Source: Planctomycetota bacterium
Lineage (GTDB): Bacteria > Planctomycetota > MHYJ01 > JACQRL01 > SBBU01
Direction of reading: 5' to 3'
Assembly: GCA_016206485.1 (NCBI GenBank)
Contig: JACQRL010000098.1
Location: 1 to 36,788, forward strand
Length of the DNA: 36,788 bases
The position numbers and the translations under genes are program-made. The notes beneath the pieces are model-generated. The model made no database searches, was not told the DNA's origin, and was given only the letters and a program-made list of their open reading frames with translations. Below, one piece after another: positions 1 to 36,788 of the stretch. Within the stretch, counting starts at the first letter, position 1, and each line of letters opens with the position of its first letter.

Positions 1-699
1 AAGGTTTCTGAAGATGATCTTGCTGCAGTTGTTATTAAAAATCGGGCGAATGCGTTATTCAATGAAAATGGGTGTTACGGAGCGACATTATCAAATGAGG
101 ATATCGCTAATAGTTCTGTAGTAGCCAGTCCTATAAGAGTACTTGATATAGCGCATTATGCAGACACTGCCATGTGTTTGATACTTGCTGAAGAAAGTTT
201 TATAAAAGAAAAAAAGATAAAATCTCAGCCTGTATGGGTCAACGGCTTTGGTTTTTGTAATGGTTCGAATACCCTTGAATCCCGTGAGTGGGTTCAGCCG
301 AAGGAAGCGTCACTTGCCTCTCAAAAGGCGCTGAAAATGGCAGGCTTAAAAAATAAAGATATAGATTTTGTCGAAATCTCTGACACTTATTCATATAAGG
401 AACTGCAGCTGCTCGAGACAGCAGGATTCTGCAAGTTTGGTTCAGCTAAATCTGATCTGAAAAAAGGAAAATTTGACATAGGAGGAGCTCTCCCTGTCAA
501 TGCTTCAGGAGGAGAATTAGGAAATGGAACTCTTCTTGAGGCTACAGGTTTATTTAAAGTTACGGAGCTGGTGAAGCAATTAAGAGGACATGCAGGCAGA
601 AGACAGCTGCCTAAGAAAGTCAGCAACGGATTTGCTTTGGGGTGGAGAGATATTCCTACAACATCATACGCGGCGATTGTGATGGGAAATAAAAAATGA
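1..699 (+). CDS. Thiolase-fold (SCP2/archaeal-thiolase-like) protein, C-terminal part; 5-prime end lies outside the window
   Basis: Frame 1 is open from nt 1 to the TGA at 697-699, so the tracked ORF 172..699 is only the tail of a longer gene. It carries the C-terminal thiolase-fold signature 'VNASGGELGNGTLLEATG'. The positions that read HDCF and GHP in SCP2-type thiolases read SDTY and GNG here. Confidence 0.8.
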   Translation, partial: KVSEDDLAAVVIKNRANALFNENGCYGATLSNEDIANSSVVASPIRVLDIAHYADTAMCLILAEESFIKEKKIKSQPVWVNGFGFCNGSNTLESREWVQPKEASLASQKALKMAGLKNKDIDFVEISDTYSYKELQLLETAGFCKFGSAKSDLKKGKFDIGGALPVNASGGELGNGTLLEATGLFKVTELVKQLRGHAGRRQLPKKVSNGFALGWRDIPTTSYAAIVMGNKK

Positions 700-745
700 T
701 GGAAAAGAAGACAGAAGTCAGAACTCAGGAATCAGGTAGAGACAG

Positions 746-1915
746 ATGAAGGGAAAGGCTGCGATAGTTTCTGCCGGCATAACAAAATTTGTCAGAAGGG
801 CAAAGGAGACGCCTAAGGAACTTGCGTGGTATGCGGCGAAAATGGCGCTCGATAATGCAGGACTTTCTCTTGATGAAGTGGATGCAGTTATTCATGGAAC
901 AGCTCCTGACGCATTTGATGGAGTTCATCAGAAGGCGGAATATTTGAGTGATGCCTCCGGCGCATTCAATAAGCCTTATATAAGGTGCTACGTAGGTGGC
1001 GGCACAGGGGTCATGGCTCCGATTTATGGATGGTATTATGTCGCGTCAGGGATTTTTGATACTGTTTTGGTGGTTTGCGAAGAAAAAATGTCCAGCTGCA
1101 GACCTCATCCTCAGGCAGCGTTCCTCACAATTTTTGATCATACGACTGAGAGACCACTTGGTCCGAATTTGTTGTGGATTTTTGCGCTTGAAATGAACAG
1201 ATATATGCAGGTGAACAAAATCAAGCTTGAAGATATTGCCATGGTTTCTGTTAAAAATAAAAGTAATGCAAAGAATCATCCAAGCGCTTTGTTAGGTAGT
1301 GAAGTCACATTAAAAGACATAATGGAATCGGAAGTTCTCGCCTGGCCGGTTCACAGACTTATGGTTTCCCCAATTTCAGATGGAGCGGCGGCAATTATTA
1401 TAACGAATGAAGAAAAGGCGAAAAAAATCACGGACAAACCGGTTTGGATCCAGGGCGCAGGATGGTGTCTTGATACGGCGTTCTGGACGGGCAGAGACCT
1501 TTGTTACCCTCAGTATGTTGAATATGCTGCGAAGATGGCCTACAAAATGGCGGGAATCAAAAATCCCGCAAAGGAAATAAGTATTGCTGAACCATATGAT
1601 CCGTTTGCTTATAAAGAATTGCATCATCTCGAAGGTCTCCAGCTTGCGCCGAAAGGAAAGGCGGCCGAGCTTTTGATGGACGGACATTTCGATAAAAATG
1701 GGAATCTGCCATCTTCACCCTCAGGCGGATTATTAGGTGTTGGAAATCCGATCGCTGCGGCAGGGATGATGAAAGTATGCGAACTTTTCTGGCAGTTAAG
1801 ACATGAAGCCAGCGGGAGACAGGTGCCCGGAAATCCTAAACGAGGTGTTGCGCAGGCCTGGGGAGATCTCATGCAGGTGGGAACGGTGATTGTTACAGGA
1901 GTTGATAAACCATGA
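746..1915 (+). CDS. Thiolase-fold protein with substituted catalytic motifs (possibly non-thiolytic, aldolase-like or scaffolding subunit)
   Basis: 389-aa ORF with a purine-rich stretch before the ATG. Thiolase-fold layout is visible ('ASGIFDTVLVVCEEKMS', 'SPSGGLLGVGNPIAAAGM'). By manual alignment the nucleophile position reads GGGTG (no Cys), the HDCF-equivalent reads YDPF and the GHP-equivalent reads GNP. The stop overlaps the next start (ATGA at 1912-1915). Confidence 0.85.
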   Translation: MKGKAAIVSAGITKFVRRAKETPKELAWYAAKMALDNAGLSLDEVDAVIHGTAPDAFDGVHQKAEYLSDASGAFNKPYIRCYVGGGTGVMAPIYGWYYVASGIFDTVLVVCEEKMSSCRPHPQAAFLTIFDHTTERPLGPNLLWIFALEMNRYMQVNKIKLEDIAMVSVKNKSNAKNHPSALLGSEVTLKDIMESEVLAWPVHRLMVSPISDGAAAIIITNEEKAKKITDKPVWIQGAGWCLDTAFWTGRDLCYPQYVEYAAKMAYKMAGIKNPAKEISIAEPYDPFAYKELHHLEGLQLAPKGKAAELLMDGHFDKNGNLPSSPSGGLLGVGNPIAAAGMMKVCELFWQLRHEASGRQVPGNPKRGVAQAWGDLMQVGTVIVTGVDKP

Positions 1916-2397
1916 AAAACCTCAGAGGAACCGGTTTAAAAGAAAAAGATTTTGAAAGAGAATTCACGGTCTATTATAAACCTCAGCTTGAATATAGGTG
2001 GGATACCGGACTTGCGATCGGTAAATTTCTGGAAGGGCTCAGGGACGGAAAACTTTTTGGAAAAAAATGCAATAAGTGCAAAAGAATATTGTTCCCTCCC
2101 AGAGCATTTTGTGAAAGATGTTTTGTTGATACAGATGAGTGGATTGAAGTTAAAGATACAGGTACAATCAATACTTACTCTCTTTGCTACATTACCTGGG
2201 ATATGAAACAGCTTAAGGATCCTCAGATTCCCGCGGTCATCGAGATTGACGGGTCATCCGGAGGATTCCTCCATATTGCGAAGATTGATCCGAAACAAAT
2301 TAAAATCGGGATGAAGGTACAGGCAATATGGAAAAGGGCAGGGGAAAGAACCGGCTCGATCACAGACATAAAATACTTTGTTGCCGGAGAAGAATAA
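1912..2397 (+). CDS. DUF35-type Zn-ribbon / OB-fold protein (thiolase-associated)
   Basis: 161 aa with the four-Cys zinc ribbon 'CNKCKRILFPPRAFCERC' followed by an OB-fold-like C-terminus. Translationally coupled to the upstream thiolase-fold gene. Confidence 0.85.
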   Translation: MKNLRGTGLKEKDFEREFTVYYKPQLEYRWDTGLAIGKFLEGLRDGKLFGKKCNKCKRILFPPRAFCERCFVDTDEWIEVKDTGTINTYSLCYITWDMKQLKDPQIPAVIEIDGSSGGFLHIAKIDPKQIKIGMKVQAIWKRAGERTGSITDIKYFVAGEE

Positions 2398-2398
2398 G

Positions 2399-2851
2399 AT
2401 GAAGGAATTAAAAAATCACAACGATAAACTGACATTTTTTTCAGGGAATATTCCACTGGAAAGTCTTTATACGGTAGGTATCGCAGGGGATAAATTTTTC
2501 CAGTCGCTTAAAAATATAGGGGCTCTTCTCAGTTCTAAATGCAGTAGGTGTAATTACGTTTATGTTCCGTGCAGGCTATTCTGTGAAAGATGTTTTGATG
2601 AGTTGAAGGAATATAAGGAACTCGAGCCCGTTGGCGCTGTATACAGTTTTTCAGAGGTAAATATAGAAAGGGATGGCAGCCCGGTGAAAACTCCTGTACA
2701 GGCAGCGCTTATCAAGATCAATGGGGCAGACAGTCTATTTTATCACAGATTGAATGTCAAGAAGCCAAAGATCGGAATGAAAGTGAAGGCAGTTTTAGAA
2801 AAATACCGCAAGGGTTCGATCAATGACATTAGATACTTTGAAGAAATCTAA
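2399..2851 (+). CDS. Second DUF35-type Zn-ribbon / OB-fold protein
   Basis: Zinc ribbon 'CSRCNYVYVPCRLFCERC'. I prefer the ATG at 2399 (GGAGA 8 nt upstream) over the tracked upstream start at 2378, which overlaps the previous gene. Confidence 0.8.
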   Translation: MKELKNHNDKLTFFSGNIPLESLYTVGIAGDKFFQSLKNIGALLSSKCSRCNYVYVPCRLFCERCFDELKEYKELEPVGAVYSFSEVNIERDGSPVKTPVQAALIKINGADSLFYHRLNVKKPKIGMKVKAVLEKYRKGSINDIRYFEEI

Positions 2852-2880
2852 GCAGTCTGCCTAGTCTCAAAGATTATTTG

Positions 2881-2920
2881 ATAGTCTGATAGTCCAATGG
2901 TCTTATGGTCTGTTAGTCAG
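2881..2920 (+). repeat. Degenerate octanucleotide tandem repeat (5 units)
   Basis: ATAGTCTG ATAGTCCA ATGGTCTT ATGGTCTG TTAGTCAG; related AGTCT words occur at 2854 and 2863. Confidence 0.7.
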
Positions 2921-2934
2921 GATTGAGTTATATT

Positions 2935-3219
2935 CTATCGCATTAACATTGCTGCGAATGGGGCGGTGCCTGCCATCACAACAATTTTGCCAATAAATTC
3001 CAATGTGCTGGAGTATGAACGGGCAAACGGATCCCCCTGCATGCCTCTTACCGGAGCGTTTTGTTCACTCAATATTTTAGACTCCTGTTCAGTCAGCAAC
3101 TGAGATTTGCATAGAGAACTCTGCTGGCTTTCATTATTTGTCAGAATGACTCCCGGAAAAACAACATTCCCGGAGATAAGACAGATGAGACAGGCTAACA
3201 TGACTGTTCTACATTTCAT
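2935..3219 (-). CDS. Small secreted/membrane protein, unknown function
   Basis: 94 aa with the N-terminal signal-like segment 'MKCRTVMLACLICLISG'. A strong AGGAGG lies 7 nt upstream of the ATG (rc of 3227-3232). Confidence 0.5.
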   Translation of the reverse strand: MKCRTVMLACLICLISGNVVFPGVILTNNESQQSSLCKSQLLTEQESKILSEQNAPVRGMQGDPFARSYSSTLEFIGKIVVMAGTAPFAAMLMR

Positions 3220-3344
3220 AATTAATCCTCCTTAAAGTATATATATAGTAGACGGATAACTGACAAATTGAACTGCAATTTTGAAGTTTGATTCATAGAC
3301 ATATATTGTATCACAGATTTATGGATTAGAGAAGATTACACAGA

Positions 3345-3743
3345 TCAGTTCGCAATTCGCTTTATTTGAAGAGAAGCAGATCCGAAATTCAATATCAGCC
3401 CCACTCTCTTCCCACTCGCCTTTAGGTATGATAATAACTGCTTTTCAAACAACTCTATTATTTTGCTTCTGCTTTTAAGCTCTACTAACACCTCATTTTC
3501 TATGATGAAATCTACCCTATGAAACCCCAAAATAGTTTCATTATATTGTACACGTATTAAAGCTTGATTGGCAAATATTAACTGTTCGCTTTTGAACTCG
3601 CAGACTAATGCTTTTTCATATATTTTCTCAGAAAAACCTGGGCCAAGATGACTGTGTACCTTCATAGCAATACCTATTGTTTTGTGGGTGATAATATTTG
3701 TGTCTATAAAAGAATGTATGATTTTAAATCGGTGAGATCTCAA
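3345..3743 (-). CDS. GxxExxY family protein (PD-(D/E)XK-like; family often found in 23S rRNA intervening sequences)
   Basis: Carries 'HLGPGFSEKIYEKAL' (GxxExxY motif) plus 'VDFIIENEVLVELKS' and 'QLLSYLKASGKRVGLILNFG', all typical of the family. The only in-frame start is a TTG at 3743, so the start is uncertain. Confidence 0.75.
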   Translation of the reverse strand: MRSHRFKIIHSFIDTNIITHKTIGIAMKVHSHLGPGFSEKIYEKALVCEFKSEQLIFANQALIRVQYNETILGFHRVDFIIENEVLVELKSRSKIIELFEKQLLSYLKASGKRVGLILNFGSASLQIKRIAN

Positions 3744-3805
3744 TTTAATCTATGAAATCTGTGCTTATGTCAGTTCTAAAGTTATAATCTACTGGTTTTA
3801 AGTCT

Positions 3806-5980
3806 ATGAAATATGCAGATATATGCCTTCCTATACCTCAGAACCTGACATTCACTTATTCTGTTCCCACAAAATTTCTTTCATCTGCGCAGATTGGTCA
3901 GCGTGTTGTTGTTCCATTCAGGGAGAGGATCACAAGCGGCTTTATCGTGAACTTGAAAGATAAGTGTGATCTTAAGTATACAAAAGATGTCATAACTCTT
4001 ATTGATAAGAATCCTTTGTTGTCACCAACCATGCTGGAGCTTGCCAGATGGATTTCTCAGTATTATATTTCATCTCTGGGACAGACTCTTCAGTTTTTTG
4101 TTCCTCATTCAATAAGAAGAAAAATTAAAAGGAAGACGATTGATTTTTATTATATAGCTGACAAGAAGTTGGCGGAAGAATTGCTGTTAAAACTGCCAAA
4201 AAATAAACACAGACAAAAGCTGCTCATCAAAATATTACTGAATAGTAAAGATGCTGTTGATTTCAAACAGCTTAAAAGACTTTGCGCAGTAAACCGAGCA
4301 TCGCTGGATGCGCTTATAGATGATGGGATAATAAAAGTCGAAAGAAAAAGTCGAATAGAGGAGCTGCATAAGGTTTTCCGTAAAGTAGATGATTTTAAAC
4401 TTACTGAGGAGCAGGAGAGCGCGGTGGAAAAGGCATTGCAATCCAGAAAGTTGGTTTCGTTGCTTTTTGGAGTTACCGGTTCAGGCAAGACAGAGGTATA
4501 TGCGCGGATAGCCAAGCGCGTTGCAGGCAGCGGGAAGAGAAGCATAGTTCTTGTTCCTGAAATCGGTTTGACGCCTCAGCTGGTTTCATATTTTGAGAAC
4601 AGGTTTCCGGGAAAAGTCTCAGTGCTGCACAGTTATCTTACTCCTCTGGAAAAAAGTCTTGAATGGGAACGTATAGTTTCAGGAAAAGTTGATGTTGTCA
4701 TCGGGACAAGATCTGCAATTTTTGCGCCTGTAAAAGATCTCGGTTTTATCGCGATTGACGAGGAGCAGGATGCTTCATACAAAGAACATTCAAACCCTCA
4801 GTATAACGCAATTCAAGTGGCAATTAAACGTGCCGAGCTGGAAGGGGCAAAAGTAATGCTGGGATCTGCTACTCCCTCAGTCGAATCGTTTTATCTGGCT
4901 CAAAAAGGTGAGTATGAACTTATAACGCTTTCAAAAAAGGTTTACACTGTTCAGGAGCCGTTGATATCAGTCATCGATATGAAACAGGAAAGATTTAAAA
5001 GAGGGAGGTTTACTATCCTGAGCTCTTATTTACAGGAGCGTATTAAAGATGTGATTGAGCAGAAAAAACAGGCCCTGATTTTTGTGAACAGAAGAGGATA
5101 TTCCACAATATTATTTTGTTATAGATGTAAGTTTGGATACAGCTGTAAAAGTTGCGATACACCGCTTACATTTCATAAGGACTTGAACTCATTTTTGTGC
5201 CATTATTGTCTGAAAGAATATGAATCAATAAAGGCTTGTCCGAGATGCGGTTATCAAAAGCTGACAAGTCTTGGTGTCGGCACAGAGAAGGTTTTCGAAG
5301 AGGTTAAAAGGATTGTCAACTGCGAGGCTGCGAGAATGGACTCAGATACGATGAAGTCAAGAAGGGATTATATATCGCTGCTGCAGAATCTGTATGACGG
5401 AAAGGTCGACATGCTTGTCGGAACACAGATGGCGTGTAAAGGTTTGGATGTGGAAAAAATCGTGCTGGTCGGGATTGTTTATGCCGAGGCGAACCTTACC
5501 CTTCCTGATTTCAGAACTATTGAAAAAACATTTCAGCTGATACATCAGGCGGCGGGAAGGGCGGGCAGGAGAAATGAAAGGGCAGAGGTAATAATCCAAA
5601 CCGCGATGCCGAATCATTTCGTTATTGAGTTCGCAAGATCGAACAATTATTTGAAATTTTATGAGGTAGAAATCAAACACAGGCACGATTTTTTATATCC
5701 TCCGTTCAGCAGGCTGGTCAGGATTTTATCTGAGGATAAAAATGAGAGTTTGGCAGTCCAACGGATTGAAAAGGCAAAGGAATCACTAAGTAAAATTAAT
5801 GGAGTTGAAGTACTCGGTCCGGGAAAGCCTTTCTTTAAAAAATTGCAGGGAAGGTACAGGTATCACGTGCTTGTAAAAGTCAAAAGTGATGCTGATGATT
5901 TGCAGAAAGCTCTGCGCAGGATTACAGAAGAGCAGCATTTTAAATTGAGGGTGGATGTAGATCCGGTGTCGCTACTCTGA
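3806..5980 (+). CDS. priA: Primosomal protein N-prime, replication-restart helicase PriA
   Basis: 724 aa with Walker A 'GVTGSGKTEVY', a DEEQD box, the Cys-rich zinc-binding insert (CYRCKFGYSCKSCD...CHYC...CPRCG) and the C-terminal 'PPFSRL' region. Confidence 0.95.
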   Translation: MKYADICLPIPQNLTFTYSVPTKFLSSAQIGQRVVVPFRERITSGFIVNLKDKCDLKYTKDVITLIDKNPLLSPTMLELARWISQYYISSLGQTLQFFVPHSIRRKIKRKTIDFYYIADKKLAEELLLKLPKNKHRQKLLIKILLNSKDAVDFKQLKRLCAVNRASLDALIDDGIIKVERKSRIEELHKVFRKVDDFKLTEEQESAVEKALQSRKLVSLLFGVTGSGKTEVYARIAKRVAGSGKRSIVLVPEIGLTPQLVSYFENRFPGKVSVLHSYLTPLEKSLEWERIVSGKVDVVIGTRSAIFAPVKDLGFIAIDEEQDASYKEHSNPQYNAIQVAIKRAELEGAKVMLGSATPSVESFYLAQKGEYELITLSKKVYTVQEPLISVIDMKQERFKRGRFTILSSYLQERIKDVIEQKKQALIFVNRRGYSTILFCYRCKFGYSCKSCDTPLTFHKDLNSFLCHYCLKEYESIKACPRCGYQKLTSLGVGTEKVFEEVKRIVNCEAARMDSDTMKSRRDYISLLQNLYDGKVDMLVGTQMACKGLDVEKIVLVGIVYAEANLTLPDFRTIEKTFQLIHQAAGRAGRRNERAEVIIQTAMPNHFVIEFARSNNYLKFYEVEIKHRHDFLYPPFSRLVRILSEDKNESLAVQRIEKAKESLSKINGVEVLGPGKPFFKKLQGRYRYHVLVKVKSDADDLQKALRRITEEQHFKLRVDVDPVSLL

Positions 5981-5983
5981 GTC

Positions 5984-6018
5984 TTGGATCGTAGAATGTA
6001 GAACGTGGAGCGTAGATC
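5984..6018 (+). repeat. Degenerate heptanucleotide tandem repeat, GTAGAnC type
   Basis: TTGGATC GTAGAAT GTAGAAC GTGGAGC GTAGATC, starting 4 nt after the priA stop. Confidence 0.8.
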
Positions 6019-6109
6019 GAAATAACGAAAGGATATCGGCAGAAAGTATTTTTCAATAAAGTTCAATATTAATCTAAAGTATTTTTTGTCAGGTGTCGAT
6101 AAGGTCTAC

Positions 6110-6772
6110 ATGGAAACTGAAAGACTAAATTCATTGTCGGAGAGAGGTGGGCGTGATCTTTCTATACATAAGGATAGGGTTAGAGATCTCAGGCACAGAG
6201 CTGTTCGTAGAGGATTGCCCGACGATATCAGACACAGGCGCCTGCAGGAGGAAAGACCAAGGGTTAATCTGGATACGTTTAAGGATCTGTCTTTTGATGT
6301 CCAAAAGGAAGTGATTTCCAAGGCACCGAAGGATCTCAAAGTTGAGCTTTTCAAAAAACTGCCTAATGATCTGCAGATTGAGCTTTTCAGCAAGGTTCCA
6401 AAGGATGTAAAAATAGACCTTTTCAAGGAACTTCCAAAGGATATGAAGATTAATCTGCTAAAGCATGCCCCTGATGATGTTAAACTAAATATCTTTGAAA
6501 AGCTTCCTAATGACATACAAAGAGAGTTGTATAGTGAATTTGGCAATCTGCAAAAGGCGAAGTTTTTCAGGGCTCTTCCGGAAGATATGAGAGCTGCTGT
6601 TTTTAAGGAGCTCCCCAGGGATATACAACTAGACCTTTTTAATCGATTACCGAATGATTTGAAAGCGGGTCTTCTCAAACAATTACCACACGATTTGAAG
6701 GCAGATTTGCTGCAATCCCTCCCGGATGATACCAGACGGGAACTTGCTCACCTTGACAAACATCGCGATTAA
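6110..6772 (+). CDS. Tandem 12-residue 'LPxDxxxxLFxx' repeat protein (MgtE-N-like/ARM-like helical repeat), Arg-rich N-terminus
   Basis: The ATG at 6110 is preferred over the tracked TTG at 6086. Twelve consecutive 12-aa units run from 'KAPKDLKVELFK' to 'SLPDDTRRELAH'. Confidence 0.7.
   Translation: METERLNSLSERGGRDLSIHKDRVRDLRHRAVRRGLPDDIRHRRLQEERPRVNLDTFKDLSFDVQKEVISKAPKDLKVELFKKLPNDLQIELFSKVPKDVKIDLFKELPKDMKINLLKHAPDDVKLNIFEKLPNDIQRELYSEFGNLQKAKFFRALPEDMRAAVFKELPRDIQLDLFNRLPNDLKAGLLKQLPHDLKADLLQSLPDDTRRELAHLDKHRD
6320..6751 (+). repeat. 12 x 36-nt degenerate coding tandem repeat inside the repeat-protein gene
   Basis: The protein repeats (KLPNDLQIELFS / KVPKDVKIDLFK / ELPKDMKINLLK ...) are contiguous and in phase. 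They also explain the long antisense shadow ORF 6106..6678. Confidence 0.8.
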
Positions 6773-6808
6773 AAAGACTTAACTTACCTTATATCTAAAT
6801 AAGGCCAA

Positions 6809-6856
6809 AATAGCAGAGCGCGCTCTGATCAAGCGCCTCTGCTATTAACTTTTTTT
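6809..6856 (+). terminator. Rho-independent terminator candidate
   Basis: 10-bp stem AATAGCAGAG/CTCTGCTATT around a GC-rich interior, followed by a run of 7 T (6850-6856), 37 nt after the stop at 6772. Confidence 0.6.
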
Positions 6857-6945
6857 CCTCTATCTTACCCTACAGCAGCTTTTGTTTTCTAGAGGCTACT
6901 TCATCTGAATTGATCTGTTGATCTGCCAATTTTTCAACATATTTC

Positions 6946-6963
6946 TGTCAAATATAGTTGACA
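6946..6963. promoter_or_regulatory. Palindrome TGTCA-N8-TGACA, candidate enhancer-binding-protein site (UAS)
   Basis: TGTCAAATATAGTTGACA is centred about 57 nt upstream of the GG of the -24 element at 7012. The same TGTCA-N8-TGACA pattern occurs at 22433..22450, upstream of the other sigma-54 promoter. Confidence 0.45.
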
Positions 6964-7010
6964 CTTACCGTAAATCTACCGTTTCGTCTATTTATACTGC
7001 TGATATGATA

Positions 7011-7026
7011 TGGCATGGCATTTGCA
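7011..7026 (+). promoter_or_regulatory. Sigma-54 (-24/-12) promoter candidate
   Basis: TGGCAT-GGCAT-TTGCA has GG and GC exactly 12 nt apart, matching TGGCAC-N5-TTGCW. It lies 40 nt upstream of the ATG at 7066 (RBS GAGGTGA). Confidence 0.65.
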
Positions 7027-7065
7027 ATATATGGATATACAAAATGAATTTTAATGAGGTGAAGT

Positions 7066-8928
7066 ATGTTAGGTTTAACTGAAGAAAAATCTTCAAGAGC
7101 GATAAAATTATTGCTCATCAATTTAACGGTTCTGTTTTTAGTATTCTCAGGACCGGCTTGTAAGTTTGGAGGGTCTTCAAGCAGCGGGTCTGACGATTCA
7201 TCGTCATCAGTTGCCCCTTCGGAGGGGGAGGTAACAGGTCAATTACTTGATGAAAATGGAAATCCGATAGCGGGAGCTACTGTTGTAATCGGAGCAAATT
7301 CTCCTTGCGATATATCTGACGACAACGGTAACTTTAGAATAAAAGATAGGGTTGTTAACGGTACACATCCATTTTATGTGGTAACAGATGGTTTTAGAAC
7401 TTTGGATGGCGCGGCAGTTGTCGTTAACGGGAATGTTTCCGTTGGAAAAGTTAAGATCGAAGGTATCAAGGATGTTGGGAATGCCCCTCACTTTAGCGAC
7501 TTTCTTGCGATTGTTGAAAACAACAAAGTAAAAGTCACAGCGACTATAGATAAAGGGGCTGATGAGCTCGTAGATATCAGGGCAGAAATGCTAAGCTACG
7601 GAGTCGGAGCTGTTCTGACTAAGCAGGGTGATGTATACAAAGGAGAATTCGATCTTCCGGCGGAAGCTGGTGGACCAAGGGCAATTATTATGGGTTTTGC
7701 CAGAGATGCGGACAACAGGATCTCAACTGCTGCTGATATAACCAATGAGTTTACCGGCGCAGGCGGATCATATGCGCTCCAGACTATTAATGGTACATAC
7801 TCTGGTTCGATTGGATTCCACCCAAGAGATAAAGACAGAGGCTTTGAACACAGAGGTAATGCCAAACTTGTTTTCAATAATGGTGATGCAACCGGTACAT
7901 ATGTTGAGCCGAATTATGCGCTACTGGTTAAGCATAATGGTAGTGTTGAACCATTTAAGCAGAAAACATCTTCAGATGGTAAGGTGCAGCTGATTGATGC
8001 GTTGAAGGGATTTTACAGGGTTGTTCTGTTTGACGGTGATGAAGATAGAAGAGTCAAGATGCTTGGAAAGCTGAATTCCGCAACAAATCCGACAGACTTC
8101 TATGGTCTTACAAGAGTATTTGATAAGTCTAAAAACAAATTCTATGGCGGACGTTTTCATCTTAAGAATAACGCCTCATTTGAATGGGGCATAGGTGATA
8201 TGGCGAAGGCATGGACGATATCAAACTTTTTGCCGGAAGATGAAGGTAATTCAAACTCAATAAGTGGTACATATAAACCTCCATTCCAGTACAACGTCGC
8301 AGTCAATGTAGAAGCAGGCGTAGTCTTGGCAGGTAACTGCACACTTGGAACAACTGTTCTGAGTGGCAGTTATATCGTGCTTGATTCTACACTTGGTAAG
8401 TATCAGGGAACTCTGACGATGTCTGATGGCGCAACATTTACCTATTGGTTCATAGTTGGTTTTAAAAAGATGGCAATGTTTGGAGTGAAGAAAATTGTCT
8501 CCGGCGCAATAACAGCGTATGGAATTAATTGGGGACATAAGAGAGAAGTAGGTCAGGATTGGTTTAAGACAGCGTATCTAAAAGGCTGGTTCTTCGGATA
8601 TTACAAGATTACTTCTGGACCAAACATCGGCAGCATAGGGCTTATGCATTTCAAGATGAATGAAAATGGAGAAGTTCTCACAGGAAAAGTCGGAACAATT
8701 ATTTCGAGTGTTACCGGTGGAAGTCTGAGTTTCACAGGTACAAATTCTACTTACACAGGACAGTTGGCAGGAACTCTGACGGGTAACAGCGCCACATTCA
8801 CAATCGCGCCGGCGAGTTCAAGAAATGCAAGTATGGGAGTATACTTGCAGAGATTGCTCGGTGATTTCTCTGACTCTTCAGGGAATAGCGGATACTTCTT
8901 TACACACAGGGTACATAAGAGCAATTAG
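7066..8928 (+). CDS. Large secreted protein (possible lipoprotein) with an N-terminal CarboxypepD_reg-like beta-sandwich; otherwise unknown
   Basis: Signal peptide 'LLLINLTVLFLVFSGPAC' followed by a Ser-rich linker. 'GQLLDENGNPIAGATVVIG...DDNGNFRI' is typical of carboxypeptidase-regulatory-like domains. The rest is G/T/S-rich and looks beta-rich. Confidence 0.8.
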   Translation: MLGLTEEKSSRAIKLLLINLTVLFLVFSGPACKFGGSSSSGSDDSSSSVAPSEGEVTGQLLDENGNPIAGATVVIGANSPCDISDDNGNFRIKDRVVNGTHPFYVVTDGFRTLDGAAVVVNGNVSVGKVKIEGIKDVGNAPHFSDFLAIVENNKVKVTATIDKGADELVDIRAEMLSYGVGAVLTKQGDVYKGEFDLPAEAGGPRAIIMGFARDADNRISTAADITNEFTGAGGSYALQTINGTYSGSIGFHPRDKDRGFEHRGNAKLVFNNGDATGTYVEPNYALLVKHNGSVEPFKQKTSSDGKVQLIDALKGFYRVVLFDGDEDRRVKMLGKLNSATNPTDFYGLTRVFDKSKNKFYGGRFHLKNNASFEWGIGDMAKAWTISNFLPEDEGNSNSISGTYKPPFQYNVAVNVEAGVVLAGNCTLGTTVLSGSYIVLDSTLGKYQGTLTMSDGATFTYWFIVGFKKMAMFGVKKIVSGAITAYGINWGHKREVGQDWFKTAYLKGWFFGYYKITSGPNIGSIGLMHFKMNENGEVLTGKVGTIISSVTGGSLSFTGTNSTYTGQLAGTLTGNSATFTIAPASSRNASMGVYLQRLLGDFSDSSGNSGYFFTHRVHKSN

Positions 8929-8955
8929 TGGATGAATATGTTCTTTAAGGCAACT

Positions 8956-8990
8956 AACACCACAGCTGAAAGGCTGTGGTGTTTTTCTCT
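8956..8990 (+). terminator. Rho-independent terminator
   Basis: Perfect 11-bp stem AACACCACAGC/GCTGTGGTGTT with loop TGAAAG and a T-rich tail, 28 nt after the stop at 8928. Confidence 0.75.
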
Positions 8991-9126
8991 AAGTTTTGTT
9001 CAAAATACTGTAAATAATAATGAAGGAAATAATTCTCTCCTTCCCCTATTAATTCTGGCTATTGCAGTTTTGGCTCCGTTCCTTGTTTATAAACTGCTGA
9101 AAATAAAACGCAATAGTTAGTCCTTG

Positions 9127-9157
9127 GGCGGTATCTCGTGTGGTTCGAGATATCGCC
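9127..9157 (+). other. 12-bp hairpin (second terminator-like structure)
   Basis: GGCGGTATCTCG-TGTGGTT-CGAGATATCGCC (one G-U pair), followed by a partly T-rich tail. It sits 7 nt after the end of the doubtful ORF 8932..9120. Confidence 0.35.
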
Positions 9158-9169
9158 TCATTATTCTTA

Positions 9170-9239
9170 TCCCTGTTTCCTGACTCCTGAATCCTGAATT
9201 CTGTATACTTACTCCTGTTTTCTGTTTGCTGTTTGCTGT
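9170..9239 (-). repeat. Degenerate heptanucleotide tandem repeat, opposite orientation (nnCCTGA / nnTCTGT type)
   Basis: TCCCTGT TTCCTGA CTCCTGA ATCCTGA ATTCTGT ATACTTA CTCCTGT TTTCTGT TTGCTGT TTGCTGT. This resembles the reverse complement of the array at 11623-11655. Confidence 0.8.
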
Positions 9240-9265
9240 TAAAGTTTTATTATTCCCGTAGTTTT

Positions 9266-10534
9266 ATGCTCAAGATTAAATCAATAATGGCACGCGAGAT
9301 ATTCGATTCGAGGGGAAATCCAACGCTTGAAGTTGACGTGACGTCAGTTAATGAGATTCAGACCAGAGCTGCTGTTCCGTCAGGGGCGTCAACAGGATCT
9401 TTTGAGGCAATTGAACTTAGGGATGGAAATAAAAAACGATTCAAGGGCAAAGGGGTACTTAAAGCCATTAAAAATGTCAAAAAGTGCAGCAGGCTTCTCA
9501 AAGGCAAAAAGTTTGCTTCAATCAATGAGATTGACAAGATTCTTTTAAAAAGAGATCAAACTGCGCAGAAGAGCAAGATCGGTGCAAATACCACTCTGGG
9601 GATTTCTCTTGCCTGCATAAAAGCTCTGGCGGCTGAATCGGAAAAGGAATTTTTTGAGTTTTTGGGGAAATCGAAGTCTCTGCCTATACCGTTTCTTAAT
9701 ATCATTAATGGCGGTGTGCATGCTGACAATGAACTTGATTTTCAGGAGTTTATGATAGTCCCTCATGGCTTTAAAAGATTTTCGCATGCCATAAGGGCTG
9801 CAAGTGAGATCTTCCAAACCCTCAAATCGATACTCAAAGAGAAACGTCATAACACGAATGTCGGAGATGAGGGAGGATTTGCTCCTCAGATAAAATATCC
9901 GCAGACTGCAATAGAGCTGATTTTGCTGGCGATCAGGAAGGCGGGCTACAAGCCGAAAAAAGAGGTCTCTATTGCCCTCGATTGCGCAGCATCAGAGTTT
10001 TTTCATAATGAGCGTTATGTTGTAAATAAAAAAAGATTCAAAGCGCGTGATTTGGTAAAGCTGTATGAAAGATTAGTTGCGGCATATCCTATCGTTTCGA
10101 TTGAGGACCCATTTGCAGAGGATGATTGGGATGGCTGGATTGAGCTTACGAAAGCGATCGGTGATAGGGTTCTTCTGGTTGGGGATGATTTATATGTAAC
10201 AAATCTGGACAGGCTTGCGAAAGGGGTCGCATTTTCTGCAAGCAATGCAGTCCTGATCAAACCTAACCAGATAGGAACTGTCAGTGAAACGATCGACTGC
10301 ATAACTTTTGCGGAACAGAGTAATTTGTTTCGGATAATTTCTCACAGATCAGGAGAGACTGAGGATACATCGATTGCTCATATGGCTGTTGGTTTGGGGG
10401 TACCGGGGATTAAGACAGGTTCTGTCTGCAGATCTGAACGTACTGCAAAATATAATGAGTTATTAAGGATTGAAGAACTCCTCGGGAATAAAGCAGGATA
10501 CGCGAAACTTCCCGGGTTTGTCAAACACCAATAA
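9266..10534 (+). CDS. eno: Enolase (phosphopyruvate hydratase)
   Basis: 'AREIFDSRGNPTLEVDV', 'SHRSGETEDTSIAHMAV' and 'KTGSVCRSERTAKYNELLRIEE' are present. The ATG at 9266 gives the canonical N-terminus; the tracked TTG at 9233 lies inside the heptamer spacer. Confidence 0.95.
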   Translation: MLKIKSIMAREIFDSRGNPTLEVDVTSVNEIQTRAAVPSGASTGSFEAIELRDGNKKRFKGKGVLKAIKNVKKCSRLLKGKKFASINEIDKILLKRDQTAQKSKIGANTTLGISLACIKALAAESEKEFFEFLGKSKSLPIPFLNIINGGVHADNELDFQEFMIVPHGFKRFSHAIRAASEIFQTLKSILKEKRHNTNVGDEGGFAPQIKYPQTAIELILLAIRKAGYKPKKEVSIALDCAASEFFHNERYVVNKKRFKARDLVKLYERLVAAYPIVSIEDPFAEDDWDGWIELTKAIGDRVLLVGDDLYVTNLDRLAKGVAFSASNAVLIKPNQIGTVSETIDCITFAEQSNLFRIISHRSGETEDTSIAHMAVGLGVPGIKTGSVCRSERTAKYNELLRIEELLGNKAGYAKLPGFVKHQ

Positions 10535-10537
10535 ATC

Positions 10538-10572
10538 GTAGAACGTAGAGCGTAGATCTTGGATCTTAGGCT
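10538..10572 (+). repeat. Degenerate heptanucleotide tandem repeat, GTAGAnC type
   Basis: GTAGAAC GTAGAGC GTAGATC TTGGATC TTAGGCT, starting 4 nt after the eno stop. The spacer up to about 10700 stays 7-periodic (GCAAATA TCAAACT GCAAATG GCAAATA ...). Confidence 0.8.
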
Positions 10573-10813
10573 GATTCAAGTACACCCTTAATCACGAGCC
10601 CTTGAATCGCAAATATCAAACTGCAAATGGCAAATAGCAACCAAATTACAAAAATCACCGAAATTCAATCCCTAAATTTAAAGAGAAGACCATTCCTCAA
10701 TTCTGACTCATCATACGTAACAAAGGGTGTTGATGAGTTAGGATCTTAGGGTTGATATCTCTTTTCCTTCACGTTTTATGATCTAAACTCTACGCTTTAC
10801 AGGAGGTTGTGAT

Positions 10814-11584
10814 ATGAAGTACATCAAGCAGACTGTTGAGGAAGACATCGGATTTATTTCGATCAATAATCCGCCATTGAATATTTTATCAAAGGAAGTT
10901 TTTGAAGAGATATATCAATGCGCAAAAGATTTTTCATCCAATCAACAGGTGAGGGCGATTGTAATTACGGCAGAAGGGCAGGTGTTTGCCGCCGGAGCAG
11001 ATATCAAGCAAATTAAGGATGTATCAGATACAGTTGAAGGTGAAAAAATGTGTCTTGAAGCTCATAAGGTCCACGATATCCTGTGGGAATCAAATAAGCC
11101 TACTATCGCAATGATAAATGGATTGTGTGTCGGCGGCGGGAATGAACTTGTGATGTGCTGTCATTTCAGGATAGCATCTGATAAAGCCAGATTTGGTCAG
11201 CCGGAGATAATGCTGGGAATTATACCGGGTTTGGGTGGTACTCAGAAACTTCCGAGATTTGTGGGTGTGTCGAAGGCGCTCGAGCTGCTTCTGACAGGCG
11301 ATGTCATTTCTGCGGCTGACGCAAAATTATATGGGCTTGTAAATATGGTTATTCCTGAAACACAGCTTAAAAGGCAGACTGTCGGATTTGCAAAGAAGAT
11401 GACATCAAAGAGCGGTATCGCAGTCGCGAAAATTCTTGAATGTGTAAGGCGAGGTATTGAGATGCCTCTTAAGGATGCGCTGAAGCTGGAGGCAAAAGGA
11501 TTCGGTTTTATGATGACGCAGGAAGATAAGAAAGAGGGTGTTCAGGCGTTTATTGAAAAGAGACAGCCGAAATTTAAATCGTAG
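10814..11584 (+). CDS. Enoyl-CoA hydratase/isomerase (crotonase) family protein
   Basis: AGGAGG RBS upstream. Crotonase motifs 'FAAGADIK', 'GGGNELVMCCHFRIAS' and 'GQPEIMLGIIPGLGGTQ' are present. Confidence 0.9.
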   Translation: MKYIKQTVEEDIGFISINNPPLNILSKEVFEEIYQCAKDFSSNQQVRAIVITAEGQVFAAGADIKQIKDVSDTVEGEKMCLEAHKVHDILWESNKPTIAMINGLCVGGGNELVMCCHFRIASDKARFGQPEIMLGIIPGLGGTQKLPRFVGVSKALELLLTGDVISAADAKLYGLVNMVIPETQLKRQTVGFAKKMTSKSGIAVAKILECVRRGIEMPLKDALKLEAKGFGFMMTQEDKKEGVQAFIEKRQPKFKS

Positions 11585-11685
11585 ATCTTGGATCGTAGAG
11601 TGTAGATCGTAGAACATCAAACAGAACACAGTATACAGAAGACAGAAAACAGGGGGCTCAATTCTGAACTATAAACTAACAACCA
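11581..11685 (+). repeat. Heptanucleotide-periodic spacer element, copy A
   Basis: GTAGATC TTGGATC GTAGAGT GTAGATC GTAGAAC ATCAAAC AGAACAC AGTATAC AGAAGAC AGAAAAC AGGGGGC TCAATTC TGAACTA ... The TAG stop of the hydratase gene is part of the first unit. Confidence 0.85.
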
Positions 11686-11697
11686 AAAGTTGGTGTG

Positions 11698-12900
11698 TCA
11701 TTGTTTTGCCTCATACGTGATTTCAATTTTGGACTCCTTCCCGTCTGATTCGAATTCCACGAAAACTCTGCCATAGAGTTTGACGTATTTCGACCCGGTT
11801 GAGCTATCAAAGCGCTTCGGCAAGATGCAGATTGTATTGTCTATACTCATTTCAGGATTTAATGGCTTATCAGGTGTGTGCAAATAGTGCTGTGAATCAG
11901 TTCCAATGTCAATAGTATCTTCGCTTGCGCCATAGAAAAAGCGAACACGTTTTATTTTCAGGTTTGGATAATTATGAAATGTCAATGTCACAGGGAAACT
12001 AAGGAGCCTTTGAGAACAATCAGGAACAGGAGTCGGGGTTTCATCTTCATCGCTGAATCTGTCCAATATTATTTTTTGCTTGTTGGAAGGATATGTCACT
12101 ATTTGTGGACTGGCAAGTATGGTTGTTCCGGTTTTTGTGTTGATGCAGACAGGTTTTTCTTCGGCTGAAGATTCCAGATATGTTCCTATACCGACTTCCA
12201 AGCTCGCCGGATTTATTAAAGGCAATCTGTGATAGAATGTGGCGATCCATTTGTCAATAACATCCGGCAGCATGACTTTGCTGGAAGCAATATCGCTATT
12301 CATTGCAGCTTTGTTTCCCTCATCTGTGTAAAATTTATCTTTAGTGTTTTCCGTAATTAAGTCTTTTGGCGGAGTAGAACTGTCAAATCCTTTTTTATCA
12401 AGGTATAACGAATGGTAAATAGATCCTTTGGATATAGATGCAGAAAAAATAACAGGTTTCAGGCCGGTTTCTGATCTTATTTGGTTTATTCTATATAATG
12501 TTTTTGCAAAAATTGGTATATACTTAACGAGCAGATAATCGCAGTGCTCTTTTAAATTAGCTCCGTTTTTTTCGAGTTTTGGTATCTTGATTTTTTTGAT
12601 CTGGCTGGTTATAGAATCATAGCTATCCCGGCAGTCAAAATTCTTTATATTCATTATTTCGTTTTTAAGCGATTCAAGCCTTGATTGGGTATTTAAATCT
12701 TTAAAACTGTCCTTGTAGTTGCTGTCTATAATACTGAGTATTATTTGCTGCAGGATCGGATCCTTTTTCTTTTCTGCGTATTCAAGTGATTTATTCAGGA
12801 CTGAGGTGATTTCCTTCTTTTTGTTGTCCTGCTTGTTATCAGGGTAAATATTGAAGGCCACAAGACTAAAGATTAAAACTGACTTGGTTGCCTGTCCCAT
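11698..12900 (-). CDS. Hypothetical exported protein
   Basis: 400-aa ORF with a short hydrophobic N-terminus and no clear RBS. There is a possible CAP/SCP-like stretch ('WIATFYHRLPLINPASLEVGIG'), but I cannot confirm it. Confidence 0.65.
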   Translation of the reverse strand: MGQATKSVLIFSLVAFNIYPDNKQDNKKKEITSVLNKSLEYAEKKKDPILQQIILSIIDSNYKDSFKDLNTQSRLESLKNEIMNIKNFDCRDSYDSITSQIKKIKIPKLEKNGANLKEHCDYLLVKYIPIFAKTLYRINQIRSETGLKPVIFSASISKGSIYHSLYLDKKGFDSSTPPKDLITENTKDKFYTDEGNKAAMNSDIASSKVMLPDVIDKWIATFYHRLPLINPASLEVGIGTYLESSAEEKPVCINTKTGTTILASPQIVTYPSNKQKIILDRFSDEDETPTPVPDCSQRLLSFPVTLTFHNYPNLKIKRVRFFYGASEDTIDIGTDSQHYLHTPDKPLNPEMSIDNTICILPKRFDSSTGSKYVKLYGRVFVEFESDGKESKIEITYEAKQ

Positions 12901-12965
12901 ATAATGTATTAAGCAACTTTGCTCAGCGATATTTTGGTTGAGTAGCAGGTTGTGGTGATTAAATT

Positions 12966-13084
12966 GTGGATCGTGGATCGCAAATCGTAGATCTTAGAAC
13001 ATCAAACAGAACACAGTACACAGAAGGCAGAAAACAGGGGGCCCAATTCTGAACTTTGAACTGTGAACTCCGTGCTGTGTACTA
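12966..13084 (+). repeat. Heptanucleotide-periodic spacer element, copy B
   Basis: GTGGATC GTGGATC GCAAATC GTAGATC TTAGAAC ATCAAAC AGAACAC AGTACAC AGAAGGC AGAAAAC AGGGGGC CCAATTC TGAACTT TGAACTG TGAACTC ... 12987-13056 matches 11602-11671 at 65 of 70 positions by my count. Confidence 0.85.
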
Positions 13085-14035
13085 CTTTTTGACCAGCGTC
13101 AGTTCTTTTGCATCGAAGCTAGCTTTAATCAGTTCTCTTTGCTCGCTAATCCAGAAAGAGAATGGAACAGCTTGTCCAGCTTTTGGTTTACAGATAAATT
13201 TATGTGTTTTTACCATTTGATCATCAAATGATATGTGTTCAACCCCTGAATATTCGATTATTTTATCCTTACCACCGCCAACTTCACCTTCTGCACGTTC
13301 AGTAAGAACGATGTCCAAAGTGTACTCTTTCTGAAAGGGCAGGCATGTAACAAGTGCGAATAGGACACCGAAATCAACAGTATTGAATTTAGCTTTTACC
13401 TTGGCAGTTATCTTGTTATGACCATTTACTGAGGTTCTTTCAAACTTTTCTTTTTCATCATCGTTGTACATAAATTCATACTCATACGCTCCACCTTTAC
13501 CACGCTTTTTGTCTTTCCAAATACTTCCTTCAAGATGCAGTGGAGATAGAAATTTGTTCATTTTCAGGTGATAAGTTGTTTCAAGACCGGCTTCTTCACC
13601 CATTTTCAAGTCAAACGTATATTTGAGAGTTTTGGTTTCTTTATATGTGGACAACTCTGTTTTAAATAGACAATCTGCTTTATCTTTGCCTTCTTTTGCA
13701 TCTGTCTTAAAATATTTGTATTCTCTTGCCCCAAAAGTGGAAACAAGATCTCTTGTTCTAGTTTCTATAGCAAGATCAAAACAGAATTCCTTCATACTCT
13801 GATCTTTGTCATATTTCGTGACAGCGAGATTCTCTATCTGGTTAGATATATCATCATATGTATGCAGATTTTCACGTTCATTTATGCTTTTCTGATCACC
13901 TTCTTTCAGTTTGTGGATTAGACTTGCAAGTTCAGGATCAGTTATTTTCTTTTGCTGGTCATCCAAAGCGCTAGATTTTTCATTGGTTAATAGCGCGCAG
14001 AGTAGGATAAAAATACAAACTTTTAAGTGATTCAT
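13082..14035 (-). CDS. Hypothetical secreted protein
   Basis: Signal peptide 'MNHLKVCIFILLCALLTNEKSSA'. An AGGAGG lies 4 nt upstream of the ATG and overlaps the end of the sigma-factor gene (operon partner). Confidence 0.8.
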   Translation of the reverse strand: MNHLKVCIFILLCALLTNEKSSALDDQQKKITDPELASLIHKLKEGDQKSINERENLHTYDDISNQIENLAVTKYDKDQSMKEFCFDLAIETRTRDLVSTFGAREYKYFKTDAKEGKDKADCLFKTELSTYKETKTLKYTFDLKMGEEAGLETTYHLKMNKFLSPLHLEGSIWKDKKRGKGGAYEYEFMYNDDEKEKFERTSVNGHNKITAKVKAKFNTVDFGVLFALVTCLPFQKEYTLDIVLTERAEGEVGGGKDKIIEYSGVEHISFDDQMVKTHKFICKPKAGQAVPFSFWISEQRELIKASFDAKELTLVKK

Positions 14036-14036
14036 G

Positions 14037-15836
14037 TTACCTCCTTTTCAATTCTTCATCAACGAATATATGTATTTCACTTGGTATTTGATCTATATTC
14101 TTTTCTATATTTTTGCCAGTATGATCTTGAAGAGAGAGTGTATATTTAAGCGATTCGTCCAGTCCATTAAAAATGTAATAACCGTCTTTTTGAATGAACG
14201 AATCGTGAACGAAAAAAGTTATTCCAATATCTTCGAGTTTGACTATCAAATTGAGTGTTGGGTAAAGAGGTTTCATTTCAATACGGTTGTTTAGTATTTT
14301 TGCTTTGAATTGTCCGCCTGCTTGTCTCATAATAGTGGAAGTATCGATAGTTAATATTTGCCCGGCACTGAAATCTTTAAGGGGCATGCTTAAAAGTGAG
14401 AATCCCGGCTTGTAAAGTCGCAACTCCGAGTCTTTTGGGTTAAATAAGAAGATTTTACCTGCAATTTGGGTACCTGCTACGATATTGAACTCTCTTAAAT
14501 TTATCAGTTGTTTTGTTACTGTGTTACCTAGCCAAATTTTGCTGTTTCCATAGGTATCATTCAATACTGCAATTCCGGCAACTTTTTTAGATCTTCTGAT
14601 TATTTCAGTGAGAGAACTATGATCCAAATTTGTTAATATTTGATTTGTAACAGGGATAGCAATAGAATGCCCGTCCTTTTTCGCAGGTTCGATTAAGTGA
14701 TGACTCATATTTGTGATTACTCTGGTGTATTCCCTGTCTTCTGTATTTGAAGTGATGGTAAGTTTCAATATGAGTGGTTCATCACAAGAAAAGGTTATTT
14801 TGTAAGTGTTTATATTTCCCTCTTTAATTATATTGAGTGGAATATCTGTTTTTCCACTTTCAATTCCCTCAACAGCGATCTTGACATCAGCCTGTCCTGA
14901 ATAAGGGGTGCCATTGTCATTAGTGAGATATAGATGAATCTCACATTTGCTGCTTAGATTTGTATCTGTTGACAGCAGTGTGGTTGTGTTATTACTGTCA
15001 GAATTGGAAGTAGATTCGTTAGTGGGCAGAAGATTGCTTAGCTGTTCCGTATCGTTGGCTGATGCTGTATATGAATTTTCTTTGGACTTATCAAGCAGAT
15101 GGGATGACAGTATAAAGGTTGCCAGCACCAGAATACAGAGAATCCCACAAAAAATTACAGGTATTTTGAGCTTACTGATTAGAAGTATTGGAGCTGCTTT
15201 GTTCAGTTGTATTAGCATATCGACGATGTCCGGATTAAATTGAACGTCGGATGGTACTGAATCCACTGTTTTTAAGAGTGTAAGCGGATCATAGAGAGGG
15301 AGTGTAAGTCCGAGTGTGACAAATCTCTCTTTTATTTTCTTTTTAGCGCCATTTATTTTTCTGGCAACAGAGCCCTCCGGGATACTGGTAATGTCTGCTG
15401 TTTCGGAATATGAGAAGTTCTGTACATAAATGAGATTTAGAATTATCTGCTCGTCTTTGGGAAGTTCATCAACAAATTCTTTTACTGTTTGCAAAGCAAC
15501 TTCTTTTTCCCTGTCTGGACCTACATTTGGAGATCGACTGATCTGTATTAGGCTTTTTTGATGGACTTTTTGATCTCTTACCCTAGAAAGTGATTTATTA
15601 ACGGCTATTTTGGCTAACCAGTGTTTTAGTGATTCTATTTTTATACCCTTATTAATTTGATTGACTGCTGATAGTAATACTTCCTGTGTTGCATCCTCTG
15701 CTTCCTCTCTATTTTGTAGGACCCTGTAGGAAATGCTATATATAAGGCCTGCGTAATCTGTTAATTGTCCTGCAATTTCTGATGTTTTTTGTGTGGTTAT
15801 CATACCTATATCAATCATGGTATCTAAGACTCCCAA
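14037..15836 (-). CDS. ECF-type sigma-70 family factor fused through one TM helix to a ~350-aa extracytoplasmic domain
   Basis: Sigma region 2 ('IYSISYRVLQNREEAEDATQEVLLSA') and region 4 ('LPKDEQIILNLIYVQNFSYSETADITSIPEGSVARKINGAKKKI') are both present. A TM helix 'IPVIFCGILCILVLATFILSS' lies at about aa 225-246, followed by an S/T/N-rich linker and a large C-terminal domain. The tracked start is a TTG; in-frame ATGs lie 6 and 11 codons downstream. Confidence 0.8.
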   Translation of the reverse strand: MGVLDTMIDIGMITTQKTSEIAGQLTDYAGLIYSISYRVLQNREEAEDATQEVLLSAVNQINKGIKIESLKHWLAKIAVNKSLSRVRDQKVHQKSLIQISRSPNVGPDREKEVALQTVKEFVDELPKDEQIILNLIYVQNFSYSETADITSIPEGSVARKINGAKKKIKERFVTLGLTLPLYDPLTLLKTVDSVPSDVQFNPDIVDMLIQLNKAAPILLISKLKIPVIFCGILCILVLATFILSSHLLDKSKENSYTASANDTEQLSNLLPTNESTSNSDSNNTTTLLSTDTNLSSKCEIHLYLTNDNGTPYSGQADVKIAVEGIESGKTDIPLNIIKEGNINTYKITFSCDEPLILKLTITSNTEDREYTRVITNMSHHLIEPAKKDGHSIAIPVTNQILTNLDHSSLTEIIRRSKKVAGIAVLNDTYGNSKIWLGNTVTKQLINLREFNIVAGTQIAGKIFLFNPKDSELRLYKPGFSLLSMPLKDFSAGQILTIDTSTIMRQAGGQFKAKILNNRIEMKPLYPTLNLIVKLEDIGITFFVHDSFIQKDGYYIFNGLDESLKYTLSLQDHTGKNIEKNIDQIPSEIHIFVDEELKRR

Positions 15837-15881
15837 CTATGCCACTTTCTTCGCCAGAGTCTCAGCTTGTGTGCTTAAATT

Positions 15882-15965
15882 GTGGATTGTAGAGTGTAAA
15901 TCATGGAGCCAAGAATAAAATTTAGAACTGATGTTCTTTGCATGGCAATTTGATCGTAAATCGAG
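15882..15965 (+). repeat. Degenerate heptanucleotide tandem repeat
   Basis: GTGGATT GTAGAGT GTAAATC ATGGAGC CAAGAAT AAAATTT AGAACTG ...; clear at the 5-prime end and decaying downstream. Confidence 0.6.
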
Positions 15966-15979
15966 ATCCTTTGCCGATC

Positions 15980-17065
15980 TTAGTTGATTCCGCTCAGTAT
16001 TTCTGAAACGGCGGTGGAAAGTTTCATTATTCTGTACTGCTTTGCTTCGTCATCCCACAATTTAAAGTCGCGCTCATCAGAAGCAAATTTTTTGATTTGC
16101 TGTACATATTTTGATATAACCCCAAATTTCATCAGTGCTGTAATAGCAGCGCCGATATCTTTAATATCCTGACTATTTAATAATTTTGCTATCTCACTTT
16201 CATATTCGCGGGCAAGCAGTTTTGTCAGTGCCCAGACGGCCTTTGACCTCACATATGGTTTATCATCTTTTAGCAGCTTTGCTATCTCCTTTGTATATTC
16301 TTCAGCTCCAAAATTACCCATGGCTTCTGCAACTTTTCCCCTGACTAGGGAGCTTTTATCTGTTATCAATTTAATTATATCTTTTTTGAATTCATGGGCG
16401 TTCATTTTACCAAGGGCCCAGACGGCATATCTTTTAACATATTCATCTTTGTCCTGTAGAAGTTTTGAAATCTCACGTGAAAATTCGATAGCGTTAAGTC
16501 TACCCAAGGCATAAGCAGCACCTCCGCGTACGTTGTAATCAGGATCTCCAAGTAACGGGACAATTAACTTAACGTATTCTACAGCCTTCAGCGTTCCAAG
16601 CGCCATTACGACATCCGCTCTTACGTATGGATCTTCATCCGATAAAAGTTTTGAAATGTCCTGGAGATATTCTCTTGCCTCGATCTTTGCAAGTGCTTCA
16701 ACCGCGCTGCTGCGTACAAGAGGATCTTTATCTGATAACAGCTTACCGATAAGAGGAGCATATATTTTTGCGTTTAGTAACCCGAGAGCGTTTGCCGCGC
16801 TGGATCTAACATAAGTAACTCTGTCCTCCAATAGTTTTGAAATGTTAGAAATCTGCTCTGTTGCACCCAGGTGACCCAGAGTAGAAGCCGCATTTCCCCT
16901 TACCTTTGGATCGCTGTCAGATAATAATATGGCGATGTCGTTAATATATTCCTTGGCGTTGAGCTTTCCAAGATGCTCCACAGCATCAGCTCTTATGATT
17001 GAATTTGAACTTGCCAGTCTTTGAACGAGCTGCTGTTTATTTTGATTGCTTTGCGGGTTAGCCAT
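15980..17065 (-). CDS. HEAT-repeat (PBS-lyase-type) protein
   Basis: About 11 repeats of roughly 31 aa of the type 'D..VR..AA.ALG.L.A.E.I..I..LL.D'. The ATG at 17065 is preferred; the tracked TTG at 17137 has no RBS. Confidence 0.85.
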   Translation of the reverse strand: MANPQSNQNKQQLVQRLASSNSIIRADAVEHLGKLNAKEYINDIAILLSDSDPKVRGNAASTLGHLGATEQISNISKLLEDRVTYVRSSAANALGLLNAKIYAPLIGKLLSDKDPLVRSSAVEALAKIEAREYLQDISKLLSDEDPYVRADVVMALGTLKAVEYVKLIVPLLGDPDYNVRGGAAYALGRLNAIEFSREISKLLQDKDEYVKRYAVWALGKMNAHEFKKDIIKLITDKSSLVRGKVAEAMGNFGAEEYTKEIAKLLKDDKPYVRSKAVWALTKLLAREYESEIAKLLNSQDIKDIGAAITALMKFGVISKYVQQIKKFASDERDFKLWDDEAKQYRIMKLSTAVSEILSGIN

Positions 17066-17146
17066 CCTTAAATCAATGATAAACTTTTCTATATGATAAA
17101 GCAAGCATAGAAGAAGCTTGATGCAATTTGTTTTCAAAAGAGGTTG

Positions 17147-18976
17147 TTATGCCGACTGTGTTATCGATTTGATAATGGCTTGGCAGTCAATTCCATGGAT
17201 ACTGAGAAGCTCTTCAGGAGACCCCGAAGAAGGAATGTTTTGCACACCAAGCATCCTGAATCTGCACTGTTTGCCATAACTTAAAATCACTTTGGCAACC
17301 TCATCTCCAATTCCGCCGAATACACTGTGATCTTCACAGGTTATTATAAATTTTGTCTCATCAATTGCCTTTCTTATGGTCTGCTGATCAATCGGTTTTA
17401 TTGAGTAGAGATCAATTACTCTGATATTCGTTCCTTGCGACTTTAGTAGGTCGTATGCTTTGAGTGTCTCGTACAGTGTGACTCCGCAGGCTATAATTGT
17501 TGCCTTGTCAGATGTAGAGGATCTGAGCGTCTTCGAACCTCCGACCGGGAAAGTCTCATTCTTTTCATAAAGAACTTTTGTTTTTGGGCGTGTAGTTCGT
17601 ATGTATGAGACCCCTTTTTGTTTTATGAGTTCACAGGTGAGCTTTGCGGCTGACACAGCATCTGAGGGGTAAACAACTGTGCTTTCGAAAATGCTTTTCA
17701 TCATAGCAATGTCTTCAAGTCCCATCTGAGATGGCCCATCTTCTCCTATGGATGCTCCGGCATGAGACCCGCATACAATATAATGCGCAGGTCTCGAATA
17801 TGCCGCCATCCTGAAGAAATCAAAAGCCCTTGTAAGAAAACAGGCAAAAGAACTGAAAGTCGGAATTTTCCCTTCTACCGCAAGGCCCAGCGCCATCCCT
17901 GCCATATTCTGCTCTGCTATGAAAGCCTGAACAAAGCGCTCAGGAAACTCTGACAGGAATTTTTCAGAATATGTCGAATTTTTTACGTCAGCGTCAAGTA
18001 CATATAAATTCTTAACTTTTTTTCCAATTTCTTTAAGAGTAGCTCCATAAGCTTCCCTTGTCGCAACCATATCCCCGGGTTTGTAAGGAAGATCAATATC
18101 GGCACTTATTAATCCTTCATTATTCTGGTTTGCTGCTTTAACAAGAGGCTTAACCTCAACCGCAAATGCATGGTTCGATATACTGGCAAGCGCTTCCTGA
18201 AGTTTTTCTTTTGGAACCGCGCGGCCATGGTCTCCTTTTGTATCTTCGAGGAATGGAACCCCTTTTCCTTTGATTGTTTTTGCAAGGATTGCGCAGGGCG
18301 CTTTTTGTTTTGCCGACTTCACCGCTTCGATCAGTTTTTCTGTATTATGACCGTCAACCGAAATCGTGTTCCATCCGAATGCCTGAAATCTTTTTTCATA
18401 GTTGCTTATTTCATGTTCGAACATTGTAGGACCGCTTTGACCCAGTCTGTTGATATCTACTATTGCGATAAGATTATTTAGTTTATAGTGACTTGCAAAG
18501 TTCAAAGATTCCCATACTGAACCTTCCTGGGTTTCTCCATCTCCAAGAAGTACAAAAACAGTTGATTTAATATTGTCATTCTTTCTTGCAAGCGCGATGC
18601 CGCATGCGGCTGAAAGTCCCTGACCCAGTGATCCGGTGGCGATTTTAATAAAAGGGCACCTCACTGATGGATGGCCTTCCAGTATACTTCCATTTTTTCT
18701 CAGCGAGAGCAGATCTGTATTTTTGAGCGCGCCGGCTTCTTTTAAAGCAGCGTATAATATCGGAGCTGCGTGCCCCTTAGAAAGTATGAACTGATCATAT
18801 GATCTCGAATCCGGGTCATTAGGATCCCAATTCATTTCATGGAAAAAAAGCACTGCAAATATTTCGGCGCAGGACATGCAGCTTGTCGGATGACCCGATC
18901 CTGCTTCCGTGGTCATTTGAATGACCTGCTTTCTTAATCTGTTGGCAATAACCGGCAATAAATCCCTTTCAACCAT
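17147..18976 (-). CDS. tkt: Transketolase (single-polypeptide, short form)
   Basis: TPP-binding 'GSLGQGLSAACGIALA' and 'LLGDGETQEGSVWE' are present, with the pyrimidine-binding and C-terminal domains in one 609-aa ORF. Confidence 0.93.
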   Translation of the reverse strand: MVERDLLPVIANRLRKQVIQMTTEAGSGHPTSCMSCAEIFAVLFFHEMNWDPNDPDSRSYDQFILSKGHAAPILYAALKEAGALKNTDLLSLRKNGSILEGHPSVRCPFIKIATGSLGQGLSAACGIALARKNDNIKSTVFVLLGDGETQEGSVWESLNFASHYKLNNLIAIVDINRLGQSGPTMFEHEISNYEKRFQAFGWNTISVDGHNTEKLIEAVKSAKQKAPCAILAKTIKGKGVPFLEDTKGDHGRAVPKEKLQEALASISNHAFAVEVKPLVKAANQNNEGLISADIDLPYKPGDMVATREAYGATLKEIGKKVKNLYVLDADVKNSTYSEKFLSEFPERFVQAFIAEQNMAGMALGLAVEGKIPTFSSFACFLTRAFDFFRMAAYSRPAHYIVCGSHAGASIGEDGPSQMGLEDIAMMKSIFESTVVYPSDAVSAAKLTCELIKQKGVSYIRTTRPKTKVLYEKNETFPVGGSKTLRSSTSDKATIIACGVTLYETLKAYDLLKSQGTNIRVIDLYSIKPIDQQTIRKAIDETKFIITCEDHSVFGGIGDEVAKVILSYGKQCRFRMLGVQNIPSSGSPEELLSIHGIDCQAIIKSITQSA

Positions 18977-19203
18977 ACCCTTCCTTAAATAAACCTTGAT
19001 AAGCTAATAATAGTCCGATATAAAATCAACAAAAATCATGGAACTTGATGACAAAACTTTAGGTAAAGGCTTGTGATATGAAGTAAAGGCGCCAAGCGCG
19101 GCAGCGAAGTTGCATTAAACTTCTCGCGCTGTTGCATGTCTAACTTCATTGGTAGACGACTTGAATTCTTGGAAGGGGAATAAAAACCCTTAATATCTCT
19201 GAT

Positions 19204-20817
19204 ATGGGACGGAAGAAGTTTAATATTGCCAGATTGTTACTGTTTTGTGGAGGAATACTTGGGTTCATCTTTATCGGATATGAAGTTTTGGAGCGTTATT
19301 GGCTTATCGATTTGTTGGAGATGACTAGCATACACCGGCTCCATTTAATCAGAGGTATTGGCGCGTCGCTGGTTGCGGTTGCTTTTATAATTATTTATCT
19401 CAGGAGATACAGCCAGTTTATTCTTCCTATCCCTAGAGCCGGGGAAATTGTCCATTTCTCCGATATTCCGACAGAAAATGACAGACTGAAGCATCACGCA
19501 AAATGGTTTATAAGGATGAGATGGATAGCTTCCGGGACAGCATTACTATTAATTGCCATAACAGTATTTTTGGAAGTCTTGCCCGCGGAAACGTTAATCC
19601 CGCTTCTTTGCTGTGCAGCATTACTTTTGTTTGCTAACGTTATCTACTCACGCATTTCCAGGGGAGTAAACAACGCATATAGTTTTATAATGGTTCAGGT
19701 TATAGTTGATCTTGTGATACTAGCAGGATTTGTTGAATTTTCAGGAGGACTGGAAAACCCTATTTATTTCATGTATTTATTGCACGTGGTTCTCGCAGGT
19801 ATACTGTTGAGGCAAAGAGATGCTTTTATCATAACCTTTTTTGCATTTGTGCTTGTATGTGTTGTTTCATTTGGCCAGTTGGTTCATATTTTCCCTCATC
19901 ATACCATAGCGATTTTCCCTCATGCAGGGGACAACCATGCGTCTTATAATCTGCCGTTTGTTCTGGGTAACATTTCTGTGTTTTTTATTATGATGTTTAT
20001 GACGGTTTATTTTGTTACGTTGGTTGTTGACCGGCTTAGGAAATCCAATGATCTTCTTATGCAAAGTATAGCCAATGCTCTCAGTGAGGTGGAAAAAAGA
20101 AAAGAGGTTGAGGCGCAACTGGTTCATTCCAGTAAACTCTCTGCTATTGGCAGGTTAGCGGGACAGGTAACACATGAAATCAATAATCCTGTGGGAATAA
20201 TAACCGCGAGGGCGAAGATGCTTGTAAATGATGCAGAAAAAGCAGGGACGAATGAAAAACAATTGAGTGATCTGAGAACAATATTGCGACACGCTGAGCG
20301 GGTAAGCGCTATTGCGAAAGGTCTGCTTTTTTATTCCAGACCTGCTGTTAAAACTACAGAAGCTGTTGATATTAATTATTTGGTGAAATCTGTAATGACT
20401 TTAATTGACCAGGAAAGTATTAAAGAAAAAAGGACATTAATAAGAACATTTTTTTGTAAAGAGAAACTAATGGCTAGTGCGGATTTCAATGACTTACAGC
20501 AGGCATTGCTAAATATTGTAAATAACGCGTTGGAAGCTATACAGAAGAATGGAATGGTGATAATCAGAGTCTTCAAGGATAAGGAATCTACCATAGGTAT
20601 TTCTGTGGAAGATACAGGTGTCGGAATATCAGAGAAAAACAGGGAAAAGTTATTTGAGCCGTTTTTTACGACAAAACCCCCGGGAAAAGGGACCGGCTTG
20701 GGTCTTGCCATCTGTTATGGCATAATTAGAAGTTATCATGGGGACATTAATGTAGAAAGTAGTGAGGGAAAAGGATCGAAATTCACAATTCTTTTACCCG
20801 GGAATACCGCGTTATGA
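19204..20817 (+). CDS. Sensor histidine kinase with a polytopic membrane sensor domain (RegB-like GGxxNP motif)
   Basis: The N-terminal ~290 aa are mostly TM helices. It has the H-box '[11 protein letters not shown]' and an HATPase_c domain ('NNALEA', 'DTGVGI', 'GTGLGLAI'). 'GGLENPI' is encoded at nt 19744-19764. Confidence 0.9.
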
Positions 20818-22211
20818 AGTCAATTCGCCTGCTTATTGTTGATGATGAAGGGGACATGCTGGATGTCTGCAGGGATATGCTTACAGATCTGCCTGATTTG
20901 AAGATCCAGATAGAATCTAATCCGGTAAAGGCAGCTGAGCGTCTCAGATCTAAATCTTTTGATCTTCTTATCACTGATTTGAAAATGCCCGGATTGAGTG
21001 GTTTGGAGCTTGTAAGAACGATGAATGAGATTGATCCGACTTTGCTCACTATATTTATTACTGCCTATCCCACAGAGGAAACTGCTGTTGATAGTATTAA
21101 ACTTGGAGTAGTCGATTATCTGGTGAAACCTTTCTCTCCTGAGCAGTTAAAAACGACAGTGAAAAGGGCTATGAATCGTAAGCTGCTGATGAAGGAAAAT
21201 CTTTTTCTAACCAGGCAAATAGAAAAAAGCTACAGGCTTGATGAACTTGTCGGGCAGAGTGCAGTAATGCAAAAAATTTACGATATAATCCAACTTACAG
21301 CGCCCACAGATGCTGATGTTCTTGTAACAGGGGAAAGTGGGACTGGCAAGGAGATGGTTGCAAGAAGTATTCATAAGAAAAGTAAGAGAGCTGATAAAAG
21401 ATTTGTTCCTGTGGACTGCGGAGCAATACCGGAAACTTTGTTTGAAAGTGAGCTCTTCGGGCATGAAAAGGGCTCATATACTGGTGCAGTATCATCCCAG
21501 GTAGGTTTGCTGGAATTCGCGGATGGTGGGACTATATTTCTGGATGAGGTTTGCGAATTACCTGTGTCAGTTCAGTCAAAACTGCTCCGTGCGATTCAGG
21601 AAAGATCTTTCAGACCGGTAGGTGCTACGGAAGAAGTAAGATCTGATATAAGAGTGGTCGCAGCTACAAATCGAGATATCGAAAAGGAGGTCAAGGATAA
21701 ACATTTTCGCGAGGATTTGTATTATAGAATAAATGTTGTTCGTATAGATATTCCGCCGCTTAGGGAGAGAGAAAAAGATATCGAGTTGTTTGCAAAGTAT
21801 TTTCTGACAAGATACTCGCAGGAGATGAACAAAGGTGTTCGTGAGATAGACAGTAGGGCTATGGAGATATTCAATTACTATTTTTGGCCGGGGAATATCA
21901 GGGAGCTCCAAAACGTCATCAAACGCGCTATTATCCTTACAAGGAATAATATCATCGGCATAAATGATCTGCCGGATTCTATAGTAAATTATATAAAAGA
22001 AGGGGACTCAACAGCAGACTCGATTGTTAATTTTTTTCAGTTAAGGGAGCAGTATATGGCTAAATTTGAACAGGAGTACCTGCTTAGACTTCTTACACAT
22101 TGCGATGGAGATGTGACCATGGCATCGAAAAAGTTAAAATTGCCCAGAGGAACATTGTATAGATTACTTAATAAACATAATATTGTCCCGGATGATATCA
22201 GGAATCAATAA
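20814..22211 (+). CDS. Sigma-54-dependent response regulator (NtrC family: REC + AAA+ + Fis-type HTH)
   Basis: ATGA overlap with the kinase gene. It has a receiver Asp in '[10 protein letters not shown]', Walker A 'GESGTGKE', the sigma-54 contact loop 'GSYTGA' (a GAFTGA variant) and the C-terminal HTH '[16 protein letters not shown]'. Confidence 0.95.
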
Positions 22212-22278
22212 CTAACAAAAATTATTTAACAAAATTATGATAAGGATTGTGTGAGACCGCTGAAAGAAAATAGAAATT

Positions 22279-22320
22279 AGGAGTCAGGAATAAGTAGATG
22301 GAATATAGAATTTGGAATAT
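22279..22320 (+). repeat. Degenerate heptanucleotide tandem repeat
   Basis: AGGAGTC AGGAATA AGTAGAT GGAATAT AGAATTT GGAATAT. Confidence 0.6.
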
Positions 22321-22432
22321 GGGTGCGGAGCTGCGTATGGCGATTTCGCGACAGATCATCCAATAGTTTGTTAAAGATAGGATAACAAGTTTATAAAAAG
22401 TCATCTGGCTTTGTGTTGTATTTTTGTGACAG

Positions 22433-22450
22433 TGTCATGATCGCGTGACA
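22433..22450. promoter_or_regulatory. Palindrome TGTCA-N8-TGACA, candidate enhancer-binding-protein site (UAS)
   Basis: TGTCATGATCGCGTGACA, with an additional TGACA half-site at 22427-22431. It is centred about 86 nt upstream of the -24 GG at 22527 and has the same architecture as 6946..6963. Confidence 0.45.
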
Positions 22451-22525
22451 GATAAAAGTTTTTAATCTTAAGAGCAGAATAAACAGGGCCAATTCAATAG
22501 TTTTAAAGGGTTACAGTATATTGTC

Positions 22526-22541
22526 TGGCATCTAAATTGCC
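22526..22541 (+). promoter_or_regulatory. Sigma-54 (-24/-12) promoter
   Basis: CTGGCAT-CTAAA-TTGCC has GG and GC 12 nt apart. It lies 34 nt upstream of the ATG at 22575 (RBS AAAGGAGG) and directly downstream of a sigma-54 activator gene. Confidence 0.7.
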
Positions 22542-22574
22542 CATGACAGAATAGAATTTAAAAGGAGGTTACTA

Positions 22575-23963
22575 ATGGCAAAAGTATGGAAGACATTATA
22601 TAGTCTGCCAATTTTATGCGTAAGTGGTGTATTGTTCTTTTTTGTTTTAACAAGTAAGAATGCTGAGGCGATACCTGCATGGGCGCGCAAGTATAAAACA
22701 AGTTGCGCTACCTGTCATGAATCGTTTCCAAAGCTCAATGCAACCGGTGAGGCATTTCGCTTGAATGGATATAAGTTTAATGATGATGACCAGGTTGTTA
22801 AGGAAGAAAAGGTTATACTGGGGCAGGATGCATACAAGAAAATGTGGCCTGATTCTATATGGCCTGCGGATATTTCAAGTGTTCCGCCGATTTCTATTCG
22901 CTTGCTTCCTGATTTTAACATACCGATTGGGGGAAAGAGAGGTCGCGAATCTGCGACAGATTTTAATTTCCCTCACGAAGCGGCAATTTTGGCTGCAGGG
23001 ACGATCGGAGCTGATATGTCATATTTCTTTGAGTTGGAATTTGAGGTTGAGGATGGCGAGACGTTAACCGAATTTGAGGCTGCTTGGTGGCAGTGGGAGG
23101 ATTTGGTCGGTCCTGAAAATGTATTCAATTTACGGCTTGGCACTATTGGAATGCAGGAATTTGGTCCTTTTACCGCAAGAGATCATAACCGCTTGACCAA
23201 GAACAAGTTTCTTTTCAGTGATACAATGCTTCCCTCTATCTCAGGAAAGGATACGTCGAACTATAAGGTTGGTATGATGCAACCGGGTATTGAGTTCAAT
23301 GGTTTCGGCGACCGCTGGAGATATGCTACTGGTATTGTTCGTGGTGTCAGCGATGGTGAAAATAATTCAGATAAAGACTACTTTTTACAGCTTGCATACA
23401 AAATAGGCGGATTGGGTTTTGACGGTTCCGGCAAATCAGATAAAGGTGCTGCGGCAAGCTCGAAGGATTTCATCAGAGATGATTCAATTATAATCTCTGC
23501 GTTTGGTTATCAGGGACTTGAAACCCTCGAAGATTCCAAAGGTGAAGGTGAAAATAGACTCTGGAGGGCAGGTCTAGGAGCATCCTGGAAAAAAGAAGAC
23601 CTGAGAATTGGTGGCGGCGTTATCTGGGGATCAGACAGCGAACCATACGGTACAGTAACTGATGAAACTGTGGATAGTCTAAACTATTATGTTGATGCAG
23701 AATACTTTGTTTATCCATGGCTTGTTCCGCTCCTAAGGTATGAGTCAATAAGTTTTGACCTGCCTGAAGGAGTGACCGGTTTACAGAAAGACCAGGACCG
23801 CGCTCGAGTCATTGCGGCTGTCAGGATTTTGGCAAGGGCTAATGTTGCGATATTGCTGGAAGGGCGTTTCCACACAAAGGATGAAAGATATACAGAGAAA
23901 ACACCGGATCAGGACAAGAACCAGGATGATTTAATAGCGATAAGACTTGATATCGCATTTTAA
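22575..23963 (+). CDS. Outer-membrane beta-barrel protein with an N-terminal monoheme c-type cytochrome motif (Cyc2-like fused cytochrome-porin)
   Basis: Signal peptide ending 'NAEA'. A single CxxCH ('CATCH', nt 22704-22718) lies about 12 residues into the mature protein. About 400 aa of alternating amphipathic strands follow, ending in the terminal 'RLDIAF' (a C-terminal Phe is typical of OMPs). Confidence 0.85.
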   Translation: MAKVWKTLYSLPILCVSGVLFFFVLTSKNAEAIPAWARKYKTSCATCHESFPKLNATGEAFRLNGYKFNDDDQVVKEEKVILGQDAYKKMWPDSIWPADISSVPPISIRLLPDFNIPIGGKRGRESATDFNFPHEAAILAAGTIGADMSYFFELEFEVEDGETLTEFEAAWWQWEDLVGPENVFNLRLGTIGMQEFGPFTARDHNRLTKNKFLFSDTMLPSISGKDTSNYKVGMMQPGIEFNGFGDRWRYATGIVRGVSDGENNSDKDYFLQLAYKIGGLGFDGSGKSDKGAAASSKDFIRDDSIIISAFGYQGLETLEDSKGEGENRLWRAGLGASWKKEDLRIGGGVIWGSDSEPYGTVTDETVDSLNYYVDAEYFVYPWLVPLLRYESISFDLPEGVTGLQKDQDRARVIAAVRILARANVAILLEGRFHTKDERYTEKTPDQDKNQDDLIAIRLDIAF

Positions 23964-24024
23964 CGTTGTGTGGATATTGTATTAGTGGACTTCTCATCCA
24001 ACCCTCCTATTGGAGGTTATGGAA

Positions 24025-24059
24025 CCAAGAGGGATTAAGCATCCCTCTTGGTATTTTTT
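24025..24059 (+). terminator. Rho-independent terminator (intra-cluster)
   Basis: Perfect 10-bp stem CCAAGAGGGA/TCCCTCTTGG with loop TTAAGCA and tail TATTTTTT. Confidence 0.8.
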
Positions 24060-24097
24060 GTTGATGTGAATGAAATTGTCGGTTCGGGAGGTGTTAT

Positions 24098-25243
24098 ATG
24101 AGAGTTGGCATGTTTTTTTTGATATGTCTTGTATCTTTGAATTTCACACTGTTGGAGGATGGCAAACTGACAGGGATAGTGAAATCCGCCGAAAAAGGTC
24201 AGCAATTTGTTGTTTATGTAATCAGTTCAGCAGGCGCTGAAAAGAATTCCGGACATGAAGTGTCTTTTAAACCGGCTGGAAAAACCATTATCGAGATTAA
24301 TAATGGAAAGTTAACACCTGACATTTCGACATTTCCACGGGGAACAGAAGTTGAGTTCAAAAATAATACCAGTGTAAAACATACTTTGCATGTCGCTACT
24401 ATCGTGGACCACAATGATATTGATGTGGAAGGCAATAAAAGCCGCTCTCTCTCATTCAGACTTCACGGTATTTATAATATCAGATGTAAGCTGCATGCGG
24501 AAGAAACTACAGATTTTGTGGTGACTGCGACACTACATTCAGCGATCACAGATAGTGATGGCAAATTCACTATATCTGGACTCCCCTCAGGTACTTTTAA
24601 AGTTAAGATCTGGAGCAAAGACTTAAAGGTATCCCAGCTTAATTCAACTTATGAAGTGAAAATAAATGCAGGCAAAGAATCTCAGATGGAAATTGTTCCC
24701 CCTTCGCCAGACACTTCAGGTACAGTAGCAGGAAAGGTTAATTCCTCCTTTGCGAAGAAGTTCCCGTTTGTGGTATATATTGAGGACATAGGATCTAAAA
24801 CTCTTCCTGTTCCTGATGAAAATGCATTGGTAGACCAATATGCGAAGGTTTTCGTTCCCAGAGTTTTACCTGTGCAGGTTGGTACGGCGGTTGACTTCCT
24901 TAACAGTGATCCTTTTGAGCATAATGTGCTGTCACCTGATGAGGAAAAGTATGACCTTGGTAATTTTGGAAAGGGTGAAAGCCGGAGCTACGTATTCAAA
25001 AGAACAGGATTTTATACCCAGTTGTGTACCCTTCATCCGGAGATGATAGCTTATGTTGTTGTTGTCAAGACTCCTTTTTTCGCGGTAACTGATAACGATG
25101 GCAATTTTAAAATTGAAGGCGTCCCTGCCGGCAGTTGGAAGGTAAAAATATGGAATGAAAGACTAAAAAGCAAACAGCTTGCAAAAACATGGGATATAAC
25201 TGTTGAAACGGATAAAGAGTCCGGTCTTGTAATTGAACCGTAA
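24098..25243 (+). CDS. Secreted protein with two tandem modules, each a cupredoxin-like domain plus a CarboxypepD_reg-like domain
   Basis: Module 2 has type-1 Cu ligands 'FEHNV' ... 'CTLHPEM' (C-x2-H-x2-M, amicyanin-like spacing). Module 1 has 'VKHTL' ... 'CKLHAEE' (Cys and His kept, no Met). Each is followed by a 'TDSDGKFTISGLPSGTFKVKIW' / 'TDNDGNFKIEGVPAGSWKVKIW' domain. Confidence 0.85.
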   Translation: MRVGMFFLICLVSLNFTLLEDGKLTGIVKSAEKGQQFVVYVISSAGAEKNSGHEVSFKPAGKTIIEINNGKLTPDISTFPRGTEVEFKNNTSVKHTLHVATIVDHNDIDVEGNKSRSLSFRLHGIYNIRCKLHAEETTDFVVTATLHSAITDSDGKFTISGLPSGTFKVKIWSKDLKVSQLNSTYEVKINAGKESQMEIVPPSPDTSGTVAGKVNSSFAKKFPFVVYIEDIGSKTLPVPDENALVDQYAKVFVPRVLPVQVGTAVDFLNSDPFEHNVLSPDEEKYDLGNFGKGESRSYVFKRTGFYTQLCTLHPEMIAYVVVVKTPFFAVTDNDGNFKIEGVPAGSWKVKIWNERLKSKQLAKTWDITVETDKESGLVIEP

Positions 25244-25247
25244 TGAG

Positions 25248-25871
25248 ATGAATGAAATACAACCGGACAAAGGTGCAAGAAATATAGTTCGTGTGTTTTT
25301 AGGTGTGGTCTTCTTCTTGCTTATTTTTTATTCTGCTTTGGGATACCAGTCATTGACTTGGAGCCCGATGTTTTACGTGAAAAACGCAGGTTCTGAAAGA
25401 TCACGGATTAATTTTGAGGGAGAAGAAAACGCTGTCCCGATGAAATATCAATCTGTGGAAAGAGGAAAAAAACTATTTCTCCGTGAAGGCTGTTCAGTCT
25501 GTCACGGGCAGGATGGCAGGGGAGGTGTAGCTAATCCTAATTACATCAATAAAACTACTCCGCGGTTAGATGAAATGGCTGAAAGACTTTTTCTCTATGA
25601 ACATGAGGATGTTGACTTAGTTTTAAAGGTTTTTGAATCAGGAAAATCTCTGGATGAGGTTGAGGATCTTGATATCCCGCGCGCAAACGCGGTGATTGCA
25701 CAGTACAAAAGTATTGTAACTTTGATACAGAGTGGAAATCCGGCTGGGAAAGAAGACCAGACAGGGCACTCCCCTTTTGATATGCCCGCCTTCAAGGGGA
25801 CTCTCAACCAGAGAGATGTTAATGATGTGATCGCTTACCTTTTGAGCATTTACAGGTGGGAGGGCAAATAA
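25248..25871 (+). CDS. Membrane-anchored monoheme class-I cytochrome c
   Basis: N-terminal TM helix 'IVRVFLGVVFFLLIFYSALGY', heme motif 'CSVCH' and a distal Met candidate in 'FDMPAF'. The start is either the ATG at 25248 or the tracked TTG at 25233. Confidence 0.85.
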   Translation: MNEIQPDKGARNIVRVFLGVVFFLLIFYSALGYQSLTWSPMFYVKNAGSERSRINFEGEENAVPMKYQSVERGKKLFLREGCSVCHGQDGRGGVANPNYINKTTPRLDEMAERLFLYEHEDVDLVLKVFESGKSLDEVEDLDIPRANAVIAQYKSIVTLIQSGNPAGKEDQTGHSPFDMPAFKGTLNQRDVNDVIAYLLSIYRWEGK

Positions 25872-25887
25872 TTTTAGTGGAGGCATA

Positions 25888-26775
25888 ATGGGAATTCATC
25901 CTTTTACAATAGTTCTTTTTGTTTTACTGTCGCTTGTCGGGGTTTTTCAAGGGATGCAAACACGTAATCCCATCTACATAGTTGTAGGTTTAGGTTTGGG
26001 ATTACTATTACTGTTGTCAGTACGCATAGCAAAACAGTGGCAGAAAGTAATGGTGCTCAGACTCGGAAAATTCAGTTCTTTGCAGGGACCGGGCGCATTC
26101 GGGGTTATTCCGTTTTTGGATACGATCCCGTCATTTGTCGATACGAGAATCATTACAACTCCGTTCACAGCAGAAAAAACCCTTACTAAAGACAGCGTTC
26201 CGGTTGATGTTGATGCAGTCCTTTTCTGGCGTGTTCTCGATCCGAAAAAGGCGGTGTTGGAGGTTGAGGACTATAAGAGCGCGATCTCATGGGCATCCCA
26301 AACAGCCTTGCGGGATGTCATTGGTGAAACCGACCTCTCTGAAATGCTTATAGGCCGGCGACAGATAGACTCGATATTGTGTAAATCAATTGATGAACGT
26401 ACGGAAGCGTGGGGTATCAAAGCCCTGTCTGTTGAGTTGCGAGATGTGAAAATTCCGACTGAGTTACAAAATGCGATGTCCATGCAGGCGCAGGCTGAGA
26501 GGGAACGACAGGCAAGGGTTATCTTGGCGGAATCTGAGAGACAAGTTGCCTTTAAATTTTATGAGTCTGCAAAGGCATATGAGAATAGCCCAGTAGCTCT
26601 GCATTTGAGGGCGATGAATATTTTATTGGAAGGAATGAGACAAAGTTCCACTATTATTGTTGTCCCTTCTACGGCTGTTGAAACCATGGGTTTGGGTGTA
26701 GTAGGCGGGATCACTTCACTTGCAAAAGAGTTCCAGGGTCCAAAGGAAAAGAAGGAGCAGACGAACTCACAGTGA
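25888..26775 (+). CDS. SPFH/band-7 (stomatin/prohibitin-like) membrane protein
   Basis: Two N-terminal hydrophobic helices followed by an SPFH core ('TKDSVPVDVDAVLFWRV', 'IKALSVELRDVKIP', coiled 'AQAERERQARVILAESE'). RBS GGAGG upstream. Confidence 0.9.
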   Translation: MGIHPFTIVLFVLLSLVGVFQGMQTRNPIYIVVGLGLGLLLLLSVRIAKQWQKVMVLRLGKFSSLQGPGAFGVIPFLDTIPSFVDTRIITTPFTAEKTLTKDSVPVDVDAVLFWRVLDPKKAVLEVEDYKSAISWASQTALRDVIGETDLSEMLIGRRQIDSILCKSIDERTEAWGIKALSVELRDVKIPTELQNAMSMQAQAERERQARVILAESERQVAFKFYESAKAYENSPVALHLRAMNILLEGMRQSSTIIVVPSTAVETMGLGVVGGITSLAKEFQGPKEKKEQTNSQ

Positions 26776-27293
26776 ACAGTGGAGTAATAGTTTTATCGAT
26801 AGGTTTTCTGACCTTTGGAGCGGCAATTATATATTATGCAGGAAGTAAACAGGATGAACTTGATTTCGCTGTTCAACCTGTGGAATACAATCATTCAAAG
26901 CACGTTGCTCTCGGGATAGATTGCAGTTCATGTCATACAGGGGCTACTGACGGGACTCATGCAGGTATTCCGTCCACATCAACATGCGCTTTGTGTCACA
27001 AAATTGACCGTGATTTTCCTTCTACTCCGCCTCAGCTCGCAAGATATATAAAGGGAGGAGAGGAAATTCCATGGATACAGCTGCATAAAGCGCCAAGGCA
27101 CATTTATTTTTCGCATCAGCGCCATGTGAAGCTCGGAAAACTGGATTGCGCTGTCTGTCATGGCGATGTGAAAACGATGGAGAAGCCTTTTGGAAAAAGT
27201 TATTTTCCTAGCGGCCTTACAGGTATGAATAAATGCGTTGCTTGCCATCTTAAAGAAAAAGTCACAACAGATTGTTTGAGTTGTCACAGATGA
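26772..27293 (+). CDS. Membrane-anchored pentaheme cytochrome c (ActA/QrcA-like)
   Basis: GTG start overlapping the previous stop (GTGA). It has an N-terminal TM helix and five CxxCH motifs (CSSCH, CALCH, CAVCH, CVACH, CLSCH) in 173 aa. Confidence 0.9.
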   Translation: MNSGVIVLSIGFLTFGAAIIYYAGSKQDELDFAVQPVEYNHSKHVALGIDCSSCHTGATDGTHAGIPSTSTCALCHKIDRDFPSTPPQLARYIKGGEEIPWIQLHKAPRHIYFSHQRHVKLGKLDCAVCHGDVKTMEKPFGKSYFPSGLTGMNKCVACHLKEKVTTDCLSCHR

Positions 27294-29254
27294 TCACAAG
27301 ACGTACATTTTTAAAGTTAGGAATTGGCGGCGGTTCAGGTATTGCTCTAATGAATGTATCTAAACTTGTTCCCGGAGGCATACAAACACTTGATATGATA
27401 GATGAACATACGATTCATCGCGACCTTCCGGAGCAATTATGTCTTTCAGTATGTAGCTCATGCAGTACCACCTGCAAGATTTTACTTCGTAATGTGGGAG
27501 GAAATATTGTTGGGGTCCGCCCCTTTAAAGATAAACCATGCGCAAGGGCATATACAACCCCTCAGGAGCTCTACCACCCTGACAGGGTGAAAGTTCCGTT
27601 GAAGCGTAGCGGTGGAAGAGGCGGTGGCATGTGGAATCAAATTGACAAAAATGGCGCAATAGCTGAGCTTGCGAACATTCTCCGAACATCTGGGGCAAAA
27701 ACTGTCTTTATTCTACGCGAGGATTCAGCCCTTTCATTTGGCCTTTTAAAGGCTGTTGGAGCTGCGGCAGGCTCGCCATACATTTTTACATATGATGTAC
27801 CTCTTGAACATGGTCCTGATGATGCGCTTGAACAATTAACAGGGTGGAGTTCGTGGAAAACAGATTTATTGAATGCTGATGGAGTTGTTTCATTTGGCTG
27901 GAACTGGCTGCAGAATTTTACGGATCTTGCAGGCGCGCAGAAGGCCTTTTCAAAATTTCGTGAAAAAGATTCTACGATGATTTATATTGGTCCAAGGCTA
28001 AATGTAACTGCTATGAAATCCCGCAAATGGATTGCATGTAAGCCCGGGTTCGAATCGCTGGTCGCGCTTGCTGTTTCATCAGTAATTTTGCGGGATGGCA
28101 AATATGATAAGTTAGCATGTGACAAGTCAGAAGGTTTTACTGACTTTGCAGCAAAGCTGCAAAATTTTGATCTGCAATGGTGTGAAAAAATATCCGGTGT
28201 GTCACCGAAGCAGGTGAAAAAGTTAGCAGATCTACTGGCAGATGCTCGGCCGATCTGTATATGCGACAGAGGTCGTCTTGTTGATCAGCAATCTGTAGTC
28301 ATGCTTAACGCGCTTCTTGGAAATATCGGGAGAGCAGGTGGTTTTGTGCAACTCCCGGATGTTACGCTTCCTTTTAAGAAGGAACCAAAAAAGGGGTTGT
28401 TCGCCAGTGACGTCCCGGATATTTTAAATAAGAAAGAGATTGAAACGGTTATTTTTGTCGGCGTGAATCCGCTGTTTACAGGACCTGATCCTTTGAAGTG
28501 GAGGGCCTCATTGAGCAACGCGAAAAATGTTGTAAGTATTACCTCTTTGATGAACGAGACGACCGGCTACGCTGATCTTGTGATCCCTCTTGCTTTGCCT
28601 GCTGAGAGAAAGGACATTTATTTTGAGATACAGGATAATAATGAAATTAAAACTTTAGTAGTTGAACCGGCAGTAAAACCGCAGCCTGAGATTTTATCAC
28701 CTGCGGAAATTACCTTCGAAATCTCTAATAAACTTGATGCTGAGGATTTTCCATGGAAGAAGCTGGAAGATGTTGTTGGTTCTCTGGTCGTCCGAAATCC
28801 TGATAAATTGGCATTGCGATTTAGCAGCGAGTGGAAATCTCCTGAATTTTCCAACGGGGAATTTCATCTTTTACTGGAACTTCCCGGGACATTTTCTCAT
28901 TTAGAAGGAGCTCATCTTCCATATTTATTGACGACTGTTGGTCCGCATTTGCGTAAGTGGTGGAGTACTTGGGTGGAAATGAATCCTTCTACAGCAGAAC
29001 GATTGGAACTACATAATAATGATACAGTGTTGGTTGAAAATATATCTGGTTCAATACAGGCGAAGGTTCGTATTTTTGAAGGTATTTCCCCTGATGCTGT
29101 TTGCATTCCGCTCGGTATGGGACACTCTATAGGTCATTTCGCGCAGAAAGAAGGAGGGAATCCATCAGAACTTATTGGATATATAAAGGATGAAAAATGC
29201 GGTGTCTCACAGTGGAATCTTCAAAAAGTTAATTTAAGGAAGGTTGCTGTATGA
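27290..29254 (+). CDS. Tat-exported molybdopterin-oxidoreductase-family subunit (QrcB/ActB1/PsrA-like)
   Basis: ATGA overlap with the upstream gene. It has the twin-arginine signal 'TRRTFLKLG' and an N-terminal Fe4S4-domain Cys pattern CSSC-STTC-(about 21 aa)-C. A MopB core is visible ('IGPRLNVTAMKSRKWIACKPG'), as is the C-terminal beta-barrel domain ('VEMNPSTAERLEL..DTVLVEN'). Confidence 0.9.
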   Translation: MITRRTFLKLGIGGGSGIALMNVSKLVPGGIQTLDMIDEHTIHRDLPEQLCLSVCSSCSTTCKILLRNVGGNIVGVRPFKDKPCARAYTTPQELYHPDRVKVPLKRSGGRGGGMWNQIDKNGAIAELANILRTSGAKTVFILREDSALSFGLLKAVGAAAGSPYIFTYDVPLEHGPDDALEQLTGWSSWKTDLLNADGVVSFGWNWLQNFTDLAGAQKAFSKFREKDSTMIYIGPRLNVTAMKSRKWIACKPGFESLVALAVSSVILRDGKYDKLACDKSEGFTDFAAKLQNFDLQWCEKISGVSPKQVKKLADLLADARPICICDRGRLVDQQSVVMLNALLGNIGRAGGFVQLPDVTLPFKKEPKKGLFASDVPDILNKKEIETVIFVGVNPLFTGPDPLKWRASLSNAKNVVSITSLMNETTGYADLVIPLALPAERKDIYFEIQDNNEIKTLVVEPAVKPQPEILSPAEITFEISNKLDAEDFPWKKLEDVVGSLVVRNPDKLALRFSSEWKSPEFSNGEFHLLLELPGTFSHLEGAHLPYLLTTVGPHLRKWWSTWVEMNPSTAERLELHNNDTVLVENISGSIQAKVRIFEGISPDAVCIPLGMGHSIGHFAQKEGGNPSELIGYIKDEKCGVSQWNLQKVNLRKVAV

Positions 29255-29931
29255 CACGCTTGGGAATGGTAATAGATTTAGATAAATGTTCGGCATGCCA
29301 GACTTGCGCTGTTGCCTGCAACACTGAGAACAATGCGCCTCCCGGTACTCCGCAGGAGGCAGAAGAGTCACGTCTTATGAGATGGCTTCAGTTTTTGCCT
29401 CATTTTGAAGGCGAATATCCGCACGTCTCCGGACAGCTCACTCCTATGATGTGTCAACAGTGTGAGAGACCTCCATGTACATATGTTTGTCCGGTTTCGG
29501 CTACCTATCCTACACCGGATGGAATCGTGGCGCAGATCTACTGGCGCTGTATCGGATGCCGATATTGTGTTAATTCATGCCCTTATACAATGAAGTGGTT
29601 CAACTGGTGGAAGCCGCAGTGGCCCGGAGAGCTGAAGAATGGGACAAATCCTGACGTTGAATTGAGAGACAAAGGAGTCACTGAAAAATGCACCTTTTGT
29701 CATACGAGGCTCCAACACGCAAAAGAAAAAGCTAAGGTCGAAGGCAGGGGAATTAGAACCGGGGAATATCTTCCGGCTTGTGCGGAGGCTTGTCCCACAA
29801 ATGCGATTGTTTTCGGAGATCTTGATGATCCTGAAAGCGAGGTCGCGCAACTTGCAAGGGATCCGAGGGCATATCGATATCTGGAAGAGCTTGGGACGAA
29901 ACCAAAGGTAATTTACCTGAAATCAAGATGA
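29251..29931 (+). CDS. 4Fe-4S ferredoxin-type electron-transfer subunit (PsrB/NrfC/QrcC/ActB2-like)
   Basis: ATGA overlap with the upstream gene. Four Cys clusters are present: 'CSACQTCAVAC', 'CQQCERPPCTYVCP', 'CIGCRYCVNSCP' and 'CTFC...CAEACP'. Confidence 0.93.
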   Translation: MTRLGMVIDLDKCSACQTCAVACNTENNAPPGTPQEAEESRLMRWLQFLPHFEGEYPHVSGQLTPMMCQQCERPPCTYVCPVSATYPTPDGIVAQIYWRCIGCRYCVNSCPYTMKWFNWWKPQWPGELKNGTNPDVELRDKGVTEKCTFCHTRLQHAKEKAKVEGRGIRTGEYLPACAEACPTNAIVFGDLDDPESEVAQLARDPRAYRYLEELGTKPKVIYLKSR

Positions 29932-31259
29932 GAGAAAATATAGAACAAAGTCTTCTGAGTTCTGTTTCCCGGAAGCCGGGACCGATTTACTTGGGTGTTT
30001 GCATTTTTCTCGGTCTGATATTATTAGGTTCTATTGCTGCATGGATCTGGCAGATTGTGTATGGGCTTGGTGTAACCGGGATGAATACCCCGGTTTTCTG
30101 GGGGCTTTATCTGGTTAATTTTGTTTTTTTTATAGGGATCTCTCACGCAGGTACGCTTATTTCATCGGTTCTTAGGATCACCGATACAAAGTGGAGAAGA
30201 CCTTTTACAAGGCTGGCAGAGGCGATTACGGTATTCAGTCTTCCATTCGGTGCCATGTGCGTTATTGTTGATCTCGGAAGACCTGACAGACTTTTAAACG
30301 TAATGTATTTCCCGCACTTTAGCTCTGCTATTCTCTGGGATGTCGTGTGCATCTCCACATATTTGATCACTTCAATTCTCTACTTTTATCTGGCCTTAGT
30401 TCCGGACATAGCTATATGCAGAGATGTTCTCAAAAATGTTTCACCCTGGAGAAGAAAACTTTACAGTGCGCTTTCATTGGGATGGAGCGGGACACAAAAG
30501 CAATGGAAGGTACTTAACAGGATCATGACAGGCATGTCAATATTCCTTTTTGCGCTTGTCGTTTCTGTACATACTAACGTTTCATTTGTCTTTGGTATGA
30601 CAACCAAACCGGGCTGGTCAAGCACAATTATAAGCCCGTTTTTCGTGCTCGGAGCTATTTACTGCGGTGTGGCAGCGATGATATTCTTCATGATTATTTT
30701 CAGAAAAATATTTCACCTCGAAATGTTTATAACGCAGAAGCACTTTAATTCTGCGGCAAAGTTTCTTCTTGCGCTTTGCTGCTTCTGGCTGTATGCGATG
30801 ATTATTGAGCATTTATTTGGGTTTTATCACGGAGAAGAAAGTGAGTATCACCTGTTTATGGATAAAATGTTCGGCCACTACGCCATCTCTTTCTGGGTCA
30901 TGTTTGCGTGTTGCTTCCCTATTCCTTTTGTTGTACTTGCCGTGCCTCGGTTCAGGACGATTACAAATTTATTTATTATTTGTATAGTGGTGAACATCGG
31001 TATGTGGATGGAACGTTTTACTATTATCGTTCCAAGCGGAACACATCCTCTTTTGGCATGGGGAACAGGCAGTTATTCTCCAAGCTGGGTAGAATGGTCT
31101 ATTACTGCCGGATGGATTTCGGGGTTTGCGCTGTTTATTATGATATTTGTTCGTTTATTTCCCATGGTGACTATTTGGGAGATAAAAGAGGAAATAGAGG
31201 AAACTATGCATAAAAAAGATACTGTTACTGCAAAAGAAGGAGTAGGCATACTGGAATAA
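29928..31259 (+). CDS. NrfD/PsrC-family integral membrane quinone-interacting subunit (QrcD/ActC-like size)
   Basis: ATGA overlap with the upstream gene. 443 aa with about 10 hydrophobic helices, and NrfD-type motifs near the N-terminus ('PVFWGLYLVNFVFFIGISHAGTLIS'). Confidence 0.9.
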   Translation: MRENIEQSLLSSVSRKPGPIYLGVCIFLGLILLGSIAAWIWQIVYGLGVTGMNTPVFWGLYLVNFVFFIGISHAGTLISSVLRITDTKWRRPFTRLAEAITVFSLPFGAMCVIVDLGRPDRLLNVMYFPHFSSAILWDVVCISTYLITSILYFYLALVPDIAICRDVLKNVSPWRRKLYSALSLGWSGTQKQWKVLNRIMTGMSIFLFALVVSVHTNVSFVFGMTTKPGWSSTIISPFFVLGAIYCGVAAMIFFMIIFRKIFHLEMFITQKHFNSAAKFLLALCCFWLYAMIIEHLFGFYHGEESEYHLFMDKMFGHYAISFWVMFACCFPIPFVVLAVPRFRTITNLFIICIVVNIGMWMERFTIIVPSGTHPLLAWGTGSYSPSWVEWSITAGWISGFALFIMIFVRLFPMVTIWEIKEEIEETMHKKDTVTAKEGVGILE

Positions 31260-31918
31260 TGAGACTAATATATTTGTCTTGGCTTGCTTTCGTTGCTGGC
31301 TGCGCATGTCCGTTTTCTGTTGAACATGCTGCCGAATCCAAAGCTCGTTCAAATAATGCTGATGAAGTTTCTATGAGTGAAACTGATCCATCAAAGAAGC
31401 AACAAAAATTGGATCCGCTTACGCATGGTCAAAAAATACCGGATGCGAGTCTTGTAAATCAGAGTGGAAAGAATATCAGACTGTCTGATTACAGAGGAAA
31501 CGTCCTCATATTAACGTTTATATATACTCGATGTAATATACAAACGATGTGCCCGTTGGTAACGTCGAAGCTTGCGGGTGTCCAGAATAAAATCGCTAAG
31601 AATAATGTAAACTCTGTGCGGTTTCTTGTAGTAAGTTTTGACTCTATGTACGACAAGCCTGATAAACTCAAAGAATTTGCACAGCGGTATAACATTAACC
31701 TGGCGGTTTTTGAATTTGCCGGCGGTGAGCCTGAAACGGTCGGGAATCTTGCCCGCTCGTTCAATATCTACTATCGCAATGACTGCCCCGGAGTTTTCAC
31801 GCATAATATAATTGTTTCAATTGTTGATAAAAAAGGTGTTTTGCGCGATGATTTTTTTGGGACGGAGTGGGATGATGAAGAAATGGTCTCAGTTATAAAA
31901 CAATTAGCTGTTGAATAA
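31259..31918 (+). CDS. SCO1/SenC-family thioredoxin-fold copper chaperone, lipoprotein
   Basis: TAATG overlap with the upstream gene. It has the lipobox 'FVAGC', 'LILTFIYTRCNIQTMCP' (Cys pair) and the downstream conserved His in 'VFTHNIIVSIVD'. Confidence 0.85.
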   Translation: MRLIYLSWLAFVAGCACPFSVEHAAESKARSNNADEVSMSETDPSKKQQKLDPLTHGQKIPDASLVNQSGKNIRLSDYRGNVLILTFIYTRCNIQTMCPLVTSKLAGVQNKIAKNNVNSVRFLVVSFDSMYDKPDKLKEFAQRYNINLAVFEFAGGEPETVGNLARSFNIYYRNDCPGVFTHNIIVSIVDKKGVLRDDFFGTEWDDEEMVSVIKQLAVE

Positions 31919-31924
31919 CAGCGC

Positions 31925-33205
31925 TTAATGCACTGTTCTTATGATTATCCAGGATTTTTTTCCCGGCTCTATATTGATTTGTCTGGTTTCATATCCGACA
32001 GAAGAGTTGTTATTATCCTGATAATGCAATTCCACGCTGTATTGCCCCTTGGGTAGTTTGATCCGGGACATCTGGAGATCTGCAGGGAATGTGTAAACTC
32101 CTCTGGTGTCGGCTTTTTCTGATAAGTAAGCGAGGGTCTTAAGTATTCCACCGACTATTTTCCCTGCTTCTTTGTCCTTTTTCTCGATTTCCTTTGCAAT
32201 CAGATCCGCTGTTACCATTTTAACTCCAAGAGCTACGGCTCTTTTGGCGAGGAGTCCGACAAATCTTTCATCAAGAGTAGAAACCATATTATTTTCGATA
32301 TCATCGAGAAGCTCAGTGAATGCGATTATGTTTCCGGCCCTGATTTTGATTCGTCTGATTCCAGCGTGCCTTTTTTGGTATTTTGGAACGATGACAAGAT
32401 CCGGGTGAGGCACTTTTTCCGGAGCAAGTCCGCTTTCAAGTATGACTATAAGTTCTCCGGAGTCTGCCGGAGCCGGAGAAAACTTCGCATTAAATGTTTT
32501 TTCCCACTGCTGAAGCTCATCTTTCCAGTTCAAAAGATGGCATATTCGCATCAATCCTTCTTTTGCGCGCGGATCATACTGGTCAAGGTTATAAAGTCTT
32601 TTGTAATCGATGAGCGCCTCATTATATTCACCGAGCTCCTCATAGATCATGGCGGACAAAAGTATTGAAAATTTGCTTTGTTTGTAATCGATTCCTCTCT
32701 GCTGGATCACATAGTTGAGTGTCTGGTCTATCTGTTTGCATTCAATCCTTGCTTCATCCATTTGATTTAATCCGATGTAATTAAGCGCCAGGAAGGCGTG
32801 AACCAGTATTCTCTCGTAGTCTTCACCTCTGTAATCTTCTAAATTCTCATTTGTGATGAATTTTCCAACCTCGTAATCCCAGTGGATCAGATCATATTTT
32901 CTGACGATCTCCGCTGCTTCCAGCAGATAATCATTGCTTCTTTTGTATTCACCGGCGCTGTGAAGAATAATTCCTCTGTCCATGCAATATATAATTTTGT
33001 CCCTTCCCTCAGTTTTCTTGTCATATGGCTCGATCATAGCTGCGGCGCCGGCAAAATCTCCCCTGAAGAACATCTTGTTAATCGTCTTGTTCTGGCTGGA
33101 AAGGGATGAGCAACTTATTGTCAGTAGACAGAAAACAGGAATCAGAAAACAGAATATAGAATATGGAATATGGAATAAAGAATGGTAAGTGTAAGGTTGT
33201 TTCAT
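31925..33205 (-). CDS. Lipoprotein with TPR-like helical repeats, unknown function
   Basis: Lipobox 'LLTISC' and helical-repeat segments (e.g. 'GEYNEALIDYKRLYNLD'). The first ~25 codons are encoded by heptamer-repeat DNA, so the start is less certain. It converges on the SCO gene with a 6-nt gap. Confidence 0.75.
   Translation of the reverse strand: MKQPYTYHSLFHIPYSIFCFLIPVFCLLTISCSSLSSQNKTINKMFFRGDFAGAAAMIEPYDKKTEGRDKIIYCMDRGIILHSAGEYKRSNDYLLEAAEIVRKYDLIHWDYEVGKFITNENLEDYRGEDYERILVHAFLALNYIGLNQMDEARIECKQIDQTLNYVIQQRGIDYKQSKFSILLSAMIYEELGEYNEALIDYKRLYNLDQYDPRAKEGLMRICHLLNWKDELQQWEKTFNAKFSPAPADSGELIVILESGLAPEKVPHPDLVIVPKYQKRHAGIRRIKIRAGNIIAFTELLDDIENNMVSTLDERFVGLLAKRAVALGVKMVTADLIAKEIEKKDKEAGKIVGGILKTLAYLSEKADTRGVYTFPADLQMSRIKLPKGQYSVELHYQDNNNSSVGYETRQINIEPGKKSWIIIRTVH
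33129..33184 (+). repeat. Heptanucleotide tandem repeat overlapping the first codons of the lipoprotein gene 31925..33205
   Basis: CAGAAAA CAGGAAT CAGAAAA CAGAATA TAGAATA TGGAATA TGGAATA AAGAATG. Confidence 0.75.
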
Positions 33206-33240
33206 TCAATAGAAAGTTCTTCGCCTGATTCCCACGCCCC

Positions 33241-33268
33241 TATATTCTATCTTCTGTATTCTATATTC
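33241..33268 (-). repeat. Heptanucleotide tandem repeat, inverted relative to 33129..33184
   Basis: TATATTC TATCTTC TGTATTC TATATTC. 33257-33268 is the exact reverse complement of 33152-33163. Confidence 0.7.
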
Positions 33269-33276
33269 TTGTGAGG

Positions 33277-33861
33277 CTATTTTTCTTCCACTCTCTTAAT
33301 TTCAGATATGTTTTGTACAACTGTTAGTCTACTTTGCATATTCTCCAGATTTAGTCTGAGCTGGTAATATTTGACATGAAGTTCTTTGCTTTCCTGGGTT
33401 GATGTGATTATTTGACCTCTTAAGGAATAATTAGCTGCCGTTGCAGCTTTATCTTTGATCATGGTTTCATCCAGATAGGCGCCGCTGTCTCTTTGGTGCT
33501 TTAATTCATCTGATATAGAGTCACGTGCGCGTTTATCGACTATTAAAAATTCTCCTGTATCAAGAAGATCCATTAATATTCTGTCAGCGATCATATCCAG
33601 TTCACCGGATATATGCTCATCGGTTTTATTGTCGATCTTGTCAAAAAGCACGACAGGCTTTTTGTCGGTTTTTATCTCCCCCATTTTCCTGACAACTTTA
33701 TCAACAAATTCTCTTGATGCTTTCTTGACATCCCCATCATTGAATTTATTTTCCAGAAGGAATTTTCTGGAAGGATCTACATCCTTTATGGTTGACTTGT
33801 GTGAACAAGCAGTAATAACAAGGATTGAAACACCCAGTAAAACAGCAAACAGGTTCTTCAT
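33277..33861 (-). CDS. LpoB-like (COG3417-type) outer-membrane lipoprotein
   Basis: The ATG at 33861 has an AGGAGG 4 nt upstream. It has the lipobox 'LVITAC' and 'KPVVLFDKIDNKTDEHI...DRILMDLLDTGEFLIVDK', which resembles penicillin-binding-protein activator LpoB-type lipoproteins. Confidence 0.7.
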   Translation of the reverse strand: MKNLFAVLLGVSILVITACSHKSTIKDVDPSRKFLLENKFNDGDVKKASREFVDKVVRKMGEIKTDKKPVVLFDKIDNKTDEHISGELDMIADRILMDLLDTGEFLIVDKRARDSISDELKHQRDSGAYLDETMIKDKAATAANYSLRGQIITSTQESKELHVKYYQLRLNLENMQSRLTVVQNISEIKRVEEK

Positions 33862-33941
33862 AGGACCTCCTTTTATCAATTTGATATAGGTACAATGTTA
33901 TTTAAATAACTGCTCAAGTCTAGCAGTTCTTGTGTTATATG

Positions 33942-33983
33942 CTCCTGACTCCTGTTTCCTGAATCCTGTCTACTGTATACGTA
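33942..33983 (-). repeat. Degenerate heptanucleotide tandem repeat (CCTGA/CCTGT type)
   Basis: CTCCTGA CTCCTGT TTCCTGA ATCCTGT CTACTGT ATACGTA; closely resembles 9177-9210. Confidence 0.75.
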
Positions 33984-33992
33984 GATTAGATG

Positions 33993-36626
33993 TTAGTGCT
34001 CATTACAAAGTGTTTTCAGCTTGTCAGCGAATTCAGGGCTTAGTTTTGACAGGATAGCATATTCTTTTTCCATTGATTCAAAGTCACCGCTTTCGCAGTA
34101 TGCTAATCCGAGCCCAAAATGAAGGTCGGGATTATCTGGCCAGATTTCCGAGGCAGATCTGAATGTCGAGATTGCGTTTGGATAATCTTTTTTGCTCAGA
34201 TATGCGTATCCAAGCCCGCTATGCGCTTCATGAATCGATTTGTCCTGAACGATCGCTTTATTGAATGATTCGATTGCTGCATCTTGTCTGTTGAGCGCTA
34301 CATGTATCAATCCCATATTGGAACATGCTGACGGAAGCTCCGGTTTTAAATCGAATGCCTTCTTGCACATTTTTTCAGCCTCGTCATATTTCCCTTTTGC
34401 AATATTGAGCGAAGCGAGGGAGCTGTATGCCTCTGCATATCTTGGATCTATTTTCAGCGTGTCGTTAAAACAGTTTTCCGCCTCTTTAAATCTCTTTAGT
34501 TTTAGGTATGAAATTCCTTTGTTGCACAGAGCTTCTGCATAATCGGGCTTAATGGTTAGCGCTTTGTCAAAATTATCGATTGCTTTGTATTGGTCTCCCT
34601 TACTGGAATAAGTGAGGCCGAGCGTGTTGTAAGTTATCGGATCGTTTTTAGAGAGCTCGGTTGCTTTCATGCACAGATCTAATGCATCTTTAAGTTTACC
34701 TGTTTTAAGAAGGGTGAACGCAAGATTTCTGTGAGCTTCGGAATGCCGCTGGTTTTTATCAATCGCTTCTTTTAGCGCAGAAGCAGCATCAGTAAAATTT
34801 CCAAGCTTATTATGCGCGTCACCCAGACCGCTCAGTAAATCGACCGAGCCGGGATTTGATTCCAGAGCGTTTTTATATGCGTCAAGAGCTTTATAATAAT
34901 TTCCCTTACCCAGATACGCATCAGCCAGATATTTTTTCGCATCGGAATTATTCTGATCAAGCTTCAATGCTTCAAGGGAAGCCTCGAGCCCTTTATCATA
35001 TAGTCCAAGTCTGTTAGATACGCCTGCAAGATTAGCATATGCCTGCATGAAATCTTTTTTGTATTGAGTTGCGGATTTGAAGACATCCATTGCCTCATCG
35101 AATCTTCCAATCTTTGTGAGGGCTACTCCGAGGTTGTTGTATGCCTCTGCATATTCAGAGTCTATATTTGTTGATCTTTTAAAAAGCTCGATAGCTTTTT
35201 CATACTCTCCTTTTTGACTGTATATATTCCCAAGATTGCTGATTGTGGATGCAAGTCTGCCTTCATCTTTTTTTATAGATTGCTTGTAGACTTTTACTGC
35301 GTCATCAGTTTTGCCTTTCGAGATATAAGCAGAAGCTATTTTTTCTCTTACCTGTGCCGGTTTTGAGGTTTCCTCCAAGATTGTTTCATATTGTGTTTTG
35401 GCTTCCTCAAACCGTCCCTCTTCGATCGATTTTTCGCATTTCGTAACTATTTCACCAAGCGAGTCAATAATATCTTTTTTTTCACCTGAAATGGTGTTGT
35501 TTTTTTCTTTTTTGATCTGTTCATAAAATAAAACAAGCGACGCGGAAAAAAATAATATAGATATAACAAGAAGTATTAACGGTTTACGGCTGTTTTGCTG
35601 TTTTGTTGTGACAGGTTCTGTGTATCTAGGCTGTTGACGTTTTGCGTGTTTTATTGCCTCTCCATTTAGAAAACAGTCGAAATCGTCTTTGAGCTCAGCT
35701 ATGTTCCTATATCTTTTTTCAGGATGAAGCTGCATGCATTTTAAAACGATTGCTTCCAGATCCGGGTGTACTCTGTCATCGCTTTTGGTGGGGGATTGGA
35801 GCGCGCCTTTGATCACCTTATCAAAAATTTCTTTTGTGTTTCCTCCTTCAAACGGAGGCTTTCCGGTTATGCAGTAGTAAAGAGTTGCGCCTATAGAATA
35901 AATGTCACTGAGTTTTCCTCCTTTATTGCCTCCTGCCTGTTCAGGTGAAGTGAAGGCGCAAGCTTCATTATTAACGGAACTTTTTACGGGTATGCCAAGA
36001 TTTCTCAGATAAGCGGTCTTATTTTGATCTACCAATATATTTAGTGGCGAGATATCTCTGTGAGCAATGTTTTCTTTATGAATTTCTTCAAGAGCTTCGC
36101 ATATCTGTCTTAATACAAGTATACAGTCTCTTTTGGTGAGCTTGCTGATTATCTCTGACAGGAGCATCCCGTCGACAAATTTCTGGGCGATCCAGAGTTT
36201 GTTCTCATCGATTTTCCATTCATAGATTGAAATGATATTATTGTGCGAGATCCTGCTTACAACCTCCAGCTCCTTGTCGAGCTTTGACAGCTCTGCTGTC
36301 GGCATATTGTGGATCACTTTAAGGGCGCTGTAATGCTGGACTCTTGAATCATATGCTTTATAGACAGTGGCATTTGAACCGCTTTTTATTTCTTTGAGCA
36401 TGATGAACTTGTCTTTGAACGAATTTTCCTCGATAAACAGCGACTCTTCTTTAATTTTCCCGATCTGCGCGATTACCTGCGGATCAAGATATCCGTTTTC
36501 TTCAAGGATCTGTTTTAGTGATTTGTTATTTGTAGTGTTTATATGCTCGTTAATTGCGGTTTCAAGAACCTCCAGCTTCAGCTGCTTGTTTTTCAGCAGA
36601 AATTCGCAGATATCTTTATCACGCAT
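33993..36626 (-). CDS. Ser/Thr protein-kinase-like domain (degenerate catalytic motifs) + TM helix + long TPR array
   Basis: Hanks-type landmarks are present: 'ALKV' Lys, 'HRDISPLN', 'SPE' and 'DIYSIGATLY'. The Gly-loop reads 'SGSNAT' and the DFG motif reads 'NLG'. A TM helix 'LILLVISILFFSASLVLFY' is followed by about 14 TPR units. The N-terminal ~60 aa resemble a T2SSE-N/MshEN-like domain (low confidence). Confidence 0.9.
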   Translation of the reverse strand: MRDKDICEFLLKNKQLKLEVLETAINEHINTTNNKSLKQILEENGYLDPQVIAQIGKIKEESLFIEENSFKDKFIMLKEIKSGSNATVYKAYDSRVQHYSALKVIHNMPTAELSKLDKELEVVSRISHNNIISIYEWKIDENKLWIAQKFVDGMLLSEIISKLTKRDCILVLRQICEALEEIHKENIAHRDISPLNILVDQNKTAYLRNLGIPVKSSVNNEACAFTSPEQAGGNKGGKLSDIYSIGATLYYCITGKPPFEGGNTKEIFDKVIKGALQSPTKSDDRVHPDLEAIVLKCMQLHPEKRYRNIAELKDDFDCFLNGEAIKHAKRQQPRYTEPVTTKQQNSRKPLILLVISILFFSASLVLFYEQIKKEKNNTISGEKKDIIDSLGEIVTKCEKSIEEGRFEEAKTQYETILEETSKPAQVREKIASAYISKGKTDDAVKVYKQSIKKDEGRLASTISNLGNIYSQKGEYEKAIELFKRSTNIDSEYAEAYNNLGVALTKIGRFDEAMDVFKSATQYKKDFMQAYANLAGVSNRLGLYDKGLEASLEALKLDQNNSDAKKYLADAYLGKGNYYKALDAYKNALESNPGSVDLLSGLGDAHNKLGNFTDAASALKEAIDKNQRHSEAHRNLAFTLLKTGKLKDALDLCMKATELSKNDPITYNTLGLTYSSKGDQYKAIDNFDKALTIKPDYAEALCNKGISYLKLKRFKEAENCFNDTLKIDPRYAEAYSSLASLNIAKGKYDEAEKMCKKAFDLKPELPSACSNMGLIHVALNRQDAAIESFNKAIVQDKSIHEAHSGLGYAYLSKKDYPNAISTFRSASEIWPDNPDLHFGLGLAYCESGDFESMEKEYAILSKLSPEFADKLKTLCNEH

Positions 36627-36690
36627 ACTAAATATGATTCTTCGCTAAACTTGTTGAAATATTATCATCGGGGTCCGCTTAATCAATGAT

Positions 36691-36725
36691 ATAGAATGCA
36701 GGATTCAGGATACAGAATACAAGAA
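36691..36725 (+). repeat. Degenerate heptanucleotide tandem repeat
   Basis: ATAGAAT GCAGGAT TCAGGAT ACAGAAT ACAAGAA. Confidence 0.65.
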
Positions 36726-36788
36726 ACTGTTGATGCTGACATGGTAGATCAAAAGTGGTATACTTCTGTTATGCCGAGTGTAAATGAA

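Follow-up and report, generated by a model that had tools for sequence, protein, structure and literature searches.

The DNA analyzed here (the window) comprises positions 1-36,788 of the forward strand of contig JACQRL010000098.1 (assembly GCA_016206485.1), from a Planctomycetota bacterium (MHYJ01; JACQRL01; SBBU01). Within this 36,788-nt window, the segment between positions 19,204 and 31,918 carries nine co-directional genes (22575-31918) preceded by a kinase/regulator gene pair (Table 1). All 11 ORFs reported in a preliminary description were recovered at the same coordinates on the forward strand, and the ORF list, Pfam and NCBIfam matches and motif counts agree with the products assigned to them. 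From 26772 on, every start overlaps the preceding stop as originally proposed, provided that the molybdopterin-like gene begins at ATG 27290 and not at TTG 27272. No terminal oxidase, carbon-fixation or iron-related genes are found within the 36.8-kb window.

Table 1. Genes and candidate regulatory elements of the Cyc2-like locus
Feature	Position	Strand	Basis
Sensor histidine kinase, RegB/PrrB-like multi-TM N-terminal domain	19204..20817	+	Pfam HisKA, HATPase_c
NtrC-type sigma-54-dependent response regulator (receiver, AAA+, Fis-type HTH)	20814..22211	+	Pfam
Candidate enhancer site: palindrome TGTGACAGTGTCA, then GCGTGACAGAT	22425..22453		Read from sequence
Putative sigma-54 -24/-12 promoter TGGCATctaaaTTGC	22526..22540	+	Sequence match
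Cyc2-family fused monoheme cytochrome-porin, 462 aa	22575..23963	+	Motif set, AlphaFold2 model, fold matches
Intrinsic-terminator-like hairpin, 12-bp stem, then T-run	24024..24061	+	Folding
Secreted tandem protein, two (cupredoxin + transthyretin-like beta-sandwich) units	24098..25243	+	Pfam Cupredoxin_1, Copper-bind
Membrane-anchored monoheme cytochrome c	25233..25871	+	Pfam Cytochrom_C; one TM; one CXXCH (CSVCH)
SPFH/Band-7 membrane protein	25888..26775	+	Band_7 121.6 bits
Membrane-anchored pentaheme cytochrome c, ActA/QrcA-like	26772..27293	+	Five CXXCH, one TM
Tat-exported molybdopterin-like subunit B1	27290..29254 (alternative start TTG 27272)	+	TRRTFLK Tat motif, molybdopterin domains
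Four-cluster Fe-S subunit B2, like ActB-C-terminal/QrcC	29251..29931	+	16 Cys in four cluster motifs
NrfD-family quinone-site membrane subunit, ActC type, ~10 TM	29928..31259	+	NrfD 111 bits
Sco-like thioredoxin-fold protein, conserved His	31259..31918	+	SCO1/SenC 64.1 bits

Among the matches listed for the kinase, the NCBIfam ActS/PrrB/RegB model (94.8 bits, residues 100-520) is the only one whose best stretch enters the membrane domain. The motif GGLENPI occupies residues 181-187, and GGIENP[LF] is kept in the kinases of homologous loci L005 and L007-L010. The regulator gene, whose start overlaps the kinase stop codon, specifies Sigma54_activat (235.6 bits), Response_reg and HTH_8 domains in Pfam; in NCBIfam, AtoC is the top match and NtrC the third, all under their cut-offs. 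The first structural gene starts at an ATG 35 nt downstream of the TGGCATctaaaTTGC element. Four -24/-12 sites are observed in the window against 1.8 expected, and TGGCATctaaaTTGC alone is not significant. Of 82 loci, 13 have a promoter match of at least 9/10 ahead of their Cyc2-like gene, compared with 1.8% of random windows. Sigma-54 control is thus made plausible by the position of the element, the adjoining activator gene and the enrichment of matching sites in homologous loci. About 100 bp upstream of TGGCATctaaaTTGC, a repeat (GATTTCGCGACAGAT / GATCGCGTGACAGAT) may mark an enhancer site. The 86-nt stretch containing the hairpin between the cyc2-like and cupredoxin genes has an MFE of -33.6 kcal/mol (z = -4.56); the hairpin is not conserved, as only some 3 of 59 homologous loci have a strong counterpart. 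Because this terminator-like structure follows the barrel gene, the nine genes may not form one simple transcript. This qualifies the initial picture of a single regulon.

The product of the first structural gene has no family match in Pfam or NCBIfam. It contains an N-terminal hydrophobic segment, one CXXCH (C44ATCH) and a C-terminal Phe, and its N-terminal region reads AIPAWARKY-KTS-CATCH-ESF-PKL; the Cyc2 family consensus is AIPAFARKYxTSCxTCHEAFPRLN, to which AIPAWARKY corresponds upstream of the heme motif and PKL downstream. The AlphaFold2 model (pLDDT 73, pTM 0.75) has 16 strands, and among PDB folds it matches 16-strand porins best (E ~1e-12); residues 28-103, the heme domain, are modeled at low confidence (pLDDT <50). 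The single CXXCH, the two flanking motifs, the protein size and the 16-strand barrel agree with all of the sequence motifs, size and fold by which Cyc2 has been defined (PMC8406198), bearing out the initial assignment. Cluster 3 is the one of the three Cyc2 clusters whose function is considered least certain (PMC8406198). Expression in E. coli of a "Cluster 3-type" Cyc2 originating from a Thermodesulfovibrionia MAG (Ca. Mariimomonas) made Fe(II) oxidation faster (PMC13647500). Genome JAZFSN01, the closest reference to the organism of the tested protein, contributes locus L016, where a barrel homologue (40-41% identical) is followed by a cupredoxin and then by a Rieske/cytochrome b complex; the tie to the tested protein is one of closest reference genome, and orthology is not claimed.

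Pfam matches support the two cupredoxin modules originally noted in the next gene product, which also carries two CarboxypepD_reg beta-sandwich domains missing from that account. Unit 2 has a complete type-1 Cu loop (CTLHPEM), and unit 1 reads CKLHAEE, with Glu in place of the axial Met. PDB matches to amicyanin and plastocyanin are weak; the C-x2-H-x2-M loop is kept in 82 of 85 partner cupredoxins of Cyc2-like loci. Homologues of the monoheme cytochrome c occupy the same position in L003, L010, L086, L087 and L090. The Sco-like protein, presumed to be a copper chaperone for the cupredoxin, belongs to the SCO1/SenC family as first stated but lacks the typical motif, having C-x5-C-P instead of the usual CxxxCP, a spacing kept in the L003 and L010 orthologues. 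Among complete ACIII-type loci, SPFH genes are limited to the window and L003/L090, and the SCO gene is missing from L065; both proteins are therefore accessory components.

The four overlapping genes for the pentaheme, B1, B2 and NrfD subunits had been described as a Qrc-like module. The four-subunit layout is indeed that of Qrc and the module falls in the Qrc/ACIII group, but by sequence the nearest system is alternative complex III (ACIII). The pentaheme subunit scores 94 bits with NCBIfam QrcA (cut-off 180), and phmmer finds ACIII ActA chains 8k9e_A (1.3e-20), 6btm_A and 6lod_A. B2 scores 264.8 bits with QrcC (cut-off 400) and aligns with the C-terminal portion of ACIII ActB (6f0k_B, 7.8e-59; 6lod_B, 5.8e-54). 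The NrfD subunit scores just 37 bits with QrcD and matches ActC (6lod_C, 1.4e-70; also 8k9e_C, 6f0k_C and 6btm_C); PsrC is absent from its structure matches. B1 reaches 228.6 bits with QrcB and 201.2 bits with PhsA, both under cut-offs, and its closest solved structure is Thermus PsrA (7.3e-22). Its FS0 [4Fe-4S] motif (CX2CX3CX21C) is intact and conserved. The preliminary description had singled out an intact Mo ligand in B1 as evidence against its reading; the position of PsrA Cys173 is instead taken by Glu179, in a column that is variable in the clade and the 69 nearest relatives, only one of which has a Cys nearby. Lacking the Mo ligand, B1 is ruled out as a polysulfide/thiosulfate-type reductase. 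A minimal ACIII-like complex whose ActB is split is a more fitting description of the module than Qrc-like.

Comparison with 84 related Cyc2-like loci from more than 10 phyla showed the gene order to be conserved elsewhere. All nine genes recur in order in L003 and L090, on Planctomycetota contigs of 58-60% GC; in L010 only the SPFH gene is missing from this order, and L065 keeps the core order. An amicyanin-type cupredoxin gene adjoins the Cyc2-like gene in 79 of the 84 loci. Where 6 kb or more of sequence is available downstream (52 loci), the module following the Cyc2-like gene is of the Rieske/cytochrome b type in 16, a CuA-NapH fusion in 13 and ACIII-like in 3. Loci with a CuA-containing partner module (class B) also have NosL, an ABC/FtsX-type system and FtrD-like proteins. 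The joining of one Cyc2-cupredoxin pair to three quinone-linked modules across phyla strengthens the proposed linkage of outer membrane, Cu/heme carriers and quinone pool. On two metagenome contigs (L087 and L089), the cupredoxin (61-62% identity to that of the window) and the ACIII-like set (54-69%) stand beside a periplasmic NXR, whose alpha subunit matches Kuenenia NxrA (7b04_B, 6e-291); there, NXR takes the place of the Cyc2-like protein. Most homologous loci are from uncultured bacteria or the sulfate reducer Desulfoluna limicola, without reported iron oxidation.

The best explanation, in which we place about as much confidence as doubt, is that the locus specifies a regulated conduit joining the outside of the cell to the (mena)quinone pool, with electrons probably flowing inward from dissolved Fe(II). 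The Cyc2-family protein, with its one heme c and 16-strand porin, would give electrons to, or take them from, a small redox species in solution, most likely Fe2+. The tandem secreted amicyanin-type cupredoxin and the membrane-anchored monoheme cytochrome c would ferry electrons through the periplasm to the four-subunit ACIII/Qrc-type complex (ActA-like pentaheme subunit, cofactor-less B1, B2 and ActC-like NrfD subunit). This complex would hand them to quinone, in a step that is probably uphill and paid for by the proton-motive force. Other electrons could exit from the cupredoxin or cytochrome c to terminal reductases or oxidases encoded elsewhere. The Sco-like protein would supply copper, the SPFH protein may act as a scaffold for the membrane complex, and the RegB-like kinase, NtrC-type activator and -24/-12 promoter would set expression, possibly by the redox state of the quinone pool. 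What the sequences show directly is the components with their family relationships, their linkage across genomes and the exchange of partner modules; the route of the electrons, inward flow, Fe(II) as donor and pmf coupling are inferred. Counted against the conduit are the lack of oxidase, carbon-fixation and iron genes in the window, the fact that most relatives are not known as iron oxidizers, the hairpin separating cyc2 from the remaining cluster, the low pLDDT of the heme domain and the Cluster 3 uncertainty.

Type-1 Cu and CuA centers are high-potential, and CuA is the electron-entry site in known enzymes. An inward direction is favored for this reason, and because the cupredoxin and ACIII-like set also occur beside NXR, which likewise oxidizes a donor of high potential and depends on reverse electron flow (PMC3578206), and because iron-oxidizer models, in which Cyc2 appears together with a split-ActB ACIII, already assign uphill flow to an ACIII-like complex (PMC4643136). 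It is possible, if rather unlikely, that the same wiring operates in reverse. The ACIII-like complex would then oxidize quinol and reduce cytochrome c and cupredoxin, and the Cyc2-like protein would serve at the outer membrane as a terminal reductase, its substrate being a small, soluble oxidant of high potential that enters the pore, such as chelated Fe(III) or Mn(III). To our knowledge, all biochemically characterized ACIIIs oxidize quinol and reduce cytochrome c, an oxidase or the cupredoxin auracyanin, and the ActC, ActB2 and ActA subunits are near those of solved quinol-oxidizing ACIIIs. Rieske/cytochrome b and NapH modules normally run outward; all three module types are normally quinol dehydrogenases, and the lack of a terminal oxidase in the window also suits outward flow. 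The Chloroflexus ACIII appears in the references of PMC4643136 as a menaquinol:auracyanin (cupredoxin) oxidoreductase. As a reversible enzyme, NXR can also serve as a nitrate reductase (PMC6050957), so that its link to the module in L087/L089 suits outward flow equally. Against reversal, Cyc2PV-1 (PMC8406198) and the Ca. Mariimomonas Cyc2 (PMC13647500) were both assayed as Fe(II) oxidases, as were two further members according to citations in these papers. Fe(III), moreover, is mostly solid at neutral pH and unable to reach a lone heme in a 16-strand pore, and CuA domains, a feature of the class B partner module, in known enzymes take electrons from soluble carriers and do not donate them.

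We consider it improbable that the cluster is a copper/metal homeostasis or envelope redox-stress system, and not an energy-conserving respiratory branch, serving for example periplasmic Cu(I) oxidation or detoxification of reactive species with electrons passing to or from the quinone pool. A copper protein, a Sco-like chaperone, a dedicated two-component system and the accessory proteins of class B loci would suit such a role, but a five-heme/Fe-S/NrfD or full Rieske/cytochrome b complex is costly for detoxification, nearly all partner proteins keep the type-1 Cu loop as an electron-transfer site, and the module is also tied to NXR, a catabolic enzyme. It is very hard to credit that the four distal genes stand for a conventional Psr/Phs/Ttr-type periplasmic molybdoenzyme reductase and neighbor the Cyc2-like and cupredoxin genes by coincidence: the nearness of B1 to Thermus PsrA, its PhsA score and its intact FS0 motif would fit, but the Mo-ligand Cys is replaced, the membrane subunit resembles ActC and not PsrC, and the overlapping genes stay linked in other loci to those for the carriers and for Cyc2 or NXR.

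The statement that no comparable system had been described is right only in part, as both the pairing of Cyc2 with a split-ActB ACIII (PMC4643136) and nxr clusters with cupredoxins and a proposed reverse-flow module (PMC3578206) precede the present locus. Read as an electron conduit, the locus brings together a Cyc2-type outer-membrane protein, a Cu carrier and a quinone-linked membrane complex in one regulated cluster, providing direct genetic evidence of how extracellular electrons could enter the respiratory chain.

All eleven ORFs proposed in the preliminary description were found on the + strand, and family scans together with motif counts bore out their products. From position 26772 onward each start overlaps the preceding stop, as had been claimed. 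The structural genes are preceded by those for a histidine kinase and an NtrC-type sigma-54 activator, and the cluster is flanked by unrelated housekeeping genes or by genes on the opposite strand; no hydrogenase or cytochrome c3 gene was found in the window or in the flanks examined. Matches to the -24/-12 consensus number four in the window against 1.8 expected, an excess not significant by count alone. The site preceding the barrel gene is supported by the adjoining activator gene, by the palindrome upstream of it and by near-perfect sites at homologous loci: in 13 of 82 other loci a site scoring at least 9/10 lies upstream of the homologous gene, as compared to 1.8% of random windows. The strong hairpin and T-run between the barrel and cupredoxin genes suggest that the barrel gene may be transcribed in excess and the remaining genes by read-through. 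The terminator is a local feature: of 59 related loci, no more than about 3 have a strong counterpart.

Positions of features in the window
Feature	Position	Strand	Remarks
Upstream flank			transketolase-like, HEAT-repeat and ECF sigma genes
PriA	3806-5980		
TGTCA and TGACA half-sites	~6947-6964		
Second -24/-12 match	7011-7025		TGGCATGGCATTTGC; 40 nt upstream of the 620-aa protein gene
620-aa protein gene	7066-8928		
317-aa ORF	13082-14035		
599-aa protein with ECF sigma-70 domain	14037-15836	-	
Histidine kinase	19204-20817	+	
NtrC-type regulator	20814-22211	+	
Palindrome	~100 bp upstream of the -24/-12 element		TGTGACAGTGTCA; candidate regulator site
-24/-12 element	22526-22540		TGGCATctaaaTTGC; 35 nt before the first ATG
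Barrel protein (Cyc2-like)	22575-23963	+	462 aa
Intrinsic-terminator-like hairpin	24024-24061		12-bp stem followed by the T-run ATTTTTTGTT, between barrel and cupredoxin genes; z = -4.6
Cupredoxin protein	24098-25243	+	381 aa
Monoheme cytochrome c	25233-25871	+	
SPFH protein	25888-26775	+	
Pentaheme cytochrome c (ActA-like)	26772-27293	+	
B1, molybdopterin-like subunit	27290-29254	+	
B2, Fe-S subunit	29251-29931	+	
NrfD protein (ActC-like)	29928-31259	+	
Sco-like protein	31259-31918	+	
Downstream flank			TPR, LpoB and Ser/Thr-kinase genes

A second -24/-12 match precedes the gene for a 620-aa protein with an N-terminal CarboxypepD_reg domain and a weak match to the SusC/RagA N-terminus. The TGTCA and TGACA half-sites found there are similar to ones preceding the cyc2-like gene, and one activator might therefore act on both this gene and the cyc2-like cluster. 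The 599-aa protein encoded on the opposite strand has an ECF sigma-70 domain at its N-terminus (within about 170 residues) and, beyond it, a long extension without a known family; the neighbouring 317-aa ORF has no family match. The best matches to PriA in an index of 5.8 billion proteins are only 41-44% identical, the few named ones coming from several different phyla. The Cyc2-like protein of the window had no entry in the contig index searched. The source lineage of the window, with a GC content of about 41%, appears to be poorly sampled.

The preliminary description had proposed a Cyc2-like porin-cytochrome as the product of the barrel gene. The criteria set out for Cyc2 by Keffer et al. 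2021 (PMC8406198) comprise a signal peptide, one CXXCH motif with AXPXFAR[Q/K][T/Y] just upstream and PXL four residues downstream, a 16-strand porin and a length of at least 365 aa. The barrel protein has no Pfam or NCBIfam family match. It begins with a hydrophobic segment (residues 7-25) followed by NAEA/IP, a signal peptide as judged by eye, and its sole CXXCH (C44ATCH48) is invariant in 37 homologues. The upstream motif reads AIPAWARKY in the window and AIPAFARKYxTSCxTCHEAFPRLN in the consensus of the 37 homologues. The change from Phe to Trp is conservative and common to the window's closest relatives; a strict regular expression demanding Phe would therefore miss the window protein. Downstream, the sequence CATCH-ESF-PKL includes a Pro that is invariant in the homologue alignment, and all 37 homologues end with Phe. 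An AlphaFold2 model built on this alignment (pLDDT 73, pTM 0.75) predicts exactly 16 strands between residues 106 and 461, and its top Foldseek matches are the 16-strand general porins OmpU, PorB and OmpF (E ~1e-12). The heme segment (residues 28-103) is modelled at low confidence, as expected from the absence of heme in the model. Motif set, size and porin fold thus agree with the published definition and uphold the proposal: by every sequence and fold criterion tested the protein belongs to the Cyc2 family, and it is predicted to be a heme protein and an Fe(II) oxidase.

According to a 2026 paper (PMC13647500), the Thermodesulfovibrionia MAG "Ca. Mariimomonas ferrooxydans" encodes a Cluster 3-type Cyc2 which, in E. 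coli, takes up heme and speeds Fe(II) oxidation. One of our comparison loci, L016, comes from JAZFSN01, the closest reference genome to that organism (93% ANI). Its Cyc2 homologue, 40-41% identical to the window protein and with a cupredoxin gene adjoining, is likely an orthologue of the Ca. Mariimomonas protein. We infer, by way of L016 and PMC13647500 only, that the window protein falls in the same broad clade, Cluster 3. The two differ in the downstream module, which is Rieske/cytochrome b in L016 and ACIII-like in the window.

Family scans and motif counts also agreed with the preliminary description of the four distal subunits: the pentaheme cytochrome has one TM segment, the molybdopterin-family subunit B1 a Tat signal (TRRTFLK), the Fe-S subunit B2 16 Cys residues (room for four clusters) and the NrfD protein about 10 TM segments. 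In NCBIfam the top-ranking models for subunits A, B and C are those of Qrc. Strict membership in Qrc was rejected, however, since all four equivalog scores stay below their cut-offs (QrcA 94/180, QrcB 228.6/440, QrcC 264.8/400 and QrcD a mere 37.4/570). Qrc-like traits are the four-subunit A-B-C-D gene order and a Tat-exported B subunit without Mo ligand. In phmmer comparisons the NrfD subunit aligned over its full length with the four solved ActC chains (1.4e-70 to 2.3e-64), B2 matched the C-terminal half of ActB (7.8e-59), and the pentaheme subunit, with its five CXXCH motifs, matched ActA chains (1.3e-20 to 8e-15). No solved ActB chain was among the B1 matches at E <= 0.001, the best being Thermus PsrA (7.3e-22). 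The single fused ActB polypeptide is split in the window into two genes, B1 and B2, and neither a second NrfD gene (ActF) nor an ActD-like gene is present at the locus. A split into ActB1 and ActB2 with the same Cys motif has been described by Kato et al. for the ACIII-like cluster of neutrophilic iron oxidizers (PMC4643136).

The Mo ligand of PsrA, Cys173, aligns with Glu179 of the window B1. In the window B1 clade this column holds E, E, N, R, G, R and H. A full HMMER scan covering 1.84 billion proteins supplied the 69 nearest representatives, in which the column holds residues such as S, G, R, N and E; a Cys is close by in a single one of them. The FS0 cluster motif CX2CX3CX21C is conserved in the clade. 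Given a ligand column devoid of Cys in the window and its clade and not conserved among the nearest relatives, B1 is best read as a non-catalytic, cofactor-less scaffold like QrcB and ActB1, and a catalytic enzyme of the Psr/Phs/Ttr (polysulfide, thiosulfate or tetrathionate reductase) kind was rejected. The Qrc/ACIII-type assignment thus survived its main test. As to the label "Qrc-like", the four-subunit layout and the missing Mo ligand stand, but by sequence (ActC, the Fe-S half of ActB, ActA) the module is closer to ACIII. The four distal genes are accordingly described here as encoding a putative minimal complex of ACIII-like type, arranged as in Qrc. B1 belongs to a rare clade, with about a dozen 50%-identity clusters above 290 bits and only four close homologues in the index of 5.8 billion proteins.

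The preliminary description had the cupredoxin gene encoding a secreted protein with two cupredoxin modules; both were found, each followed by a CarboxypepD_reg-type beta-sandwich domain that the description had missed. The protein is a tandem duplication of a unit of ~200 aa present in most other loci. The loop of unit 1, CKLHAEE (residues 130-136), has Glu in place of the axial Met, and that of unit 2 reads CTLHPEM (residues 310-316); the protein may thus hold two copper sites of differing potentials. A double-unit cupredoxin gene was also found on a 4.5-kb contig (L004, 117-4452), flanked there by a pair of Cyc2-like paralogues that share 58% and 61% identity with the window protein. The monoheme cytochrome c has one TM segment, as proposed. 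It bears no similarity to solved ActE chains and was rejected as ActE; it could be a functional analogue. Family scans identified the SPFH protein and placed the product of the last gene in the SCO1/SenC family (Pfam, 64 bits for a cut-off of 22.8), both in line with the earlier assignments. The Sco-like protein has a C-x5-C-P motif (RCNIQTMCP, residues 91-99) where the canonical one is CxxxCP, and the distal His lies in an HN motif. The C-x5-C-P spacing is kept in the orthologues of two loci from Planctomycetota, L003 and L010.

A scan of one genome per GTDB species returned at least 545 relatives of the barrel protein; 80 loci were fetched and searched with the window proteins and representative neighbour proteins. 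They come from Planctomycetota, Desulfobacterota, Acidobacteriota, Gemmatimonadota, Nitrospirota, Nitrospinota, Bacteroidota, Ignavibacteriota, Calditrichota, Omnitrophota and other phyla, the source genomes being nearly all MAGs, with one isolate, Desulfoluna limicola ASN36. A cupredoxin gene adjoins the Cyc2-like gene in 79/84 loci, the type-1 copper loop C-x2-H-[PAL]-E-M is conserved in 82 of 85 partner cupredoxins, and an NtrC-type regulator gene lies within 8 kb in 40 loci. The downstream modules were counted in the 52 loci having at least 6 kb of downstream sequence. A Rieske protein, a split cytochrome b and a large multiheme cytochrome were found in 16 (e.g. L005); a CuA domain fused to a NapH/MauN-type membrane ferredoxin, with a CuA-cytochrome c protein, in 13 (e.g. 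L020, from D. limicola), often accompanied by NosL, ABC/FtsX-type and FtrD-like genes; and an ACIII-like set in three (L003, L010 and L065).

The full nine-gene order, SPFH and Sco-like genes included, recurs in L003 (Planctomycetes bacterium RBG_16_59_8) and in a metagenome contig, L090, with protein identities of 48-68%. The arrangement is thus kept across genomes of very different GC content (58% in L090, 41% in the window). L010, from a Planctomycetota groundwater MAG, shows the window order minus SPFH, and L065 (Calditrichota) is reduced to kinase, regulator, Cyc2, cupredoxin and the four complex genes. SPFH being missing in L010 and both SPFH and Sco in L065, these two proteins are accessory, and their earlier inclusion among the features defining the combination did not hold across loci. 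Within a widespread modular system, the window locus represents a rare variant.

Several observations concern the related loci themselves. In L020 (9935-20415 of the fetched D. limicola ASN36 chromosome sequence) the Cyc2-like and cupredoxin genes are followed by genes for a 643-aa CuA-NapH/MauN fusion and a CuA-cytochrome c protein, and the same combination, class B, occurs in L006-L009, L011-L014, L018, L019, L027, L046, L074, L080 and L084. L020 and several other class B loci also encode an FtsX/MacB-like permease, an FtrD-like protein, two NosL proteins and an ABC ATPase. The class B combination, present in a culturable sulfate reducer, was not found described in the literature. An ORF of ~185 aa and no known family, absent from the window, lies between the regulator and Cyc2-like genes in L005 (9327-9881) and L010 (9432-9989); in L010 the best -24/-12 site is located upstream of this ORF.

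A reciprocal search of metagenome contigs with B1 as the query yielded, besides L090, the loci L087 (1439-8756) and L089 (3446-9300). In these a periplasmic nitrite oxidoreductase (NXR) takes the place of Cyc2, amid window-like genes for the cupredoxin (61-62% identity), the monoheme cytochrome c and the ACIII-like subunits (54-69%). The NXR alpha subunit matches Kuenenia NxrA (7b04_B) at 6e-291. Encoded together with it are a beta subunit of the type II DMSO-reductase kind, a heme b gamma subunit (EB_dh) and a chaperone resembling NarJ. In L089 the 3 kb preceding the cupredoxin gene contain no Cyc2-like gene. Lücker et al. (PMC3578206) noted cupredoxin-like proteins and c-type cytochromes in the nxr clusters of Kuenenia, Nitrospira and Nitrospina and proposed them as the links of NXR both with a terminal oxidase and with a reverse-flow membrane module; an operon combining NXR with an ACIII-like complex was not found described in the literature consulted. 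Judging from the contents of those clusters and from the occurrence of the same unit beside Cyc2 and NXR, the cupredoxin, cytochrome c and ACIII-like complex look like an adaptor of general use, joining the quinone pool to enzymes of high-potential couples (Fe2+/Fe3+, nitrite/nitrate).

From the family affinities, the conserved linkage and the interchangeability of front end (Cyc2 or NXR) and quinone module, we infer that the linked proteins make up a single route for electrons, leading from outer membrane to quinone pool. Electrons from Fe(II) would pass through Cyc2 to the cupredoxin and cytochrome c, then to the ACIII-like complex and quinone, the last step being an uphill transfer driven by pmf; a further share of electrons would branch off at the carriers towards oxidases or reductases with genes elsewhere. 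The sequence itself favours neither direction. Inward flow, to which we give about an even chance, is favoured because Cyc2 proteins assay as Fe(II) oxidases, because the copper centres are of high potential and because both front ends would need reverse electron transport. Centres of the type-1 Cu and CuA kinds have high potentials, and in known enzymes CuA serves as an electron-entry site. Fe(II) oxidation has been assayed for Cyc2PV-1 (PMC8406198) and, as cited in PMC8406198 and PMC13647500, for A. ferrooxidans Cyc2 and Leptospirillum Cyt572, and the physiological donor of NXR requires reverse electron transport (PMC3578206). With its single heme in a narrow porin, Cyc2 would make contact with dissolved species only. 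The main rival, the same wiring run outward from quinol to the outer membrane, seems to us less likely though far from negligible: all characterized ACIIIs, bc complexes and NapH modules oxidize quinol, the Chloroflexus ACIII reduces a cupredoxin, and NXR is reversible; the Fe(II) oxidase assays of Cyc2 proteins stand on the other side. Copper homeostasis and a conventional molybdoenzyme, the latter at odds with the Mo-ligand column of B1, are minor alternatives.

The NCBIfam match of the kinase to ActS/PrrB/RegB reaches 94.8 bits (equivalog cut-off 350) in an alignment spanning the TM domain (residues 100-300), and GGLENPI is found in the membrane domain at residues 181-187. RegB has a multi-TM domain in which a GGXXNPF motif forms the quinone-sensing site. 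The Planctomycetota kinases encoded at L005 and L007-L010 share a GGLENPI-type motif; it is absent from the other 34 kinases detected beside related loci, of which only the kinase cores aligned to the window kinase. The RegB/PrrB-like membrane domain and the resemblance between the two motifs hint at control by the redox state of the quinone pool, which would suit inward as well as outward flow. RegB/PrrB/ActS systems have a RegA-type partner, whereas the partner of the window kinase is an NtrC-type activator.

The A. ferrooxidans rus operon (cyc2, cyc1, coxBACD, rus), taken together with the petI bc1, likewise encodes Cyc2, a cupredoxin and a c-type cytochrome together, with the cupredoxin as a plausible branch point and a quinone-level complex proposed for uphill flow. 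However, the rus operon includes an aa3 oxidase, which the window cluster lacks; the bc1 complex is encoded in a separate operon, whereas the ACIII-like module lies within the window cluster; rusticyanin is replaced by an amicyanin-type cupredoxin, duplicated and fused to beta-sandwich domains; and control in the window, whose host is a non-acidophile, would be through sigma-54 and an NtrC-type activator. The model for neutrophilic iron oxidizers (Gallionellaceae, Zetaproteobacteria; PMC4643136), with Cyc2 and an actAB1B2CDEF cluster, shares with the window Cyc2, the split of ActB into B1 (CX2CX3CXnC) and an Fe-S B2, and the proposed passage of Fe(II) electrons to quinone. It differs in that the window has four subunits only, without ActD, ActE and ActF but with a cupredoxin, and a B1 nearer by phmmer to PsrA than to any solved ActB. 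Linkage of cyc2 and act genes in one operon was not found reported for those oxidizers in the literature consulted; in the window they share one cluster.

Desulfovibrio QrcABCD has the same set of membrane-anchored multiheme c, Tat-exported cofactor-less molybdopterin-like, four-cluster Fe-S and NrfD subunits and provides a precedent for electron flow from periplasm to quinone, but the membrane subunit of the window is ActC-type and its proposed donors are the cupredoxin and monoheme cytochrome c. Likeness to the ACIIIs of Rhodothermus, Flavobacterium, Roseiflexus and Chloroflexus (6f0k, 6btm, 6lod and 8k9e) lies in ActC (1e-70), the Fe-S half of ActB (8e-59) and ActA (1e-20), and in the partnership of ACIII with a cupredoxin, auracyanin, in Chloroflexi. 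In contrast to these, the window has a split ActB, no ActD, ActE or ActF, an outer-membrane cytochrome-porin encoded alongside, and a proposed running in reverse. The nxr clusters (PMC3578206) also combine a periplasmic oxidizer of a high-potential donor, cupredoxin-like and c-type carriers and a proposed reverse-flow module; the window has Cyc2 instead of NXR, and classical nxr clusters have a bd-like protein, not an ACIII-like complex.

All components of the window system are of known kinds, and the Cyc2-to-ACIII-like route is an already published hypothesis. The preliminary description knew of no comparable system, a claim that stands for the linked combination, which was not found described, but not for its parts. 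Neither the pairing of Cyc2 and ACIII-like genes within a single regulated cluster whose frames overlap, nor the near-universal association of this Cyc2 clade with a dedicated amicyanin-type cupredoxin, nor the swapping of three quinone modules and two front ends was found in the literature, an absence that is no proof. The same holds in the searchable literature for a multi-phylum modular uptake system. It is in such a system for high-potential donors, its ACIII-like complex running in reverse, that we tentatively, and with clearly less than even confidence, place the window as one instance. A front end (the Cyc2 porin-cytochrome or a periplasmic NXR) and a dedicated amicyanin-type cupredoxin would be joined to a quinone-pool module exchangeable among three kinds (Rieske/cytochrome b plus a multiheme cytochrome, the CuA-NapH fusion or the minimal four-subunit ACIII-like complex), frequently under sigma-54 and NtrC-type control, and the ACIII-like complex would act as a pmf-driven cupredoxin/cytochrome c:quinone oxidoreductase.

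For over 10 years the passage of electrons from Fe(II) by way of Cyc2 to the quinone pool and NAD(P)+ has stood as a hypothesis; ACIII or bc1 is drawn "in reverse" in models, and a genetic or biochemical link was not found in the literature consulted. In the window, a single regulated cluster with overlapping frames brings together a Cyc2-family gene and the genes for its likely carriers in the periplasm and for an ACIII-like complex. The census amounts to a natural swap experiment, in which one Cyc2-cupredoxin pair is found with three unrelated quinone-linked modules and the cupredoxin and ACIII-like set is found with NXR as well. The compact four-subunit complex and its specific cupredoxin are concrete biochemical targets, and D. 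limicola ASN36 is a culturable carrier of a sister variant. These data suggest that cyc2 matches in "non-iron" phyla are parts of an organized pathway, not stray porins. If the proposed reading is true, the locus would provide the first operon-level evidence on the route of Cyc2-derived electrons to quinone, and Fe(II) or electron uptake would extend to Planctomycetota, Desulfobacterota (a cultured sulfate reducer included), Acidobacteriota, Gemmatimonadota, Bacteroidota and others.

Follow-up and report, generated by a model that had tools for sequence, protein, structure and literature searches.

A further member of the known Cyc2 family of outer-membrane cytochrome-porins appears to be encoded in the window, that is, the whole stretch of 36,788 nucleotides analyzed here (contig JACQRL010000098.1 of a Planctomycetota bacterium), and this assignment is supported by sequence comparison and by structure modelling. 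The first-pass annotation had proposed a small N-terminal heme domain fused to a porin, and this Cyc2-like architecture was supported by an invariant CxxCH, a predicted 16-strand barrel, the Cyc2 signature and homology to Cyc2-type proteins of Ralstonia, Caballeronia and Methylocystis. The gene forms a conserved pair with the gene of a predicted blue-copper protein. The features identified around it are listed in Table 1.

Table 1. Features of the Cyc2-like gene and its surroundings, in positions of the window.
Feature	Position	Strand	Basis or remarks
Sensor histidine kinase, membrane-embedded sensor region of ~7 hydrophobic segments	19204..20817	+	HisKA, HATPase_c domains
Sigma-54-dependent response regulator (receiver + AAA+ activator + Fis-type HTH)	20814..22211	+	Sigma54_activat E 3e-70, Response_reg, HTH_8
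Candidate activator-binding site, GTGACAG twice, 19 nt apart	22426..22451	+	Read from the sequence; putative
Sigma-54 (-24/-12) promoter-like site, TGGCAT-CTAAA-TTGCC	22526..22541	+	GG/GC spacing correct; 34-49 nt before the ATG
RBS, AGGAGG	22563-22568	+	Between the sigma-54 promoter-like site and the Cyc2-like ATG
Cyc2-like cytochrome-porin gene	22575..23963	+	ATG start, ORF of 462 aa
Signal peptide, aa 1-32, predicted cleavage between AEA and IP	22575..22670	+	Hydrophobic helix, residues 2-29 (AlphaFold model); AxA site
Monoheme cytochrome c domain, aa 33-70; CxxCH at 22704-22718	22671..22784	+	Cyc2 signature AIPAWARKY-KTS-CATCH-ESF-PKL
Conserved linker of ~35 residues, aa 71-105, between heme domain and barrel	22785..22889	+	Conserved alignment columns
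Predicted 16-strand outer-membrane beta-barrel, aa 106-462 with terminal Phe; stop codon included	22890..23963	+	AlphaFold, pTM 0.77
Intrinsic-terminator-like hairpin, 12-bp stem, 5-nt loop, then ATTTTTTGTT	24024..24062	+	Between the Cyc2-like gene and the copper partner gene
Secreted partner, two tandem units of type-1 copper cupredoxin + CarboxypepD_reg beta-sandwich	24098..25243	+	Pfam and NCBIfam matches
Membrane-anchored monoheme cytochrome c, 212 aa	25233..25871	+	Cytochrom_C E 1e-10; 5' end overlaps the 3' end of the partner gene
SPFH/Band 7 membrane protein	25888..26775	+	Band_7 E 5e-35
Putative Qrc/ACIII-type quinone-interacting complex, four genes	26772..31259	+	Pfam families and NCBIfam Qrc models
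Pentaheme cytochrome	26772-27293	+	Best NCBIfam match QrcA; five CxxCH
Tat-signal molybdopterin-family subunit	27272-29254	+	Best match QrcB, 229 against a cutoff of 440; RR motif
4Fe-4S subunit	29251-29931	+	Best match QrcC, 265 against a cutoff of 400
NrfD-type membrane subunit	29928-31259	+	Best match DsrP, 100 bits; also QrcD, 37 bits
SCO1/SenC copper chaperone	31259..31918	+	SCO1-SenC E 2e-17

The segments singled out earlier (IPAWARKYKTSCATCHESFPKLN, DYFLQLAYKIGG, LWRAGLGASWKKEDLRIGGGVIWGS and ARVIAAVRILARANVAILLEGRF, together with the terminal IAIRLDIAF) were all recovered in the translation of the Cyc2-like gene, and IPAWARKYKTSCATCHESFPKLN follows ...SKNAEA. The proposed cleavable signal peptide was substantiated by the hydrophobic N-terminus, the modelled helix and the AxA site, which directly precedes a mature N-terminus, IPAFARKY, conserved in an alignment of 36 sequences. 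A single CxxCH (C44-H48) is present, as had been stated. The protein contains three Cys in total, and because the third, C15, sits in the signal peptide, the mature protein is left with the heme pair only. From this motif, heme c would be attached at C44 and C47 with H48 as the proximal ligand, approximately 12-16 residues past the mature N-terminus.

The Cyc2 signature published by Keffer et al. (2021; PMC8406198), AxPxFAR[Q/K][T/Y]-x3-CXXCH-x3-PxL, is kept in the window protein save for one F-to-W change at W36, with six of the seven specified upstream positions and the correct spacing. Taken literally, the pattern AXPXFAR[Q/K][T/Y] would reject this protein on account of its W for F; Phe was found at this position in 74 of 77 relatives, and the strict pattern was matched by 45 of 81 sequences. 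The PxL element is present as H48-E-S-F-P52-K-L54, and was also found in 69 of the 77 relatives with a complete motif. In the 36-sequence alignment, whose members share 35-61% identity with the window protein, C44, C47, H48 and F462 were invariant (36/36), and the same was observed within the heme domain for R38, Y40, T42, T46, P52, G58, R62 and G65. The two Cys and the His of the heme motif were retained in 81/81 sequences (species-level genomes plus the window protein), and exactly one CxxCH was counted in each of the 77 sequences with a complete motif. A distal heme ligand was sought among the 81 sequences, and neither a conserved Met nor a conserved second His was detected.

The heme domain is followed by the conserved linker, an element ahead of the strands that is absent from the first-pass annotation. 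Its residues G83, K88, P92, W96, P97 and P105 are conserved in at least 77 of the 81 relatives, and about 25 of its residues correspond to a gap in the Burkholderiaceae-type Cyc2 profile (hhalign). In the AlphaFold model the 16 strands lie between residues 106 and 461; residues 27-52 were modelled at pLDDT <50, and the heme domain and linker are of low confidence. The strand-like region reported earlier was therefore found, at a length of ~356 residues (106-461) instead of the ~400 claimed, and the OMP-type aromatic residue at the C-terminus was upheld by the invariant F462. When the barrel was compared by Foldseek, the top matches were PorB, OmpU, OmpF and OmpC (E 1e-12 to 1e-10; target-normalised TM-score 0.57-0.66), so that the predicted fold is a transmembrane barrel whose best structural matches are 16-strand general porins (E ~1e-12). 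These general porins share the barrel fold and the number of strands with the window protein, but their identity to it is 9-15% and they have no N-terminal cytochrome domain; OprO and OprP have been named as the porin likeness for Cyc2 (Keffer et al.; PMC8406198). With 462 aa and a modelled 16-strand barrel, the protein agrees with the definition of Cyc2, which asks for a minimum of 365 aa and a 16-strand porin behind the cytochrome domain.

No matches to the protein were obtained in a Pfam scan, nothing usable was returned by NCBIfam (one weak TIGR01904 match, E 0.085), and no relative emerged when PDB sequences were searched with a profile, the sole match being a cytochrome c (E 1.1). By tblastn, related genes were detected on replicons of Ralstonia, Caballeronia, Paraburkholderia and Methylocystis (nine of ten at E 1e-4 to 5e-2, the weakest at 0.4), and these are classed as Cyc2-type from their motif, architecture and genus (Ralstonia and Burkholderia are both named in PMC8406198) rather than from experiments. 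Pairwise BLASTP against the Ralstonia megaplasmid protein gave 40% identity over 48 aa with no gaps, AIPAWARKY aligning to AVPAFARQT, and its E value of 2e-10 falls within the blastp threshold of E ≤ 1e-5 used in the authors' Cyc2 pipeline (PMC8406198). Additionally, hhalign to the Burkholderiaceae-type profile, which comprises only three sequences, returned a probability of 98.4% (E 1e-14) over 113 columns and as far as the first two strands; past these strands no barrel homology to Burkholderiaceae-type Cyc2 was detected, either by pairwise BLASTP or by hhalign with the three-sequence profile. The neighbours at the Burkholderiaceae/Methylocystis-type loci are the classic Cyc2 set of c-type cytochromes and HiPIP.

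The family was found in at least 571 species-level genomes from many phyla, and the neighborhood counts given below refer to the best 80 loci of these. Many of the members belong to anaerobic or Fe(III)-reduction-linked lineages (Desulfobacterota, Ignavibacteriota and Thermodesulfovibrionia). One member (L011) comes from assembly JAZFSN01 (contig JAZFSN010000107.1), a Thermodesulfovibrionia genome reported in 2026 to harbour cyc2 genes, and a related Thermodesulfovibrionia Cyc2 was described as Cluster 3-type with 16 strands (PMC13647500). The known fused cytochrome-porins, Cyc2 of A. ferrooxidans, Cyc2 of M. ferrooxydans PV-1 and Cyt572 of Leptospirillum, are distributed in three clusters (McAllister, 2020; Keffer, 2021; PMC8406198), and the window protein probably belongs to the Cyt572-type "Cluster 3".

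A homolog of the secreted partner was observed directly downstream of the Cyc2-like gene in 77/80 of the best loci, with independent support from adjacent locus tags. The domain matches of the partner (Pfam, NCBIfam) are cupredoxin, Copper-bind, amicyanin and CarboxypepD_reg. Its copper ligands H, C and H are invariant and the Met is conserved in at least 90% (C-x2-H-x2-M); the full ligand set is kept in the second unit (CTLHPEM), and in the first one Glu replaces Met (CKLHAEE). Amicyanins are its closest PDB sequences (E 5e-12), the AF2 model (pLDDT 88.5) consists of four beta-sandwich domains, and multi-cupredoxin copper enzymes were matched by Foldseek. The partner is accordingly classed as a type-1 (blue), amicyanin-like cupredoxin that is predicted to bind copper. 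In the searchable literature, no description of a gene pair of Cyc2 and a type-1 copper protein was found outside the Acidithiobacillus rus operon.

The remaining genes of the row are less constant. The membrane-anchored cytochrome c, whose lone CxxCH is at residue 87 and which carries a single TM-like segment at its N-terminus, has a downstream homolog in 14/80 loci. The Band 7 gene is regarded as local context only, since its homolog is absent from all 80 related loci. For the putative Qrc/ACIII module the gene order and the domain set fit, and every NCBIfam score is well below the curated cutoffs; this module was rejected as a core partner, being present in just 3-4 of the 80 loci (L005, L044 and L077). 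The respiratory neighbors that recur in related loci are Rieske, cytochrome b, multi-domain cytochrome c and COX2-like proteins, and bc-type or Qrc/ACIII-type complexes often follow the gene pair.

Upstream, the sensor kinase has its ~7 TM-like segments within residues 1-266, and its residues 100-520 align to the model of the RegB/PrrB/ActS redox-sensing kinases with 94.8 bits, below the cutoff of 350. The kinase cluster was found in 39/80 loci, where it generally precedes the Cyc2-like gene with a median offset of ~-4 kb, and a homolog of the response regulator lies at most 3 kb upstream of it in ~34/80. Of the two GTGACAG copies in the candidate activator site, the first falls within the palindrome TGACAgTGTCA (22427-22437); the site as a whole precedes the sigma-54 promoter-like site by ~90-100 nt. 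In the 80 loci, for which start-codon placement in the promoter scan is approximate, a relaxed sigma-54 motif was detected in 7/32 with an adjacent activator versus 1/48 without one (background, 2% of 200-nt windows), and a strict motif in 6/80 versus a background of 0.4%. Universal conservation of this promoter was rejected: the motif is enriched, yet found in a minority of loci. The hairpin downstream of the porin gene is the strongest terminator-like site in 22150-32100, and it was recovered in both the MFE and the centroid folds (z-score -2.7). This suggests partial termination, and therefore a porin transcript more abundant than that of the downstream genes.

The reading that we consider likely is that this Cyc2-family protein passes electrons from an extracellular donor, most likely Fe2+, through the porin heme to the copper protein. 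After removal of the signal peptide, one heme c would be attached to C44/C47 and the remaining chain would fold into the 16-strand porin. The linker-tethered heme domain, modelled at low confidence, would be located within the periplasmic opening of the barrel or next to it. A pore-sized extracellular redox substrate, most likely dissolved Fe2+, would donate an electron to the porin heme, and the type-1 Cu protein encoded directly downstream would receive it in the role that rusticyanin has for Acidithiobacillus Cyc2. From the copper protein the electron would pass to the membrane-anchored cytochrome c, and then either to a terminal oxidase encoded elsewhere, no oxidase genes being present in the gene row of the window, or to the Qrc/ACIII-type quinone complex of the same row. 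The neighboring sigma-54 two-component system, with a kinase similar to membrane redox sensors, would probably turn on expression, and the strong hairpin 3' of the porin gene would raise its transcript above the rest.

Iron oxidation is not guaranteed, because many members belong to anaerobic or Fe(III)-reduction-linked lineages. The same type of conduit might instead work outward, from quinol through a Qrc/ACIII or bc complex, cytochrome c, the copper protein and the porin heme to an extracellular acceptor, for example humic quinones, Mn(IV) or chelated Fe(III), or might take up electrons from another soluble donor. This seems rather unlikely to us, even with members in anaerobes and in lineages known for the reduction of Fe(III) or humic substances. 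The ACIII- and bc-type complexes that recur beside the gene pair normally run from quinol to periplasmic carriers, and the A. ferrooxidans chain has been described as reversible, both of which fit an outward flow. The midpoint potentials of type-1 copper proteins, however, are generally high, which suits a downhill chain from Fe2+ to an oxidase better than the reduction of ferric minerals, and a lone heme behind a narrow pore reaches small soluble species only (PMC8406198). Many organisms with Cyc2 homologs are not known to oxidise iron (PMC7029218), which speaks for this rival, but all three characterised Cyc2-type proteins oxidise Fe2+ (PMC8406198, PMC7029218).

A heme-bearing porin with a non-respiratory job is quite improbable. 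Such a job might be solute entry that is redox-gated or senses redox state, the uptake of copper or iron in which the copper protein serves as metallochaperone, or surface detoxification. This reading would agree with the CarboxypepD_reg domains, which are common on outer-membrane transport proteins, and with the lack of a conserved distal ligand, which could mean an open coordination site. However, the partner keeps a complete electron-transfer type-1 copper ligand set and not a chaperone motif, and the genes that recur nearby encode respiratory complexes and cytochromes c rather than transporters. The SCO1 copper chaperone of the window could also be invoked in its favor, but this gene is common to just one related locus (L005). 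Lastly, an ordinary heme-free porin with a CxxCH arising by chance is effectively refuted, in spite of no cytochrome family model scoring above threshold: the aligned homologs keep the motif, and its invariance in 36/36 and 81/81 relatives means that it is not there by chance. Nowhere in the protein is conservation higher than in the CxxCH and the ~20 residues around it, as seen in 81/81 sequences from more than 10 phyla, and this region is homologous to the heme domains of Cyc2.

Compared with known systems, the window protein shares with Cyc2 the signal peptide, the lone CXXCH close to the start of the mature chain, the A-x-P-x-[F]-A-R-[QK]-[TY] (save for its F) and PxL elements at the same spacing, a length above 365 aa, the 16-strand porin (as modelled) and a neighboring gene for a periplasmic electron carrier, in addition to the heme-domain homology to Burkholderiaceae-type members. 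It differs from Cyc2 in the W for F of the motif and from the Burkholderiaceae-type proteins in the conserved ~25-residue insert after the heme domain and in a barrel that cannot be aligned past two strands. Its partner is a type-1 copper/CarboxypepD_reg protein, in contrast to the Cyc1-type cytochromes c of the comparison loci, and, unlike in known Cyc2, a sigma-54 regulator often adjoins the Cyc2-like gene in this family.

The Acidithiobacillus rus chain (Cyc2, the cupredoxins rusticyanin/AcoP, Cyc1 and an aa3 oxidase) also has an outer-membrane Cyc2 whose gene is accompanied by those of cupredoxin(s) and of a cytochrome c, and the heme His is at mature residue 16 in both Acidithiobacillus Cyc2, the rusticyanin precedent, and the window protein. 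In the rus chain electrons are handed from heme to blue copper in the periplasm; by analogy, the same handover may take place in the window system. Unlike in the rus operon, the partner of the window is amicyanin/plastocyanin-like, CarboxypepD_reg-fused, tandem-duplicated and located directly after the Cyc2-like gene, and the row has a putative Qrc/ACIII-type complex in place of oxidase genes. MtrCAB, MtoAB and PioAB likewise combine an outer-membrane barrel and c-type heme for the passage of electrons across the outer membrane, but these systems are built from several proteins, their barrel has 26 strands and their decaheme wires can reach solids (PMC8406198), whereas here one polypeptide with one heme motif and 16 predicted strands is found.

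This large Cyc2 branch, with members in many phyla, may represent a distinct two-part module of outer membrane and periplasm, a proposal to which we give slightly less than an even chance. In it, a fused cytochrome-porin would have a type-1 copper/CarboxypepD_reg protein as its obligate partner, sigma-54 would often provide redox control, and different quinone complexes, bc-type or Qrc/ACIII-type, would be connected. The beta-sandwich domain of the partner would perhaps dock at the barrel mouth, which may be likened to MtrA in MtrB.

Cyc2 is the main genetic marker for inferring microbial iron oxidation in metagenomes, and most Cyc2 homologs are from outside the few tested organisms, their function being uncertain. 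The window adds a member of the family from a poorly sampled lineage; a PriA search gave no more than 44% identity, to sequences of mixed phyla. Moreover, a near-constant blue-copper partner, as seen in the best 80 loci, is new for this large cytochrome-porin family, which extends over more than 10 phyla, and a concrete and testable electron path can be proposed, from the porin heme through the copper protein and cytochrome c to a membrane complex. The two-gene signature of porin and copper protein could sharpen the annotation of iron cycling beyond the porin alone. If the branch is indeed a distinct module, the two genes would serve as a paired marker, and a periplasmic acceptor that can be tested would be at hand, for the many "Cyc2-like" genes outside the proteobacteria, the roles of which are at present guesses.

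The window protein was concluded to belong to the Cyc2 family, which is already known. Every peptide quoted in the first-pass annotation was located in the translation of its ORF. The N-terminus is a hydrophobic signal sequence ending, as claimed, in AEA and directly followed by IPAWARKYKTSCATCHESFPKLN, which holds the sole CxxCH of the protein. This motif had also been described as containing the only Cys pair, a statement that holds outside the signal peptide: three cysteines are present, one of them within the latter. In an alignment of 36 homologs, which share 35–61 % identity with the window protein, invariant positions were C44, C47 and H48, as was the Phe of the C-terminus (...RLDIAF), in line with the aromatic end expected for such a barrel. 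The best-conserved stretch of the protein, IPAFARKYxTSCxTCHxxFPRLNxxGEAFRLNGY, surrounds the heme motif. C44, C47 and H48 were also detected in 81 of 81 sequences from 80 species-level genomes plus the window, and the 77 sequences with a complete motif have exactly one CxxCH apiece. Instead of heme-free porins, the relatives are thus proteins with an invariant CxxCH (36/36 and 81/81), and because of this its occurrence by chance is essentially excluded. No conserved Met or second His was present in the 81 family members, so the distal (sixth) heme ligand is apparently not a conventional one. Conserved candidates in the same sequences are Lys39/76/88/267/276 and Tyr40.

The model obtained with AlphaFold2 on the 36-homolog alignment (pTM 0.77) contained the signal peptide as a helix and sixteen predicted beta-strands from residue 106 to 461. 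The matches retrieved by Foldseek from the PDB were the 16-strand general porins PorB, OmpU, OmpF, OmpC and Omp32 (E 1e-12 to 1e-10, identity 9–15 %), which supports the transmembrane barrel anticipated from the sequence. The pLDDT was <50 for the heme domain (27–52) and the linker (71–104), as expected for a model without heme; therefore, the model does not establish where the heme sits with respect to the barrel. No PDB chain related by sequence to the window protein was found, and none of the Pfam and NCBIfam models recognises it.

Cyc2 proteins are characterised by a signal peptide, a single CXXCH, a length >365 aa and a 16-strand porin, with the family-specific motif AXPXFAR[Q/K][T/Y] upstream of the CXXCH and PXL four residues downstream (PMC8406198). 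The window protein reads A-I-P-A-W-A-R-K-Y, KTS, CATCH, ESF, P-K-L, with all the elements correctly spaced and W for F as the sole departure; this F is present in 74/77 and PxL in 69/77 family sequences. Homology beyond the pattern was tested by tblastn of plasmid records, and the N-terminal region was found in genes of Ralstonia, Caballeronia, Paraburkholderia and Methylocystis replicons; Ralstonia and Burkholderia are Cyc2-rich genera (Keffer et al., 2021; PMC8406198). These proteins of 446–552 aa start with ...A[VL]PAFARQTGxACxACHVSFPELTPFGRFFKMTGY and end in Phe, and their genes have c-type cytochrome genes downstream and, in Caballeronia, a HiPIP gene upstream. The window protein and the Ralstonia protein share 40 % identity over 48 ungapped residues (BLASTP, E 2e-10). 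Profile–profile comparison with the Burkholderiaceae-type proteins gave a probability of 98.4 % (E 1e-14) over 113 columns, from the heme domain through the first two barrel strands. The latter proteins lack some 25 residues that belong to the conserved linker of the window family (consensus KEEPVELGDEAYKKLWPxAIWPSDIPG). The remaining barrel was not alignable, which is normal for Cyc2 since its clusters share only 17–22 % identity (PMC8406198 supplement). An independent link comes from the literature: a Cluster 3-type Cyc2 with 16 strands was described in Thermodesulfovibrionia in 2026, and the reference genome JAZFSN01 was stated to harbour cyc2 as well (PMC13647500); contig JAZFSN010000107.1, one of the related loci, carries a gene whose product shares 40 % identity with the window protein across residues 14–462. 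Cyc2 homologs of Ignavibacteriaceae, Bacteroidetes and Verrucomicrobia had been reported already in 2019 (PMC6344600). The motif, the fold and the heme-domain homology to Cyc2-type proteins therefore uphold the Cyc2-like identification, which is correct and, the family being already known, only a modest surprise for specialists. Within the family, the window protein probably belongs to the Cyt572-type cluster.

A word-indexed search yielded 321 homolog clusters, each labelled hypothetical, and in an exhaustive profile search the representative clusters (50 % identity) numbered 355 at E <= 1e-30, 1,410 at 1e-10 and 3,698 at 1e-3. Relatives occur in at least 571 species-level genomes, the best 80 of which include Planctomycetota, Desulfobacterota, Acidobacteriota, Gemmatimonadota, Ignavibacteriota, Bacteroidota, Nitrospirota, Nitrospinota, Omnitrophota, Methylomirabilota, Calditrichota and other phyla. 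In the contig of the closest relative (L084, Logan ERR15087780, 117–4452), two Cyc2-like paralogs (461 aa with 59 % identity to the window protein, and 468 aa with 61 %) flank a 404-aa CarboxypepD_reg-type gene; therefore, the cassette can be duplicated. The whole operon order of the window is shared by a groundwater Planctomycetota MAG (L005), with 32–72 % identity. PriA (window 3806–5980) had no relative above ~44 % identity among 5.8 billion proteins and its named matches were of mixed phyla, so the host lineage is poorly sampled.

Features of the Cyc2-like locus in the window
Feature	Position	Strand	Remarks
Histidine kinase			Polytopic membrane sensor; upstream of Cyc2-like gene
Sigma-54-dependent response regulator			Upstream of Cyc2-like gene
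GTGACAG direct repeat with palindrome			~90–100 nt further upstream of the sigma-54-type element
Sigma-54-type -24/-12 element	22526–22541		TGGCAT-N5-TTGCC; 34–49 nt before ATG
Cyc2-like gene	22575–23963	+	462 aa; real ORF
GC-rich hairpin, then T-tract	24024–24062		12-bp stem; strong, intrinsic-terminator-like; shortly after the stop codon of the Cyc2-like gene; between Cyc2-like and copper-protein genes
Cupredoxin/CarboxypepD_reg protein	24098–25243	+	381 aa; downstream 1
Membrane-anchored monoheme cytochrome c	25233 (TTG start)		Downstream 2
Band 7 protein			Downstream 3
Four-gene Qrc/ACIII-type complex			Pentaheme cytochrome, Tat-dependent molybdopterin-family, 4Fe-4S and NrfD-type subunits; downstream 4
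SCO1			Downstream 5

The Cyc2-like gene is preceded by a gap of 363 nt, within which the sigma-54-type element is located. The RegB-like kinase and the sigma-54 activator suggest redox-responsive induction, and the hairpin suggests that the porin transcript is made in excess of that of its partner. The start of the cytochrome c gene and the end of the copper-protein gene share 11 nt (window 25233–25243), and several later genes overlap or abut (26772/26775, 27272/27293, 29251/29254, 29928/29931, 31259), an arrangement compatible with translational coupling that runs from the copper protein to SCO1. A second, better sigma-54-type site, TGGCATGGCATTTGCA (window 7011–7026), with one mismatch to the consensus, was observed 40 nt upstream of ORF 7066–8928 (620 aa), whose sole family match is to a CarboxypepD_reg domain.

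The homologs of the copper partner, labelled plastocyanin by JGI, are mostly of 210–250 aa, and the window partner is a tandem duplication (residues ~25–200 and ~201–381) of a unit that most relatives have only once. His, Cys and His are invariant in the alignment, Met is present in at least 90 % of the sequences, and the C-x2-H-x2-M loop resembles that of amicyanin. Unit 2 reads CTLHPEM and unit 1 CKLHAEE, with Glu at the axial position in place of the Met ligand; the two copper sites therefore probably differ in potential or occupancy. Amicyanins (E 5e-12) were the closest solved sequences, along with nitrite-reductase-fused type-1 copper domains, and the AlphaFold model, which is confident (pLDDT 88.5) and has four beta-sandwich domains, matched multi-cupredoxin copper enzymes.

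Comparison of the window proteins with all the ORFs of the 80 related loci detected a cupredoxin homolog in 77, in every case immediately downstream of the Cyc2-like gene and in the same orientation. In two of the three exceptions the contig ends within ~360 nt of the gene; the third (locus L075) has ~1.3 kb of downstream sequence, which encodes a CarboxypepD_reg protein in which no similarity to cupredoxins was detected. The pairing was confirmed independently by adjacent NCBI locus tags (A2Z34_03530/03535 and VNM22_18415/18420), and both the pair and the regulators emerged again when every neighbouring ORF was included in an unbiased clustering. A sigma-54 regulator lies <=3 kb upstream in ~34 loci; homologs of the window cytochrome c were found in 14 and Qrc/ACIII genes in only 3–4. 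Downstream, the clustering detected a Rieske protein (16 loci), cytochrome b (20), a 674-aa multi-domain cytochrome c (23), small cytochromes c (19), COX2/CuA-like proteins (10–11) and a flavin/FeS oxidoreductase (18). Therefore, the conserved core is the porin-cytochrome and the copper protein, frequently under a sigma-54 two-component system and beside a quinone-linked respiratory complex of one kind or another. In 15 of the loci, a polytopic, Cys-rich membrane protein without Pfam matches (491 aa; locus L002, 13119–14591) was observed ~2.8 kb beyond the Cyc2-like gene on its downstream side, adjoining a small CuA-like cupredoxin (L002, 12588–13097). No report of the near-universal type-1 copper/CarboxypepD_reg pairing was found in the searched literature, where the papers found concerned only Acidithiobacillus/Acidihalobacter-type rus systems and Tenderia. 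The porin and its copper partner could represent a distinct two-gene module, a proposal that we advance tentatively, as nearly evenly balanced.

According to the established model of Cyc2 function, the single heme is reduced by Fe2+ that enters the pore, and the electron passes to a periplasmic carrier (PMC8406198). This model is the best-supported reading of the window system: Fe2+ would enter the pore and reduce the heme of the window protein, and the electron would then reach a periplasmic carrier, a role fitting the blue-copper partner. In Acidithiobacillus, rusticyanin, a blue copper protein, serves as the carrier, with Cyc1 and the oxidase next in the chain, and the modelled heme His is residue 16, the same mature position as H48 here (cleavage at 32). 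The near-obligatory blue-copper gene is in keeping with a rusticyanin-like carrier.

Many of the organisms with the gene are anaerobic or related to Fe(III) reducers, ACIII-/bc-type complexes normally deliver electrons outward, and the Acidithiobacillus chain has been described as reversible, all of which would suit a conduit that runs in reverse or has a function other than iron oxidation. However, this is considered unlikely, and non-respiratory roles of the heme porin highly improbable. The potential of a type-1 copper protein is generally high, and from such a partner the electrons would pass to the cytochrome c and the respiratory complexes. These components point to a respiratory electron chain and favour the inward flow from Fe2+ of the Cyc2 model.
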